Origin: Armatimonadota bacterium
GTDB lineage: Bacteria; Armatimonadota; HRBIN16
NCBI GenBank assembly: GCA_963677485.1
Contig: OY781964.1
Location: 3,616,001-3,680,000 of the forward strand
Direction of reading: 5' to 3'
DNA: 64,000 bases
Shown here piece by piece: positions 1 through 64,000 of this stretch. The position numbers and the translations under genes were made by a program. Positions within the stretch are counted from its first letter, which is position 1, and each line of letters opens with the position of its first letter. The notes below the pieces were generated by a model. It had not been told where the DNA came from, did not search any database, and was given only the letters and a program-made list of their open reading frames with translations.

Positions 1-1
1 C

Positions 2-334
2 ATCAACGACGCGCCTGCATTGGCCAGCAGCGAGTTGGGCATCGCGCTGAGCAGCGGCACCGATGTGGCGATGGAGTCGGCGGATGCGGTGGTGATGCAC
101 CGAGGTATCGAAGGGGTGGTCACGCTGATCCGACTGGGACGCGCTTCCATGCGGATCATCCGGCAGAACCTGTTCTGGGCCTTTTTCTACAATCTGCTGG
201 GCATCCCCGCGGCGATGGGGCTGCTCACACTTTGGGGTGGGCCAATGTTGAACCCGATGATCGCAGCAGGGGCCATGAGCCTCAGCTCGCTGACGGTGGT
301 GTTGAATGCCCTTCGGTTGCGGCGGTTCGTGTAG
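2..334 (+). CDS. Heavy-metal P1B-type ATPase (CopA-like), C-terminal part, truncated by window start
   Basis: Frame from nt 2 reads INDAPALA..GIAL..GTDVAMESAD..IRQNLFWAFFYN..NPMIAAGAMSLSS; YN and MxxSS motifs typical of Cu+ ATPases. Confidence 0.9.
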   Translation: MNDAPALASSELGIALSSGTDVAMESADAVVMHRGIEGVVTLIRLGRASMRIIRQNLFWAFFYNLLGIPAAMGLLTLWGGPMLNPMIAAGAMSLSSLTVVLNALRLRRFV

Positions 335-345
335 GTGAATTTGTG

Positions 346-368
346 GGGCGGATCGGTCGGATCCGCCC
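346..368. terminator. Hairpin between convergent genes, probable intrinsic terminator
   Basis: GGGCGGATC-ggtcg-GATCCGCCC perfect 9-bp stem. Confidence 0.6.
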
Positions 369-386
369 TATTCCTTTGTCCCCAAA

Positions 387-1469
387 CTATGAACTTTGCC
401 GACCGTAACCGCGGCGCAGGCCGATGGCGGAACGCAGCTCGCTTGCCAGATTGACCGCCTCATGTCTACTGAGTCCCTGAAACAGCCGCGTGTTCACACC
501 GCATATCACCACATCAAGGCCGCATTGAGGTGTGTTTTTGGTGGTCAGAAGCCATTCCGAAGGCTGGATGTCACCGATGTCGGAGAGCTGGTACTCGTAC
601 CGCTGCCCGAATGGACGTTCACCAACGACAAATAGGCCTTGCGTTACTTCGATGTATCTGTTTTTCAAAGACGATGCGGCTATCGTCACCAAAGCCACTA
701 AGGCGTTGATCAGCGCATTTGCATACTGGGTTAGCGCGTGCCACAACCGCTCCCAAACTGGCGATGAGGAGGCATCAGATAGCGCACCTATGGCCACATA
801 GACGATGATGGCCACGGCGATGACACCCTTAAAGGCCAAGGCTACCGGTTGCGGCATCCAGTACTGCATCCCCTGACCAACCTGGCGCGAGAGAACCTTC
901 CGCTTTTTCGCGGGTTCATGTGTTGCATATGACACCCCAAGAGGCTGCATCACCATGGGGAAATACCTTTGCACGAGAGAGCGTATCTCCTCCATGCTGT
1001 CGCGATCGATGTTCTGGCAGGCGGCGAAATCACCGCTTTCCGTGCTGAACACCAATGTCCATCCTGCATCATCGCTACTGGCCGGATTATGGATGGCTTG
1101 GAAGTCACGCACACTACCCAGGCTGAACACTTTCGGCTTGAACGGCCAACGCACCACAGATAGATGGCTTAAAGTGATCTCTAGCTGCTCATGGCTTAAA
1201 TGCATGTAGCCCAGAATGACGAGGATTAATACAATACCAGGCCCTAGGACAAAAAAGGCCGCAGACGCATCAGAAACCAGCATGTGGTAGGCGATCATAC
1301 CCAACAGCGTCGACATGACCAATATAAACACCGTCTTAACAAACACAGGGTTATCGTCGCTCTTGCGCACGCGCAGTCCATCATGGGTTTGCTGGATAGT
1401 GACCATTTTCGAACGGCCTTTACGAACTGGGGATACTGGCTTTGGTGACTTAAGCGCACGCAGATACAT
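387..1469 (-). CDS. Hypothetical membrane protein, two repeats of TM hairpin plus soluble (PH-like?) domain
   Basis: 360-aa ORF, GGGAG RBS upstream, two hydrophobic hairpins each followed by a ~80-aa beta-rich segment. Confidence 0.6.
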   Translation of the reverse strand: MYLRALKSPKPVSPVRKGRSKMVTIQQTHDGLRVRKSDDNPVFVKTVFILVMSTLLGMIAYHMLVSDASAAFFVLGPGIVLILVILGYMHLSHEQLEITLSHLSVVRWPFKPKVFSLGSVRDFQAIHNPASSDDAGWTLVFSTESGDFAACQNIDRDSMEEIRSLVQRYFPMVMQPLGVSYATHEPAKKRKVLSRQVGQGMQYWMPQPVALAFKGVIAVAIIVYVAIGALSDASSSPVWERLWHALTQYANALINALVALVTIAASSLKNRYIEVTQGLFVVGERPFGQRYEYQLSDIGDIQPSEWLLTTKNTPQCGLDVVICGVNTRLFQGLSRHEAVNLASELRSAIGLRRGYGRQSS

Positions 1470-1573
1470 AAACGGCTCCCACTAATCATAGGTTGTAGCG
1501 GACGGATCAGACGTATCTTGCCAATCCGTCCGATCACAATAAAACCAAATTCCTGCCCGTAAGTGTGACGGGT

Positions 1574-2674
1574 TTACAGCCCGGCGCCTGTTTTGCGAAT
1601 CACGCCATTCGTCGCCGTAGTGATGGCTTCCACTATTGATTCCGCCTCACTGTGGGTGATGTCTTTCACCAGCACCACTGGCATCAGCTTCTCACGGAAG
1701 GCGACCATGCTCTGTGCTGCATGTGGATTGCTGTTCTTCAGCGTCAAAGCCTGAAGGTCGGTCACTAGCTTCAAGTTCACCGACCTGCGTCCAGATCCCT
1801 TCGGGTAACTGATATCATCAAGACCCACCACGATATGGCGGTCGCTGGGTCGGCGGCGGATGCCATACACAGCAACCGCCAGCAGCACGATCAGTGGCAG
1901 GACGATGGATCCAAAAGAGACCAGCGTCGAAGCGACGAGGTTGACAGCCATGATGATGGCACCTGCGGCCAGGGCCCACCAGCCCATCACACCGTAGCTG
2001 GCGCGTTGTTTGGGCTTGATGATGAGCATCCCCTGATCCGTCTCACAGGTATAACGCATCGTCAAATGGCTCAACTCACCATCTGCGAGCTGTTCACGGA
2101 TGTCCTCTCGGATAATCTGAGCGTGCCTGGGCTTCATATACTGCCATATCCGGTCGCGTTCCTTCAAGGTCAGGCCCAATCCCCACGGGTGGCATTCGCT
2201 GCCTTGTACCATCCACATCCGGGGCTCGTTGCCAAGCAGGCCAGGCATCGGCAGTGTGCCGAAGTGCAGGTAAGCCCCCTTATCAGCTTGAAACATGATG
2301 TCCGGCAGGAAGCTACGCTGTAACCTTATGGTGTGACCATCTGTGCTGAGCTTCTCACGACGAAAAGCCCACATAAACAACACGGCACAAGGAACCAGTA
2401 TCATCGGGCTCATACGCAGCAGCAACACCCAGTCGAAGCCTTTGGGTCCAGACATCACCATCGTCTGCGCCACCACCCACAGCATCCCAAACACCACAAG
2501 CACCATACCGGAAAATCGGGCTCCATTACCGCCTGTGAAGGCACTTACTGTAGTGGTGCCATCACTATCGGTGACTGTAGCCTCTTCCCATTGCTCGTAG
2601 TAAGGTGTGCCCGGTAACCAGGCATTCCGCTGTTCAAACTCCTCAACCCTGTTTTGCAGCCACTCATCAGCCAA
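1574..2674 (-). CDS. Hypothetical membrane protein, architecture similar to 387..1469
   Basis: 366-aa ORF, two TM hairpins each followed by a soluble segment; 9 bp downstream of the methyltransferase gene. Confidence 0.6.
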   Translation of the reverse strand: MADEWLQNRVEEFEQRNAWLPGTPYYEQWEEATVTDSDGTTTVSAFTGGNGARFSGMVLVVFGMLWVVAQTMVMSGPKGFDWVLLLRMSPMILVPCAVLFMWAFRREKLSTDGHTIRLQRSFLPDIMFQADKGAYLHFGTLPMPGLLGNEPRMWMVQGSECHPWGLGLTLKERDRIWQYMKPRHAQIIREDIREQLADGELSHLTMRYTCETDQGMLIIKPKQRASYGVMGWWALAAGAIIMAVNLVASTLVSFGSIVLPLIVLLAVAVYGIRRRPSDRHIVVGLDDISYPKGSGRRSVNLKLVTDLQALTLKNSNPHAAQSMVAFREKLMPVVLVKDITHSEAESIVEAITTATNGVIRKTGAGL

Positions 2675-2683
2675 GACTGTTCT

Positions 2684-3532
2684 CTACTTTGCCGGGCTGG
2701 TACACCGGGCTATGAAATAGTAGACCAGTGCGCCTGTGATGTGATCAACATGAACTTCCTGACTTAACAGTGCATGAAGCTCAGGCTTGGAAAAGCGGAA
2801 ATAATAGATGCCGCCCTCATGTTCGCCTTCTTTTTGGCTCATGAGGCGTGTATATAAGGAGTGCTTATAGGCAGAGATCACGATCGGTCTACCGGCGCTG
2901 CACACCCGGCCCATTTCGCGAATCGCCTGCCTCCGCAAGTCATCCGTAGGGATGTGCTCCAGCACTCCGCAACTCACCACACGGTCACAAACCTCCTGCC
3001 GTAATGGCATATTGCACAGGTCAGCTTGAATGAGGTCCACGTTCTCCACACCGGCTTCTTTAAGCTTCCGGGCACACACCAATAGCGATTCCCAGCTAAA
3101 GTCCATCGCGATGACCTGCTGGCTCCGCTTGGCAAACTCAATCGTCATTCGTCCTGTGCCGCATCCCGCTTCCAGCAATACGTGCCTGGAACACAGGTCC
3201 AGATAGCGGATGGTCATCGGAATCTCAAGCAGTCCGTAAAGATTGAGATACCACATGCCGTCGTAGTCGTTGACCTGAGCATCGCGCGCCTGGATCTCTT
3301 TCTGCTGCTGCAGCGAATCGGTGGGAAGACTTCCCGCGGCACTCGCTGGAGTGCGAAGATGATCGGGCAGCATTTTAGGAATGCCGTTGACTATTTCATA
3401 TACTCGGTTGCATACCGGACAAGTTAACAAGCCAGATGTGACGATATCGCCGTTGCTAACCTCATCTTTAAGCTTTAGTGACGATTCGCATCCTGCCGGG
3501 CAGCGTAATGATGCTAATAACGAGAGATGCAT
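2684..3532 (-). CDS. Trm112-like zinc-knuckle domain fused to class I SAM-dependent methyltransferase
   Basis: N-term LRCPAGC..LTCPVCNRVYEIVNGIPKML (Trm112 pattern); LEAGCGTGR motif I; VLEHI. Confidence 0.8.
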   Translation of the reverse strand: MHLSLLASLRCPAGCESSLKLKDEVSNGDIVTSGLLTCPVCNRVYEIVNGIPKMLPDHLRTPASAAGSLPTDSLQQQKEIQARDAQVNDYDGMWYLNLYGLLEIPMTIRYLDLCSRHVLLEAGCGTGRMTIEFAKRSQQVIAMDFSWESLLVCARKLKEAGVENVDLIQADLCNMPLRQEVCDRVVSCGVLEHIPTDDLRRQAIREMGRVCSAGRPIVISAYKHSLYTRLMSQKEGEHEGGIYYFRFSKPELHALLSQEVHVDHITGALVYYFIARCTSPAK

Positions 3533-3608
3533 TTTTGGGCTTTCTCCTTTGAGGTCGCGATGGCTGTTAGCTCATCCATGCGCTCCCCAACATACAGTAT
3601 ATGCGAAT

Positions 3609-3637
3609 GGCCCGGTCTGCGGTAGTTAGACCGGGCC
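3609..3637 (-). terminator. Hairpin downstream of propeller gene copy 1
   Basis: GGCCCGGTCT-9nt-AGACCGGGCC. Confidence 0.55.
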
Positions 3638-3650
3638 CAATTTAAAGGTT

Positions 3651-4751
3651 CTATTTCTCCCAGGTAATCTTGACGGAGTGCAGCTCCGTATTCCAGTTGG
3701 CCCAGTTCACACCAGGGGTCGCGCTATAAGCGTATCCCAGGTATATCGGCCGTTTGAGGTCGATATGCCCTTGTGTGTCGGCACTGATGCCACAGTTGTG
3801 GAGATAGGGAATCATATTTTTGGTGATGCTGATCGGTTCGCTCCAGCTTAGTCCATCTTGCGAAGTCCTGACAGCGATGAAACTGTTCGGCCCCATCCGA
3901 CTGGCTGTGCTGACCGAAATGAAGCTTTTATATGCAGGGATATACTTCACATCGGCGCTGTCTTCATTGTCAAGCCTGTCCCATGCGGTGCCAATAAACT
4001 TTATCTTCGCTGGCCAGTTTTCATCGTCAGCAGGAGCGGTGGCAATCATCGTGCGGTTGGTACTCACCCTGGCATTTTGCGGCCCCTCAGCACTCATGAC
4101 GGTGTAGTAGATATACAGCGTCTTGCCCAGGCGCACAAAACTGGGTTCTCCAGCCCCCCATACAAGCAATGGCGTGCGGAATGGCACAATCGGCAGCGGC
4201 TTCAAACCACCCCAGCCGGATCCGTTCCACTTCTCAAAAGGGCCCGTGGGGCTGCTGCTGCGTGACACAAAAATCTCGGCACGGTTCCCTGCCAGATTAT
4301 CGGCGGCTGTCACACCCAGGTAGTAATATTTCCCTAGTTTGATGACACACGGATCGCAAACGCTGAATTTGTCACGCGAGAATGGGGTAGGCATCAGAAC
4401 GATGGTTTCATCGCTGGCCCACTTTCCTTCAGCGGTCAGCTTGCGGTGGCGGATCCAGTCCCACTGGTAATAGCTGTCACCTTCTACAGCATTCTCAGGA
4501 AAGGGATGGAACACCTTGAAGTCTGGTTTGTTTTCTACCGAACCACCCGGTGATGAAAAGTAAGCATCGATGCTGCCATCGGGATTGATCAACAGGGAGG
4601 GACCATATCGATAGGCGGCGCCGTCTTTTGTGGGATCGAAGAAGGTTCGGCCGGGTTCGGCATCAATCGTGAGGCGTTTGATGGGCTTCGCCATTCCACA
4701 CGCCGAGGAAACCATGATCAAGGCCACTAATGGCCATGCGGGATATTTCAC
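3651..4751 (-). CDS. Secreted five-bladed beta-propeller glycoside hydrolase-like protein (GH43-like clan), copy 1
   Basis: GTG start with CAGGAG RBS, signal peptide, motifs YRYGPS, VCDPCV, GAGEPS. Confidence 0.65.
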   Translation of the reverse strand: MKYPAWPLVALIMVSSACGMAKPIKRLTIDAEPGRTFFDPTKDGAAYRYGPSLLINPDGSIDAYFSSPGGSVENKPDFKVFHPFPENAVEGDSYYQWDWIRHRKLTAEGKWASDETIVLMPTPFSRDKFSVCDPCVIKLGKYYYLGVTAADNLAGNRAEIFVSRSSSPTGPFEKWNGSGWGGLKPLPIVPFRTPLLVWGAGEPSFVRLGKTLYIYYTVMSAEGPQNARVSTNRTMIATAPADDENWPAKIKFIGTAWDRLDNEDSADVKYIPAYKSFISVSTASRMGPNSFIAVRTSQDGLSWSEPISITKNMIPYLHNCGISADTQGHIDLKRPIYLGYAYSATPGVNWANWNTELHSVKITWEK

Positions 4752-4846
4752 TAACAGATTCTCCTGAGATTGATTAAGAAGCCGCAAACTGCGGCATGAG
4801 TAGCATCTTGTTCACTCGGTCCGCAAGATGCAGGATATGGGAATGG

Positions 4847-4871
4847 CCCGGTCTGCATGAGGCAGACCGGG
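4847..4871 (-). terminator. Hairpin downstream of propeller gene copy 2
   Basis: CCCGGTCTGC-atgag-GCAGACCGGG; homologous to 3609..3637. Confidence 0.55.
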
Positions 4872-4887
4872 TTTGGAGATGATGTGG

Positions 4888-5988
4888 TTATTTTTCCCAG
4901 GTGATCTTCACGGGGTGAAGCTCTGTATTCCAGCTGCCCCAGTTCACGCCGGGGGTCACGCTATAGGCGTATCCCAGGTAAATCGGCCGTTTGAGGTCGA
5001 TATGCCCCTGTGTGTCGGCACTGATACCACAGTTATGAAGGTAGGGGTGGAGGTTCTTCTTGATATGGATCGGTTCACTCCAGCTTAGCCCATCTTTAGA
5101 GGTGCGGACTGCAATATAACTATCCGGTCCCATCCGGCTGGCGGTGCTGACCGATATGAAGCTCTTGTAGGCTGGGATGTACTTCACGTCGGCACTATCT
5201 TCGCCTTCAAGCCTATCCCATGCGGTGCCGATAAACTTCATCTTCGCAGGCCAGTCTTCATCATCGGCCGGTGCGGTGGCGACCATCGTGCGGTTGATAC
5301 CCACTCTGGCATTCAACGGACCCTCAGCACTGGTGATGGTGTAATAGATGTATAGTGTGTTGCCCAAGCGCACAAAGCTGGGCTCTCCAGCTCCCCATAC
5401 CAGCAACGGTGTGCGGAATCGCACAATCGGCAGCGGCTTCACGCCACCCCAGCCAGACCCGTTCCATTTCTCAAAGGGACCGGTGGGACTGGTGCCGCGT
5501 GCCACGAATACCTCGTTACGGTTACCCGGTAGATTGTCGACGGCGGTTACACCAAGATAGTAGTAGGTACCCAGCTTGATCACACCCGGATCGCATACGC
5601 TGTATTTATCACGCGAAAAAGGGGTCGCCATCAGCACGATGGTTTCAGCGCTGGCCCACTTACCTTCAGCGGTCAGCTTACGGTGTCGGATCCAGTCCCA
5701 CTGGTGGTAGCTGTCACCCTCCACGGGAGTTTCAGGAAATGGGTGGAATACCTTGAAATCGGGCTTGTTTTCCACGGAGCCACCTGGCGAGGCGTAGTAT
5801 GAATCGATACTGCCGTCCGGGTTGATCAACAGTGTCGGGCCATACCGATACGCGGCACCGTCTTTTGTATGATCGAAGATAGTCCAGCCGGGTTCGGCAT
5901 CTATCGTAAGGCGCTTGATAGGCTTAGCCATTCCACACGCCGAAGAAACCATGATCAAGGCCACTAAGGGCCATGCACTGAATCTCAT
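4888..5988 (-). CDS. Secreted five-bladed beta-propeller glycoside hydrolase-like protein, copy 2 (tandem paralog)
   Basis: ATG with CAGGAG RBS; colinear and the same length as 3651..4751, most residues identical. Confidence 0.65.
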   Translation of the reverse strand: MRFSAWPLVALIMVSSACGMAKPIKRLTIDAEPGWTIFDHTKDGAAYRYGPTLLINPDGSIDSYYASPGGSVENKPDFKVFHPFPETPVEGDSYHQWDWIRHRKLTAEGKWASAETIVLMATPFSRDKYSVCDPGVIKLGTYYYLGVTAVDNLPGNRNEVFVARGTSPTGPFEKWNGSGWGGVKPLPIVRFRTPLLVWGAGEPSFVRLGNTLYIYYTITSAEGPLNARVGINRTMVATAPADDEDWPAKMKFIGTAWDRLEGEDSADVKYIPAYKSFISVSTASRMGPDSYIAVRTSKDGLSWSEPIHIKKNLHPYLHNCGISADTQGHIDLKRPIYLGYAYSVTPGVNWGSWNTELHPVKITWEK

Positions 5989-6195
5989 AGTTTGATACTC
6001 CTGGGACAGATTTGGAAGCGACACACTGTAGCCCGGTAATGAACCTGGCCACTTTCAATTTCGCCATTTGTTTCTCGATTCCTGCGTGACCGTTGGCACA
6101 AATACTCAGCCTTCGGCGACGGGTTCCATCAACCCACAAAAGCGGGCCTCGTCACCCGTGGCAATCGTGGTTGAGCAGCTAATCACACGCACCAA

Positions 6196-7266
6196 CTACC
6201 ATTGGTACTCATACATCGCCCGTGCGTTTGCTAATGGCACCGCATGGTGAAGCTCTGTGGTGCTGCCCATGAAGAACTTGCGGCCGCCTGTGATCTCGAT
6301 CGCCTGGCGACAGCATTCCTGCACCTGCTCCGGCGTGCCGAACGGCAGCAACTGGCTGACGTCGATACCTCCCGCCATGAAAAGCTGCGGTTGCAGCTCG
6401 CGAACTGTGGCCATGCTCATACCCGCGCAGCTCTCGATCGGGTTGATGCCATCGATACCGGCACCCGCCAAGTCGGCCAGGATCGGTGTGAGGTCGCCAT
6501 CGCTGTGGAACAGGCAGGTCACACCATATTGATGCCAGGCTTCCACCAGCCGCTGCAGCCGGAAGAAGAAGTGGTCCCGCAGCCATTTTGGGCTGAACAT
6601 CGGTCCGCCCTTGGCGGCGATGTCATCATATGTTAGTGCGACTTCTATCAGCCCCGTGGGGGCGAGGGCATGGACCCATCGGATCTGTGCCTTGTTGCGT
6701 GTTTCCAGCCAGTCGTCTACCAGCTCGGGTTCATCGGCACAGAGCTCCGCGAAGAGCTGCAGCCCGCATGATCCGTAAGCCTCTGTGAGTCCTACCCCGC
6801 TTTCCAGAACGAACATCGGAAGCTCTTTCTCGTCACCTACGGTAGACATACATTCGGTGTAGAACTGCTTCACCATGGCTTCGGTACCGGCCACAGCCGC
6901 GGGGTCAACCGTATCGGCTGCGTTGATGGCTGTAATCTGCGTCTTGACCCACTCCGCCAGACCTTCCACATCGTGGTATGGCCGTTTGGTGATCCAACTC
7001 GTCCAGCGCTCCGTCTGCCAGGCATGGCCGTCTGGAGATTCGTAAGTGCCGGGCGCATTCGGGCCGAACACCATGCGGGTCATATCCAGGCAGCGGGAGA
7101 TCGCTTTGGCCTTGACTTGACGGCCATTCTCCACGGTCAGCGCCTCGCCGGCATAGTATTTAATCACATCGTCGTTCATTAGGATGTCGTATGTTGGGAC
7201 GCGGTCTACCTCCTCGCCACGGATAGCTCTGGCTACTCGTTCTCGTCGGCTCATGCTGATTGCCAT
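6196..7266 (-). CDS. Uroporphyrinogen decarboxylase (URO-D/MtaA-CmuA) family protein
   Basis: MSRRERV..GEEVDRVP N-term, YDDIA, FHSDG, GGIDVSQLL..GTPEQV; GGAG RBS before 7266. Confidence 0.8.
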   Translation of the reverse strand: MAISMSRRERVARAIRGEEVDRVPTYDILMNDDVIKYYAGEALTVENGRQVKAKAISRCLDMTRMVFGPNAPGTYESPDGHAWQTERWTSWITKRPYHDVEGLAEWVKTQITAINAADTVDPAAVAGTEAMVKQFYTECMSTVGDEKELPMFVLESGVGLTEAYGSCGLQLFAELCADEPELVDDWLETRNKAQIRWVHALAPTGLIEVALTYDDIAAKGGPMFSPKWLRDHFFFRLQRLVEAWHQYGVTCLFHSDGDLTPILADLAGAGIDGINPIESCAGMSMATVRELQPQLFMAGGIDVSQLLPFGTPEQVQECCRQAIEITGGRKFFMGSTTELHHAVPLANARAMYEYQW

Positions 7267-7361
7267 AAAATACGCTCCGTTTTTCGTCTCGCTGTATATC
7301 GCGAAAACTTTGTCCATGTGGGACAATAAAAATAGTAGATCATTTCTTTTGAGGTCGCAAC

Positions 7362-8459
7362 ATGCAATACCGTGAATACGGACGAACCGGAATCAAAGTG
7401 TCTGCATTAGGATTTGGTGCCATGCGGCTGCCATTCCAAGATGTGGATCTCTCTGTAAGCATCTTACAACATGCAATGGACAAAGGGGTAAACTTCATCG
7501 ATACCGCCTATGTCTACGGTGAAGATGGGGCCAGCGAGAAGGTAGTGGGGCAGGCTCTGAAGGGCCGTCGAGACAAAATCATCTTGGCGACCAAGAACCC
7601 GCTATTCGATGAGACTGCGGAAGGCTGACGCACTCGTCTGGAAACAAGCCTTAAGCGGTTGGATACAGACTATATCGACTTTTACAAAGTGATTCATGGC
7701 ATCAACTACAGTAACTACGAAGGTGTGTATCTTGACACCTTACTGCCAGAGATCATGAAAGCCAAAGAAGAGGGTAAAATCCGTCACATTACCTTCAGCA
7801 GCCATGACAGCCCGGAGAACATCATCAAGCTGATTGATACAGGTGCCTTCGAGGGCATGCTGGTGCAGTATAACCTTCTGGACCGCCGCAACGAACCCGC
7901 CCTCGCTCAGGCACTTGCCAAGGGGATGGGCGTGGAGATCATGGGGCCGGTGGGCGGAGGGCGCCTGGGCATGGCCAGCAACCGGCTGCGCGACCTGATC
8001 CCGGGCATCTCGGGCACGCCGGAATTGGCACTGCGATTTGTTTTGAGCAACCCTGCGGTGGTCACCGCCTTCAGCGGCATGAACACCATGCAGCAGGTGG
8101 ACGAAAACTGCACCACGGCCAGCCGTGAAGAGCCTTTGAGCGCCCAAGAGCGCACGCAGATCGAAGAAGCGTTGGAAGAGAACCGCAGCCTGAGCGAGCT
8201 GTATTGCACCGGATGCAACTACTGCCTGCCTTGTCCGCAGGGAGTGGCTATCCCGGAGATATTCGCTGCGATGAACCATCACCGTGTGTGGGGGCTCACC
8301 GATTTGGCCAAACACATGTATTCTCACTTTGGTGTGAACAACAAAGATGGCAAACTCAACGCCGAGGGTTGCGTGGAGTGCGGTGAATGTGAAGCCAAGT
8401 GCCCGCAGCACATCGAGATCATCCGGCAGTTGAAGGAAACACACGCTGCAATAGGCTAG
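7362..8459 (+). pseudogene. Aldo/keto reductase with C-terminal 4Fe-4S dicluster, interrupted by an in-frame TGA at 7626-7628
   Basis: LGFGAMRLP, FIDTAYVY, then G-TGA-RTRLETSLKRLDTDYIDFY in the same frame; CTGCNYCLPCP and CVECGECEAKCP. Confidence 0.8.
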
Positions 8460-8465
8460 AAGAAG

Positions 8466-8493
8466 GTAGGGGCGGTTCGCGAACCGCCCTTAC
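8466..8493. repeat. GTAG-type REP-like palindrome
   Basis: GTAGGGGCGGTTCGCGAACCGCCCTTAC; palindrome core recurs at 60750..60774. Confidence 0.7.
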
Positions 8494-8520
8494 CGTGCCT
8501 GCCCTTCTTTTTGCGGGTGC

Positions 8521-8893
8521 ATTTAACCACGAATGCACACGAATGAACACCAATGGGACATCTCACGCGAAGACGCGAAGGGGTCAGATTGGCAGTGTCC
8601 TACTCGTCTTGCTCATCCTAATCGCCCTATTAGGGGCTCTTTTAACCGCGGATGAACACGAATGAACGCGAATGGGAAGTCTCACGCGAAGACGCGAAGG
8701 CGCGAAGGGATGGCTTGGCAGTGTCCTACTCGTCTTACTCATCCTAATCGTTCTGCTGGGGCTCATTTTGACCGCGAATGCACACGAATGGACGCTAATG
8801 GGACATCTTACGCGAAGACGCGACGTATAGGGGCGTACTGCTTATTCCCGTGCTCTCCCCATCCTCCCATCCGCGTAATCCGTGGTTCAGACA
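8521..8893. repeat. Composite intergenic repeat: about 2.5 tandem ~120-bp units plus an inverted module
   Basis: Modules AACC(A/G)CGRATG(A/C)ACACGAATG, TCTCACGCGAAGACGCGAAG, GTCCTACTCGTCTT(G/A)CTCATCCTAATCG repeated. Confidence 0.8.
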
Positions 8894-8948
8894 AATTCCC
8901 TGGGCACATTCCACAAATATCCCACTATTTTACCAAAAAAGCACGAAG

Positions 8949-8980
8949 TATATATGAATATCCCTATATAGTGATATAAT
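8949..8980 (+). promoter_or_regulatory. Putative ArsR operator adjacent to an extended -10 promoter
   Basis: TATATATGAAT|ATCCCTATATA imperfect palindrome (9/11) then TGaTATAAT at 8972-8980. Confidence 0.55.
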
Positions 8981-9002
8981 TATATTCAGGTGCTCAAAAC
9001 AC

Positions 9003-9317
9003 ATGAAAAAAACAACCAAATTGATACCGATGGAAGTGCTGAACCAGGTGGCCCCTGTGATACGAAACACCGCACATCCACTGCGTTTGCGTATTCTGGA
9101 CTACCTCCAGTGCGCAGGGGAGCCACAGAACGTCAACCAGATCACTGAGGCAACCGATGTTGCTCAGGCATTCGTCAGTCAACAACTGCGCATACTCAAA
9201 GACCAGGGCGTGCTCACCTGCCAACGTCACGGCTTGTTCATGATGTATGAAATATCCAACCCGGCTCTGCTGCACCTTCTGGAGTGCATCCGGACACATG
9301 GTAAAGACTGTAAATAG
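9003..9317 (+). CDS. ArsR/SmtB family repressor, BigR/SqrR-like, four Cys
   Basis: AHPLRLRIL..VSQQLRIL..YEI wHTH; Cys at 37, 73, 95, 103. Confidence 0.85.
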   Translation: MKKTTKLIPMEVLNQVAPVIRNTAHPLRLRILDYLQCAGEPQNVNQITEATDVAQAFVSQQLRILKDQGVLTCQRHGLFMMYEISNPALLHLLECIRTHGKDCK

Positions 9318-9364
9318 ACCAGATGGGCATATCTGCTCATGACAAACACAAGGAGACATCTCTA

Positions 9365-9616
9365 ATGGCCGCAAATCTTGAATCCATCACCCCAGATAAG
9401 TCTGTTGACGCCCGTGCTATGGCATGCCCCGGTCCGCTGCTTGAAGCCAAAAAGGCTATTAGCACCGTCGCTGTGGGGCAGACACTTGAAATCATGTCCG
9501 GTGACAAGGGAAGCCAGGAAGACATCCCCGCATGGTGCAAAAAGACCGGACACGAGTACCTCGGATTTGTAGAGCGCGACGGATACGACAGCCTCTACGT
9601 CATCCGAAAAAAGTAA
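9365..9616 (+). CDS. tusA: TusA/SirA family sulfur carrier
   Basis: VDARAMACPGPLL..DIPAWC; AGGAG RBS. Confidence 0.85.
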   Translation: MAANLESITPDKSVDARAMACPGPLLEAKKAISTVAVGQTLEIMSGDKGSQEDIPAWCKKTGHEYLGFVERDGYDSLYVIRKK

Positions 9617-9634
9617 GCCGCATTGGGAGCAGCC

Positions 9635-10036
9635 ATGGAACCGCAGGTTAACTCCAAAATACTGATCATCACCACTATGATCAGTTCCTATCCTGGCGCA
9701 AACACAACAGGTCAAGCCCGGTTGCAATACTCGCCGGGCACCTCCATCATTCGTGTGCCCGACCCAGTGATGTTCCCCGAGGAGTTCTATATGCGCGCGT
9801 TTGAGAAGGGCATCGAGGGCATCATCATCATGTCTAGTGGCTCGGACTGCCCGTATGAAGGAGCCTATAAACGGCTTTCAGACCGGGTTGGGCGCCTCTA
9901 CAAACGCATGAAAGAGGCTGGGATTGACCAGTCCAGGCTGAAACTGACCACAGTCTGCACGGTATGTAAGGCCGCTTTTCTGAAAGAGATCGCCGAAATG
10001 CAGGCCAATATTAACAAACAACGGACGGCATCCTAA
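9635..10036 (+). CDS. MvhD/FlpD-like hydrogenase iron-sulfur subunit, atypical Cys pattern
   Basis: YPGANTTGQARLQY..IIRV..RAFEKGIEGIII..DCPY..GIDQSRL matches the MvhD scaffold. Confidence 0.75.
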   Translation: MEPQVNSKILIITTMISSYPGANTTGQARLQYSPGTSIIRVPDPVMFPEEFYMRAFEKGIEGIIIMSSGSDCPYEGAYKRLSDRVGRLYKRMKEAGIDQSRLKLTTVCTVCKAAFLKEIAEMQANINKQRTAS

Positions 10037-11350
10037 GTGGAAAATCCTATAAGCACACTCACCGAAAAACTAGTCGCAGATGCATTGGTTGTCGGCGCAG
10101 GGATTGCTGGACTGCAATCCGCACTGGACCTGGCGGACCAGGGCAAGCACGTGCTGCTGGTGGAACCCCAACCCAGCATCGGCGGACGCATGATCAACCT
10201 TAGTAAAGTGTTTCCTACGCTGGACTGCGCAAGCTGCATCACCACCCCCCGCATGGCATCCGTGTCGCACCATCCGAATATTACTCTTTTCACCTACACC
10301 GACGTCGAGCAGATCGAGAAGAACGGCAGCCGCTTCCATGCCACGATCGTGAAGAAACCCCGTTACATCAACGAGGAAGACTGCATCGCTTGCAAACAGT
10401 GCGAAGAGGCCTGTCCCACTTTCCTGCCGGATGAGTATGACCACGCGCTTGGAGCCAAGAAAGTCATCTCTATTCCATTTACTAATGCCATTCCGCAACT
10501 ACCGGTGCTGGACATGTCTGAATGCGTGCTCTGCGGGGCCTGCGCGAAGGTCTGCCCAAAAGACTGCATAGACTTCCTGCAGCAGCCAAAGCGAATTGAA
10601 GTGGATGCCGGTGTGGTGGTGATGGCGACCGGCTACAATCTGACGGAGATGAGTGCGAAGAAGCAATATGGCGGGGAGAAATACCCCAATGTCATTTCGC
10701 CCATCCAAATGGAACGCATCCTGGCACCACATGGTCCTTTCGGAGGCGTGATGCGACCTTCTGACGGCAAGATTCCTTCTTCAATCGCCTATGTGCAATG
10801 CGCGGGCTCACGTGATAAAAGTCTGGGTGTGCCGTATTGCTCACGCGTCTGCTGTATGTATGCCATCAAGCAGGCGATGCTGCTTTCCGGTTCGCTGCCC
10901 ATCGCCGACATCACCATCTATTACATGGATATCCGTGCGTTTGGGAAGGGCTACGAACAGTTCTACCAAAACGCCAAGGCCATGGGGATCGAGTTCGTTA
11001 AGGCCAAAGTCGGACGTATCACTGAAGGCGAAAACCATGATTCTGTGCTGCGCATAGAGCGTCAGGAGGATGGCTCCAAACCGGAGGAAGTCACGCACGA
11101 CCTGGTGGTGCTCTCTCTGGGAATGGTGCCAGCCTGGCAGCCTTCGCCGGGCGGTATGATCCCGCTGGAAGCCAGTGCTGATGGCTTTATACACAACCCA
11201 AAAGCGAAGATTAACCCCACGCTGACCAGCATGCCGGGAGTGTTTGCCGCCGGTGCCGCGACGGGACCTAAGGACATTGTCGACGCGATTGTGGACGCCA
11301 GTGCCGCCGCGGCAGAAGCAGCGAACTACCTGATGAGTATAGAGGCATAG
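10037..11350 (+). CDS. HdrA/QmoA-like FAD/Fe-S protein
   Basis: GAGIAG, KVFPTLDCASC, two CxxCxxCxxxCP, QCAGSRD..YCSRVCCMYAIK. Confidence 0.9.
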   Translation: MENPISTLTEKLVADALVVGAGIAGLQSALDLADQGKHVLLVEPQPSIGGRMINLSKVFPTLDCASCITTPRMASVSHHPNITLFTYTDVEQIEKNGSRFHATIVKKPRYINEEDCIACKQCEEACPTFLPDEYDHALGAKKVISIPFTNAIPQLPVLDMSECVLCGACAKVCPKDCIDFLQQPKRIEVDAGVVVMATGYNLTEMSAKKQYGGEKYPNVISPIQMERILAPHGPFGGVMRPSDGKIPSSIAYVQCAGSRDKSLGVPYCSRVCCMYAIKQAMLLSGSLPIADITIYYMDIRAFGKGYEQFYQNAKAMGIEFVKAKVGRITEGENHDSVLRIERQEDGSKPEEVTHDLVVLSLGMVPAWQPSPGGMIPLEASADGFIHNPKAKINPTLTSMPGVFAAGAATGPKDIVDAIVDASAAAAEAANYLMSIEA

Positions 11351-11354
11351 TGAT

Positions 11355-13145
11355 ATGACACAATCTGAACAAACAACACCAGGCACACCGCCCTTCGATG
11401 ATATCCGCGTTGGCGTGTATGTATGCCACTGCGGCGGCAACATCTCCGATGTCGTGGACACCAAAGCGGTGGCAGAGGCGGTCGGACAAGACCCCAACGT
11501 GAAGATCGCACGCGACTATGTTTTCATGTGCTCCGACCCGGGCCAGCAGCTCATCATTGACGACATCATCGCGAACAACATCAACCGCGTGGTGGTCGCT
11601 GCCTGCTCACCGTCGCTTCATGAGCTCACGTTCCGTAATGCACTCATACGTGCCGGTCTGAATCCCTACTTTTATGAGCACGTCAACATCCGAGAACAGG
11701 TCAGCTGGGTTCATAAGGGTGACCATGGCGGGGCGACCGCCAAAGCCATCCGCCTCACTGCTGCCGGTGTCGCGAAGATTGTGCGGCAGGACGCCTTGGA
11801 GCCGATAGAAGTTGATGCCAACGGCCATGTGCTAGTGATAGGGGCTGGCGTCGCAGGACTACGCGCTGCGCTCACCCTGGCACAACGCGGTTTGGGTGTG
11901 ACCGTGGTGGAGAAAAATACCGCCGCAGGCGGACGAATGGCCGAGTTGGACACGGTATATCCCACCGCGGAGAAGGCCTCCGAGCTGCTGGCTGAGCTCA
12001 CCGACGCGGTGACTCACAACCCCAAGATTGAACTGCTGACGAGTACCGAGGTCACCGCCATTGACGGCTTTGTGGGTAACTTCAAAATCGCACTCAGCTC
12101 TCAGACGGAGATACTGGCCGGTTCGATTATCATCGCCACAGGCTTTGACCACTACCAGCCCTATGATGGTGAATTTGGCTACCACACCTCCCCCGAGGTG
12201 GTGACGCTGCCAGAGTTCAACCAAATTCTTCGCCAACACACCTCCAGTGGCAGCCAACTCAAGCATAATGGCCGCGCAATTCATGACATCGCCTTCATCC
12301 ATTGCGTGGGAAGCCGCCAAGTGGAGGGTGTTCATCAGCCACAACCTGACGGTAAAGTCAATGACTATTGCTCACGAGTGTGCTGCACATCAACGCTGCA
12401 TACCATCGAGCAGACGCTAGACCGCTACCCTGATGTCAACATTTACGATCTCTACAAAGACATCCGCACCTACGGACGAGGCCATGAAGAATACTACGAA
12501 AATGCCTCCAAGAAGGGCGTGCTCTTCTTCAGATATAACGACGACGGTCTTCCGCAGTTTGAACCGGGACTCAACGGGAAACAGGCTAGCTTGAAGGTCA
12601 CCGACTGGCTGACCTGGGGAGAGGAGGTCACGATCCCCGTGGATATGGTCGTTCTTGCCACAGGTATGATGCCCAGAGACATTTCAAGCATCGTGTCCAT
12701 GTTGAAACTGCCGATTGGTGCTGACCGCTTCCTGCAGGAGGTGCATCCCAAGCTTCGGCCTGTGGAGCTGGCCAACAACGGCGTGATGATCGCGGGCACA
12801 TGCCAGGGGCCCATGGACATCAACGAGGCCTGTGTGGCAGCGGGAGCCGCCGCCAGCAAGGCGTCCATCCTGCTCTCTAAACCGATCATCGAGATTGACC
12901 CCTTCGTAGCGCGTGTCGATATTGATAAGTGCGACGGCTGCCAGCTTTGCCTGGCGGAGTGTGAGTACCGAGGTGCCCTGACCATGGTGGGTGATAAGGC
13001 TTCGGTTAACCCCGCCATCTGCGTGGGTTGCGGAGCGTGTGTGGCGGTCTGCCCGCCTCGCGCTATCAACATCGCTGGATGGACACTGGAGCAGTTTGAT
13101 GCTATGATCGACGCCATCACCACCGAGGAGGTGCCTCATGCCTGA
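11355..13145 (+). CDS. Second HdrA/QmoB-like FAD/Fe-S protein
   Basis: VYVCHCGGNI..FMCS..AACSP N-domain, GAGVAG, HCVGSR..YCSRVCC, C-terminal ferredoxin. Confidence 0.9.
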   Translation: MTQSEQTTPGTPPFDDIRVGVYVCHCGGNISDVVDTKAVAEAVGQDPNVKIARDYVFMCSDPGQQLIIDDIIANNINRVVVAACSPSLHELTFRNALIRAGLNPYFYEHVNIREQVSWVHKGDHGGATAKAIRLTAAGVAKIVRQDALEPIEVDANGHVLVIGAGVAGLRAALTLAQRGLGVTVVEKNTAAGGRMAELDTVYPTAEKASELLAELTDAVTHNPKIELLTSTEVTAIDGFVGNFKIALSSQTEILAGSIIIATGFDHYQPYDGEFGYHTSPEVVTLPEFNQILRQHTSSGSQLKHNGRAIHDIAFIHCVGSRQVEGVHQPQPDGKVNDYCSRVCCTSTLHTIEQTLDRYPDVNIYDLYKDIRTYGRGHEEYYENASKKGVLFFRYNDDGLPQFEPGLNGKQASLKVTDWLTWGEEVTIPVDMVVLATGMMPRDISSIVSMLKLPIGADRFLQEVHPKLRPVELANNGVMIAGTCQGPMDINEACVAAGAAASKASILLSKPIIEIDPFVARVDIDKCDGCQLCLAECEYRGALTMVGDKASVNPAICVGCGACVAVCPPRAINIAGWTLEQFDAMIDAITTEEVPHA

Positions 13146-13422
13146 CAACACACCCAAAGCCTATCTGCAGCAGCTTAAGCAGCTCAGGGCTGCGCGTGGT
13201 CCTTTGCCGAAAGAGATGGTAGAGCGGGGCAAAAGCCAGATTACCATGCAAAAGGCCATTCTAGCGGCGATCGAGACGGAAGCAAAAACCGTGCCCGAGA
13301 TCGCGGAGATCACCGGTATAGCCACCCAGGACGTGTTCTGGTGGGTCACCGCGATGCGCAAATATAACCGCGTTCAAGACGGTAAAAAGCGCGGCGAATA
13401 CGCCACGTACCTGAAGAAGTGA
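13138..13422 (+). CDS. Small winged-helix-like protein inside the redox operon
   Basis: KAILAAI..KTVPEIAEITGI..VFWWVTAMRKY; overlaps upstream stop; GAGGAGG RBS. Confidence 0.65.
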   Translation: MPDNTPKAYLQQLKQLRAARGPLPKEMVERGKSQITMQKAILAAIETEAKTVPEIAEITGIATQDVFWWVTAMRKYNRVQDGKKRGEYATYLKK

Positions 13423-13432
13423 GAGGCCAGGC

Positions 13433-14563
13433 ATGAGTGTTACCATCAACCCAAAACTAATCAAAGATATCAAGAAGTATGGTGCGTTTGATATCAGTGC
13501 CTGCTTCAATTGCGGCAACTGCACAGCGGTCTGCCCATTATCTGACGAGCATGGGAATTTCCCCCGCAAGCTGATACGGCTGGGACAGATCGGCAGCAGA
13601 GACCGGATCCTGTCCAGTCCTGAGCCCTGGCTCTGTTACTACTGCGGCGAATGCTCCGATACCTGCCCGCGTCAGGCCGAGCCCGGCGAGTACATGGCCG
13701 CTCTGCGCCGTTACACCATCGCTGCCAGTGAACCAACCGGGATCGCAAAGCTGATGTACCAAAGCGGCATCATGGCGATACTCGTCACGCTGCTTGTCGG
13801 CATCGTGTTCGGGGCCTTCATGCTGTCGGTCAAAATGGGGGAGAACCCGGCGCACTGGCTGTTTTCTCCCATCTCCTACGAGTTCATACACGTGTTTGGT
13901 ATCATCGTGTCCATCGTCACTTTACTCACCATACTTGGTGGGGTTTCCAATGTGTGGCGGCGCATCATGAACGGTGCTGAGATGCCGAAGACTAACGGCC
14001 CCCAGTGGGTCGCCGCCATTAAAAAGACCATCGTAGAAATCGCCACAATGGCCCGCCATCGCCAGACCACAGAAGAGTCGGTTCCTGGCCCCTGGTATAA
14101 ACAGTCCGCCTGGGTTCATATGGGTATCATGTATGGCTTCATAGGCCTACTGGTGGCCACCACCCTGGACTTCATCTTCCTGGTGCTGCTGCCGTTGCAC
14201 CTTACGGTGTTTTGGCCGGCACGTATCATCGGGACGGTGGCTGGTCTGGCCATGATGTGGGGCGTGAGTGCTGCCATCGGTCGACGCATGAGCAGGGCCG
14301 AGAAGAACGTCGAACACTCACGGCTGCCAGACTGGTGGGTTCTCGTCTTCCTGTTTGTGCTGGGAGTCACGGGCTTCTGGCTCGAACTCGCTGTCACATT
14401 CAAAGCTGCGGGGACCATCAATGACGCAGTGATGCTGATCCATGCCGCCATGGCGATGGAACTCGTGCTGCTGATGGCGTTCACCAAAATGGCGCACGTC
14501 ATCTATCGCCCTATCGCACTGTTTGCCTATTTCCTGAAGAAATCTACGGAGGAACCAGCATGA
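13433..14563 (+). CDS. QmoC-like protein: HdrC-type 2x[4Fe-4S] domain plus NarI-like heme-b membrane domain
   Basis: ACFNCGNCTAVCP, WLCYYCGECSDTCP, about 6 TM helices with His (HMGIMYGF, HAAMA, HVIYRP). Confidence 0.8.
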   Translation: MSVTINPKLIKDIKKYGAFDISACFNCGNCTAVCPLSDEHGNFPRKLIRLGQIGSRDRILSSPEPWLCYYCGECSDTCPRQAEPGEYMAALRRYTIAASEPTGIAKLMYQSGIMAILVTLLVGIVFGAFMLSVKMGENPAHWLFSPISYEFIHVFGIIVSIVTLLTILGGVSNVWRRIMNGAEMPKTNGPQWVAAIKKTIVEIATMARHRQTTEESVPGPWYKQSAWVHMGIMYGFIGLLVATTLDFIFLVLLPLHLTVFWPARIIGTVAGLAMMWGVSAAIGRRMSRAEKNVEHSRLPDWWVLVFLFVLGVTGFWLELAVTFKAAGTINDAVMLIHAAMAMELVLLMAFTKMAHVIYRPIALFAYFLKKSTEEPA

Positions 14564-15132
14564 GCACCGACAACGCGCTATCTATAGAACAACTTTCTGA
14601 GCAAGTGTCCAGCCTGCAATCTCAGATCGATGATATCAAGGCCATGTCCCTGCCCGAAGACAAACTATCAATGGTAGTCTTCAGCGGTGATCTCGATAAG
14701 CAGCTTGCCGCCTTCATCATCGCCACCGGAGCCAGTGCCATGTTTGAGGAGGTGGTGATGTTCTTCACCTTCTGGGGAACTGCCGCACTGCGCGACCCAA
14801 ATAAGAACAAACAGGGCAAGGACCTCATCTCACAAATGTTCGGCTGGATGCTGCCCAAAGGCGCGTCAAAGCTGAAGCTTTCGCAGATGCATATGGGCGG
14901 AATGGGCACAAATATGATGAAGGGGCTGATGAAGAAGAAGAACGTCATGTCCCTGGAGCAGCTCATCAAGACGGCGGGCGAAGCAGGTGTTCGGATCGTC
15001 GTTTGTCAGATGAGCATGGATCTGATGGGCATGTCGATCGACGAGATGGTGGACTATCCCAACTTGAAGGTCGGTGGCGTGGCCGCCTTCCTGGGCGACG
15101 CAGGTACCAGCAAGACCACGCTGTTCATTTAG
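14560..15132 (+). CDS. DsrE2 (DrsE_2)-family sulfur carrier
   Basis: VVFSGDLDK..MFFTFWG..VCQMSMDLMG. Confidence 0.85.
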   Translation: MSTDNALSIEQLSEQVSSLQSQIDDIKAMSLPEDKLSMVVFSGDLDKQLAAFIIATGASAMFEEVVMFFTFWGTAALRDPNKNKQGKDLISQMFGWMLPKGASKLKLSQMHMGGMGTNMMKGLMKKKNVMSLEQLIKTAGEAGVRIVVCQMSMDLMGMSIDEMVDYPNLKVGGVAAFLGDAGTSKTTLFI

Positions 15133-15143
15133 GTCCGGGTGAC

Positions 15144-15170
15144 GTAGGGGCATCCCCCTGTGGCTGCCCC
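15144..15170. repeat. GTAG-type REP-like palindrome
   Basis: GTAGGGGCATCCCCCTGTGGCTGCCCC; similar to 48723..48750. Confidence 0.6.
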
Positions 15171-15415
15171 TTAGTGTGATGTATCGGACGCATCAGACGA
15201 ATCGGACTAATAAGCTGCCCCTCATCCCCGAGCAGTCGATGACCTACAAATCCAGATTGGGCTCGTATCGACCATGTACCGAAATATTTATGTCGCGGAA
15301 TCGGTGACCTACTGGCCATGCGATATTTGCGGGTAATTGACTGATCCCCGAGTAAACCATACATGACCGCACTTCCCCGAAACCACGCACCAAAACAGAA
15401 TCCGCGTGATGGGCT

Positions 15416-16582
15416 CTATTCGTGACTGTTCCAGGGGAAGGTCACGGTAAATGTGGTGCCTTCGCAAAGCTGGCTTTCCACAGTGATCTCCCCGCCGTGT
15501 GCCTCCACCAGGTGATGCACGATGGCCAGACCAAGCCCTGTTCCGCCCGATGCCCGGCTTCGCGACTTATCCACACGATAGAACCGCTCGAAAATGCGTG
15601 GCAGGTGGTTGCTGCTGATGCCCAACCCATCATCGGATATCTTAATGGTGACTTGCTGAGGGGTTTCTGCGGCGGTCACCAGCACATGCCCGCCAGGATG
15701 GTTGTATTTCGCACCATTATCAATAAGGTTGATGAGGATCTGCTCTAAATAGTTGCGGTCTGCATGAACCACCAGTTTCTCCGATACCTGGTTCTCTATG
15801 GTTACATTCAATGCCTGGGCTCGTGAACTGAGCTGGTTCAGCACCTCTTCAACTATCGGACGCAATACCACAGGCGTGGGCGTGGCTACAGGATGCACTT
15901 CGGCGTTGGCCAAAGTCAGAAGGTCGTCCGTCATGTTGGCCAGCCGGATACTCTGCTGCACAATGGCTTGCAGGAATTTATCACGCATCTCCACAGGCAC
16001 ATCGGGGTTGTCCAGCAGAGCTTCGGCGTTCACCCGGACGGCGGCCAGGGGGGTTCTGAGCTCGTGTGACACATTGGCCACGAAGTCTCTACGTACCTGC
16101 TCCAAGTGGCGCACTTCGGAAAGGTCGGTGATGACCACCAGGTAGGTTGGGTCTGACATCGGGCGGTGTTCCATCAACGGGGATATCCGCACGGTGCCCA
16201 CAACCCGATTGGGGTGTGAGATCACCAGCTCAGCCTGTTGAAACTGCTGAGTCTGCACGGTGCGTTGCAGAAGCTGGTTGAGGTCGTAGCAGAGTGTTCT
16301 TGCCAACAGGGTATCGCCCATCAGCAGGGAGCCCATCATGTGGTGGGCTGACGGGTTGGCCTCCAGAATGAAGCCATCATTGCTCACAATCAGCACCGCG
16401 TCACCGATGGAGTTCAGTAACTGTTCGCGCAGCAAGTGGCTGTCTTTGAGCTCTTTGGCCACACCCTGCATCTGCAGCTCACGCAAATTCAGGTTGGACT
16501 GGATGAACTTGGTACGCACAAGCAGTGCCCAGCACAGAGTAACCAGAATGACAATACCTATGATAAGCAGGTTAGTGATCAA
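15416..16582 (-). CDS. PhoR-like PAS sensor histidine kinase
   Basis: One TM, PAS, RRDFVANVSHELRTP, RIFERFYRVDKSRSR..GGTGLGL. Confidence 0.85.
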   Translation of the reverse strand: MITNLLIIGIVILVTLCWALLVRTKFIQSNLNLRELQMQGVAKELKDSHLLREQLLNSIGDAVLIVSNDGFILEANPSAHHMMGSLLMGDTLLARTLCYDLNQLLQRTVQTQQFQQAELVISHPNRVVGTVRISPLMEHRPMSDPTYLVVITDLSEVRHLEQVRRDFVANVSHELRTPLAAVRVNAEALLDNPDVPVEMRDKFLQAIVQQSIRLANMTDDLLTLANAEVHPVATPTPVVLRPIVEEVLNQLSSRAQALNVTIENQVSEKLVVHADRNYLEQILINLIDNGAKYNHPGGHVLVTAAETPQQVTIKISDDGLGISSNHLPRIFERFYRVDKSRSRASGGTGLGLAIVHHLVEAHGGEITVESQLCEGTTFTVTFPWNSHE

Positions 16583-16585
16583 CGG

Positions 16586-17263
16586 TTAACCTCTGAATTT
16601 ATAGCCAATCCCTCGGACGGTGAGCAGATACTGAGGCTTCGGCGGATCGAGCTCGATCTTCTCGCGCAGCCATCGGATATGCACATCGACTGTTCGTTCA
16701 TCGACATAGCTCTCAGCACCCCAGACACGGTCAAGAAGGGTTTGCCTGTCGAAGACAAGACCAGGGTTCTCCATCAAAAACTTTAGCAGCTCGAACTCGC
16801 GCGGGGTGAGCTCCAGCTTTTTGCCCGCCATGGTCACCTCATGCCGCTGCGGGTCAACCGATAGCTCACCAGCACGCAGTATATCTTGTGCATTCACCGG
16901 CTGCTTGCCGGAGCGGCGCATCACGCTTTGGATGCGTGCCAGCAGCTCTCTGGTGCCAAAAGGCTTGGTGATGTAGTCATCAGCCCCCAGTGTGAGCCCG
17001 GTCACTCGGTCACTTTCGGTGCCCTTGGCCGTCAGCATGATGATGGGCACGTTGCTGGTGAGGCGTATCTGCTCGCAGAGTTCAAATCCGCTACGAGTGG
17101 GCAGCATGACATCCAATAGCAGTATGTCGGGGTTTTCGGATTCCCACAGCGCCAGGGCAGGTTCGCTGTCGCTGGCTGTAATCACCTGGTAGCCTGCACG
17201 TTCCAGGCTGAACTGCACCGCATTCAGGATGGTCTCTTCGTCATCAACTACCAGAATCTTCAA
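16586..17263 (-). CDS. PhoB/PhoP-like OmpR-family response regulator
   Basis: VVDDE, LLDVMLP, GADDYITKPF, RTVDVHIRWLREKIE, TVRGIGY. Confidence 0.88.
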   Translation of the reverse strand: MKILVVDDEETILNAVQFSLERAGYQVITASDSEPALALWESENPDILLLDVMLPTRSGFELCEQIRLTSNVPIIMLTAKGTESDRVTGLTLGADDYITKPFGTRELLARIQSVMRRSGKQPVNAQDILRAGELSVDPQRHEVTMAGKKLELTPREFELLKFLMENPGLVFDRQTLLDRVWGAESYVDERTVDVHIRWLREKIELDPPKPQYLLTVRGIGYKFRG

Positions 17264-17269
17264 AATGAC

Positions 17270-18394
17270 TTACTCCGTAATCAACTCGACATTCGCTCTG
17301 GGAAGGGTAAACTCACTGCCGTCTTCCAGCTTGACCACATAGACCCTGGCATGAGCACCAGACGGGATGGTGACCAAGTCAGCCGGCATCCCGACGACCT
17401 TGGCGATCTGTCCGAAGTTTGGTTCCCTGATGATGCGCACGCGACGGCCAAGCTCGACGCTATTCGAGGCCATTTCCGAGACTTCGGCCGTAGATGGGGC
17501 CTGAGCGCAGGGAACCACGACCTCAGGACGGATCACGCCAGCCCTGATCTGGGTGGCACCGTTGATGGAGGCTCGTTGGCCATTGAGCTTCTTGAAAAGA
17601 TCAAACGTGTGCTGCGCCATGGGGATATGTCCAAACCCTTCGGTCAGGATCAGCGTCAGTCCGACTTCCTCATCACCGGTGATTGCCACACCGATCTCGC
17701 TGCCCAGGAAAGCCGCGAGGTCAGTATCCAGCATTCCACCCACCACAATACCTGACACTCCGACGGCGACGGCGTGTTTCAATGTCTCACCGGAGATGAA
17801 TGACCCACCTATTATCACTTTGCCAGCATGGCTGGATGTGATCATCTCAGGCAGCAGCTCATCTTCAGGGGACTGGCAGACGACGGCGATCTCACCATAA
17901 CGCTCACCACCCACACCGAAGATACCCTGCACCAGCGCACCAAACGCCGAGATCACCACACCTTCCTCAGGAATCACCGTGGTGACGGTGCCGGCGATGT
18001 AGGCGTTGACCTCAAGCGGATTCGCCTCTTCACGGATGCCTAGATGCCCCGACAGTTGGGAGTATACTTCGACCGTGCCAGAGAGGGGACTTTTGACGGT
18101 GTTCCTTATTAAGCCGAAAAGGCCACGGCTTTCGGCGATCATGTCTCCCTTTTGAACATGATGACCGATTTCGATTTTGAGGAACTTCGGCACATCCTCC
18201 GGGTCCTGGCCCAATAGCTCCGCTACCTTGACTGTGTGCATAATGCCTGGGATGGCCGCCTTCGCAACGGCCATCTGTGGGGTTACCTCGTCACCAACTG
18301 AGACAAGCACCTTGCCTTTCAGCGGTAATCGGCGTGTTTTGGTGAGGAGTGTGTATCCGCTGACAGTCAGTCCAGGTGTATATGCGGTGCCCAA
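17270..18394 (-). CDS. Conserved hypothetical protein with biotinyl/lipoyl-like hairpins and C-terminal KOW-like domain
   Basis: TTG start with GGAGG; GKVLVSVGDEV, IGHHVQKGDMIA, QGIFGVGGE, TEGFG, GRRVRIIREPNFG..LPRANVEL. Confidence 0.65.
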   Translation of the reverse strand: MGTAYTPGLTVSGYTLLTKTRRLPLKGKVLVSVGDEVTPQMAVAKAAIPGIMHTVKVAELLGQDPEDVPKFLKIEIGHHVQKGDMIAESRGLFGLIRNTVKSPLSGTVEVYSQLSGHLGIREEANPLEVNAYIAGTVTTVIPEEGVVISAFGALVQGIFGVGGERYGEIAVVCQSPEDELLPEMITSSHAGKVIIGGSFISGETLKHAVAVGVSGIVVGGMLDTDLAAFLGSEIGVAITGDEEVGLTLILTEGFGHIPMAQHTFDLFKKLNGQRASINGATQIRAGVIRPEVVVPCAQAPSTAEVSEMASNSVELGRRVRIIREPNFGQIAKVVGMPADLVTIPSGAHARVYVVKLEDGSEFTLPRANVELITE

Positions 18395-18460
18395 GTTTTG
18401 CCTCCGTATACTGCGCCGTGTGTTTACGGTACAGCGTAACTGATTAGTATTATGTGTATG

Positions 18461-19246
18461 TTAAGAGATGAGTGCTTGTTCTTTACTGAACAGCCTGCGA
18501 AAGGCCATGCCGATAATCGACAGGCTGCCAATGGCGGTCGCGGTGGTCATCATAAACATCACCACGATCTGGTATTTCACGGCCATCCGTGGGTCCGCTC
18601 CGCCGATGATCTGGCCCGTCATCATGCCGGGCAGGCTGACGATGCCCACCACCATCAGCGCGTTGATGCTGGGGGTCATGCCGACCTGCAGCGCGGCTCT
18701 GACGGAGTCAATCACCGATTCCCAGGGCGAGGCTCCCATTGCCAGGCGCTGTTCGATTTCGTCTCGCCGGAGCCGTGCCTCGCGGAACAGACTTTCCACC
18801 GACAGGCTCATGGCGGTCATGCTGTTGCCTAATAGCATCCCGCAAATGGGGATGGCCACTCGCGGCGACCACACCGGCACCGGCCTGATGATACCGCCCA
18901 GCACGATCACCGCCGTCAGCAGGGTGCTGGTCCACAGGCTGGTGAAGGCCATCCACTTGGGCAGTCCTTTTGCGGAGGGGGCTCTCTTTAGCGCATCATG
19001 CGTGGCGGCGGTACTCATCACGCAGAACACCAGCAGCACCAGCCAAAGGTTGGCGTTGTGAAACAGCCAAACCAGTACATATCCTGTGACCGTCAGTTGC
19101 ACGATGGTGCGCACAGCACCTACCAGTAGATTGCGCCATAGTCCCAGCCCCATCAAGGCACTGATGCCGCCCGTGAGCAGCAGCAGTAGGGCACTCAGCA
19201 TCAACTGCCCGTCTGAGATGGGGATGACACCGGTATGGGCTGACAT
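18461..19246 (-). CDS. FetB/YbbM (UPF0014) ABC-type permease
   Basis: RTIVQL..GYVL, IPICGMLLGNSM, GIVSLPGMMTGQIIGGADP..AVKYQI. Confidence 0.85.
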   Translation of the reverse strand: MSAHTGVIPISDGQLMLSALLLLLTGGISALMGLGLWRNLLVGAVRTIVQLTVTGYVLVWLFHNANLWLVLLVFCVMSTAATHDALKRAPSAKGLPKWMAFTSLWTSTLLTAVIVLGGIIRPVPVWSPRVAIPICGMLLGNSMTAMSLSVESLFREARLRRDEIEQRLAMGASPWESVIDSVRAALQVGMTPSINALMVVGIVSLPGMMTGQIIGGADPRMAVKYQIVVMFMMTTATAIGSLSIIGMAFRRLFSKEQALIS

Positions 19247-19248
19247 CG

Positions 19249-20481
19249 CTACCGGCCCGACTTCTCTTTAACGGCAGGGGAGTTCACCATGATGGCTTTA
19301 TCTTTCATACCTAGTGTGTAGTTGCTGTATTTCAGTGCTTTGCTGGTGAGCTGGGGCAGCGCACTGAGAAGCCATACGCCGTTCTTTTTAACCATCGGCA
19401 GCAGTAAACCGCTTTGAGATGGGTCTGGCTGGTAGATGGCGATGCCTTCCAGACTGACGTTTGCGCTGGCTGTGGTTCCGCGCGACGACACCAGTAATAC
19501 CCACATTGGCACCCACGAGGGGAGTTTTACACATGATTCGGGCCTGTCGGACTTCAGAGCACTGATGCCAAACTGGGCTCGGATGGGTTCAATCTGTTTG
19601 GCATTTAACCCTGTTTTCGGTGAGCTGCCATATAGGTAGAGCGCGTTCAGCGTATTGAGGTTGCCATGCACCATCGCTCCCGCAACGGCTTGAGCACTGG
19701 CTACCATGCCTGCAAACTCGCTGGAGCTCTGCTTATATACGGCGTTACTGAGCCGCCAGTCCTTCAGTTTCTGTGGCTTTTTGCTGGATTTGGCCGCATC
19801 AGGCTTCACGACGGGTTTCGGTTTGGGCTTTATGCTGACCGGTGCTGGCTTGACGGCTGGCTTGGCAGGGGACGGCAGCTTAGGAGCCAGTATGAACATC
19901 GCGAGGGCCTTATCTTTCTTGTCGGCTGTATTGACCTCGAGAACACTGTTTAGCTTATTCTGGCTGGCGATATAGTCGAAATACCAGTCGTTGTTGACCT
20001 TAACGAAGTGAAAGAGATACCCATCCATCTTGATGGCGTCAGGAAGCCCTTCGAGACTGAAGATGGGGTTGGGCTCAGTGCCGGGGATCATCGCCACCCA
20101 GGCCTCTTCGGAGCTGCTCGAAAGCACCTTGACGCTGTAGTCCAGTCCCATTTGCAGGTTGTGGGTCATCGTCAAAAGGTGGTTCATTCCCAAATCTTTA
20201 GTGAAGCAGGCGTCAATCAGTGGCTTTGAATTCACGTCCAGCCGATCAAGCACCGCTGCTCGGTCACGGGCGCGCAGGGCCGCAATGAAGTGCTGGAGTG
20301 CGCCTTCGGGCTGGTCGATGTTCGGGATATAGATCATCCAAGCCACACCGTTGCGCCAAGGGATCACACCATTGGCCGGTTTTACGGCGGTTGTTGGTGC
20401 GGAGCCGCCGCCCATCATCTGAGCCGATGCGAGCTGTGCGCAGAGTAACACGATCGCTACGCATTTGAGCAGATACTTCAA
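19249..20481 (-). CDS. Hypothetical secreted protein, two domains joined by a Pro/Lys linker
   Basis: TTG start with GGAGG, signal peptide ending ASA-Q, PAKPAVKPAP linker. Confidence 0.6.
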   Translation of the reverse strand: MKYLLKCVAIVLLCAQLASAQMMGGGSAPTTAVKPANGVIPWRNGVAWMIYIPNIDQPEGALQHFIAALRARDRAAVLDRLDVNSKPLIDACFTKDLGMNHLLTMTHNLQMGLDYSVKVLSSSSEEAWVAMIPGTEPNPIFSLEGLPDAIKMDGYLFHFVKVNNDWYFDYIASQNKLNSVLEVNTADKKDKALAMFILAPKLPSPAKPAVKPAPVSIKPKPKPVVKPDAAKSSKKPQKLKDWRLSNAVYKQSSSEFAGMVASAQAVAGAMVHGNLNTLNALYLYGSSPKTGLNAKQIEPIRAQFGISALKSDRPESCVKLPSWVPMWVLLVSSRGTTASANVSLEGIAIYQPDPSQSGLLLPMVKKNGVWLLSALPQLTSKALKYSNYTLGMKDKAIMVNSPAVKEKSGR

Positions 20482-20621
20482 TCCCGGCGTCCTCCGAATA
20501 TATAGAAAAAACATGAAAATGCAGTGTATTGTGCAGCTTTTTTGTGCTCCACCGTGTTAAGTGTAGCACGGATAAGCACCTGGTGCTCGATACCAACCAT
20601 CACACCCAGTAGAATATTAGT

Positions 20622-21569
20622 ATGAAATGGCTTTACAGAATAGGCTTGCCACACTATGCTCAGTGGACACTGCTATACCTTCTGCTGGTCGCCCTTGCGA
20701 AGACGGGTGAACCGCTGGGTTGGTGGCCGTTTATACTGGTGGATTACCTTCCTGTGATTGGCCTGCTGGCACCCGTGTTTATTGTGGCCATCATATATGG
20801 TTTGTGCCGTTGGCCGCGGCCGGCCTGGATCCTAGGTCTATCTGGCTTGATCTGTCTGGTTTTCTGGACAGATTGGATTCCCTTCCGCCCACAGCCTGCG
20901 TCCTTCCGCGGCGCCATCCGACTGATCACTTGGAACACCAAGTGGAACGGCGGGTTGGCTGAGGTGCCGGCTTTGCTGAAGCGTGAACACCCCGATGTGC
21001 TGTGCCTGCAGGAGATTATGGCGGAGGGACGCACAAACCCGTTGTGGCAGAGGCTGCGGAAGCAGGGCTGGTCTGTGATCCAACAGCGGCAGTACGCGGT
21101 GATCAGCCGGTATCCTGCGCAGATGACCAGCCTGAACCCAAACATGATGGCGGTGGAGCTTCGCATCGATAAAGCCCGGTTGCGTATCACCACGGCCCAC
21201 CTTTGGCTGCCGTATAACATGTTCGCCAAGACTCCGCGGCAGTATCAGCGCAGCCTCTGGCCGATGTCTTGGTATCGGAACAAGCAGGTCGATGCCATCA
21301 TGGACGCACACCCGCAGCCCGACATCGTGTGCGGCGATATGAATTCGCCGTCCCACACTGCCCTGTTGGACAGGTTCTTAGCGCGATATCAAGATAGCCA
21401 TCTCGCCGGCGGCGTGGGTTCTGGCATGAGCTACCCAAGCCGATTTCCGCTGCTGCGTATCGATCATGTGTTCTTGGCACACCGCCTGCGGGTGCTCAAG
21501 AGCCGCGTGCTGCGGCTTCCCGGCTCCGACCACCGCGCGGTGATGGTGGAGTTTCTCCTGAAGCGGTAG
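20622..21569 (+). CDS. Membrane-anchored endonuclease/exonuclease/phosphatase (EEP) family protein
   Basis: TWN, DVLCLQE, GDMN, RIDHVF, GSDHRAV. Confidence 0.85.
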   Translation: MKWLYRIGLPHYAQWTLLYLLLVALAKTGEPLGWWPFILVDYLPVIGLLAPVFIVAIIYGLCRWPRPAWILGLSGLICLVFWTDWIPFRPQPASFRGAIRLITWNTKWNGGLAEVPALLKREHPDVLCLQEIMAEGRTNPLWQRLRKQGWSVIQQRQYAVISRYPAQMTSLNPNMMAVELRIDKARLRITTAHLWLPYNMFAKTPRQYQRSLWPMSWYRNKQVDAIMDAHPQPDIVCGDMNSPSHTALLDRFLARYQDSHLAGGVGSGMSYPSRFPLLRIDHVFLAHRLRVLKSRVLRLPGSDHRAVMVEFLLKR

Positions 21570-21571
21570 TT

Positions 21572-21786
21572 ATTTTTAACCACGAATGAACGCGAATGAA
21601 CGCGAATGGGGAAGAGGCTTCCAACGCAAATGCGCAAAGGTGCAAAGGCGCAAAGTGGGGGGGTGACTGCGCCGGTGCGCCACATTATGTCCTACTCGTC
21701 TTACTCATCCTACTGGTCCTATTTGGTTGTTATTTACCGCGGATGAACGCGAATGAACGCGAATGGGAAAGCCTCACGCGAAGACG
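21572..21786. repeat. Composite intergenic repeat, same family as 8521..8893
   Basis: AACCACGAATGAACGCGAATGAACGCGAATGGG, GTCCTACTCGTCTTACTCATCCTA, CTCACGCGAAGACG. Confidence 0.8.
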
Positions 21787-21796
21787 TTCCCAGGGT

Positions 21797-23746
21797 TTAT
21801 TCGCCGCTCGTCTTCGGCGGTTCATATGCCACCCCGTCAACGGTCACGCCGGAGACAAACGGCCCAATCCGCAGGTTGACCAGGTTACCGGCGGTGAGTC
21901 GGCTTTTCCCCCAAATCACGTTGCGGAAAGCCACACCACGAACACCGTGTTCCGAATCGGCACCCTGAATGGTGGAGACATACTCGTTCTCCCCGCTGTA
22001 GCGGATGTTTTGAAACAACAGGTTCTGTATCTTGCCGGCCGGGTAGTCACGGCTGGTGGTTTCGATGTGCAGCAGCGATGCGATCTCCGGGGCACGGAAC
22101 CGCTCAATTCGGAGGTTCCGAAACTGAAGGTCGGCAATGGTATTTCCACCGGTGGCCACCAGGTGGACCATACCACCAGCATAAGCCATGTCCCACACAT
22201 TATGAACGTTCAAGATGTCGCAACTATCGATGGTCACCCCGGTGATGTCGCCATGCGTTTTGTCCAGGCCGATCAGAAAAACGCGGGCACCGTCGCTCCA
22301 GAAGACACAGTTTTTGACCGTGATATCTTTTGCGGGGCCATAGTGATACATCACGAACAGGTCGTCGGTAGTGCGGATGAAGCACCCTTGCACCACGCCG
22401 GTGGTCACGCGGCTCATGTGGATGCCATCGCCGTTGAACACCGATCCGAACACATTGATATTACGAACAGTGGCATTCTTGGAGCCATTCACGACCACCG
22501 CCCACATGGGCGAATCCAGCACGGTGATCCCCTCGATGGTGATCCTGTCTGTGTTTTCGCACCATATGGCTGAGGTGCGCGCTTCGTTGAGCTGGGTACC
22601 GGGTTCGTGCAGCAGATCCGAGGCGTCCAGCACGCCTCGGCCTTTGATGGTCAGGTTGCGACGACCGTCGGAGCGGATGGCCCCTTTGACCACCGCTCCA
22701 GGGGCCAGGTATAGCGTGACATCGTCTTGGGTAAGGAAGAACACCTCACTCGCGCGAATGTTGCCGTACGGCGTGGTGTAGTTCTCCTGGGCCACAACGG
22801 CGAAACCTTCGAGCGCGCCATTCACCGCTTTCCCGTTGCTGACTACGCGTTTGCTCCCGGCTTCATACACCTTGAAAGCGGTGATGTAGTTGGAGTGGGG
22901 CCATCGGAAGGAGGCCTCTTTACGCTCGTTGTTGGAATTGCCCAGCAGCACCAGCCGCACACATCGTGCGCTGACAGGAGGGAAGGGCACTTCGCGTAGG
23001 TCGGTCTCGAAGTTCGCCAAGTTCTCGCAGGCGGTCTTCCAGGGTTCAGTCGCGTTCTGACGGTACTGGATGCGATAATTCTGACCACCGGGTACCTGCC
23101 AGGGCTTCAACGGTCCGCTGAGCAGGTCGAACCGGTCGACACGATATACCGCACCCAGATCGAAATCGATCCACAGACCGCGGGGCAGATGATGCATGCC
23201 TGGCTTGAAAAAGTATATGGATTTGCCTTTCGGCAGCGTGCGGGGGATATCTTGACCCGGTTCGATGACCAGCACCGCAGGGTCGTTCTCGCGCGGGGCG
23301 TCTTTCTCCAGCGGGTTACTGAGGATGTGCAGGCAGTCCTCTTCCCAGTTGTCATTGGCGCGCAGCACCATCTTCCGCGGCGCGTTGGCATTTTGTCGGA
23401 CGGTAAAATAAAGCGTGTTACCCTCTTTGCGGACGGGAATTTTGTATGACAGCGGAGACAAGTGTGAAGTGGTCAGCGTCCCCTTCATATAGGTAGCCCT
23501 GAACTCCACGACACCATCAAAGTCAAGCGTGATAAGGGAGGTACCGACCGGTCCGCGGAACGGTATGCCAGCCTTCACCAACAGCGGATCGACCACCCCG
23601 ATAGCACCTTGATGCCCAATCTTGACCGTGCTGACGAAGAGCTCGGTCCAGTCATTTGTGCCGACCTCCCGCACGGCGACCTGCCAGGTCTCGTTGGATT
23701 GGGTTCCTGCAGGCTGCTGCCAGGTCACCAGATTGCTTTTCCGCAT
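21797..23746 (-). CDS. Pectin-lyase-fold (GH28/GH49-like) glycosidase with inserted discoidin/CBM32-like domain
   Basis: YFFKPGMH..[IDFDLG..ARCVRL insert]..YLAPGAVVKGAI..GRGVLD..DSPMW..NGDGI..TTDD. Confidence 0.7.
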   Translation of the reverse strand: MRKSNLVTWQQPAGTQSNETWQVAVREVGTNDWTELFVSTVKIGHQGAIGVVDPLLVKAGIPFRGPVGTSLITLDFDGVVEFRATYMKGTLTTSHLSPLSYKIPVRKEGNTLYFTVRQNANAPRKMVLRANDNWEEDCLHILSNPLEKDAPRENDPAVLVIEPGQDIPRTLPKGKSIYFFKPGMHHLPRGLWIDFDLGAVYRVDRFDLLSGPLKPWQVPGGQNYRIQYRQNATEPWKTACENLANFETDLREVPFPPVSARCVRLVLLGNSNNERKEASFRWPHSNYITAFKVYEAGSKRVVSNGKAVNGALEGFAVVAQENYTTPYGNIRASEVFFLTQDDVTLYLAPGAVVKGAIRSDGRRNLTIKGRGVLDASDLLHEPGTQLNEARTSAIWCENTDRITIEGITVLDSPMWAVVVNGSKNATVRNINVFGSVFNGDGIHMSRVTTGVVQGCFIRTTDDLFVMYHYGPAKDITVKNCVFWSDGARVFLIGLDKTHGDITGVTIDSCDILNVHNVWDMAYAGGMVHLVATGGNTIADLQFRNLRIERFRAPEIASLLHIETTSRDYPAGKIQNLLFQNIRYSGENEYVSTIQGADSEHGVRGVAFRNVIWGKSRLTAGNLVNLRIGPFVSGVTVDGVAYEPPKTSGE

Positions 23747-24011
23747 GTTTGTGTTTCCTTGTGGTCAGTGTTCGCTTACGGGGTTAGTATTCGGTGACTA
23801 GGCGCCGTAATCCTCTGTGTGCGTAGGTGCGTCACCATGTGTGGTGCAGTGGAATTCGTGGATGGCCCTTGTGGCCATCCGGAACCACAATGCGCATAAT
23901 ATGCACTCACCACCGCGCCCTAAAGGACACGGCTATTACCCAAAAGTCCGAACGCGGGGTTATATCGTTGTATAACTATATATGCCTGCCCTACCACGCG
24001 CTAAAGCACAT

Positions 24012-24138
24012 GGCTATTGATCAGCAAGCCTGCTGAAGCAGGCTGCACCACATCGCATTGTGGCTGGATGCGGCACCCAGACTGCTTCAGCAGGCTTGGT
24101 CGGTCAATAGCCGAGACATTTATGTCGCGGAATCGGTG
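24012..24138. repeat. Inverted pair of REP-like elements
   Basis: GGCTATTGA..AAGCCTGCTGAAGCAG at 24012-24045 is inverted at 24078-24112; ATTTATGTCGCGGAATCGGTG at 24118 also at 15286. Confidence 0.6.
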
Positions 24139-24341
24139 GCCACATACCTGCTACTCATCTATGGGTAACTGGCTGGGTTCAATCAGCCTGACCACACGGC
24201 TGATCATTATGGGCCGACATCGAACCGCTAACTAAAGATGATGTTGTATGGCAAGGGCGATCCGACATGATGAGATAGCCCCCGATTAAGATGTGGCAGG
24301 AGGAACTCGCAGCAATACAAAATCCACCAAAGAAACATCGA

Positions 24342-26936
24342 CTAAACGTTACATTGCACAATCCGTACAATTTCGTCAACACAACCGGCGCAATTGCGGA
24401 TGACGGCCGCAATTTCCGCCCGTTTTTCCTTGTCCTGCAATATCTTCAGCGTGACATTGAACCCGCCTCCGAGCGCCTCTAGATCGCTGCCGTTGTCATT
24501 GTTCCACATCTGACCCATGCGGCGATACAATTCTTTGACTTCGTCAAGCCAAATATAATCGGGATTGAGTTGCTGGGCCTTATCCAAAAATCCGTAGCAA
24601 CAACTACCATTGGTAGCAAGAACACAGACATAGTTGGTGTAGTATGACCATATGTCAAAGTCATCGGGTGTCATACTGTCGAATTTCCCGGCCTCAATAT
24701 CCTTGGCCCATGCCCTGAAAGCCTCCGCACCGAAACAATAGGTGTCTGATTTCATGTTCAGGTGTTGTGGTATCGCGGCGATGGCATTCCGGTATATTTG
24801 AGCGAGTGGAAGGCTTTCCTTTTTCTCTCCCACAAAAATCAAGCCACCTTTGCTTATCGCCTCATCAACCGTCACACGATCGGGTTGATTGTTGTTGCCC
24901 GTGATATAGAGCAGAATCTTCCCATTTTCCTCATAGCCGACATAAATGCCGACAAGAGAGTTGCCCCAAGTGATGACGGGTATCCCCTTGTCGATATATG
25001 CCATCAGCGTGTTCAGATACATCTCTGTGTTTTCGCTGAACTCCTCCTTGGAAACATAGGTAGCAGCGTAGCCGCACTTAGCGAAGGTATCCTTAACATA
25101 TTGCTTGGGATTTTCGTCCATCATATAGCTCGATAAGGCATCGCCGGAGTATTTCGTGTAGCTGTAATGCTGCGTGAACAGGTCGCCGGTTAATCCCGCG
25201 AAAAACCAGTAGTCATATTCCGATTCGCCCAAACACTCCATCACATATTTCGCACAGCCATTGAACCAGTAGTTTTCACCGTATTCGTCGGTGACAAGGC
25301 GGTGAATGACAGGGATTATGTTGTTACTTTGTTTCGTAACCATGGTCAGTTCTCCTTTGAGTTTGTTCTTTTTCATATCGGTGAGCTGCGAAACTTGGAT
25401 GGAACGAAAAAACAGCTTGTCATTCCCATGTGCGCCGATGACGATAGGACAGGCCTCTTCACGGCTCAGATCCAGTGACATATATGGGAAGTTCACGCCG
25501 CAGTAGCGTACATCGCCGTTGATAATGACAACAAGGTGTTTTTGGCCCACAATCCATGTCAACCGGTTTAGGCTATCTTTATTGATGGCGCCACGGCCCG
25601 GCAAATTGAAACTGTCCCAGAATAGAGGCTGGTGAAAACGGATGGCTTGGGTCATTTGCTCATTATCATTGCCCATGTTGACACCAAAGCCCCTTCTGCC
25701 TATGTTTCCTGTGGAATAGCCGGTGTCCTCGCTGTGGTAGAAAGCGAGACCAGTAATCCCTTCGCCGGAAACCCGAAATTCAATGTCAACTCGGAAAGGT
25801 AGTTTGACAGATATGTGGGTGTTCAGTACGGCTCTGATGATCCAACCGATGTATTCCGCTTCGCCGTTCTCGTTTATTCGAAATTGCGAGTTATTCACGT
25901 GGGTCTGTGTCAGACTGGCCAGTGGAACGTCAGTTTTCCATAGAGTGGGGTTCGCCGCTTCTATTTCTGCAATGGAAATGCCGGTCACTTCTTCCGCTTG
26001 ATTAAACAGCGCAGGATCGGCCATACGCTTTTTCACCGGCATCAGCAGAGCGACAAGCTCCCGTTGGTCGTCAGGAGAAATCAAATCTTCCAGCATCGCC
26101 GCATGGCGTAGACTACCATCGCTCCGATAATCGATCTGGTAGTATTTATTGGTATCAAAATCTTTAATCAAAGCGCCGAATCGCCCCCCGATATCTTCGT
26201 CCAAATAGACATTGGCTACCGCGAACAACCCACCGTCGAACATATAGTCGGAGTAATCGCCGTCATTCACAAAATCATTGGCGACCCGTAATACAAGCAC
26301 GTCGCCGGCTTCCGTTTGAAATTCAAATTGCTCATGCCGCCCTGGTTCGCCGTACGGGATACCTTTCGTCTGCACCCAGCGCCAGAAACCGTCTGGGTCA
26401 CTTCTCCCATCCTTACGTACCGACGATAGGACGCGCATAGGCGGCAAAGGTAGTATAGACGGCTCAACGGGCTTTCCCAGCTTGTCCGACAGTTCAGACA
26501 GCTCCTTGTAGTTGATAGTATTACGCTTATCCAGAGTATCAAGCTGTTTTTCCATTTGATCATACAGGAATGGTAACGCAGAGATTTTAGTGACGCCGTT
26601 TTGGAGCATGACCTGGAGAAACACATCCGTAATTCGTTTAAGCTCAGACAATGCTCCAATTTCATCGTCAAGATCATTGATGCGTTTTGTAAATACTTCA
26701 ACGACTGTACGCATATCCTCGTCTTCGTAAATGCGAATAATATCTCTAATTGATATCTGCATTTTGCGGAGTATGATGATTTGCCTTATTCGTTCGACTT
26801 CCGCTTCGTCATAGTATCTGTAGTTATTACTGTCGGCGCGTTTGGCTTCCAATAGCCCAACACGCTCATAGTAACGCAGCGTTTTTGATGTCACGCCGAA
26901 TAATTTCACCGCATCGGTAATACATAACCCATCCAT
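24342..26936 (-). CDS. Multidomain MerR-family regulator (MerR HTH, GyrI-like, beta-sandwich, C39/BtrH-like C-terminal domain)
   Basis: GVTSKTLRYYERVGLL..NYRYY; GGAGGTG RBS; C-term NGCAKYVMECLG..IDKGIPVI. Confidence 0.75.
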   Translation of the reverse strand: MDGLCITDAVKLFGVTSKTLRYYERVGLLEAKRADSNNYRYYDEAEVERIRQIIILRKMQISIRDIIRIYEDEDMRTVVEVFTKRINDLDDEIGALSELKRITDVFLQVMLQNGVTKISALPFLYDQMEKQLDTLDKRNTINYKELSELSDKLGKPVEPSILPLPPMRVLSSVRKDGRSDPDGFWRWVQTKGIPYGEPGRHEQFEFQTEAGDVLVLRVANDFVNDGDYSDYMFDGGLFAVANVYLDEDIGGRFGALIKDFDTNKYYQIDYRSDGSLRHAAMLEDLISPDDQRELVALLMPVKKRMADPALFNQAEEVTGISIAEIEAANPTLWKTDVPLASLTQTHVNNSQFRINENGEAEYIGWIIRAVLNTHISVKLPFRVDIEFRVSGEGITGLAFYHSEDTGYSTGNIGRRGFGVNMGNDNEQMTQAIRFHQPLFWDSFNLPGRGAINKDSLNRLTWIVGQKHLVVIINGDVRYCGVNFPYMSLDLSREEACPIVIGAHGNDKLFFRSIQVSQLTDMKKNKLKGELTMVTKQSNNIIPVIHRLVTDEYGENYWFNGCAKYVMECLGESEYDYWFFAGLTGDLFTQHYSYTKYSGDALSSYMMDENPKQYVKDTFAKCGYAATYVSKEEFSENTEMYLNTLMAYIDKGIPVITWGNSLVGIYVGYEENGKILLYITGNNNQPDRVTVDEAISKGGLIFVGEKKESLPLAQIYRNAIAAIPQHLNMKSDTYCFGAEAFRAWAKDIEAGKFDSMTPDDFDIWSYYTNYVCVLATNGSCCYGFLDKAQQLNPDYIWLDEVKELYRRMGQMWNNDNGSDLEALGGGFNVTLKILQDKEKRAEIAAVIRNCAGCVDEIVRIVQCNV

Positions 26937-26957
26937 AATCATCACCTCCATGCAAAT

Positions 26958-26988
26958 AGTATAGCGGTTGTCCCAAGGACAATGTCAA
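26958..26988 (-). promoter_or_regulatory. MerR-type promoter/operator
   Basis: Minus strand TTGACA-19 nt-TATACT with dyad TTGTCC-ttg-GGACAA in the spacer. Confidence 0.85.
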
Positions 26989-27303
26989 CAGGATTTTGCA
27001 TATATCTGTGGGTATTTCGAAAATGGGAGTCAGCTAGAATAGGTTTCTCGAATCGAAACCCGTGGAGAGCTGGATTCCACGGATTGGGAGAGGTGCCCGT
27101 CTGGTCATCTGTGCCGTAGGTTCTGTCGCCCCGTCTATTACTCACAAATACAGATTAGGTTTCCCAACACGCTCACGAGATGCTACAAGAAGGAACAACT
27201 TAACATCCGTGCATTCTTGATACGTACAAATGTAGAGCAGGAGGGTTATGCCTACAGAATGGTCACAGAGTGGCTAGATCAACACTAAGGTAAACTGAGT
27301 GCT

Positions 27304-27966
27304 CTATTTTGTATTCCATGGAATGGGATTGCTTGGCTCAAATGTTCCGACCATAATCGGCGATTTTTCCGCTGATTCCGGATTGGTAGCTTGGTCAACT
27401 TGATACAAAAACCCGGTCTTTCCGTATCTGCCGAGTTTGCTTTGATCGTAGTGGTCACTATCCATACATATATTGACGGCTTTCAGTGCCACTGTCACGT
27501 CCTCTTGGCCAAAGAAACCGGTGTTCTCAAATAGCTCATGTTCCCACAAATACTCACATTCGATATTCAAAAAACACTCTTTAATACGCGGCGCATTCAC
27601 CTTCACGGCCATCTCTGCTGTTAGGCCGGTAGTGGTAATTTCATCTGTGTCAAATTCATTGTTGCCAATGGTTTTGATACAGCGGTCATATATGTCATAT
27701 GTAGGGAAGTTCAGCACGCAAACCCCGGTCTCTTTGAGGGATTGATACATATGTCCGCCTTTTGGGACTGCGCCCATGATACAGACAAATTCATCATTCC
27801 CGCCTCCCACAAAGGTCGACCAGGATTGGAGACAGGCGTTTTCTTTCCCATTTGATTTCCAGCCAGTCACGACGAATACCAATGATGGCATGGCAGTTAG
27901 AAAACCCTGCCATGTACACCATGGTTCGGTCATTTTTTCAGGCCTTGCGGAAAAATCAATTTTCAT
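27304..27966 (-). CDS. Flavin reductase-like (flavoredoxin) protein
   Basis: VVTG..NGKENAC..VCVLNFP..VNAPRIKECFLNIEC; AAGGAG RBS. Confidence 0.75.
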   Translation of the reverse strand: MKIDFSARPEKMTEPWCTWQGFLTAMPSLVFVVTGWKSNGKENACLQSWSTFVGGGNDEFVCIMGAVPKGGHMYQSLKETGVCVLNFPTYDIYDRCIKTIGNNEFDTDEITTTGLTAEMAVKVNAPRIKECFLNIECEYLWEHELFENTGFFGQEDVTVALKAVNICMDSDHYDQSKLGRYGKTGFLYQVDQATNPESAEKSPIMVGTFEPSNPIPWNTK

Positions 27967-27994
27967 AACACAATGCTCTCCTTGTTTTATGAAA

Positions 27995-29365
27995 CTACAA
28001 TACCGCTTTGGCCTTCTCGATCTGCTCCAGCACGGCGCTGGGGGCGGTACCGCCCTCGCTGGTACGGGCGCGCATCACGGCGATGTGCTGCAGGTATTGC
28101 GGCGCATCCTCGTCTATCAGCTCGCTGAAGGCGCGCAACTGGGCTACGCTCAGGTCCTCTAGATGGAGCTCCTGCTCGATGCACCAGCGCACCACATGGC
28201 CGACGACGGAATGCGCCTGTCGGAAGGGCATACCCTTGCGAGCCAGGTAGTCCGCAAGGTCAGTGGCGTTGCTGAAGTCGCCGCTCAGGCTGTCCTTCAT
28301 CTGCTGTGGCCGGAACTGCGCGGTGCTGAGCATCAAGTAGCTCATCTCCAAGCAGCTTTTCACCGTATCCAGCGCGTCAAACAGATAGCTTTTATCTTCT
28401 TGAAGGTCGCGGTTGTAGGCCAGAGGCAGGCTCTTCATGGTGACCAGCATACCGGTCAAGTCGCCTACTACTTTGCCCACACGCCCGCGGATCAACTCCG
28501 CCACGTCCGGGTTCTTCTTCTGCGGCATGATGCTGCTGCCAGTGGTGACGGTGTCATCGCATTCCACAAAACCAAGATCGGGCGAGCTCCACCAAATCAG
28601 CTCCTCGCAGAGCCGGCTGAGGTGCGTCATGATGGTGGCGGCGGCGCTCAGGAACTCTATGATCCAGTCGCGGTCGCTGACTGCGTCCAAGCTGTTCGGG
28701 ATCACAGCCTCGAAGCCCAGCTCCTTGGCCACCATCTGGCGATCGAGCGGGAAGCCTGTTCCGGCCAAGGCCGCACTGCCAAGCGGCAGGCGATTCATGC
28801 GCTTACGGCTGTCGCGAAGGCGGTCGCGGTCGCGCTCAAACATCCAGAAATAGGCTAACAGGTGATGCGCCAGGCTGACGGGTTGCGCGTGCTGCGTGTG
28901 CGTCAAACCGGGAAGCATCGTCTCCACATACTGCGGAGCGGCTTCCACAATCCAGCCCATCATATCGCTGAGCATGGCGTCCAAACCGTCGATCTCAGCC
29001 CGCATATAGAGGCGCACATCGGTGACCACCTGGTCGTTGCGGCTGCGTCCCGTGTGCAGTTTACCCGCCACCGGACCGATCTCTTCCGTCAGGAATCGCT
29101 CGATCTCGCTGTGGACATCCTCTGCGTTTGGGTCGAATTGCAGCTCACCTTTAGCGATTCGGTTGCGGACGATCTGCAGTCCGGCGATGATCTCGGATGA
29201 GTCTTGCGGCGGGATGATACCCTTCATGCCCAACATGCGCACATGTGCGATGGAGCCGATGATATCGGCGTGCCACATCCGCTGATCCAGGCTCATGGAG
29301 GCGCTGAACGCCTCCACTGCCTGGTTAGTCTCTTTTTCGAATCGGCCTCCCCAGAGTTTCGCCAT
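27995..29365 (-). CDS. argH: Argininosuccinate lyase
   Basis: KLWGGRF, LHTGRSRNDQ, GSSIMPQKKNPD, YNRDLQEDK. Confidence 0.97.
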   Translation of the reverse strand: MAKLWGGRFEKETNQAVEAFSASMSLDQRMWHADIIGSIAHVRMLGMKGIIPPQDSSEIIAGLQIVRNRIAKGELQFDPNAEDVHSEIERFLTEEIGPVAGKLHTGRSRNDQVVTDVRLYMRAEIDGLDAMLSDMMGWIVEAAPQYVETMLPGLTHTQHAQPVSLAHHLLAYFWMFERDRDRLRDSRKRMNRLPLGSAALAGTGFPLDRQMVAKELGFEAVIPNSLDAVSDRDWIIEFLSAAATIMTHLSRLCEELIWWSSPDLGFVECDDTVTTGSSIMPQKKNPDVAELIRGRVGKVVGDLTGMLVTMKSLPLAYNRDLQEDKSYLFDALDTVKSCLEMSYLMLSTAQFRPQQMKDSLSGDFSNATDLADYLARKGMPFRQAHSVVGHVVRWCIEQELHLEDLSVAQLRAFSELIDEDAPQYLQHIAVMRARTSEGGTAPSAVLEQIEKAKAVL

Positions 29366-29366
29366 A

Positions 29367-30560
29367 TTACCGGCGCTGCTGACGGAGGGATTCCAGCATG
29401 CGGGCCTGCATACCGAAGTTCTTTACCATACCGGTCATTTCGCTCTGATCGAAGGTGTTGGTGTCGAACGAGATCAGGTCTTCTGAATAGAGAGCCCATT
29501 CGCTCTTGCGTCCGGCTATCCGCATGCCGCCCTTGAACAGTCGCATGGTGACCTCGCCGGTCACGCGCTCCTGGCTCTTGTTGATGAACGCTTCCAGGTC
29601 TTCTTTTAGAGGATCCCACCATAGACCTGCATAGGCCATTTCGCCCCACTGAGCATCTACGATGGACTTGAATTTGAGCTCTTCCCGGGTCATGACGAGT
29701 GCTTCTAATGCCTTATGCGCGGCTATCAATACCACCGCGGCGGGGCACTCGTAGTTCTCGCGGGCCTTCAGGCCAAGCATCCGGTCTTCCATGATATCTA
29801 CGCGGCCAACGCCGTTCTCGCCTGCGATTTTGTGCATTGCAGCAATGAGTGCCATCGGGGCCATCTTCTGACCATCAAGTGACACGGGGATGCCGTTCTC
29901 AAAGCCGATGGTGACCTCGCGGGGAGTGTTGGGAGCTTCCACGGGGTTGGTGGTCCAGATGTATACATCCTCTGGGGTGTGGAAGTTCGGCTCTTCCAAG
30001 TGTCCACCTTCGATGGAGCGTCCCCACAGGTTCTCGTCAATACTGTATATCTTCTCAGTGCTGACGGTGATCGGAATACCGCGCTTTTGGGCGTATTCAA
30101 TTTCCCAGCTTCGAGTCATGCTGCGCTCGCGCATGGGGGCGATGATCTGTGCGTCCGGCATATGGGCGCGGATACCAAACTCGATTCGGAACTGGTCGTT
30201 ACCCTTGCCGGTGCAGCCATGGGCAAAATCCGAGCATCCCAGCTTCTGAGCCACTTCCACCGCTTTTTTAGCGATGAGCGGGCGAGCGATGGAGGTGCTG
30301 ATGGGGTAGCCCTCGTAGTCGCCATTTGCCTTCACTGAAGCGAAGCAGTAATCGGCGGCGAACTCCTCTTTGGCATCTATGGTGTAATGTTCGGTGCCCA
30401 TCACACGCGCTTTGCTTTCTGCTTGATCAATGTCGGCTTGGGGTTGGCCCACATCAACGGTGACCGTCACGACATGGTCGAAACCATAGTCTTCTTTCAT
30501 CATTGGGATGCAAACGGAGGTGTCTAACCCTCCGGAGTATACGAGTATCACATTTTTCAT
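29367..30560 (-). CDS. argG: Argininosuccinate synthase
   Basis: [39 protein letters not shown]. Confidence 0.97.
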
Positions 30561-30762
30561 CGTTTCCGAATCTCCTTAAGAGCAGTTAACTTCCGCTCAT
30601 TCCTTGTTTATTATAGCAATCTGAGAAAATAGTTGCTTTGTGTATGATGGTTGCATGTCACGAAATAGTCTCACGCGAAGACGCGAAGGCAGTGACCGGT
30701 GTGGTCAGGAGACTGTGGCTACCATCGGCGTATCCAAAGGCCACCCGGACATGGACCAGTGT

Positions 30763-30798
30763 CAAAGCCCTTACCAGCGATTGCTGATAAGGGCTTTG
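30763..30798 (-). terminator. Hairpin downstream of wza-like gene
   Basis: CAAAGCCCTTACCAGC-gatt-GCTGATAAGGGCTTTG. Confidence 0.65.
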
Positions 30799-30817
30799 TT
30801 TGATTTCCGTACCGCGA

Positions 30818-31993
30818 CTATTTGATGCGGTCGCCAAGATAGACGATAGACAACAATGCACTAAGCACGGTGCCGATGGGCTGCCATGCGGCGGATGGTC
30901 CACGGCTTTCGCCGACTACGATCTTATCGTTGGCCTCGATGAGGATATCATCGGCCTCGCCTTTTTCCAGCTTAGTGAAGTCCACCTTGATGAGGGTTGG
31001 CTTTTCGCTGCCCTTCACCTGGCGCAGCACCTTGATATCGCGTTTTTTGGCTGTTTCGATCTTAAACCCGCCGGCGGCGCTGATGGCCTCGGATAGGCGC
31101 ATGCGGCCCATCAACGGCAATGTGCCGGGTTTTGCGACTCCACCCATCACTGAGAAGTAGGTCGGGTCTATCATCACCGGCACCAGGATTCGGTCATTGG
31201 GCTTCAGCATTACTTGCTTGAAGGCGTCGCTGCTCATTGCATCAGTGTAGGAAACGAGCACTTCCTCATTACTGCCTTCACTGCGAATGGAAACGCGTGT
31301 GGTATCAGCTTCTACGCTGATGCCGCCGGCAGCAGCTATAGCTTCACGCAGGTTCCCGCCTGTCTGAAGCTCGTATGCTCCAGCCTTCACCACGGCACCC
31401 ACCACATACACGCTCATCGTCTGTTTCGCACTGACTGTTACCAGGTCGCCCGGCTTGACTTCTTCACGGGCTGCCGGGTCGGCCTTCTTCAGCATCTCTT
31501 CCAGGTTCACACTGGTCTCTATGGTTGCTCCTGCTTTTCGCAGCAGCACACGGGTGAGGTCTGCATTATCAAGCGGCTCAGCGGCTTGGACGACCTCAAG
31601 TAAATAGGCTGGCACATCAGGGCGAAGAGGGGTCTTGCCTGGCTTTTTGACGGCACCCATCACTGTGACGAACCGCTCTGCGCGTTCGATAATGACGATG
31701 GTGACCTGAGGGTCGATGTAGTATTTCTTCAGAAGAGCCGTGATCTTGTTGGCGGCCTCTTGTTCACTCAAACCTAGCACATTCACAACATTGATCAATG
31801 GCAGCTTGATATTACCTGCATCGTCAACTTGCTGTTTGCCACCCATTTCTTCATCTGTGCCTAGTATCGTCACTTGAATCTGGTCGCGTGTTCCAATGAT
31901 TACAGGATCAGTGGAGGTTTGCGCGGATGCTGGTAATGAGAAACAAGCGATGACGGCACATAACGCACCTAACAGGAATCGGACGGTTTTCAT
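30818..31993 (-). CDS. Polysaccharide export protein (Wza/Poly_export plus three SLBB domains)
   Basis: Signal peptide, VDDAGNIKLPLI..YYIDPQVTI, repeated V.V.GAV.KPG. Confidence 0.85.
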   Translation of the reverse strand: MKTVRFLLGALCAVIACFSLPASAQTSTDPVIIGTRDQIQVTILGTDEEMGGKQQVDDAGNIKLPLINVVNVLGLSEQEAANKITALLKKYYIDPQVTIVIIERAERFVTVMGAVKKPGKTPLRPDVPAYLLEVVQAAEPLDNADLTRVLLRKAGATIETSVNLEEMLKKADPAAREEVKPGDLVTVSAKQTMSVYVVGAVVKAGAYELQTGGNLREAIAAAGGISVEADTTRVSIRSEGSNEEVLVSYTDAMSSDAFKQVMLKPNDRILVPVMIDPTYFSVMGGVAKPGTLPLMGRMRLSEAISAAGGFKIETAKKRDIKVLRQVKGSEKPTLIKVDFTKLEKGEADDILIEANDKIVVGESRGPSAAWQPIGTVLSALLSIVYLGDRIK

Positions 31994-32087
31994 CTACAGG
32001 TAACCCCTTTCACGATGTGTTGAAGACCGGTACCCATGATTTGGATACCGGCCAACTGCTATATGACGCTTCAGAACCGGTCTGACG

Positions 32088-33917
32088 TCACTTTATAATG
32101 TATTTTCGTCGGGCTTTATCTATACCTTGATCACGCTTGCTTTCGTCAAGGTGCCACATGCCACCCCGCTGATAGAAAGCAGGAAACGCGCTGAGAACCG
32201 AAGCCACACGGCGTCGGGTGGTTTGTCGAATCACATTGACTTCCGCTAACACACCTGCGAACTCTAAACCGCGGCGGTTATCTGTGAGTACCTTGCAGAT
32301 GACATCGAAGGTCGCTTCGCCATGGATGTTGGCTGCGTAGCTGTATAGCGCTTCCACCCTGTTCTGAGATAAGTGTACCCGCGAATCAATCGCATCAGTC
32401 CAATTCAAGCGGTATACACCAGTTGTCTCGGTTTTGCTTATCTCAAAGGTGGCACCACTTGGTGCCTCACGCTGCATGTAGAATTCAAACAAGCCATACA
32501 GCAATCGTGTGGTGTGATTGAGGTAGATGTCATACCACTTTTCGGTCTGGCCATCGATGAAGGTCAGGAGCTGTTTCTGTGGCCCGCCGGCAAAGAAGCC
32601 TTTCGGAATCTGGCAAAGCGGGAAGGTACCCAGCTCTTTGTGCCTCATTTTAAGCACACAACTGATGGTGGTGGGTTCAGGGACGATGATGTATTCGTCG
32701 TTCTCTTCATCCAGCACGTCCAGCACGACCGGGTCCATGATGTCACTTTTCAGTGTTCCAAGGAATCCTTCGTCTTTCAGATCGACCTCAAGCTCTTCGC
32801 CGCTGTCTTCATCATAAAAATGAACGACAGGGAAGGTGAGGCTATCTGGGATGGAGTCCGTGTAGACTGGGAAGATAGTCTCTGGAGCAAATCGAGAACC
32901 ACCGACCCATAACACACCATCGGAGGCTTGCAGCACTCGGCACACCGTCTTTATATCTTGTTTATAGGTGCTGTCGATTGAGGTGCGCTCATACAGATTG
33001 GTGACAATCTCTGATGCGTCTACCACGCTGCCTTGCTGATTGATATAGGCAATGATGGTTCCTACACCCTCTTCGCTCAAAGCGAGTGGCTCAGCCATCT
33101 GTTCTGCCATTTGGGCATTCACGGCATCCATCTCTGGTTTCAGCGAATCAATCCAGCTTGCTGCCAGCTCGTTAGATGCCAGGTGAGGCACGCTCACATC
33201 ACAACCGGGCTCAAAAGCCGGTATAACCACGGCACCCTGGATGCTCATCAGATGCTCAAAACAGGCGAGGCTGTTAAACGCCTTCGGGTCGTGGCGCCAG
33301 TTCAGGTAAGCCAGTGTGCGTACAGAAACAGGTCCTTCTGCGGCATCAAGCAGTGCCAGAACCGACTCATCGGTGCCATCGTAGCGTATCTTTGCTTTTT
33401 TGCTGCGCATCTTTTCGGCCGCGGCATAGTCGACGAAGTTGGTAAATGCCATATCTTCATCGGTGCCATCTTGATCGACTTGAAACAGCCAGTCTTTAAT
33501 GCCTACACGCCCATCAGATGTGTGGAAGTAGTAGTTACCGATCAGCCTTTGCATACTCTCTGCCAGTATATCTGCGGGGCGCTGATATACTTTCGCCATC
33601 GGAATGATCACGGCATTTAGTCGCACTGGCTGTCCGCAGAACTGCAGCAGATGGTCGAGAAGGTAGGTCATCGGGCGGCTTGAATCCTCAAACCCTATAG
33701 ATAAACCCCATTTTCGATCAGACTGCACAAATAACTGACTGTTTGATACCAGTGTGTAGCGGATGACAGTCATGTCCGACCCCGGCACATGAAATCTCGC
33801 CGCGATATCTTTAAGAGCGGCTGGTTCGCCGAGGTTCAGCAGGGTGCTGACCATAGCGGCGCGCAGATATCCCTTGGCAAAATCGCCGGTGGATACCTGA
33901 GTTGCCTTTGTACTCAT
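32088..33917 (-). CDS. Hypothetical multi-winged-helix protein
   Basis: 609-aa ORF with GGAGG RBS; repeated helix-turn-helix-wing segments ending in an aromatic hairpin. Confidence 0.6.
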   Translation of the reverse strand: MSTKATQVSTGDFAKGYLRAAMVSTLLNLGEPAALKDIAARFHVPGSDMTVIRYTLVSNSQLFVQSDRKWGLSIGFEDSSRPMTYLLDHLLQFCGQPVRLNAVIIPMAKVYQRPADILAESMQRLIGNYYFHTSDGRVGIKDWLFQVDQDGTDEDMAFTNFVDYAAAEKMRSKKAKIRYDGTDESVLALLDAAEGPVSVRTLAYLNWRHDPKAFNSLACFEHLMSIQGAVVIPAFEPGCDVSVPHLASNELAASWIDSLKPEMDAVNAQMAEQMAEPLALSEEGVGTIIAYINQQGSVVDASEIVTNLYERTSIDSTYKQDIKTVCRVLQASDGVLWVGGSRFAPETIFPVYTDSIPDSLTFPVVHFYDEDSGEELEVDLKDEGFLGTLKSDIMDPVVLDVLDEENDEYIIVPEPTTISCVLKMRHKELGTFPLCQIPKGFFAGGPQKQLLTFIDGQTEKWYDIYLNHTTRLLYGLFEFYMQREAPSGATFEISKTETTGVYRLNWTDAIDSRVHLSQNRVEALYSYAANIHGEATFDVICKVLTDNRRGLEFAGVLAEVNVIRQTTRRRVASVLSAFPAFYQRGGMWHLDESKRDQGIDKARRKYIIK

Positions 33918-33980
33918 TGCACTACCTCCAGAATTTTATATTCCATTACCGGTTACGCGTTGAACCGGATGATTTCCAAT

Positions 33981-35318
33981 TTAAGGCGACGATATAATCT
34001 GCGCTTGCAGATCGTAACTGTCGGCACCGGTGATAATCACATCCACGAACTCACCGGGCACAAGATCGCGTGCTGTTACGTATACAGAACCATCAATTTC
34101 CGGTGCATCTCTAAAGCTGCGCCCCTGAAATAACCTCGGTTTTCCTTGAACACGCTGTTCAATCAAAACCTGCATAGACCGTCCGATCCATGCGTGATTT
34201 CGCTGATAACTGGTCAGCCGCTGCTGCCTCATTAGCTTATCATACCGATGCATGGCCACTTTGGCAGGAATCTGGTTATCAAGAGCCGCTGCCGGCGTCC
34301 CTTCTTCTGCAGAATAGACGAAGGCCCCCAGTCTATCGAACTGAGCCTCCTCACAGAATGCCAGTAAAGCATCGAACTGGGCATCGGTTTCGCCAGGAAA
34401 TCCCACTATCATCGAAGTGCGTAGTGCCAAATCCGGGTTGGCCTCTCTCAGCCGCTTCAATAGCTCCAGAGTTGGCAGCTTGCTATGGCTGCGTTTCATC
34501 AACCGCAACAGCTCATCTTCGCTGTGTTGCAGCGGCATATCGATGTAGGGCACTATCCCAGGAAGTGTGGTCAGTGCTGTCACCAATCGGTCGTCCAACC
34601 GGGTGGGGTAGGCATACATCACTCGTATCCATGGGAAGCTGTCCATCGCACTCAGTTCACCGAGTAGTTCTGGCAGCATCGACTGTCCTGAGATGTCCAA
34701 CCCATACTGCGTAGTATCCTGAGCGATCACTACCAGCTCTTTCACACCGAGTGAGGCCAGGTTCTCGGCCTCAGCCATCACACGAGCCATCGGCTTACTG
34801 ATGTGCCTTCCCCGAAAGCTGGGTATGGTGCAAAAACTGCATCGGTGGTCACAACCCTCAGATATTTTCAGGTATGCACTCCAGTTTGGTGCCGAGAGCG
34901 TGCGGTCGGAAACCTCTGCCCACTGGTGTGAGGGGGCCGGTGGGACGGCGTCACCAATGGTGCCCGCTATCGCTTGCTGCATGACCTGTTCGATCTGTGC
35001 CATTTGACCGACACCGCACACCGCGTCTACCTGCACTAATCCGTTAAGTGACTTTGCACCTAGCCTTTGCGACAGGCATCCTGCCGCGATCAGCTTACCG
35101 CCAGTGCGTGCGAGCGTCTGCTTCAGTTGCTTCAGCGTAGCAAGTGATTCATCCTGCGCTGATTTAATGAAGCCGCAGGTGTTTACAATCACGACATCAG
35201 CGTGCGCAGGGTCTCCTGAAATGTCGTGACCGGCGCGCCTGAGCACACCGGCCATCTCTTCGGCATCCACAGTGTTCTTGGGACAGCCCAGGTTTACGAT
35301 GGCAACTCGATAACCCAA
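33981..35318 (-). CDS. rimO: Ribosomal protein S12 methylthiotransferase
   Basis: LGCPKNTVD, NTCGFI, AYLKISEGCDHRCSFC, DAPEIDG. Confidence 0.95.
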   Translation of the reverse strand: MGYRVAIVNLGCPKNTVDAEEMAGVLRRAGHDISGDPAHADVVIVNTCGFIKSAQDESLATLKQLKQTLARTGGKLIAAGCLSQRLGAKSLNGLVQVDAVCGVGQMAQIEQVMQQAIAGTIGDAVPPAPSHQWAEVSDRTLSAPNWSAYLKISEGCDHRCSFCTIPSFRGRHISKPMARVMAEAENLASLGVKELVVIAQDTTQYGLDISGQSMLPELLGELSAMDSFPWIRVMYAYPTRLDDRLVTALTTLPGIVPYIDMPLQHSEDELLRLMKRSHSKLPTLELLKRLREANPDLALRTSMIVGFPGETDAQFDALLAFCEEAQFDRLGAFVYSAEEGTPAAALDNQIPAKVAMHRYDKLMRQQRLTSYQRNHAWIGRSMQVLIEQRVQGKPRLFQGRSFRDAPEIDGSVYVTARDLVPGEFVDVIITGADSYDLQAQIISSP

Positions 35319-35357
35319 TACGACCTCCCATACAGATAAAATGAGTCACTATTCAGT

Positions 35358-35386
35358 ATTATAGCTGAGGGAGTTGGTAGCGTCAA
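35358..35386 (-). promoter_or_regulatory. Sigma70 promoter of rimO
   Basis: Minus strand TTGACG-17 nt-TATAAT. Confidence 0.75.
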
Positions 35387-35433
35387 AGTAACCGGTTGTA
35401 TAAACCGACAGAAAAACCAGATTCTAGCTCCAA

Positions 35434-35474
35434 AATACACACGGATCGGCCTGCACAGCCGATCCGTGTGTATT
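35434..35474 (-). terminator. Intrinsic terminator of nrfHA
   Basis: 17-bp perfect stem AATACACACGGATCGGC / GCCGATCCGTGTGTATT. Confidence 0.75.
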
Positions 35475-35504
35475 CGGTATAGAAACTGTAGAACGGGTCC
35501 TCTG

Positions 35505-36836
35505 CTATTTCTTCAGGAATGCGACCTTCAACCGTGCCTGCTGAGCGAGGTCAATAGCACTGGCCAGCACACGGGCACTCTCCTGCGGAGCGTGGATTCC
35601 CATGCCGTTGTTCGCAGCGGCGTAATCCCAACGCATTTGAGCGCGGCGGATCAGGTCACGGGCAGGCTGCAGTTGAGTATCGTTGTATCCGGCTTTCATC
35701 GCTGCCCCGACCTCTTCGTGTGCCGAAACCAGAGCGTCTTCTGCCCGGATCAGCATTTCATGCTGACGGTCTTGAATCTGGTAGACACGCTGGATGGTTT
35801 CCTCTTTGGTCCAGTGGTGACAGACCATGCAGGAGTTCTCCACATTTTTCAGTGGGCTTTGCACGTGGTGATCGGAGAATTTCACGCCGCCTTCACTGCG
35901 GTAGGGCATATGGCAGTCAGCACAAGCGACACCGCGCTGAGCGTGGATGCCGTTTTGGAACATCTCATAGTCAGGGTGCTGCATTTTGATCATCTTGGTT
36001 CCACTGATCTTATGAACCCAGTCCACATGCTTCACATCATCGGTGTAGTATTTTTCGATGTTGTCAATATTAGTGCCGCGCTTCCATGGGAAGGTCAAGT
36101 AGGTTCCCTTTTTGGTGTCACCAGGCTGTTTCGCGAAATAATACTCCACATGGCATTGAGCACACACCAGTGAGCGCATCTCTTGCAGACTGGCTTTGTC
36201 CACATCTTTACCCATCGCTTTGAAGGCCTCACGCAGTGCTGGGCGGGTGATGGTCAGATTCATGGTCTTTCTGTCGTGGCAATCTGCACAGCCGATAGGG
36301 TGTTGGACCTGCTTGTTGATGTCCTCAAAATGGGACTGATAGAACTTTCCTATGCCCATCTGGCTCATCAGGATAGGCACTTCAGGGCTTTTGCAGGTCA
36401 TACAGGTGCCGGGCTGCGGTGTTCCGCCTCGCTTTGGATCGCGTCTGGCGGTGCTTCGAACATCTTCCAGAGCATGCATATGACCTCGGGGCTGGTTATA
36501 CTCGATGGAGAAGGGGTAGCCTGCCCAAAGTATCTTCAAACGCGGGTCATTTTTCAAATAGCTGACCTTATTCGGGCCACAGTATTTGGTCTGAGTCCCG
36601 CCCTCGATGGTCTTTTGCCAAGTGCCATACTCTCTGGGGAAGTTGCGTCCCCACACGGCACTGTCTGAGGTGTTTGGCGGGATGGGGGTCATCAACTGTG
36701 GAACCATAGCGGCTTCCTGCCGACGTTCCACAATGGAGGTCACCAGCATTCCTAATACGAATGTCACCACCATAGCTACGCTAAATAACGCCCATCCCTT
36801 CCATGAGTTGGGTGCCGGTTTTTGATTATTGCTCAT
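35505..36836 (-). CDS. nrfA: Cytochrome c nitrite reductase, catalytic subunit
   Basis: CMTCK plus four CxxCH, LWAGYPF, KMQHPDYE; GGAGG RBS. Confidence 0.95.
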   Translation of the reverse strand: MSNNQKPAPNSWKGWALFSVAMVVTFVLGMLVTSIVERRQEAAMVPQLMTPIPPNTSDSAVWGRNFPREYGTWQKTIEGGTQTKYCGPNKVSYLKNDPRLKILWAGYPFSIEYNQPRGHMHALEDVRSTARRDPKRGGTPQPGTCMTCKSPEVPILMSQMGIGKFYQSHFEDINKQVQHPIGCADCHDRKTMNLTITRPALREAFKAMGKDVDKASLQEMRSLVCAQCHVEYYFAKQPGDTKKGTYLTFPWKRGTNIDNIEKYYTDDVKHVDWVHKISGTKMIKMQHPDYEMFQNGIHAQRGVACADCHMPYRSEGGVKFSDHHVQSPLKNVENSCMVCHHWTKEETIQRVYQIQDRQHEMLIRAEDALVSAHEEVGAAMKAGYNDTQLQPARDLIRRAQMRWDYAAANNGMGIHAPQESARVLASAIDLAQQARLKVAFLKK

Positions 36837-36867
36837 CTTTACAGAGCCTCCTGCAGGCAATCTGGAT

Positions 36868-37443
36868 TTAGTCACGGTGTTTAAACGGGTTTGTTAAAAT
36901 GGAAGGCAGTTTCGGAGCAGATACATTCGGTGCTGAAGCCAGGCTATGCACATCGCCGTGAGGCACAGAACGGTGACAGTCGTTGCAGTTCCGCTGCCCA
37001 GGCTGTAGTGAAGGGATATTGGACACTAACAAGCCGTGACATCGCTGACAGTTTTCCTGGATGACACCTACCGATGCGGGATGTGCCCTAATCACTTGTG
37101 GTTCAAGACGTAACGCGAACATCGCCGAATGGCGGGAACCGTCTTTAGCCTTGAACGCGTATTTACGAATGATGGAGTTGTGGGGAACATGACAGTCATT
37201 ACATACTGTGACTGATCTGTGGCTGCCTCGCTGCCAGGTAGCGTATTCGGGCACCATGATGTGGCAGTTAATACACGTGCGGCTGTCCTCGCCCAGGTAA
37301 CTGTGTGCTTCAGACACCCGAAATGCCAGTAAACCGAGACCTACCATGACACCAAGAACAGCGTAGCACGGCATACGCCATGCTGAAGGTACGAACGCCA
37401 AAGTCAGAATCTGACCTAACATGCGTGTGATCCATGATGCCAC
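36868..37443 (-). CDS. nrfH: Cytochrome c nitrite reductase small tetraheme subunit
   Basis: TM helix, CINCH, CNDCHVPH, CQRCH, CNDCH..VPHG; GTG start with GAGG. Confidence 0.92.
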   Translation of the reverse strand: MASWITRMLGQILTLAFVPSAWRMPCYAVLGVMVGLGLLAFRVSEAHSYLGEDSRTCINCHIMVPEYATWQRGSHRSVTVCNDCHVPHNSIIRKYAFKAKDGSRHSAMFALRLEPQVIRAHPASVGVIQENCQRCHGLLVSNIPSLQPGQRNCNDCHRSVPHGDVHSLASAPNVSAPKLPSILTNPFKHRD

Positions 37444-37707
37444 TATACATACCTCTGTGTGATGTGATAGTAGTATACCTGATGATTTTACTGGTATATA
37501 GATTATTGTGGCGAAAATGCTGTTTGTTTTCAAATACTGAAGTTGGCTTACCATGCAGGCACCATAGTATACGTAGTGGATCGTTGTTATATATAGGTGC
37601 TCTGGGTGAAGTGATCTGCTGCTATCCGGTTTCCTTTCGTGCTGTAGTCTGCCATAATATATATGGAGTGCAGCTAGCTCTACAAGTTTAGGAGAACCAA
37701 TCCGCCC

Positions 37708-38772
37708 ATGCTAACCACCATCACCTTTATTCTGATGCTCGGTGTCCTGGTCGTCGCTCACGAATTCGGGCATTTCATTGTAGCGAAGTTGTGCAAAATG
37801 AAGGTCGAAGAGTTCGCGGTTGGAATGGGGCCGCGCGTCGTGCGGCTGGGCAAGAGAGCCGAAACCGAATACAACATCAGAGCGTTCCCTATCGGCGGGT
37901 TTGTGAAAATCACAGGTATGGAAGCCGACCCCAGCGCGGAGCCGGTGGCGGGCGAGTTTTACTCGCGGCCGTTATGGCAGCGTGCGCTGGTGGTGCTGGC
38001 TGGTCCGGTGATGAGCCTGTTGCTGGGATATGTGATCTTCTGCGGAATGGGAATGACCGTGGGTGTGGAGAATCCTGACCGCCCACTGAACCAGGTTTAC
38101 TATGTGCAGCCTAAAACCGAGGCCGAGCGCATGGGCTTGAAGTCTGGTGACACGATCGCAAAGATCAATGATGTCAAAGTGACGACAGGCAACCAGATGA
38201 TGAAGATCATCCATGACAGCCCAGGCCAACGCATCAAACTGGTGGTCACATCCCAGGATGGCGATGAGAGATCGCTGTATGGCACGCCAAAGCCGACGCC
38301 TGTTGCCGCCGCCGATCAGGTAGATGGCCGGAAGGTTCGCGGGCTGCTTGGTTTCGTGCCGAAGTTTGAGACCCAGCGCCTAGGTGTGGTTGGATCGATT
38401 GTCAACGGAACACTGGTCACTAAATACATGCTTCTGGAGATACCGAAGGCTGTGTTCAGCTCGAAGGTCAAGGACAACATCGGCGGGCCGGTGGCAATAG
38501 TCAACATCACCAACAGTGCCAGCAAGCAGGGGCCAGCCGCCGTATTAGCACTCACAGCCTCGTTGAGCGTGACCCTTGGCTTTTTCAACCTTCTGCCGAT
38601 ACCCGTGCTTGACGGTGGACATCTGTTGCTGTTCTTTGTGGAGTTCCTGCGCAGGGGCAAGAGGCTGAGTGCCAAACTGCAGAACGCGGTGCAGACCGTG
38701 GGACTTGCTCTGCTGTTGACCCTCTTTGTGCTGGTGACCGTGAACGACCTATCGAAGCTATTCACCCATTAG
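37708..38772 (+). CDS. rseP: RIP metalloprotease RseP (M50)
   Basis: HEFGH, PIGGFV, PDZ, NLLPIPVLDGG. Confidence 0.92.
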   Translation: MLTTITFILMLGVLVVAHEFGHFIVAKLCKMKVEEFAVGMGPRVVRLGKRAETEYNIRAFPIGGFVKITGMEADPSAEPVAGEFYSRPLWQRALVVLAGPVMSLLLGYVIFCGMGMTVGVENPDRPLNQVYYVQPKTEAERMGLKSGDTIAKINDVKVTTGNQMMKIIHDSPGQRIKLVVTSQDGDERSLYGTPKPTPVAAADQVDGRKVRGLLGFVPKFETQRLGVVGSIVNGTLVTKYMLLEIPKAVFSSKVKDNIGGPVAIVNITNSASKQGPAAVLALTASLSVTLGFFNLLPIPVLDGGHLLLFFVEFLRRGKRLSAKLQNAVQTVGLALLLTLFVLVTVNDLSKLFTH

Positions 38773-38791
38773 TTTGAGTGTGAACACAGAC

Positions 38792-39256
38792 ATGCAGCCC
38801 ATAGTACGGCATGCCCACACTGGCGATGTGGTGGCCATGCAGCAGCTTATCAATGGCTTTGCCTCGAAAGATGAGATGCTGAGCCGCAGCCTGTCGCAGC
38901 TTTACGAAAACCTGCGCGACTTCTTCGTTGTGGAGTTCGACAACGAGATATGCGGCTGCGCGGCCTTGCACGTGACCTGGAAGGACCTGGCTGAGGTGAA
39001 AAGCCTGGCTGTCGCCCAGTCTGCACAGGGCAAGGGATATGGCCGGATGCTGGTGCAGCGGTGCCTGCAGGAAGCCAAGGTTGTGCGTGTTGATAAGGTG
39101 TTTGCGCTGACATACAAGCCGGAGTTTTTCGTGAAGCTGGGATTTCGCATCTGCGACCGTGCGGAGCTTCCGCGCAAAGTATGGACAGAGTGCGTGCATT
39201 GCCCGAAATTCTATGACTGCCACGAAATCGCTGTGATCACAGAGGTGCCTTCATGA
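38792..39256 (+). CDS. argA: Short GNAT N-acetylglutamate synthase
   Basis: MLSRS..LYENLRDF..GCAALH..DLAEVKSLAV..VFALT..LPRKVWTEC..C. Confidence 0.75.
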   Translation: MQPIVRHAHTGDVVAMQQLINGFASKDEMLSRSLSQLYENLRDFFVVEFDNEICGCAALHVTWKDLAEVKSLAVAQSAQGKGYGRMLVQRCLQEAKVVRVDKVFALTYKPEFFVKLGFRICDRAELPRKVWTECVHCPKFYDCHEIAVITEVPS

Positions 39257-39834
39257 CCCCCAGGTTTATTAGCCTCGAGGGCATAGAGGGCTCTGGTAAA
39301 AGCAGTCTGGCTAAGGCGATCGCTCAGGGATTAGCGGACAGGCAGGTGGGGTGCTGGTTGACAGCCGAGCCGTATGATAAAGCCATCCGAAGTATATTAC
39401 TGGACGGTCGTAAACTGAACGCCGAAGCGGAACTGTTGCTGTTCCTGGCTGATAGAGCGGCCCACCGTGATGAGATACAGGCGCACCTGCAGCAAGGCGA
39501 TTGGGTTGTCTGCGACCGCTACCTCGACAGTACCAATGTGTATCAGGGCTACGCGCGCGGCTTTGAACTGGCCGTAGTGAAGAGCATGAACGCATTCGCA
39601 GCGGCTGATTTGATTCCTGAAGTGACATTGCTGCTTGATTTGCCTGTTGATATCGGCCTTTCACGCCAGGTGGAGCTGAACCGAATAGGGGCTGAGAAGC
39701 TGGCGTTCCATCAGATGGTTCGGGATGGCTTCCTGGCAGAGGCGACACTCAGTCCGTCGCGTTTTAAAATCATTGATGCCACACAGCCAATAGATACCGT
39801 GTTGATGCAAGCTCTTGGATATCTAGGGTTGTAG
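39253..39834 (+). CDS. tmk: Thymidylate kinase (canonical)
   Basis: FISLEGIEGSGKS, ELLLFLADRAAH, VVCDRYLDS..YQGYARG. Confidence 0.92.
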   Translation: MTPRFISLEGIEGSGKSSLAKAIAQGLADRQVGCWLTAEPYDKAIRSILLDGRKLNAEAELLLFLADRAAHRDEIQAHLQQGDWVVCDRYLDSTNVYQGYARGFELAVVKSMNAFAAADLIPEVTLLLDLPVDIGLSRQVELNRIGAEKLAFHQMVRDGFLAEATLSPSRFKIIDATQPIDTVLMQALGYLGL

Positions 39835-39844
39835 ATTGTAACGA

Positions 39845-40026
39845 ACTTGGTTGGCTATGTCCGGGGCGGTCTGTCAGTACGCCTGCGGAGGCCACTGTCT
39901 ATAGACCGCGCCGGTCTTTTTCCTGACACAAATCTTTCAGGGCTATCCGCCAGACCGGCGCGGTCTCGAGCCTTCTGCAGCCGCTAGCCTACGCACAGAC
40001 CGCCCCGGACAGTGGCCATACAAGTC
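39845..40026. ncRNA. Long rod-like structured element, 6S-RNA-like candidate
   Basis: 39858-39874 pairs perfectly with 39995-40011 (17 bp) and 39903-39917 with 39952-39966 (15 bp), with bulged regions between. Confidence 0.4.
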
Positions 40027-40292
40027 GGTGTGTCGCAAGAGCAGTAAGATGGATCGTCTCGTGCGTATCTCCGCCTCTTTTACAGCATCGTAAGGTGCTT
40101 CCTTAACCATGCATATCTCCGTTAATCGACCGTATATGGTGGAAACCTGCTTGTGTGGTGGTCTGTTATTACCACAGATTCTTATCAATATGAAAAAAAG
40201 ACACCTACAACTTGCGTTATGACGAATGCCTTAACGGTATAATAATAGTACAATTGTGACCGTGCTATACTGCTTCTTTGGAGGTCTCCAGG

Positions 40293-40610
40293 ATGGGACG
40301 CGACATTACGCATATTTTCCGAATCGATACTATACAACCAAACCCAGTCACTCGCCTAGAGCTGCATTTGCCTCAAAGTGCTTTATCAAAGTGGGCAGCC
40401 GCGATTGCGAATGTGCTGGAATCAGATCCCCCTTCTGTCGATCGTGCTGTATTCTTTGATAATTTACCGGGATTGGGACGGGTTCACCACCTTGTGAAGC
40501 GTCGTACTCCAGAAAACACCATCGAATATCTTGTTGATGGGGTGCCCGTACAGGAGAGCAGCTTGCGCGGTGTACGCTATCAGCTTTTTCAGAAGGCGGT
40601 TCACCGCTAG
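40293..40610 (+). CDS. Hypothetical protein
   Basis: GGAGG and upstream TATAAT (40238); 105-aa ORF, no recognised motif. Confidence 0.5.
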   Translation: MGRDITHIFRIDTIQPNPVTRLELHLPQSALSKWAAAIANVLESDPPSVDRAVFFDNLPGLGRVHHLVKRRTPENTIEYLVDGVPVQESSLRGVRYQLFQKAVHR

Positions 40611-40847
40611 ACGTCCTTCTTGTTTAAAGCCTTCGATGGTGGAACCTCTTATGCCAGCCTGTCATTGCATACAGTTGTCATAGAGAGTTCCTGTTCATTT
40701 TGCCAGTATTACGATCAATGCGGTTCGTAATCATCAGTTTTTCGCGTATGCTATTATTAGTAAAGAAATGTATCCATTGTGCCTCTATGGGTAAGGTGGG
40801 TATGTCAAACTGTGGACTGCCGCCATCACGGCACTTAGGAGGCTCCT

Positions 40848-42896
40848 TTGCTGCGTATAACCTCACTCTTCACTGGAATTGCGATAATTGCCCCAATGAT
40901 CTCTTGTGGGCATGTGATCGCTTCACCGAAATCAGATATTTCCAATATCGCTCCATCTATCGCTAAAGCGATTGGAGCGGTTCGTCCGGCGTTAGTGCGT
41001 ATTGTAGTGGTCTCCAGGGAACCTTCTCAGGGCAGAGAGGTAAAGTCGATGGCATCGGGCAGCGGCGCGATAATCTCTGCCGATGGCTATGTTGTGACCA
41101 ATCACCATGTAGTCGAAGGTGCGACATACATCACTTGCACGCTGACAGACCGGACCGAAGTCGAAGCGAAATTGATAGGTACTGACCCTTTAGCTGATAT
41201 CGCCGTCGTTAAACTCAAGGCGCGGAAGGCTCCATATCCATTTGCCACTTGGGGCAACAGCGATAAAGTCAAAGTGGGAGATCAAGTCTATGCCATGGGT
41301 TCGCCTCTGGCCATCAGCCAGTCTGTCACGCGAGGTATCATCAGCAACTCCGAGATGATATTGCCCAAATTGATGGGCGATAGCCTGACTTTGTCTGGTG
41401 AGGATGTCGGTAGCTATGTGCGTTGGCTGGGGCACGATGCCTTGATTCTTCCCGGCAACAGCGGAGGACCGTTGGTTGATAATAACGGCACCATTATTGG
41501 CATCAACGAGATCAGCATAGGACTGAAGGGAGCGATCCCCAGTAACATCGCCCGGATGGTAGCCGCACAGCTGATTAAGGATGGACGGGTCAGCCGAGGC
41601 AGCATCGGTATCACATTTCAACCGCTTCTGCGTGATTCAGGGATTATGCAGGGAGCCCTCGTGAGTGCTGTGAGGGCTGACAGTCCTGCAGCCAAAGCCG
41701 GTATTTTACCCGGTGATGTCGTGACGCAGATCTCCGGCCAGAAGGTGACGGCACAGTTCGATGAGGACATCCCCATCATCAACCAACACGTGGCGGCCCT
41801 AAAACCTGGCAGTGTGGTGCCGGTTGATATTCTCAGAGCTGGCAAAAACCAGCAGCTAAAGGTGAACGTGATCCAGCGTCCCAGTGCTGATCCCGGCTTT
41901 AGGGCACTCAGCCTTTTGGGTGTGACGGTACAGGATATCACTGCATCCGTGATGAAAGACTACGACCTGAAATCCAAAAACGGCGTGGTCATCACCGGTG
42001 TCTTACCCAGCGGAGCGGCAGGAAGTGCTCGGCCGGCCCTGCGTCAAGGTGATGTGATCACAAGCCTGGATGGAAAGCCCGTGACCAGTGTTGCCGTTTT
42101 GGAGACGCTCTCTGCAGAGATCGTCAAGGCCAAAGGTGTTGGCGTCGCCAGCCTGGTGGAATACACAAATGACGAGAAACGGCAGATTACGGTAGTCAAA
42201 CTCGGCGAAGAGAATAACACATCTGTGGGCGAGGAGACACCGAAAGCATGGCTTGGTGTGGAGACACAGGTGCTGACTCGCCAACTGGCCGATGCACTAA
42301 AGCTGTCGGGCAAGAGCGGTGTGCGTGTGACCCGTGTCTACAAAGGCACGACCGCGGAGACGGCTGGCCTGAAAGTGGGCGATGTGCTCATGAAAATGGA
42401 TGGTCGGACGGTCAATGCACGCCAGGTGGGAGATGAGAATATCTTCCCGAGCATGGTAAGGCAGATGGATATCGACTCCGATACTAGTATCGAGTTAGTG
42501 CGGGGTGAGGAGACCAAGACAGTCAGCGTGAAGTTGCAGTTGGCACCAAAGTCCTCAAACGAATACCCCACTCTGCGTGATGATATTCTGGAGATTGTGG
42601 TGCGCGACATCACGGGTATGGAGCGCATTGAGTCTGAAAACAAACAGGGCGAAGGCGTGAGAGTGATTTCCGTGACCCAGGGCGGATGGGCCAGCCTGGC
42701 TGGGTTACAAGCGGATGACATCATATCCAAAGTGGATGGTCAGCCGGTGAAAAACCTGAAGAGCTTTGAGGCGACGATGCAGCAACTGAAGTCAAAGAAA
42801 CCGGCATCAGTCGTGCTGTTTGTAGTCAGAGAGTCAGAAACGCTGTATGTTGAGTTGCGCCCAACCTGGCCAGTGGCCGTATCGGGGGGTAAGTAA
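40848..42896 (+). CDS. HtrA/DegP-like serine protease with four PDZ domains
   Basis: VTNHHVV, DIAVVK, PGNSGGPL triad motifs; four PDZ repeats; GGAGG RBS. Confidence 0.9.
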   Translation: MLRITSLFTGIAIIAPMISCGHVIASPKSDISNIAPSIAKAIGAVRPALVRIVVVSREPSQGREVKSMASGSGAIISADGYVVTNHHVVEGATYITCTLTDRTEVEAKLIGTDPLADIAVVKLKARKAPYPFATWGNSDKVKVGDQVYAMGSPLAISQSVTRGIISNSEMILPKLMGDSLTLSGEDVGSYVRWLGHDALILPGNSGGPLVDNNGTIIGINEISIGLKGAIPSNIARMVAAQLIKDGRVSRGSIGITFQPLLRDSGIMQGALVSAVRADSPAAKAGILPGDVVTQISGQKVTAQFDEDIPIINQHVAALKPGSVVPVDILRAGKNQQLKVNVIQRPSADPGFRALSLLGVTVQDITASVMKDYDLKSKNGVVITGVLPSGAAGSARPALRQGDVITSLDGKPVTSVAVLETLSAEIVKAKGVGVASLVEYTNDEKRQITVVKLGEENNTSVGEETPKAWLGVETQVLTRQLADALKLSGKSGVRVTRVYKGTTAETAGLKVGDVLMKMDGRTVNARQVGDENIFPSMVRQMDIDSDTSIELVRGEETKTVSVKLQLAPKSSNEYPTLRDDILEIVVRDITGMERIESENKQGEGVRVISVTQGGWASLAGLQADDIISKVDGQPVKNLKSFEATMQQLKSKKPASVVLFVVRESETLYVELRPTWPVAVSGGK

Positions 42897-43660
42897 TGGG
42901 CAATAAGTGGTTACTATCGGCAGTGACGGTGTTGTGTTTCGGTGCTATTGGCTTGGCGCAAGCTCAGGAACTCACCGTGGCGCAATCGACCAGGCAATTG
43001 GTGGGCTCAAAGAGTGCTGCGATTGTTCGGATAGAGTCCGTGCTTGAATACTCCTATGAAGAAGATCAGAGCACCACACAACAAGAGAACAACGAAGGGG
43101 CCGCTACGATCGTCGACTCTACTGGTCTGGCACTGGTGAATTACGAACTGATTGCGTACAACCGTATTGATGACGACATGGGGCCAAAAAGTGTCAAACT
43201 GGTATCCGCTTCACTGAAGTTTCCCGACGGCACTGAGGTTCCTGTAGAGGTGGTAGCCAAAGACGCTGAACTTGGGTTGGCGCTTGTGCGGCCCAAAACA
43301 CCGCTCGCTAAGCCGTCAGCCACGATCACACTTGATACGAGCATTCCTGTGGCAGTCGGTGATGTGTTACTCACGGTGAGCCGAATGGACGCCTCCGTGA
43401 AATATGCCGTTAATGTACTGCGTATGACCGTGTGCAGCGTGTTTGAAAATCCTCGACCGCAATGTGTGTTCGACGAGGGTTCGGACGATGCTTTGCCTGT
43501 ATTTACCCAAAAAGGCGAGTGCGTGGGCATGACCACAGGGATCGCCACAAGCGGTTCGGTGAATCCAAACATGATGAACGGGATGCATGCGGCTTCTGAG
43601 ATCGTGAAGTTCTTGAACAAAGCCAAATCGGCCTCGGTGAAGATTGGAGATACCTTATGA
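42896..43660 (+). CDS. Secreted trypsin-like fold protein lacking catalytic triad
   Basis: AIVRIE..ATIVDSTGLALVNY..KDAELGLALVR..LPVFTQKGECVG. Confidence 0.7.
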   Translation: MGNKWLLSAVTVLCFGAIGLAQAQELTVAQSTRQLVGSKSAAIVRIESVLEYSYEEDQSTTQQENNEGAATIVDSTGLALVNYELIAYNRIDDDMGPKSVKLVSASLKFPDGTEVPVEVVAKDAELGLALVRPKTPLAKPSATITLDTSIPVAVGDVLLTVSRMDASVKYAVNVLRMTVCSVFENPRPQCVFDEGSDDALPVFTQKGECVGMTTGIATSGSVNPNMMNGMHAASEIVKFLNKAKSASVKIGDTL

Positions 43661-44430
43661 AACGACTACTCGCAGTGATGACGATCCTATCTGTGGCTAC
43701 CAGCCAGCTTATGGCCACCCCCGCGGAGCGCAAAGCCATCATTAGTAACTACGCAAATTCGGTTGTCTACATCGAAGTCACCATGGAAGCGTCAATTGCC
43801 ATCGAAGGCAGCAGCGACAAGAGTGAACAGGTTGAAGACGCCACGGGTATCGTTGTGGATAAGTCTGGGTTAATCATGGTTCCTTTGGTCATCATCAGCC
43901 CTAATGATGCACTGAAGCAGGTCATGGATGGGATGGGGGATGGCAGCGCGGAATCCAAGAAGGCCATGGACTCCTACCGCATCGAGATTAAGAAGATTGT
44001 GGTGAAGCTGCCTGATGGCACCGAGCTGCCCGCCACTGTCGTGTTGAAAGACACTCAGAGTGAGCTTGCCTTCATCAAGACCAGTTCGGCTCTTCCTGCT
44101 GATATCAAGGCGATGGTGGTCCCCGCAAGCGTATCTGTCGACCTGGGAGACGACCTTCTGTGCGTGAGCCGTCTCGGCAGTGTCAGTAAGTATGCTCCTC
44201 GTGTAAGCGGGATGTACATCGCCGCGAAACTGACGGAGCCCAAACTGCGGTACGTGCTGGAGAGCAACTTCAACATCGCCGGGATTCCCGCCTTTACAAC
44301 GGACGGGCAGTGGGCCGGTGTGGTGCTGCCAAAACTAGGCAGCAGGTTTGATAAAGGCTACATGCAGCTAATACCGATTAGCGAGGTCGTACCGCTGCTT
44401 AAAAAGGCTCAAGCCGCTCCTGCCAAGTAG
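43657..44430 (+). CDS. Secreted trypsin-like fold protein lacking catalytic triad
   Basis: SVVYIE..TGIVVDKSGLIM..KDTQSELAFIK..GIPAFTTDGQWAG. Confidence 0.7.
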   Translation: MKRLLAVMTILSVATSQLMATPAERKAIISNYANSVVYIEVTMEASIAIEGSSDKSEQVEDATGIVVDKSGLIMVPLVIISPNDALKQVMDGMGDGSAESKKAMDSYRIEIKKIVVKLPDGTELPATVVLKDTQSELAFIKTSSALPADIKAMVVPASVSVDLGDDLLCVSRLGSVSKYAPRVSGMYIAAKLTEPKLRYVLESNFNIAGIPAFTTDGQWAGVVLPKLGSRFDKGYMQLIPISEVVPLLKKAQAAPAK

Positions 44431-44457
44431 CTTGCCCGATTAATCGCGAATGACCTT

Positions 44458-44499
44458 AAGGCCTCCTTCCTCCTCTAACGGGCTGGAAGGAGGCCTTTT
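44458..44499 (+). terminator. Intrinsic terminator of htrA operon
   Basis: AAGGCCTCCTTCC..GGAAGGAGGCCTTTT. Confidence 0.75.
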
Positions 44500-44688
44500 C
44501 GTCATTCCCATACCGCCTGATCACCGCATGATGATTTACGCACACCGACTTCCCCCGAGTAGCACCCGAAGTACCCTGGTATGTACACCTGCATGGGAAT
44601 CACTTATGCCGATGTATATAGATAACCGTAGCTTGTTTCAGTTATACTTCATAAGATACGCCATCCTATTACAGGGGTCATTAGTCTC

Positions 44689-47600
44689 ATGAGGTATATT
44701 ATGCTCTGTCTACTGGCATCATTAGCAACCGGCAGTATGGCCGCAACAGCGGCTTCCGCTCCGCATCCGCAGCTTCGCTACCATCCCGAGGGCGAGGCGA
44801 TCGTGACCACGAATGGTGGTGGTGACTATAACCGGCCGCTATACTGCAACAAGGCCTGGCCGGTCGTGTATGCGGGCGATCGTCCGCGGCTGGTCGGCCT
44901 GGACTGGAATGGCGTATTTGGCCATCTAGACATCGCCTTGGTGCGACAGGGGATTTCTGTCTGGCTGTATGATTTTGATACCATCACCTCGCGCTATCTG
45001 CCAGGTAGAATGCAGTGGCAGCTCTCTGACAGCCGATTCAAAGGCCTGGAGATCAAGCTAGAGGCGACTACGCTGGCCAGCGGGGTCGGGTTCACCGTGC
45101 AGCTTAGCAGCAAAGGTGCTCAGCCACAGGACAAACTGTTATGGCACTATGGCGGCTATCTCATCGGCTGGGGTCTGGATGGACAAACACAGATCAAAGC
45201 ATCCACTGACGATGCGACCACACCCTACATTACGACTCACAATAAGAGCGGCTTTGACGTGCACTTAGTCGATCCTGGCAAATACACCGACAACCCACCA
45301 CCACTGCGCATCGTCGGCCAGTTCAGTGAGCTGGCTGAGGCCAGACTTGTGAGCTCCTCTCGTCCTGCTGATCCGGGTCAGATGCTAGCGGCAGAGCCAC
45401 AACCCAATGACAAAGGCGTGTGTGTGGTGACCAGGATGGCTGATGCGAAGACCATCAGTTTGGCCGTGTACGTAGACAGCATCACTGACAGGCCATACTC
45501 GATATACAACACCTGGCAGGGATCGAAGCATCTGACACCAGAGAAGCTCGATCCGTCAGTGCGGAAGTTTGACGAGAAGATCGGTCAGTCTCCATCCAAG
45601 ACGTTTACCGATGCCTGGAAGCACGCCACGCAAATTGGTCGCGCGGTGGCGGTGCAGAGCCCAGACCCGTATCTAGATGCCCAAGCAAGTGCTGCCTGTT
45701 CTGCCGTGTATGGGCTGTATGTGTCGCCGGTGTTCACACACGGCGGATCGCAATGGCGTTGCCAGATGCCTGGTTGGCGGATGCTGGACGGTGCCACGGC
45801 TTACGGCTGGCACCAGTTGGTGAAAGATGAAGCCAAATATTACATCGACACTATCATCAAGGCCTCACCCTTCACCACGCCTAAGGCAAATGCGGCAGGC
45901 ACGGAGGAGGCGTCCGATTCGCGCTACTACGGCAAAGGGCGAATAGGCATCGATCAGGGCAACTATAACTTCCAGGTTCAGTTCTTTGAAGAGCTCATAC
46001 GGTCATGGCGGCATACCGGCGATAAGCAGCTAGAGGCAATGCTGCTGCCCGCGCTGGAGCTGCATTTGGAACGGGCCAAAGAGTGCTTTGACCCCGATGA
46101 CGACGGTCTGTATGAAAGCTACATAAACACCTGGCCAACCGATTCGTTTGGATATAACGGTGGGGGATCAGTTGAAGAGAGCGCCTACTGCTACTATATG
46201 CATACCGCTGCTGCCGAGATGTGCCTTCACAAGAAGGACCAGGTAGGAGCTGCCCGGCATACCGCACAGGCCAAGAAGATATATAAGGCACTGCATGACA
46301 TCCTGTGGCTGAAGCGTAAGGGCTATTTCGCCTCGTATATCGAACAAGGTGGGCACCAGCGTGTCCACGACGATGCCTGGCTATACAGCGAGTTCCTGCC
46401 CATCGACTTGGGCATGACCACCCCTGCCGAATCGATCCGCACGCTGCACTATACCGAGTGGGGATTAGAGCGCATTGGGTTGCCATACGGCGGTGAACTC
46501 TGCGAGACCTCAAACTGGGTGCCATCAATATGGAGTGTGAGAGAACTGTATGGTGGCGACATCTACCATCTGGCGCTCTGCTATTTCCGTATGGGGCAGA
46601 GTGACGCCGGATGGAAGCTGTTGAAAGGTGCCCTCACGGAGAGCGGATTTGGTGACGTGAAGCCAAAGGCTGCATATGACGGTCGGACAAACATGCTCTC
46701 GCCAGGGGGTTTGAGCCATCCATCTGGTAGTATTGACTTTAGCGATGTGTCCAGTATGTTCTGCCGATCGATGGTTGAAGGCATGTTTGGGTATCACCCC
46801 GACTACCCAAATGGACTGGTGCATGTCCAGCCGTCGTTGCCAACCGGATGGGATAAGGCCAGTATCCATACGCCAGATTATCAACTGAGCTTCCACCGCA
46901 CGGGGATGGTGGATAGCTACCATATTGGAGTTCGTACAGCAGCGGAATTAGTGTTGAGGTTGCCTGTGTATGGCAAGCGGCTGCTGAGCGTGACCGTGAA
47001 CGGAACAGTGGCTGAGGCCGACCTGCAGCCGTGGTACGGATATGGCATGGCGATGATCCGTGTTCCGAAGTGTGCGAAGGTGGATGTCCAACTGACGGTG
47101 AGCCAGCGTCAGCTTCCTCAAGCGGAGGAGAAGCTGGAGTTCGTGGTGGGTCAGAAGCTCGCGCTGCGGGCTGACGGCCCCATCCAAAAGGTCGATGACG
47201 CCCAAGGCTGCCTGTTATCACACACGGTTCGAAACAACAGCGTCTACGCAGAGTGTTCCCAGATAGCGGGGCACTACGCAGTGATGGCGCTTATCAAAAC
47301 AAAAGTTCCATACTGGAAAATCTGGAAGATAGAGATCAAGAATCCTGAGGAGTTGCGGCTGGCGGCGCTTAAGAATCTGCGGAGTGTTGAATCGGGTGCC
47401 ACCTGGAAGGGTGTCGACATTGCACCTGTGGCCAACGGTGACATCCGCACGATTTACAAGCAGGATTACGCATCGCCTCGTCCGGCTACCTGCAGTGTGC
47501 GACTGGCTCGCGATGGGTATCAGGCCTGGACGATGGCCATATGGGGCATGGTTCCGCCATACATTGGTCTGGAAAACGCGTCGACTGTGCCATCAGCCCC

Positions 47601-48690
47601 GCCCAGCAGCTGGGTGGCTAAAGACCCCAATGCGTTTGGGTATCGTGATGAGCTGACCATCGATGCCTGGCTGATGCCAGAGACGATGCCGGATATGGGC
47701 GGGCGTATTGTCGACCGTGCGATACCTGGCACATACGATGGCTTCCTGCTCGACAGCTACCCAGGCAACAGCCTACGACTGTTAACCTCCAACGGCATGT
47801 TGAGTGCCCCGAATGTGTTGACACCCGGAGTGCCGGTGCGTGTGACGGCGGTATACAGTGCCAGTAAACGTGTTGCGAAGCTCTACAAGAACGGTAAACT
47901 CATTGCCAGCAGAGACGATGGGTCTTTCCCAGCCCTTTCCGTGGCCAAACAGGCGTTGTATCTTGGATCTGATGCCTCAGGTGGTAACCGCTTCAAGGGT
48001 GATATCCAGAGGGTGGTGCTTTACCCCCGGGCGTTGAGTGATGCCGAAGTGGCGGCAGATGACGGCACCTGGAAGCCTGCGCTGCAAGCAGATGCCGAAT
48101 GGCTTCTGCAGAACAAGGCCGATGCCGAACTGAGGCCTGTGGTGGGCACTCAGGCCATGCTAAGGCGTGGTGAACAGGTCACCGGTGAGCTGGGCAGTCT
48201 GCTGCATGGCGGCCAGCTTGTCACACCGCAGGGGGTTCCGTTCATCGCACCATCACCAGACCACAACACGGCTTTTGTATCACTATGGGATAACTGGCCT
48301 GACCAACTAGGTTTACCGGTGGGCCAAAGTGCCGATGCGGTGTGGCTGCTGATCGCTGGTTCCACACAGCCGCTGCAGGGGCGTATTGCCAACTCAGTGG
48401 TTCATTTCCTCTATGCCGATGGGGTTGAGGAGCGGCTTGAGCTGGTTCCACCGCTCAACTTCCGCAACATCTGCCGATGGGGCGGATCGGACTACAACCA
48501 GGAGCGCGATGGGTATGCTCTGGGTGATAACCCTCCATTGATGGTGAACCTGGGCACCAATTGCCGTGCGATGCTTTATGGCTGGCGTCTGCGCAAGGGC
48601 GTGAAGCTGCAGCAGGTCAGGCTGGAGGCATTGTCTCAGGAGGTCGTGGTCGGGCTGATGGGCGTAAGTCTGATGAACCCCGGGGAGTAA
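44689..48690 (+). CDS. Large secreted DUF4450-like (alpha/alpha)6 glycoside-hydrolase-like protein with LamG/ConA domain
   Basis: Signal peptide; YNRPLY, PGWR, FDPDDDGLYESYINTW; LamG motif LYKNGKL..LYLG..FKGDI..LYPRALS. Confidence 0.7.
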   Translation: MRYIMLCLLASLATGSMAATAASAPHPQLRYHPEGEAIVTTNGGGDYNRPLYCNKAWPVVYAGDRPRLVGLDWNGVFGHLDIALVRQGISVWLYDFDTITSRYLPGRMQWQLSDSRFKGLEIKLEATTLASGVGFTVQLSSKGAQPQDKLLWHYGGYLIGWGLDGQTQIKASTDDATTPYITTHNKSGFDVHLVDPGKYTDNPPPLRIVGQFSELAEARLVSSSRPADPGQMLAAEPQPNDKGVCVVTRMADAKTISLAVYVDSITDRPYSIYNTWQGSKHLTPEKLDPSVRKFDEKIGQSPSKTFTDAWKHATQIGRAVAVQSPDPYLDAQASAACSAVYGLYVSPVFTHGGSQWRCQMPGWRMLDGATAYGWHQLVKDEAKYYIDTIIKASPFTTPKANAAGTEEASDSRYYGKGRIGIDQGNYNFQVQFFEELIRSWRHTGDKQLEAMLLPALELHLERAKECFDPDDDGLYESYINTWPTDSFGYNGGGSVEESAYCYYMHTAAAEMCLHKKDQVGAARHTAQAKKIYKALHDILWLKRKGYFASYIEQGGHQRVHDDAWLYSEFLPIDLGMTTPAESIRTLHYTEWGLERIGLPYGGELCETSNWVPSIWSVRELYGGDIYHLALCYFRMGQSDAGWKLLKGALTESGFGDVKPKAAYDGRTNMLSPGGLSHPSGSIDFSDVSSMFCRSMVEGMFGYHPDYPNGLVHVQPSLPTGWDKASIHTPDYQLSFHRTGMVDSYHIGVRTAAELVLRLPVYGKRLLSVTVNGTVAEADLQPWYGYGMAMIRVPKCAKVDVQLTVSQRQLPQAEEKLEFVVGQKLALRADGPIQKVDDAQGCLLSHTVRNNSVYAECSQIAGHYAVMALIKTKVPYWKIWKIEIKNPEELRLAALKNLRSVESGATWKGVDIAPVANGDIRTIYKQDYASPRPATCSVRLARDGYQAWTMAIWGMVPPYIGLENASTVPSAPPSSWVAKDPNAFGYRDELTIDAWLMPETMPDMGGRIVDRAIPGTYDGFLLDSYPGNSLRLLTSNGMLSAPNVLTPGVPVRVTAVYSASKRVAKLYKNGKLIASRDDGSFPALSVAKQALYLGSDASGGNRFKGDIQRVVLYPRALSDAEVAADDGTWKPALQADAEWLLQNKADAELRPVVGTQAMLRRGEQVTGELGSLLHGGQLVTPQGVPFIAPSPDHNTAFVSLWDNWPDQLGLPVGQSADAVWLLIAGSTQPLQGRIANSVVHFLYADGVEERLELVPPLNFRNICRWGGSDYNQERDGYALGDNPPLMVNLGTNCRAMLYGWRLRKGVKLQQVRLEALSQEVVVGLMGVSLMNPGE

Positions 48691-48722
48691 CTAGGGGTTC
48701 TGACTGTCTTGTCGCATGGATG

Positions 48723-48750
48723 GTAGGGGTAACCCCCTGTGGTTACCCCT
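48723..48750. repeat. GTAG-type REP-like palindrome
   Basis: GTAGGGGTAACCCCCTGTGGTTACCCCT. Confidence 0.65.
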
Positions 48751-48792
48751 GCTATTCGGCGGCCGCTTGTTATCTCTGTGTTTCGACAGCCT

Positions 48793-49737
48793 CTACAGTT
48801 CCAAGCGCCCGAAATTGCGCAGGTAGAGCATGTTGTTCACAGCTTGTGAGCCTCGCCACCAGTTACGGCTGATGGCCCACTCTGCAGGGTAGTCAGCCCA
48901 CTGCCAATTGATGTCCCACACACCCTCTTTGGGGAGTGTCATCTCGATAAATTCGCACTCATACTTCGCCAGCTCTGCGATACATGGGTAATACGGGCTG
49001 TCAGGTGTATTCGCGAACCGTGATGGTCGGCAAACATAGTCACTTATCCATGCTTTTGTGTTGGTGCTGACTTGATTGCTTACCAATGCCGTGATTTGCC
49101 CCCTGAAGGCTTCCATAAGGACGATACCTTCGACACCGGCTGTCTCGATGTCATCCAGCAACCGTAGGTAACATGCGGATGTGTGGTCATCGTTCATCGA
49201 CTCATCAGCTAACAGTTTGTTGACCGCGGCCTTGGCAATCTCTTCGCACTTCGTCCAGACATTTGATCCTCTGCGAGCATACCGCAAGCCGAAACCGGCA
49301 AGTGCAGCTGTGGGGTTGTAGTCCACCGCTTTAGGTTCTCTTGCAGGTTCAGAAGAAGCCGAATAACCCCACCACGGAGCATGAGGGTAGTCGTTGTTAG
49401 TGGGCACGGAACCAGACCAGATGCGTCCATCGAAATCAACCCCACTCTCCATCCATCTGAGGATGCCCTGTATGATCGGATGGTCTGCCGGAATATCACG
49501 CAGTTCATGGATCACTTCAGTGGCTGACCATGTCTGGATTGGGGAGGAGTGCGGATTCCAGCAATCTGGCTCAAGGGCGTGCCCGAAGCCTCCATCTGGG
49601 TTTTGGTAGGCCGATAGCGCACTCAGCACATCGTCAGTAGCGCCATCTTCTAAATTATACCGCCAGCGGGCTAGATCAAGCGGTCGGGCGTTGCGATACA
49701 TCCAACACCTGACTTGGTGAAAATCCTGTGAGTTCAT
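48793..49737 (-). CDS. Hypothetical protein, prenyltransferase/terpene-cyclase-like helical fold
   Basis: NARPLDLARW..YQNPDGGFGHALEPD..YPHAPWW..NPTA. Confidence 0.65.
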   Translation of the reverse strand: MNSQDFHQVRCWMYRNARPLDLARWRYNLEDGATDDVLSALSAYQNPDGGFGHALEPDCWNPHSSPIQTWSATEVIHELRDIPADHPIIQGILRWMESGVDFDGRIWSGSVPTNNDYPHAPWWGYSASSEPAREPKAVDYNPTAALAGFGLRYARRGSNVWTKCEEIAKAAVNKLLADESMNDDHTSACYLRLLDDIETAGVEGIVLMEAFRGQITALVSNQVSTNTKAWISDYVCRPSRFANTPDSPYYPCIAELAKYECEFIEMTLPKEGVWDINWQWADYPAEWAISRNWWRGSQAVNNMLYLRNFGRLEL

Positions 49738-50200
49738 GGTGTAATCATCTCGTGTGCAGGCTGACACCAATCGACGCGTGTTAGCCGTATTTATACTAGA
49801 TGTAATATAACATAAAAATATATGCTATTAGTACTGGTATCTATACGTCTTGTATGGCGCAGTGTGCGATGCAGTTTCAGTAGGCGATCCAACCACAAGC
49901 CCAGAAAACAGTAAAGAAGTGCCTCGATGGGTGGTTGCTGTCAGTGACCCACAGAAGCACTTCTTGTATGGATCTATGCGGCTCATCAGATTGATCCGCA
50001 ATAAGGGACGAATTAAGATTACCTCATATTGCAGATAAAATGCCATGATCACAGATGATATTTTCGGTATTTTGCGGATTTGTGTGCGAAATATCTGTCA
50101 TTTACTAGTAATATTGCTATGACGCGGTTGATAACGACTTATTCCCGATCTGTGACTCATTACGAAACAATGGCGTTTCCTTGTGACGAAATGCGAAGAC

Positions 50201-50229
50201 GTGACAGTATCCTGTTCGTGTGGTACAAT
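50201..50229 (+). promoter_or_regulatory. Promoter of tRNA-Pro
   Basis: GTGACA-17 nt-TACAAT. Confidence 0.6.
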
Positions 50230-50241
50230 GGTGAAGGCAAT

Positions 50242-50318
50242 CGGGGTGTGGCGCAGTTTGGTAGCGCGCACGGTTCGGGACCGTGAGGTCGCCGGTTCGA
50301 GTCCGGCCACCCCGACCA
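50242..50318 (+). tRNA. tRNA-Pro (anticodon CGG)
   Basis: CGGGGTG acceptor stem, CACGG-TTCGGGA-CCGTG anticodon arm, GGTTCGA T-loop, encoded CCA. Confidence 0.97.
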
Positions 50319-50474
50319 CTTTTCTGTCTCCCGACTTATCGCCCTATAAGACATATATGATGAGTAGGACGAGTAAGGTAATCGGCACGCCCTCCCATTC
50401 TCCTAATCTTCTGTCTCCCCTCAAAGGCATATTGGCGTTATAATAGCTGTATGGTCAACGAGCAGGGGGATCCT

Positions 50475-51437
50475 ATGCAGATAGCACTACTGGCACCTCA
50501 ACACAAGTTTCTTTCTGTGTTTCACAGTTCGCATATCGCAAGGTTGCAACAGCTTGGTACGTATGTTGACGCTGTTTTTATTATGAGCGCAGATGATGTA
50601 CTGCCTAAGCTTGCCGGTGTGCAAGCGGTGGTGAGCACGTGGGGCATGCCCTGCCTCGATGAGAAGATGCTAGCGGCGATGCCGAGGCTTGAGGCGGTTT
50701 TCTATGCTGCAGGTTCCGTGAAGGGCTTTTACACAGCGGAAGCGGCCAGTCGCGGCGTCGTGGTGAGCAGTGCCGCACCTGTGAATGCTATTCCAGTCGC
50801 CAACTACACTCTGGGTGCGATCTTGCTCAGTCAGAAGCGATTTTTTCAGCAAGTTGGCAAGCCATACAGCGTGGCAGTACCTGGCTTGTATCACCCTGTG
50901 GTGGGCATTATAGGGGCGAGTCTGGTTGGGCGTGCGCTTATTGAACTCTTACGGCCGTTTGAGTGCCGTATTCTTCTTTACGACCCTACGATTAGTGAAG
51001 CAGATGCCTCAACGATGCAGGTAGAGCTTGTGGATCTTCCGCGGTTGATGTCACTAAGCGACATCGTCTCGCTACATGCACCGAATCTACCCCAACTTAA
51101 GCATATGATCAATGAACCTCTTCTTGCGCTGATGCGTGACGGCAGCACATTCATCAACACCGCTCGTGGTGCTCTTGTCGATGAGGCTGCTTTGATCAAA
51201 CACCTCGCGTTGGGGCGTATCTATGCGGTGCTGGACGTGAGCGATCCGGAACCGCCTCCATCTGGTCACGCCTTCTACGCGCTGCCCAATGTGACCTACA
51301 CGCCCCATATCGCCGGATCAATGGGCGATGAGTGCTATGCCATGGCGGACTTCGCGCTGGACGAGTTGCAGCGATATATCAACGGCAGCAGGTTGAGGAA
51401 CAAGGTGGATTATGACACATTATCGCGGCTGGCCTGA
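50475..51437 (+). CDS. D-isomer-specific 2-hydroxyacid dehydrogenase
   Basis: GIIGASLVG, SLHAP, FINTARG, LDVSDPEP, TPHIAG. Confidence 0.88.
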   Translation: MQIALLAPQHKFLSVFHSSHIARLQQLGTYVDAVFIMSADDVLPKLAGVQAVVSTWGMPCLDEKMLAAMPRLEAVFYAAGSVKGFYTAEAASRGVVVSSAAPVNAIPVANYTLGAILLSQKRFFQQVGKPYSVAVPGLYHPVVGIIGASLVGRALIELLRPFECRILLYDPTISEADASTMQVELVDLPRLMSLSDIVSLHAPNLPQLKHMINEPLLALMRDGSTFINTARGALVDEAALIKHLALGRIYAVLDVSDPEPPPSGHAFYALPNVTYTPHIAGSMGDECYAMADFALDELQRYINGSRLRNKVDYDTLSRLA

Positions 51438-51605
51438 TGATGGTGCTGCTAATTTCGTATGCGTGCGCGAGTGCGGTGTCAGAAATGGGTTCATTTCATA
51501 CCCGTAAAACAATCGTATCAGGTCAACGATGATGCGGTCTGACCCTTGATTCCGTCGGGTACAATTGATGTACATGAGGTCGAATGACAGAGTGAAGAAG
51601 TTATC

Positions 51606-51938
51606 ATGAACCTAACTATATCGATGCAGGACGATGTCACAGTCGTACATATCGCGGCCGACCACCTTGATGTGCTCAACGTGGTGGACTTTAAGTCGGA
51701 GATTGCCAAGGTGACTCTCGGCCACAAGAAGGTGGTCATAGATTGTGGGCAAATTCGTATGATCGATAGTTCGGGCCTCGGGGCGATTATGTATTGTGTT
51801 CAGACCTTGAACGCACATGGAAGCGAACTGAAACTGGCGGCGTTGAGCAAGGGTGTTTCCTCGTTGTTCGAGCTGGTGCGTATGCATCGAATGGTTGACA
51901 TCTATAGCACCGTGGATGAGGCCATTGAAGCCTTTTAG
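51606..51938 (+). CDS. STAS-domain anti-sigma factor antagonist
   Basis: VIDCGQIRMIDSSGLG. Confidence 0.85.
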   Translation: MNLTISMQDDVTVVHIAADHLDVLNVVDFKSEIAKVTLGHKKVVIDCGQIRMIDSSGLGAIMYCVQTLNAHGSELKLAALSKGVSSLFELVRMHRMVDIYSTVDEAIEAF

Positions 51939-52058
51939 TGCTTGCGCAAATGTAGCCTTCTAATTCCAGATCAGCCGATAAAAACATCAGTGCATGTGTT
52001 TGATAATCCAAGACAAGATGAAAGCATCGCCGTGATAGAACAGGCTCACCGATTTATT

Positions 52059-52532
52059 CTAGATCACACCGTTTTGGCCAATACGCTCGTCCGTAAAGAA
52101 GTTATCTTGAAGCACCGATGGCTGGGAAACCTCCAGGACGAGCGCAGCACCGATCCCGGTAAAGGAATGAGCGACACCTGGCGGCATCACCAGAACCGCT
52201 CCCTGTTCCATGATTAGATCCTTCTCGTCGGTTCTCATACGTATGCTGCCTTTGACCACGAAGAAGGTCTCATGCTTCATCTTGTGGAAGTGGTGGGGGC
52301 AGGTCTGGCCATCAAAAACAAACAGATATTTACCGCAATAGCCGTGCTCCGTCTCATTGGCGATCCAGAACTCCGTCTCACCCATGGTGTAGAAGTCATT
52401 CAGACCAAAATGCAGGCAGATGGGATCAACAGCAGGCATTGTGAGTGCCCAATCAGCGATCTGCTTGCCGATTGCGGTCAGAGCCTCAGTTCGGCTTGTT
52501 CCCTGTAACTCGATGTCGTCGTATTTACCCAT
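52059..52532 (-). CDS. D-lyxose/D-mannose isomerase-family cupin
   Basis: YCGK..GQTCPHHFHKMKHETF..HSF..EVS..DNFF. Confidence 0.8.
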   Translation of the reverse strand: MGKYDDIELQGTSRTEALTAIGKQIADWALTMPAVDPICLHFGLNDFYTMGETEFWIANETEHGYCGKYLFVFDGQTCPHHFHKMKHETFFVVKGSIRMRTDEKDLIMEQGAVLVMPPGVAHSFTGIGAALVLEVSQPSVLQDNFFTDERIGQNGVI

Positions 52533-52675
52533 GTCTGCTCCTTGGTGTTATGCTGTGGGCATATGATAGCCTGTCTGTTCAGGCCTGTCAAGGTGTTGCT
52601 GGCCAGATGGTGTCATTTTGCGTGACGCAATGCACCTGCTTTTCTGCTTGACCGCCTTCGTGCTACACTAAAACA

Positions 52676-53680
52676 GTGAAGATATCTACCAACATACGCC
52701 GCGGCAGCCTCGTTGCGGTCTTTTTAACCAGCATCTGTGCAGCCATAGTCGCAGGGCTTTGCTTCGGTGCTGATCCCTTGTCGCTAAAACAAATCTGGTT
52801 CGCACTGACGCATATCCACAGCAACTCGCCGGATGCCGTGGTGATCTGGCAACTACGCCTGCCGCGCGTGATTTTAGCCGGACTGGTGGGTGCGCTGCTG
52901 GGCATGGCTGGCGCGGCTCTTCAAGGTCTACTGCGTAACGACTTGGCTGATCCGTATACCATCGGCGTCTCTAGCGGAGCGGCTGTGGGGGCTGCTGGCG
53001 TGGTGCTGCTGGGGTTGGAATCTGCGCTATTTGGTTATTCTGTGCCTCTCGCAGCGTTCGTGACCGGCCTGTTGGCGGCTGTGATTGTGTTCGCCAGTGC
53101 CCGCAGGCAAGGGTTGCTGGATGTGAACAACTTTTTACTGGCAGGCATTGTGGTCGGTTCATTCTTGTGGGCCATGGTCACGCTGTTCATGAGTTTGGCT
53201 CAAGCGGACACCGCCCGCATCCTCTTCTGGTTGATGGGCAGTTTTGCCGATGCCGATTGGAGCCGAGTACGCCTTCTTCTGCCATTCGTGTTATTAGGTT
53301 TGGTTGGATTACGGGCTATCGCCTTCGCGCTGAACGGGTTTGCGCTGGGTGAGGAGAGTGCCTGGCATCTCGGCTTTGATGTTGAGAAGACGAAAAAGGC
53401 AGCCTCCTTACTCGCAACACTCTGCACGGCCGCTGCGGTCTCAGTCAGCGGAATCATTGGCTTCGTGGGTCTGATGGCACCTCATATCGCCCGAAGGCTG
53501 TTTGGGGCGGATCACCGGATATTGGTGTTCACAGCCTCCGGTGTAGGGGCCGTATTATTGATGTGCGCGGACACTCTAGCACGCACCCTGGCAAGGCCTG
53601 CCGAGGTGCCCGTGGGTGTGATCACAGCGCTCATCGGATCGCCAATGTTTATATTTTTGCTTAGGAGGCGTTCAGAATGA
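52676..53680 (+). CDS. FecCD/BtuC-family ABC permease
   Basis: LRLPR, RNDLADPYTIGVSSGA, GIIGFVGL..PH, EVPVG. Confidence 0.9.
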   Translation: MKISTNIRRGSLVAVFLTSICAAIVAGLCFGADPLSLKQIWFALTHIHSNSPDAVVIWQLRLPRVILAGLVGALLGMAGAALQGLLRNDLADPYTIGVSSGAAVGAAGVVLLGLESALFGYSVPLAAFVTGLLAAVIVFASARRQGLLDVNNFLLAGIVVGSFLWAMVTLFMSLAQADTARILFWLMGSFADADWSRVRLLLPFVLLGLVGLRAIAFALNGFALGEESAWHLGFDVEKTKKAASLLATLCTAAAVSVSGIIGFVGLMAPHIARRLFGADHRILVFTASGVGAVLLMCADTLARTLARPAEVPVGVITALIGSPMFIFLLRRRSE

Positions 53681-54546
53681 TCGTAGGTTTTATCGGTCTA
53701 GGAACGATGGGTTACCCGATGGCTGGGCACATATCAGGCAAGTATCGAACTCTGGTCTGGAACCGCACGGCGCAGGTCTCCTTGAATCACGCGGAGCAAT
53801 ATGGAACTCAAGCCGTCGCTGAGCTCTCCGAGCTAGCTCCATGCGACGTGATCTGCAGTTGCCTGCCGGTTAGTGTGGATGTCCATTCGGTTGTTAAGGC
53901 GATGGTTGGTAATCTGAAACCATCAGGATACTGGATAGATTTCACCAGCGGCGATCCTGGTGAGTGCCGCCAAACGGCTGATCTGTTGCGAAAAAACGGC
54001 TGGAGTTACCTTGATGCCCCCGTGTCGGGCGGACTGGCGGGGGCACAAAAGGGCAGCCTGACCGTGATGGCAGGGGCTGATGCGGACGATCTGGAGGCCA
54101 TGCGAGGGGTGATTGATTGTGTGTCCTCCAAGATCGTTCACGTGGGCGGAGTGGGGGCTGGTCATGCGGTCAAGGCCGCGAACAACGCTCTGCTAGCCAT
54201 GCATCTGCTGGCCGCCTCTGAGGTGTTGCTGATGCTGCGTAAGAATGGGGTTGATCCTGCTGTTGCGCTGGAGGCGATCAATGCCGGAACCGGCCGATCG
54301 GCTGTGACACAGCACTACATCTCCGAAAAGGTGTTGAACCGCAGCTTCCCGCTAACCTTCAAGCTGGGGCTGCTGGACAAGGACGTGCGAATCGCAGCAA
54401 CAAGCTGCAGTCAAGCCGGGCTCGCGGCACCCATGATCTCACTTACCTCTCAGATATTTGCTGCAGCCAAGATGGTTGTAGGGGCTGATGTCGACTACAC
54501 CGAAGTCGTGAAACTACTCGAAAGTTGGACAGACGTTACCGTATGA
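53677..54546 (+). CDS. 3-hydroxyisobutyrate dehydrogenase-family oxidoreductase
   Basis: GFIGLGTMG, DAPVSGG, VKAANN, KDV. Confidence 0.88.
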   Translation: MIVGFIGLGTMGYPMAGHISGKYRTLVWNRTAQVSLNHAEQYGTQAVAELSELAPCDVICSCLPVSVDVHSVVKAMVGNLKPSGYWIDFTSGDPGECRQTADLLRKNGWSYLDAPVSGGLAGAQKGSLTVMAGADADDLEAMRGVIDCVSSKIVHVGGVGAGHAVKAANNALLAMHLLAASEVLLMLRKNGVDPAVALEAINAGTGRSAVTQHYISEKVLNRSFPLTFKLGLLDKDVRIAATSCSQAGLAAPMISLTSQIFAAAKMVVGADVDYTEVVKLLESWTDVTV

Positions 54547-55880
54547 ATTCCACAATGAAATGCAAGATATACACCTGGGGCTGCCAGATGAACGAAGAGG
54601 ACAGCGAGCAGATGGCGTTGCTGATGCAGCAGATCGGCTGTCAGATTACCGATGATCTAGACGAAGCCGAAGTGGTGCTGTTAAATACATGCAGTGTGCG
54701 CAAAAAACCAGAAGATAAGGTCTTTAGCCTGCTAGGGTGGCTGAAGGATTGGAAGGTAGAGCATCCAAGTGGTGTCATCGGTGTGTGCGGCTGCATGGCA
54801 CAGATACGCTCTGAAGAGATATTCAAACGGGCACCTCACGTAAACTTTGTGACCGGTACCGCGCATATCTCGGAGCTTCCCCATCTTGTATTGACGGCTC
54901 AACGGCAGAGCGGCCACAATATGGCAATCTCACTTCCTGTGAAGAGTTCTGAGGCACTCAACTACCTGCCCAGTAGGGTGGTCCATCGCCCCGCGCAACT
55001 GCGCGCATATGTGCCCATCATGTATGGCTGCGACAACTTCTGCACGTTCTGCGTGGTACCTCTGACCCGCGGGCGGGAACGCAGCCGTTCGGTTGACGAG
55101 GTGATGGAGGAAGTGCGCTCACTGGCGCAGCACGGCACCAAGGAGGTGACGTTGCTGGGTCAGACCGTGAACAGCTACGGCAAGCGGATGCAGGGTGAAC
55201 ATACGAGCTTTGTGCAGCTACTGCGTCTGGTAAGTGAAGTTGAGGGGATTGAACGGATTCGGTTTACTTCACCCTATCCCACAGATTTTTCAGACGAGCT
55301 CATTGATGCGATTGCGGAGCTGCCCAAGCTGTGTGAGTGGGTCCATTTACCCTTGCAGGCTGGTGATTCCGACCTGCTACGCGATATGAAACGGCATTAT
55401 GATATGGAGCTGTTTGAGACTATTGTCGGTAAGCTGCGCAGCCGTGTTCAAGGAATCGCGATCACTACAGACCTGATGATCGGGCACCCGGGTGAGACTG
55501 ACCAGCAGTTCAGGAACACTATCGAAGCTGTGAAACGCATCCGGTTTGACAACGCCTTCATGTTCGCCTATAGCCCGCGACCAGGCACCAAAGCCGCTGA
55601 GCGAGAGGATCAGATACCGAGGGAGCTGAAGCAGGCCCGTCTTGCCGAGTTGATCGCCGTGCAGAATAGCGTCACCTGCGAGATCAATAAACAGCAGGCT
55701 GGGCAGGTATATGAACTGCTGGTAGATGGAGCGGCTCACAAAAATCCCGCCCAACAGACCGGACTGACTCGGCAAAGCAAGACCGTCAACTTCGCCTCTG
55801 AGCATGATCTAGCTGGTCAGATCGTGCGCATCCGCGCCATCTCCGGCCACATGTGGGGTTTTCTCGGCGAGGTGGTGTAG
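54543..55880 (+). CDS. miaB: tRNA-2-methylthio-N6-dimethylallyladenosine synthase
   Basis: TWGCQMNEEDSE, NTCSVR, GCDNFCTFCVVP..RGRERSR, YSPRPGT. Confidence 0.95.
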   Translation: MNSTMKCKIYTWGCQMNEEDSEQMALLMQQIGCQITDDLDEAEVVLLNTCSVRKKPEDKVFSLLGWLKDWKVEHPSGVIGVCGCMAQIRSEEIFKRAPHVNFVTGTAHISELPHLVLTAQRQSGHNMAISLPVKSSEALNYLPSRVVHRPAQLRAYVPIMYGCDNFCTFCVVPLTRGRERSRSVDEVMEEVRSLAQHGTKEVTLLGQTVNSYGKRMQGEHTSFVQLLRLVSEVEGIERIRFTSPYPTDFSDELIDAIAELPKLCEWVHLPLQAGDSDLLRDMKRHYDMELFETIVGKLRSRVQGIAITTDLMIGHPGETDQQFRNTIEAVKRIRFDNAFMFAYSPRPGTKAAEREDQIPRELKQARLAELIAVQNSVTCEINKQQAGQVYELLVDGAAHKNPAQQTGLTRQSKTVNFASEHDLAGQIVRIRAISGHMWGFLGEVV

Positions 55881-55890
55881 AGGCCTCCCC

Positions 55891-55924
55891 CCGGGAACGC
55901 CAATCTCCTGATTGGCCTCTCCCG
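55891..55924. repeat. REP-like palindrome or terminator after miaB
   Basis: CGGGA-ac-GCCAATC-tcct-GATTGGC-ctc-TCCCG. Confidence 0.45.
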
Positions 55925-56087
55925 AGATTGCCGCTGTTTCGTGGTTTCATCTTGATTGCTGGCTAATCCTAAGCAAATCGTAACACCACGCAGGAATACG
56001 GGGTGGTGGTGGTGAACAACCAATCATAAGGTGTTAGCATCTGTGTTGAACACCCCATTAGCTTTGAATAGCATAAGGTGAGCCTAC

Positions 56088-58826
56088 ATGAGTTCCTTCC
56101 TTTCTGTTTTGCTTGCGGTAGTCGTTCTAGCGTACCCTCTCTCTACCTGCCGCGCGGATGCGCCTCGCGAGATGAAGTCGTTCCCGTTTGCTGAGGGCAA
56201 AAAGCTGGAATGGGTGACGAATGATGGCGTGACGTCGACCAAAGTAGTCGGCAGCCAGTTGCATTTGCGCACGACAGCCAGTGATCCGCTGATGATAAGC
56301 CCGGAGTTCTCAGTTCCGGCTGATTCACGCCAGTATGTAGAGATCACTATGCAGAGCAGTGCGGACGGCACGCCTCAGCTCTACTACACCAACACGAAGA
56401 ACGAGCCATACGGTGGAATCCGCGGCGAATGGTGCAAGCAGTTCAACGTAAAGAAGGGCGGCATGAGGGTTTATCGTGTCTTCCCGTTCTGGGGTGGACT
56501 GGGTAAGATCATACGCCTTCGACTTGACCCGCCGGATTCGTCTGACATCATCATCAAGAGTATCCGAATCATGCAGTTGCCAGATGGCGAGGCCAGCTCC
56601 CGAGTGTGGCAAGCGAAACAGGCCTCCACATGGAACTTGCTTGGTGAAACTAAGGCGAAGCCCTCGGGTCTGAGCACCAGCGGTGAGCTGCTGATGATCT
56701 CGCCGAAGCTGGATTGCCCCACCGCGAAGGTTCCATGGATATCGCTGATGGCGAAGTCCACTGGGGCCTCGCAGGCCGTCGTGCAGTGGATATCAGATGA
56801 CTGGAAAGAGCCACGCGGTCAGGTCATCGCACTCAAGGCAGACGGCGCCTGGCACTCGTACAACATCTCAACTGAGCCGCTCTCAGACTGGACCGGAACC
56901 CTTCGGATGTTGACCATGGAGGTCACATCGCCTGTTGGCAAACCCACCGAAATCAGCCTGTTTGGTGCCAGCGAGAAACCGCTGGGCATGGCCGAACTGA
57001 GTGCCCCGCAGTTCATGCTGGAGCAGAACTTCGTGAGGGTGGGGCAACCCGCTTCTCTGATGGCTAACATCACAAACTCGGGTGGGACAAGCACAAAACC
57101 TCTCAAACTAAGCATCCGCTGGAGCAGCAAACTTCCGCCTCAGCTTGAACCCGGTCAAGCCAAGGTGAAGGTGGGGGCTGTGAAGTCGGTACCGAGCATC
57201 GCCCCTGGCGATAGTGTTGATATCAACTGGGCATTGGATACACAGAGGGCTGGCTGGGTGAAAGCTGAGCTCATGGCCGAAGGGGTGATAAGCCCAATAG
57301 CCACCAGTGTGATGCAGATTCAACCTGTGAAGCCCGATCTACCGCAGGGTCAGATCCCACCGGTGATGGCTCCGAAGAGCGATTATGATGTGGGAGTGTA
57401 TTACTTCCCCGGCTGGTGGAACTACAGCCGCTGGGCGGTGCTGGACGCCTACCCCGAGCGGACACCTTTGCTGGGATACTACCGTGAAGGCGAACCCGCA
57501 GTGGCTGACTGGCACATCAAATGGATGGCAGAGCATGGCATCAACTTCATGATCTACGACTGGTACTGGTCAGAGGGTGGCCGTTCGCTGGAGCATGCGC
57601 TGCACAACGGCTTTTTCAACGCTGGCCTGCGGAACCAGATGAAGTTTTGCCTGCTGTGGGCCAACCACAACGCCCCTGGCACCTCATCTGAACAAGACTT
57701 CAAAAATGTGACCCAATACTGGCTGGACAACTATTTCCTGCGCCCCGAGTACTACAAGATCGACGGCAAGCCGGTGGTGGTGATTTTTGCGCCCTCACGC
57801 ATATGGGATGACATGGGAGTTGTCGCTGGTAAGCGTGCATTCGACAATGCCCGTCAGATGGCCAAAGACAGGGGGCTTCCTGGGATTTACTTCGTGGCTT
57901 GTGCCTACCCTGATCAGGGCGGCATTAATATGATCGAACAACAGGGCTATGACGCCATCAGTGGTTATAACTACCCTGGTGCGGGCACGAATGGTCAGAC
58001 CGTCGCCCCTTATGATTTGAATATCAAGGGCTACGAAGGTTTCTGGAAGTCTATCGCGAAGATGAGCTCGTTACGTTATATCCCCGTCACCGACCCAGGC
58101 TGGGACAGCCGTCCGTGGGGTGGCCCAAGCGCGATGAGACGCACCGATAAGGCCCCCTGGAAGTTCGAGCAGATGCTGCAGCTTTCGAAACAATTTGTGG
58201 ATACGGAACATGCCAAGAATCAACGCAAGGTTGTATTTGTAGAGGCCTGGAATGAACTGGGTGAGGGCGACTTCATTGAGCCCCATCGAGAATGGGGCTT
58301 TGGATATCTGGACGCCATCCGTCGTGTCTTCACGCCTAACGCCGGTCCGCACATCGACATCGTGCCGGAGGATGTGGGCATGGGGCCATACAGCCTGCCA
58401 AGGCCTGTACCTGCCACGAGCTGGGATTTCAGTGACCCTGAGCATCCGGGATGGGATCCGCTATATAACGTCTCAGATTTCAAGGTGACCGCTGGCAAGA
58501 TGTCGGGTATCGCCGCCAACTTTGACCCCAGTTTCACGAGTCAAACACTAGATTTGAAAGCTAGTAAGGTTAAGGCGATCGTCATCAAAATGCGGGTCAG
58601 TGCAGGTAAAGGGGCTCAGCTGTTTTGGTTAGCACCAGGGGCAGGTACTTCAGAGGCTGCCAGCATGAGTTTCGAACTGATCCCTGGTAACGAGACGCAG
58701 ACCTATCGGCTGGATCTGAGTGGTAACCCTCGATGGAAGGGCCAAATTGCGGGGTTCCGCTTTGATCCAACAGACGAGCCTAAGGCCAGCTTCGAGATCG
58801 AGTCAATCAAGCTTGAAATGAAGTAG
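56088..58826 (+). CDS. Secreted GH99-like/WbsX-domain glycoside hydrolase with repeated CBM-like domains
   Basis: VYYFPGW, PLLGYY, YDWYW, FCLLWANH, YYKIDGKP, AWNELGEG..EP; LRLDP/FRFDP modules. Confidence 0.78.
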   Translation: MSSFLSVLLAVVVLAYPLSTCRADAPREMKSFPFAEGKKLEWVTNDGVTSTKVVGSQLHLRTTASDPLMISPEFSVPADSRQYVEITMQSSADGTPQLYYTNTKNEPYGGIRGEWCKQFNVKKGGMRVYRVFPFWGGLGKIIRLRLDPPDSSDIIIKSIRIMQLPDGEASSRVWQAKQASTWNLLGETKAKPSGLSTSGELLMISPKLDCPTAKVPWISLMAKSTGASQAVVQWISDDWKEPRGQVIALKADGAWHSYNISTEPLSDWTGTLRMLTMEVTSPVGKPTEISLFGASEKPLGMAELSAPQFMLEQNFVRVGQPASLMANITNSGGTSTKPLKLSIRWSSKLPPQLEPGQAKVKVGAVKSVPSIAPGDSVDINWALDTQRAGWVKAELMAEGVISPIATSVMQIQPVKPDLPQGQIPPVMAPKSDYDVGVYYFPGWWNYSRWAVLDAYPERTPLLGYYREGEPAVADWHIKWMAEHGINFMIYDWYWSEGGRSLEHALHNGFFNAGLRNQMKFCLLWANHNAPGTSSEQDFKNVTQYWLDNYFLRPEYYKIDGKPVVVIFAPSRIWDDMGVVAGKRAFDNARQMAKDRGLPGIYFVACAYPDQGGINMIEQQGYDAISGYNYPGAGTNGQTVAPYDLNIKGYEGFWKSIAKMSSLRYIPVTDPGWDSRPWGGPSAMRRTDKAPWKFEQMLQLSKQFVDTEHAKNQRKVVFVEAWNELGEGDFIEPHREWGFGYLDAIRRVFTPNAGPHIDIVPEDVGMGPYSLPRPVPATSWDFSDPEHPGWDPLYNVSDFKVTAGKMSGIAANFDPSFTSQTLDLKASKVKAIVIKMRVSAGKGAQLFWLAPGAGTSEAASMSFELIPGNETQTYRLDLSGNPRWKGQIAGFRFDPTDEPKASFEIESIKLEMK

Positions 58827-58860
58827 TTTACGGTTTCAATTATACACATGGCGGTGGCTC

Positions 58861-59583
58861 ATGGCACTTAAGCGGTTGAAGACAGACTATAAGTCGATAG
58901 GTATCAAACCTTGGGCAAACTTCATCGTTCGGGCACTGTGGGCCACCGTGCTCACGCTATACAATCGCCTTCACGTATCTGGACGGTTGCAGGTGGCTGG
59001 TGGTCCCGTGATCATTGCACCGAACCACACCAGTTATCTGGATCCACCCGTCATTTCGGCGGCGGCTTTTCATAGAACCGTGGCTTATCTCGGCAAAGAT
59101 GGGCTTTTTCGGGTGCCGGTCTTCAACACCTTTATATGGAGGTTGGGGTGTATCCCAGTACACCAACATGGAGCCGATCATCAGGCGGTCAAGCTCTCTG
59201 TGGAGATGTTGAGGCGCGGGTTTGCCCTCTGCCTTTTCCCGGAGGGGCACCGCAGTTCAGATGGTGAACTCCAGCCATTGCTAAAGGGTGTGGCTCTGAT
59301 CGCCAAAAAGTCTGGAGCTCCAGTCATCCCTACTGCCATACTAGGTACCCACCGCGCACTGCCTGCGGGCAGCGTAATATACCTTCCTCATCAAATACAG
59401 GTAGCATTTGGAGAGCCAATATACTATCATCAATTTGCTGAGGGTTATGCAGGACATGATGATATACTTGACGCATTTACTCAGTCGATCGAAAACGGCA
59501 TCAGAGAGCAATTAGTCTGGCTTGAAACAGGCCAGACCCACCGCAAAAAGCACGTTTCACCAGAGCAATCCCCAATGGGGTAG
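58861..59583 (+). CDS. plsC: 1-acyl-sn-glycerol-3-phosphate acyltransferase
   Basis: NHTSYLD, FPEGHRS, VIP. Confidence 0.85.
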   Translation: MALKRLKTDYKSIGIKPWANFIVRALWATVLTLYNRLHVSGRLQVAGGPVIIAPNHTSYLDPPVISAAAFHRTVAYLGKDGLFRVPVFNTFIWRLGCIPVHQHGADHQAVKLSVEMLRRGFALCLFPEGHRSSDGELQPLLKGVALIAKKSGAPVIPTAILGTHRALPAGSVIYLPHQIQVAFGEPIYYHQFAEGYAGHDDILDAFTQSIENGIREQLVWLETGQTHRKKHVSPEQSPMG

Positions 59584-59609
59584 CAACAAATCAATAAGAG
59601 GTAAATATC

Positions 59610-60689
59610 TTGGACCATCTTTTGAATACCGCCGTCAAACCAGACTGGGAAAGCCTGATGAAGGCTCTTCGGGGTGAACCAACCGAGCGGGTACACCATA
59701 TCGAGCTTTACAACGACGGCGAAATTGATCTGGCCGTGTGCCAGCGATACGGGCTTCTGGACGATCTCAACCAGAATGACCCGGACTTCTATATGCAGAT
59801 GCATCTGAAGGTCAAGCGCTTCCTTGGCTATGACTACATACGCATGGGGCTCGAAGGTGCTGAAATCCAACTGAACTGGCATCACACCGAAGATACCGGC
59901 GGACGGGCGGCTGGCCGTAACTACATTGACGAGCATGTAGGGCCCATCACCAACTGGGAACAGTTTGAAGCCTACCCCTGGCCGGATGTAGACAAGGCCA
60001 CCAGTCACGGTCTGGAGTGGTTGGAGAAGAACCTGCCGGACGACATGTGCGTGATTGGCAGCGGAGGGTTCGGCCACTTCATGGAGTGGGTGAGCTGGCT
60101 GATGGGCTACGAAACTCTGTGCTATGCGCTTTTCGAAGACCGCGAACTGGTTCAAGCGATTGCGGATAAGGTGTGTGAACACAACCGGAAGGTGCTGGAG
60201 CGTATCCTGCAGTTCCCACGTGTGAAGATCACTTGGGGCAGCGATGACCTTGGCTATAAGGGCGGCACGCTGATACGGCCATCTGATCTGCGGGAGTTTA
60301 TTTTCCCTCCCCACAAGTTGATGGCGAGGATGTCGCATGATGCTGGTATGCCATATTTATTCCATAGCTGCGGAAAACTGACCGAAGTGTATGCAGACCT
60401 AATCAACGATGTGAAGATCGACGCCAAACACAGCTTCGAAGATACCATCGAGACGGTTCAAGATTTCCAGGCGGAATGGGGCGACAAAGTAGCCACTCTG
60501 GGTGGCATCGACATGGACTTCCTGTGCCGCAGCACTCCAGATCAAATCCGGGCCAGGGTACGCAAGACACTGGATGACTGCTGGGCAAAAGGCGGGTATC
60601 TGCTGGGTAGCGGTAACAGCGTGGCAAACTATGTGCCCGTAGAGAACTACCTGACCATGCTTGACGAGGGGCGAAAGTATACCTTGTAG
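59610..60689 (+). CDS. Uroporphyrinogen decarboxylase-family protein
   Basis: SDDLG, FHSCG, HSFED, GGIDMD, GSGNSV. Confidence 0.8.
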   Translation: MDHLLNTAVKPDWESLMKALRGEPTERVHHIELYNDGEIDLAVCQRYGLLDDLNQNDPDFYMQMHLKVKRFLGYDYIRMGLEGAEIQLNWHHTEDTGGRAAGRNYIDEHVGPITNWEQFEAYPWPDVDKATSHGLEWLEKNLPDDMCVIGSGGFGHFMEWVSWLMGYETLCYALFEDRELVQAIADKVCEHNRKVLERILQFPRVKITWGSDDLGYKGGTLIRPSDLREFIFPPHKLMARMSHDAGMPYLFHSCGKLTEVYADLINDVKIDAKHSFEDTIETVQDFQAEWGDKVATLGGIDMDFLCRSTPDQIRARVRKTLDDCWAKGGYLLGSGNSVANYVPVENYLTMLDEGRKYTL

Positions 60690-60706
60690 ACCGGATGTCT
60701 CCAACC

Positions 60707-60855
60707 GTAGGGATGGGCATTGTGGTCAATCGATATCGAGTTATCGTTTGTATGGGCGGTTCGCGAACCGCCCTTCTATCAGGTGCCACGATCTTGCGTG
60801 ACCGCCCGTGCATGTCTGAACCACGGATTACGCGGATGGAACGGATGACACAGAT
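60707..60855. repeat. Composite REP-like region
   Basis: GGGCGGTTCGCGAACCGCCCT as at 8470; 60813-60839 is the exact reverse complement of 8867-8893. Confidence 0.75.
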
Positions 60856-60933
60856 GGTGAGGCCATGCCCATCGGGAGATTAGCGTGCCCAGGGGCCTGG
60901 CGACCAGGGTTATAGGACAAGGAGGAAATCATC

Positions 60934-61452
60934 ATGGAAACAATGGATACCTACGAAGCGATCATCTCACGCCGAAGCGTCCGTGACTTCACCTCGCAGG
61001 TGGTGCCAGGCGATCTGGTGGAGATGCTGTTGAGAGCCGCAATGAGGGCGCCATCGGCCGGTAATGAACAAGCGTGGCAGTTCATCGTTGTGAAAGACCG
61101 CGAGCTGCTTAATGCTGTCCCTAGTTTCAGTCCGTATGCGGCGATGTGCCTGACGGCTCCGATGGCCATAGTCGTCTGCGGGGACACCTCACTCGAAAAG
61201 TTTCATGGGTTTTGGATTCAAGACTGTTGCGCTGCCATTGAGAACTTACTTCTGGCGGCCCATGCTTCGGGCTTAGGCGCCGTCTGGACCGCACTCTACC
61301 CAGATGAAGCACGTGTGGAGGGAGCCCGAACGCTGTTCGGCATCCCCGACCATATCATCCCTCTAGCTATTGTACCGGTGGGATATCCAAAACATCAGCC
61401 ATTCCCTTCGCAAACATACCTCCCTGAACGGGTTCATCACGACAGATATTAG
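60934..61452 (+). CDS. Nitroreductase family protein
   Basis: RRSVRDF, APSAGN.QAW, ENLLLAAH..GLGAVW. Confidence 0.9.
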   Translation: METMDTYEAIISRRSVRDFTSQVVPGDLVEMLLRAAMRAPSAGNEQAWQFIVVKDRELLNAVPSFSPYAAMCLTAPMAIVVCGDTSLEKFHGFWIQDCCAAIENLLLAAHASGLGAVWTALYPDEARVEGARTLFGIPDHIIPLAIVPVGYPKHQPFPSQTYLPERVHHDRY

Positions 61453-61509
61453 CTCGCCCTGCCTCAGCGTGGAGACGGGGAGTTCCGAAATTGCCGCATG
61501 AGGGTGTTT

Positions 61510-61543
61510 TGTTAACGGAATGTTAACTTGTGGTTGGTATAAC
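61510..61543 (+). promoter_or_regulatory. Putative PHO box plus -10 element
   Basis: TGTTAAC at 61510 and 61521 (11-bp period), 10 nt before TATAAC (extended TGn) at 61538. Confidence 0.6.
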
Positions 61544-61607
61544 GAAACACTACCCGTGATCGTACGGGTATAAATAGTATGAACACCATACCAATTGAGG
61601 TGGCACA

Positions 61608-62306
61608 TTGCTGAAACCGAACACCTATCCGGGTAAGTTGATCATCGTTGAAGGTATAGACGGCAGCGGGAAATCAACCCAGATCGATCTGCTGTGCAAA
61701 TGGCTGAAAAGCCAGGGCCGCGCCGTCTACTTTAGCGAATGGAACTCCTCTCCGCTGGTGAAAGACACCACGCGGCTTGGGAAAAAGAAGAAGCTCTTTA
61801 CCCCTACGACCTTTAGCCTGCTCCAATGCACCGACTTTGCAGAACGATGGCAAAATCACATTCTGCCCCTACTCAAAGCAGGTGCCGTGGTGATGGCTGA
61901 CCGATACGCTTTTACTGCATTTGCGCGCGATACGGCACGCGGGGTTGACCCTGAGTGGGTTCGGAAGGTCTACTCCTTTGCCGTCCAGCCTGATATCGCC
62001 TTTTATTTCCGTGTTCCCCTTGATGTGGCCGTCGGCCGAATTCTGGGAGCTCGGGCAAGCATCAAATACTACGAAGCGGGTATGGATATAGGCCTGTCTG
62101 ATGACATCGTGGAGAGCTTCAAACTCTTCCAGGGGCGGATCATGGGAGCCTACGACAGCATGGTTGAGGAGTTTGGCCTGACTGTGGTCGACGGCACGCT
62201 GTCCATCAAAGAACAGCAGGACCAGGTGCGTGATATCTTCAACAAGACACTGGGAGACTGGCAGGGTCTGAGTGTACCTGCGATTTCGGCAGGGGGTGCA
62301 TTATGA
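61608..62306 (+). CDS. Thymidylate-kinase-like P-loop protein A
   Basis: VEGIDGSGKST, MADRY, PDIAFYF. Confidence 0.8.
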   Translation: MLKPNTYPGKLIIVEGIDGSGKSTQIDLLCKWLKSQGRAVYFSEWNSSPLVKDTTRLGKKKKLFTPTTFSLLQCTDFAERWQNHILPLLKAGAVVMADRYAFTAFARDTARGVDPEWVRKVYSFAVQPDIAFYFRVPLDVAVGRILGARASIKYYEAGMDIGLSDDIVESFKLFQGRIMGAYDSMVEEFGLTVVDGTLSIKEQQDQVRDIFNKTLGDWQGLSVPAISAGGAL

Positions 62307-62989
62307 CAAAGTCGATATATTACGGTGCGGGGATGCCATATCTGGACATCACCGAGCTGAGCGGCAAGCTCATCGTCATCGAAGGGCCGGATGGAGTGGG
62401 GCGTAGCACCCAGGTGGGGCTGCTCCGACAGCAGCTTGAGGAGCGTGGATATGGCGTGATCGACACCGCTATGAGCCGATCGGCACTTACCCAGGCAGGC
62501 ATCGAACAGGCAAAGCAAGGCAATCTGGTACCCCCACTAGCTTTAAGCCTTTTCTATGCGGCTGACTTTGCTGACCGGTTGGAGAACCAGATCATCCCGG
62601 CTTTAAAGGCAGGATTTTGTGTGCTTGCTGACCGCTATTTCTACTCCATTGCAGCGCGTAACATCGTGCGTGGGGCCCAATCTGACTACAGCCTCGATGT
62701 CTACGGCTTCGCACTAAAGCCAGATGTGGTGTTTTATCTGCGTACCGATGTGGAGACGCTGGTGGCTCGGCAGATATACGGTCGCGGGTTGAACTACTGG
62801 GAGTCTGGCATGGACTTAAATTTGGCGGGCGATCTGTATGATAGCTTTAAGGCGTACCAGCAACTCATGCTGGAGCAGTTCGACATTATGACGGCGAAAT
62901 ACGGGTTTGAGACGATTGATGCTACACATGATGCCGGAACTGTCAATTCTGAGATCATGGCCAAACTTGACTTAATACTGGAGGGGTAG
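62303..62989 (+). CDS. Thymidylate-kinase-like P-loop protein B
   Basis: IEGPDGVGRST, LADRY, PDVVFYL; ATGA overlap with A. Confidence 0.8.
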   Translation: MTKSIYYGAGMPYLDITELSGKLIVIEGPDGVGRSTQVGLLRQQLEERGYGVIDTAMSRSALTQAGIEQAKQGNLVPPLALSLFYAADFADRLENQIIPALKAGFCVLADRYFYSIAARNIVRGAQSDYSLDVYGFALKPDVVFYLRTDVETLVARQIYGRGLNYWESGMDLNLAGDLYDSFKAYQQLMLEQFDIMTAKYGFETIDATHDAGTVNSEIMAKLDLILEG

Positions 62990-62993
62990 TTTC

Positions 62994-64000
62994 ATGGCGA
63001 TAGACGATGGCTTCCGGCTTTTTGCATCTGAGTGCCTGCTGAAGCGGCTCCAGGCCTTGATGGCCGAACTGGAAGGTGTAAAGAGCAGCGAAGACATCGA
63101 ATACATCCACCGTATGAGGGTGGCCAGCCGCCGTATGCGTTCGGCGCTCAAGGTGTTCGACCCCATGCTGAGTGCCAAACAGCGCAAGCGATGGGCCGCC
63201 GGTATCGGAGATATCACGCGCGCGCTGGGCACCGCCCGCGATTCGGATGTGCAGATCGATGCATTAGAGAAACTCGCAGCGGTCATCACAGATACTGCCG
63301 CCCAGCCCGGCATCGAACGGCTGGAGCTTCGGCTGCGTCAGAGGCGGCGGAAACTTCAGGCGGGTGTCGTAGAAGCCATCACCAATTACGAAGCGAGCGG
63401 ACTGGCGGAAGAGATCAGCGACACGATGCGTCGTTGCCTGGTGGAGTGTCGGCTTCGCGATGTGGAGGCGGTGTCTCCGTGCCTGTTGATGAAAGGGCTT
63501 ACGGAGATATCACTGCGACTTGAGGAGCTGTTAAGCTGGTCAAGCCTGATCGTAAAGCCAGAGAACGTAAGCGAGCTTCACGCGATGAGGATCGCCGCCA
63601 AGCGGTTACGATACACGCTAGAGCTTTTCACGCCAGTGCTGCCAGGAGACGGGAAAGCGCGCCTGGAGCTGGTGAAGGATATTCAGGAACGGCTGGGCGA
63701 CATCCACGACTGCGATGTGTGGCTTGAGCTTCTACCCAGGTTTCTGGACGAGGAACGCCGCGCTACCATGGATTACTACGGGGATACCCGCGGTATGAAG
63801 AACCTTGCGCAGGGCATCAAGATGCTGGGTGACAACAGACGTCAGCATCGTGAGGAGCTCTACGCTGATTTCATGTCAAAGTGGGCCGATTTGGATAAGA
63901 TGCAAACCTGGCCGAGTTTGCGTGCAGAGCTACGTGCCATTGCTTTAACCACCAAACATCCCGCATCACACTCATCCGAACACGCCGAGTCAGACGATGC
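62994..64000 (+). CDS. CHAD-domain protein, runs off window end; absent from ORF track
   Basis: ATG 62994 after GGAGG: DIEYIHRMRVASRRMR..LGTARDSDV..LHAMRIAAKRLRY..QERLGDIHDCDV; no stop seen. Confidence 0.9.
   Translation, partial: MAIDDGFRLFASECLLKRLQALMAELEGVKSSEDIEYIHRMRVASRRMRSALKVFDPMLSAKQRKRWAAGIGDITRALGTARDSDVQIDALEKLAAVITDTAAQPGIERLELRLRQRRRKLQAGVVEAITNYEASGLAEEISDTMRRCLVECRLRDVEAVSPCLLMKGLTEISLRLEELLSWSSLIVKPENVSELHAMRIAAKRLRYTLELFTPVLPGDGKARLELVKDIQERLGDIHDCDVWLELLPRFLDEERRATMDYYGDTRGMKNLAQGIKMLGDNRRQHREELYADFMSKWADLDKMQTWPSLRAELRAIALTTKHPASHSSEHAESDD

Follow-up and report, generated by a model that had tools for sequence, protein, structure and literature searches.

Eight open reading frames (ORFs) lie on the plus strand between positions 9003 and 15132 of the window, the 64,000-nucleotide stretch of an Armatimonadota genome analyzed here, and were present as first annotated. 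They form a real operon encoding a flavin, iron-sulfur, and heme complex bound to the membrane. Features are listed below with domain-model matches.

8955 to 8988, no strand assigned: imperfect AT-rich inverted repeat with 15-nt arms and a 4-nt spacer, candidate promoter/operator
9003 to 9317, plus strand: arsR, ArsR/SmtB-family regulator, 104 amino acids (aa) (HTH_5, 8.7e-11; NF033788, 61 bits, cut-off 55)
9323 to 9616, plus strand: tusA, TusA-type sulfur carrier, 97 aa (PF01206, 4.7e-22, 78 bits, cut-off 28.6)
9623 to 10036, plus strand: mvhD-like, MvhD-fold subunit, 137 aa (FlpD/MvhD PF02662, 7.2e-19, 68.4 bits, cut-off 22.3)
10037 to 11350, plus strand: hdrA1, QmoA-like flavoprotein, 437 aa (NF040770 HdrA2, 1.1e-144, model positions 130 to 561 of 777)
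11355 to 13145, plus strand: hdrA2, QmoB-like flavoprotein, 596 aa (NF040770, 1.5e-159; structural match 8rvu_a, 4.3e-123)
13138 to 13422, plus strand: wHTH, Cys-free winged-helix protein, 94 aa, overlapping the end of hdrA2 by 8 nt at its start
13433 to 14563, plus strand: qmoC-like, membrane subunit, 376 aa (NF038018 qmoC, 2e-62, 211.8 bits, cut-off 300, match 8 to 363)
14560 to 15132, plus strand: dsrE2-like, DsrE2-type carrier, 190 aa (PF13686 DrsE_2, 4.3e-51, 173 bits)

Intergenic gaps from arsR to dsrE2 are 5, 6, 0, 4, −8, 10, and −4 nt, and because they span only −8 to 10 nt the operon can be called tightly packed. ORFs, gaps, and family calls all agree with the packed order arsR-tusA-mvhD-hdrA-hdrA-wHTH-qmoC-dsrE2 proposed in the initial annotation, which was also right about what the operon lacks: no HdrB or other CCG protein, AprAB, or LbpA is encoded among the eight genes.

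Two of the products are HdrA-related flavoproteins. HdrA1 consists of a FAD domain, an inserted 2x[4Fe-4S] ferredoxin domain, and the HdrA 4-Cys motif, without the N- or C-terminal HdrA domains. HdrA2, which matches in two stretches (1 to 232, and 309 to 637 on a related HdrA model), has an N-terminal 4-Cys region, a FAD domain without the inserted ferredoxin, the HdrA 4-Cys motif, and a C-terminal 2x[4Fe-4S] ferredoxin domain, after which the protein ends with no fused MvhD domain. By domain content, the two proteins thus divide an archaeal HdrA into complementary halves, both keeping the FAD fold and the 4-Cys motif. Their top NCBIfam matches are archaeal HdrA models, with no Qmo model among the matches listed. 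All 14 conserved Cys of HdrA1 align with Cys of the canonical HdrA encoded elsewhere in the host genome, and since the conserved Cys of both HdrA1 (61 sequences) and HdrA2 (63 sequences) all match Cys in that protein, no extra catalytic Cys is hidden in either subunit. The Bacteroidales form of the operon encodes HdrA1 as a fusion with a GltD/NfnB-like NAD(P)H module (L026:3219-5978).

The QmoC-like subunit joins an N-terminal HdrC-like 2x[4Fe-4S] domain containing eight Cys (HdrC TIGR03290, 5.3e-16) to a C-terminal region of about six hydrophobic segments (Nitrate_red_gam, 1.5e-4). Four of its His residues (H153, H229, H337, and H355) are invariant across 21 sequences, as expected for two predicted hemes b facing the menaquinone pool. 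The operon thereby shows the Qmo architecture, in which a pair of HdrA-like flavoproteins accompanies a membrane subunit of the HdrC/HdrE fusion type bearing His for two predicted hemes b. The 94-aa protein encoded between hdrA2 and qmoC had no Pfam or NCBIfam match, and its AlphaFold2 model (pLDDT 90.9) best matched SmtB, YgaV (3cuo), NolR, and CzrA in Foldseek (TM about 0.55, E 1.7e-4). P53 and Y76 are invariant in this protein, and T51, V52, W68, K75, Y88, and Y91 are conserved at 90% or more. It could be either a subunit or adaptor of the complex or a conserved embedded regulator, and its winged-helix fold, which resembles that of DNA-binding repressors, fits both roles equally well.

The most unusual feature of the operon is found in the MvhD-like subunit. 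A structural model (pLDDT 84.9) has the MvhD fold, with a TM score of 0.76 to 5odc_D. Canonical Cys were defined as the six conserved in solved chains 9sw2_D, 5odc_D, and 7bkb_F (query positions 17, 18, 21, 47, 72, and 76); these outnumber the four cluster ligands, and counts of losses cover all six. Alignment to the solved chains shows that five of the six are gone and only C76 is left. Across cluster-encoded homologs, zero to three canonical Cys are retained (none in 6/64), and a CxxC motif formed by C112 and C115 is invariant in all 64. The same split was evident in the 45 library representatives covering all tested columns, where 12 of the 13 bearing CxxC had at most three canonical Cys and 27 of the 32 without it had at least four. 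Judged from these alignments, CxxC replaces the canonical Cys ligand set in this subfamily. In the model, the motif lies between strand 106-109 (strand 4) and helix 116-136, and the positions of the canonical Cys come after strands 1 to 3.

Only three sets of cluster-specific conserved thiols were found: this CxxC, Cys35 of TusA, and Cys149 of the DsrE2-like protein. TusA has the Cys-Pro-X-Pro active site, with C35-P36-G37-P38 invariant and Cys35 of the CPGP motif present in 64/64 cluster-encoded homologs. Against the equivalog model of E. coli-type TusA, the operon's protein scored 42.5, short of the cut-off of 78. In the DsrE2-like protein, extended at its N-terminus by about 30 residues, Cys149 is conserved in 33/33 sequences. 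Its structural matches include 3pnx_A (2.8e-28) and 2qs7_A (6e-15), and at 76.5 bits it did not reach the cut-off of 210 for NCBIfam SulfCarrDsrE2. DsrE2 of the Allochromatium vinosum type has two transmembrane helices (PMC12998232), whereas none were detected by hydropathy in the operon's protein, which is predicted to be soluble.

Synteny was examined at 80 loci, 60 of which had the 5 kb or more of flanking sequence needed for testing. The core tusA-mvhD-hdrA-hdrA-(wHTH)-qmoC was kept in 58 of these 60 across more than 10 phyla, with tusA, mvhD, hdrA1, and hdrA2 upstream on the same strand in the same number, and the winged-helix gene gave a tblastn match in 48. At least 49 of 53 loci have a DsrE-family gene; of the other four, two contain a DsrE2-like ORF. 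Both the synteny and the tusA/dsrE2 linkage on which the initial annotation relied are therefore conserved. Hosts include Armatimonadota, FCPU426, Bacteroidota (with Bacteroidales), Acidobacteriota, Verrucomicrobiota, Chloroflexota, NC10, Actinomycetota, Planctomycetota, Spirochaetia, and delta-proteobacteria, as well as Anaerolineae and one Heimdallarchaeota metagenome-assembled genome (MAG). A pattern scan recovered at least 553 stretches encoding a relative among the 600 matches listed, and species genomes carrying a relative number in the hundreds. Going by record titles, carrier taxa are mostly anaerobic heterotrophs.

Consistent co-occurrence of aprAB or hdrBC with homologous operons had been named as evidence that would count against a sulfur-carrier partner, and neither AprA nor HdrB accompanied the operon consistently. 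Searches with the host's own HdrB as the query matched 0/80 loci, and AprA, HdrB1/B2, HdrC1/C2, and LbpA were all absent among the recurrent neighbor ORF clusters. AprA scored over the cut-off in 9 of 50 carrier genomes (and was in two pieces in one more) and DsrA in 10, leaving 37/50 with neither, a count in which gene absences are unproven as the genomes are mostly MAGs. Thioredoxin genes adjoin the cluster in 11/80 loci.

The host genome is a single 5.22-Mb contig, 97% complete, and a search of it for aprA, dsrA, hdrB, and sat gave a divided answer to the question raised by the initial annotation. No aprA, dsrA, sat, dsrC, YeeE, rhodanese, NrfD, or Psr-type gene was found in this genome. 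An hdrB is present, in an unlinked single-copy hdrCBA-mvhD locus 2.27 Mb from the operon that encodes the only CCG protein of the genome (C1:1356055-1356885). Two MqnA/MqnD-family genes make it likely that the host produces menaquinone. The operon was detected in 1 of 40 sampled relatives and is therefore accessory to the host lineage.

Upstream of arsR, the arms of the inverted repeat (8955 to 8969 and 8974 to 8988) stand 4 nt apart and are 80% complementary. The repeat overlaps an extended −10 box read from the sequence (TGATATAAT, 8972 to 8980). It is kept only in a 94%-identical sister genome, and more distant Armatimonadota orthologs have a different inverted repeat 5′ of arsR. For this reason, the palindromic operator first described holds as an imperfect inverted repeat, while its role as an operator is one we infer. 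ArsR would probably repress the operon at this AT-rich repeat over the −10 box. Sensors of the BigR/SqrR type have a conserved Cys pair in α2 and α5. ArsR contains C37, C73, C95, and C103, of which only C95 is kept in all four aligned Armatimonadota orthologs (L013, L017, L018, and L020), recurring in L029 and L032, and C37 is not. With an N-terminal partner Cys not conserved, and scores of 28.7 bits against the BigR model (cut-off 155) and 37.2 against TsoR (cut-off 115), the earlier label of a BigR/SqrR-type persulfide sensor is not supported. The regulator also varies by lineage and may be ArsR, LysR, or Crp.

Several characterized systems share parts of this operon. Canonical "type I" QmoABC of sulfate reducers and green sulfur bacteria also combines two HdrA-related flavoproteins with an HdrC-like/di-heme b fusion subunit, and both systems include an MvhD-like module. 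In Qmo, the QmoC hemes are reduced by quinols, confurcation has been proposed, and QmoB carries the MvhD-like domain as a C-terminal fusion (PMC3333476), whereas the operon encodes it as a separate upstream gene with CxxC. The operon further differs in having no aprBA linkage and a host without aprA, a QmoC below the equivalog cut-off, HdrA-like proteins that best match archaeal HdrA models, and built-in TusA, DsrE, and winged-helix genes. "Type II" QmoABC, from Ammonifex degensii and "Ca. Vulcanisaeta moutnovskia," occurs without Apr or Dsr (Neukirchen et al. 2023, PMC10504309), and a member would be expected to have QmoA and QmoB that branch with typical HdrA, apart from bacterial QmoAB, in a phylogeny including the proteins of those two organisms. 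The description of this type fits the operon family; the passages of that account on type II Qmo make no mention of TusA/DsrE linkage, a winged-helix gene, or a CxxC MvhD-like subunit. A literature search found no description of a TusA/DsrE-linked Qmo-like operon and no experimental study of one.

Methanogen HdrABC-MvhAGD and related complexes (5odc, 7bkb, 8rvu, and 9sw2) are the best structural relatives of HdrA2, the MvhD-like subunit, and the QmoC N-terminal domain, and all of the HdrA cluster motifs are kept in the operon. In contrast to these complexes, the operon has HdrA split in two, HdrC fused to a membrane heme domain, MvhD-like cluster ligands lost, and no linked hydrogenase or formate dehydrogenase. 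HdrB, the disulfide site of HdrABC, which has two CCG domains and is encoded next to HdrA/HdrC, has no counterpart in the operon. The sHdr-LbpA system is another Hdr-type complex genetically tied to carriers, with TusA and DsrE-family proteins delivering sulfane sulfur to it (PMC11094781), but the operon lacks HdrB1/B2, HdrC1/C2, and LbpA, and its complex is membrane bound via the QmoC-like subunit, with two HdrA-like subunits.

On balance, and with modest confidence, we think the operon probably encodes a Qmo-type membrane complex partnered by a sulfur-carrier pair, not by APS reductase. From gene linkage and cofactor motifs, we infer that electrons move between menaquinone and TusA/DsrE-bound sulfane sulfur via the CxxC. 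TusA and DsrE2 would carry sulfane sulfur as Cys persulfide to or from the complex, and the CxxC of the MvhD-fold adaptor, which probably lies at the place used for partner-enzyme docking in other Hdr/Qmo systems, would act as a thiol/disulfide (or persulfide) exchange site. The clusters and FAD of HdrA2 would reduce or oxidize this site, exchanging electrons with menaquinone by way of the clusters and hemes of QmoC. Alternatively, CxxC could contribute two ligands to a metal or cluster that the subunit shares with HdrA2, or its role could be purely structural.

HdrA1, through its inserted ferredoxin domain, points to a third partner of low potential, which may be ferredoxin in the host and NAD(P)H in the form found in Bacteroidales, so bifurcation or confurcation at a flavin is plausible. 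Standard potentials are about −75 mV for menaquinone and −270 mV for S0/HS−, making quinol-to-persulfide transfer uphill, so that a quinone-only scheme needs a second driving partner. We lean slightly toward a reductive direction in the host, in which carrier persulfide might be converted to H2S as an electron sink or for relief from sulfane-sulfur stress. None of the genes searched for that could feed sulfur to TusA (rhodanese, YeeE, and Psr-type) was found in the host genome. A bolder proposal, possible but unlikely, is that the whole family consists of flavin-based bifurcating sulfane-sulfur:menaquinone/ferredoxin (or NAD(P)H) oxidoreductases, in which the CxxC of the MvhD-fold adaptor, supplied with TusA/DsrE persulfides and reached by a neighboring HdrA iron-sulfur cluster, would do the work of the non-cubane HdrB clusters in heterodisulfide reductase.

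The same genes might instead serve cytoplasmic reactive-sulfur housekeeping, as a persulfide/polysulfide reductase detoxifying TusA/DsrE sulfane sulfur with any available reductant, the quinone being no more than an electron source and no energy being conserved. This is a credible though unlikely explanation, in keeping with the thiol-bearing ArsR-family repressor that heads the operon, the accessory distribution among relatives (1/40), the absence from the host genome of all other dissimilatory sulfur genes searched for, and the thioredoxin genes beside 11/80 loci. However, a seven-subunit flavin/iron-sulfur/heme machine with an HdrA-type ferredoxin domain far exceeds the requirements of known single-subunit persulfide reductases, and the membrane subunit is retained in nearly all loci.

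A role as general ferredoxin/NAD(P)H:menaquinone oxidoreductase, with TusA and DsrE acting not as substrates but in maturation (e.g., supply of cluster sulfur) or regulation, is rather improbable for the complex. The absence of a recognized sulfur-chemistry site such as the HdrB CCG domains, the NAD(P)H module fused to Bacteroidales HdrA1, and the assignment of every HdrA Cys as a standard cluster ligand would all suit such an enzyme, but two carrier families with invariant active Cys are kept beside the complex in more than 10 phyla, and the exchange of MvhD-like cluster ligands for CxxC is hard to explain without thiol chemistry.

Sulfur oxidation similar to that of sHdr, taking carrier sulfane sulfur to the disulfide/polysulfide level or further and splitting electrons between menaquinone and ferredoxin as an energy-saving alternative to sulfide:quinone reductase, seems decidedly improbable. 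The sulfide/S0 couple lies about midway between menaquinone and ferredoxin by standard potentials, so bifurcation would run near equilibrium, and HdrA1 retains its inserted ferredoxin domain. TusA/DsrE sets also accompany sHdr in sulfur oxidizers (PMC11094781). Against these points, the operon has no HdrB, LbpA, or lipoate genes, no sulfite-handling enzyme is evident with aprA and sat absent, and carriers are mostly anaerobic heterotrophs by record titles. An ordinary QmoABC serving APS reductase encoded elsewhere, which the overall architecture might suggest, is contradicted almost completely by the lack of aprA, sat, and dsrA in a 97%-complete single-contig genome, the detection of AprA over the cut-off in only 9/50 carrier genomes, and the QmoC score of 211.8 versus 300 bits.

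If the operon does encode a carrier-partnered Qmo-type complex, a widespread membrane complex would link the quinone pool to zero-valent sulfur carried on proteins, in bacteria that are not regarded as sulfur metabolizers. Genome-based inference of cryptic sulfur cycling, which usually takes dsrAB, aprAB, and sox as its markers, would change for anoxic soils, lakes, and digesters, and CxxC on the MvhD fold would be a new kind of sulfur-redox site in the possibly bifurcating HdrA family. The operon gives "type II" Qmo without APS reductase a concrete, testable candidate partner. If the bifurcating proposal is also true, many "fermentative" or heterotrophic anaerobes without Dsr, Apr, Psr, or Sox would have a hidden, reversible, energy-conserving link from zero-valent sulfur to the respiratory chain.

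The eight-gene operon called in the initial annotation was confirmed as a real and strongly conserved unit. All eight open reading frames lie on the plus strand of the window (9003 to 15132) and are tightly packed, with successive intergenic gaps of 5, 6, 0, 4, −8, 10, and −4 nucleotides. Gene identities were assigned from Pfam and NCBIfam profile matches, as follows.

Features of the operon and of the separate hdr locus (window coordinates unless contig C1 of the whole genome is named)
8955-8969 versus 8974-8988, upstream of the operon: imperfect AT-rich inverted repeat, arms 80% complementary
First ORF, plus strand: ArsR/SmtB regulator (Pfam/NCBIfam)
Second ORF, plus strand: TusA (78 bits)
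Third ORF, plus strand: MvhD/FlpD-fold protein (68 bits)
Next two ORFs, plus strand: HdrA-like flavoproteins HdrA1 (437 aa) and HdrA2 (596 aa) (Pfam/NCBIfam)
Between hdrA2 and qmoC-like, plus strand: 94-aa ORF, no Pfam or NCBIfam family
13433-14563, plus strand: QmoC-like protein (NF038018, 211.8 bits against a cut-off of 300; HdrC and NarI-type models also match)
Last ORF, plus strand: DsrE2-type protein (PF13686, 173 bits)
C1:1353674-1357436, same genome, 2.27 Mb from the operon: hdrC-hdrB-hdrA-mvhD locus, with three more genes after it

The upstream palindrome described earlier is present, if imperfect, and overlaps an extended −10 box (TGATATAAT, 8972 to 8980). Its role as an operator is putative, and its sequence was kept only in the 94%-identical sister genome, more distant orthologues having a different inverted repeat. 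Both intergenic flanks of the operon carry dispersed repeats (8460 to 8900 and 15230 to 15340), where DNA read depth also jumps. The upstream element consists of three similar units at about 8520 to 8830, parts of which recur at as many as about 99 genomic places; the element downstream is unlike it and recurs at up to about 55. In one contig from a digester metagenome (X7), position 8893 is followed, after 7 other letters, by 15182, so that precisely the operon is left out. This joint was not accepted as a deletion variant and may reflect an artefact instead of a relative lacking the operon, as one side is only 24 nucleotides long and both ends fall in dispersed repeats. Contigs 90 to 95% alike from a bioreactor RNA library (X6) cover 9038 to 10314 (arsR into hdrA1), parts of hdrA1 and hdrA2, and 14536 to 15133; they were not counted as evidence of expression because they are contigs only, may reflect DNA carry-over, and come from a relative; the stretches they leave uncovered are likewise uninformative. 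Farther upstream, two ORFs (7362 to 7628 and 7659 to 8459, covering Pfam profile positions 2 to 71 and 98 to 206) together make up an aldo/keto reductase bearing a C-terminal 4Fe-4S dicluster domain; the split may represent a frameshift or interrupted gene. The minus strand from 387 to 7326 holds a run of similar-sized ORFs (360 to 378 aa), mostly lacking a Pfam match; one of them is URO-D-like, another is weakly similar to GH43, and a class I methyltransferase lies in their midst.

Among 40 sampled relatives, a full-length QmoC-like gene was found only in the same-genus sister genome (94% identity), and the others matched only its HdrC-like part. The QmoC-like family is large, with 3,200 proteins at an E value of ≤1e-10 among 8,000 candidates scored. 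Scanning a single genome from each species for the pattern returned at least 600 stretches, 553 of 600 encoding a relative, and the best 80 of these 553 were used as comparison loci. They represent Armatimonadota (the closest, at 56 to 67% identity), FCPU426, Bacteroidota, Acidobacteriota, Verrucomicrobiota, Chloroflexota, NC10, Actinomycetota, Planctomycetota, Spirochaetia, and delta-proteobacteria, along with one Heimdallarchaeota metagenome-assembled genome.

Linkage to tusA and dsrE2, put forward in the initial annotation as a test of its reading, proved to be conserved. In the 60 of these 80 loci with at least 5 kb upstream of qmoC, tusA, mvhD, hdrA1, and hdrA2 lay upstream on the same strand in 58 (exceptions, L074 and L079). 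Where at least 1.5 kb was also available downstream, a DsrE2-type gene fell within the cluster in 28 of 53 loci and any DsrE-family gene in 49 of 53, a count that includes 121- to 125-aa PF02635 proteins after qmoC in Chloroflexota and other loci; of the four misses, two (L035 and L044) show a DsrE2-like ORF. The 94-aa gene was detected by tblastn in 48 of 60 testable loci, and the flanking regulator varied. In all-against-all clustering of ORFs from the best 80 loci, nothing beyond the operon genes recurred in more than 16; the recurrent extra neighbors were ArsR, LysR, and Crp regulators, thioredoxin, an ECF sigma factor, and a methyltransferase. In some genomes (L035:13755-17098, L076:11989-16705, and L085:10915-15598), an additional, divergent HdrA-HdrA(-wHTH)-QmoC/DsrE2-like cluster sits on the other strand, less than 8 kb from the first.

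Mapping onto the NCBIfam HdrA2 model (777 positions) indicates that the two HdrA-like proteins are complementary halves. HdrA1 spans model positions 130 to 561, corresponding to the FAD domain and inserted ferredoxin domain, while HdrA2 spans positions 1 to 232 and then what follows the insert, C-terminal ferredoxin domain included. Positions 645 to 770 fall to the MvhD-fold protein, so that, judged by model coverage, the three genes together reconstitute one archaeal HdrA-MvhD unit. All conserved cysteines of HdrA1 (61 sequences) and HdrA2 (63 sequences) align with cysteines of the genome's own canonical HdrA, and no additional catalytic thiol was seen in these alignments. In some Bacteroidales (L026:3219-5978; similar in L028, L040, L042, and L045), the HdrA1 homologue is about 920 aa long and contains an inserted GltD/NfnB-like module (Fer4_20 plus Pyr_redox_2), an NAD(P)H entry point that the window version lacks.

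The MvhD-fold subunit stands out as the operon's unusual component, departing from its archaeal counterparts at the cluster site. Alignment with reference chains 9sw2_D, 5odc_D, and 7bkb_F placed the six cysteines common to solved MvhD chains at query positions 17, 18, 21, 47, 72, and 76, and five of the six are replaced, only C76 being left. A CxxC motif at positions 112 and 115 was found in 64 of 64 cluster-encoded homologues, of which 6 retain none of the canonical cysteines, 21 retain one, 25 two, and 12 three. Searching 1.84 billion representatives with a profile yielded 1,813 relatives at an E value of ≤0.001; the best 150 were examined, and 45 of them cover every tested column. Three or fewer canonical cysteines were present in 12 of the 13 representatives with CxxC, compared to four or more in 27 of the 32 lacking it. 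By these counts, the CxxC form is a distinct MvhD-fold subfamily in which CxxC appears to stand in for the cluster ligands. An AlphaFold2 model (pLDDT, 84.9; TM score of 0.76 to 5odc_D) places the CxxC between a strand (106 to 109) and a helix (116 to 136), with the canonical positions following strands 1, 2, and 3, so the motif probably lies on the same sheet edge as the lost cluster site. Complex prediction from alignments of the MvhD-fold protein (A3) and TusA (A4) gave no answer (score, 0.02) and says nothing either way.

The QmoC-like protein has eight cysteines, fit for two [4Fe-4S] clusters, and about six hydrophobic segments; four histidines (H153, H229, H337, and H355) were invariant across 21 diverse homologues. 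Its Thr212, in the loop preceding the third hydrophobic segment, is a cysteine in 81% of 75 homologues. Hydropathy indicates a soluble DsrE2-type protein, the nearest solved relatives of which are 3pnx_A and 2qs7_A.

The 94-aa ORF, whose start overlaps the hdrA2 stop, encodes a protein with invariant P53 and Y76 and at least 90% conservation of T51, V52, W68, K75, Y88, and Y91. Its model (pLDDT, 90.9) resembles the ArsR/SmtB-type winged-helix proteins SmtB, YgaV (3cuo), NolR, and CzrA (TM score of about 0.55; best E value, 1.7e-4), whose last helix it lacks. The gene stays inside the operon while the flanking regulators change among lineages (ArsR, LysR, or Crp), a mild point in favor of its being a subunit or adaptor; the predicted fold would suit a DNA-binding regulator equally well. 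A DsrC-like carrier was rejected, as the protein contains no cysteine and no match to the DsrC family turned up in the genome.

The operon matches the architecture of Qmo but departs from canonical QmoABC: its QmoC falls short of the model cut-off (211.8 versus 300 bits), its MvhD is not fused to QmoB, and apr linkage is lacking. The reported absence of HdrB and LbpA was borne out, the genome's own HdrB giving hits in 0 of 80 loci when used as a query, and because both are missing the operon is neither HdrABC nor sHdr. Its family fits the description of "type II" Qmo, which lacks Apr/Dsr, given by Neukirchen et al. (2023, PMC10504309), the comparison being by description only. Full-text literature searches yielded no account of the operon, of linkage to TusA/DsrE, of a winged-helix gene embedded in it, or of a CxxC-type MvhD; provisionally, this is a previously undescribed form of the Qmo/Hdr kind.

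Consistent co-occurrence with aprAB or hdrBC, which would have counted against the initial reading, did not emerge. Of the 80 carrier genomes, 50 were searched, chosen for long locus flanks: AprA was over the cut-off in 9 (G061 additionally, in two pieces) and DsrA in 10 (G090 additionally, below the cut-off), and neither was found in 37, these being metagenome-assembled genomes in which absence is not proven. The host genome, a single 5.22-Mb contig 97.4% complete, returned no aprA, dsrA, sat, DsrC/TusE, YeeE/YedE, rhodanese, or NrfD, and its one hdrB belongs to the hdrC-hdrB-hdrA-mvhD locus, linkage of which to the operon was seen in no locus examined. A canonical Qmo serving an unlinked APS reductase was therefore rejected. 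That separate locus holds the genome's only CCG-domain protein, and the three genes following it encode 263, 351, and 294 aa (whole stretch C1:1350861-1357436, outside the window). For rhodanese (PF00581), the same search was positive in 13 of 14 control genomes, making the lack of even a first-look candidate unusual for a 5.2-Mb bacterium. A second tusA copy lies among unrelated genes (C1:4049538-4049747). Two MqnA/MqnD-family genes suggest that menaquinone is likely made by the futalosine route, and menA was not found in this genome.

The predicted cofactor layout is Qmo-type, running through quinone, hemes b, HdrC-like clusters, HdrA-type FAD and clusters, and an MvhD-type adaptor. Methanogen MvhD hands hydrogenase electrons to HdrABC. 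The Qmo counterpart is an MvhD-like domain within QmoB, for which the partner is given as not known (PMC3333476). The docking place of the partner would be MvhD. Since the adaptor's cluster has been swapped for CxxC and its only conserved neighbors are two thiol-based sulfur carriers, we propose that TusA and DsrE persulfides would exchange sulfur or a disulfide with the CxxC, which could be reduced or oxidized via the neighboring HdrA2 cluster and FAD. The inserted ferredoxin domain of HdrA1, together with the NAD(P)H module in some lineages, makes plausible both an additional partner of low potential and flavin-based bifurcation or confurcation.

On standard potentials, sulfide/S0 falls at about the midpoint of the span from menaquinone to ferredoxin, which makes the reaction feasible both ways. 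Taken from sequence, the balance tips modestly toward a quinone complex coupled to sulfur carriers, with a mechanism that is plausible and testable, and in the Armatimonadota host we lean slightly toward operation in the reductive direction.
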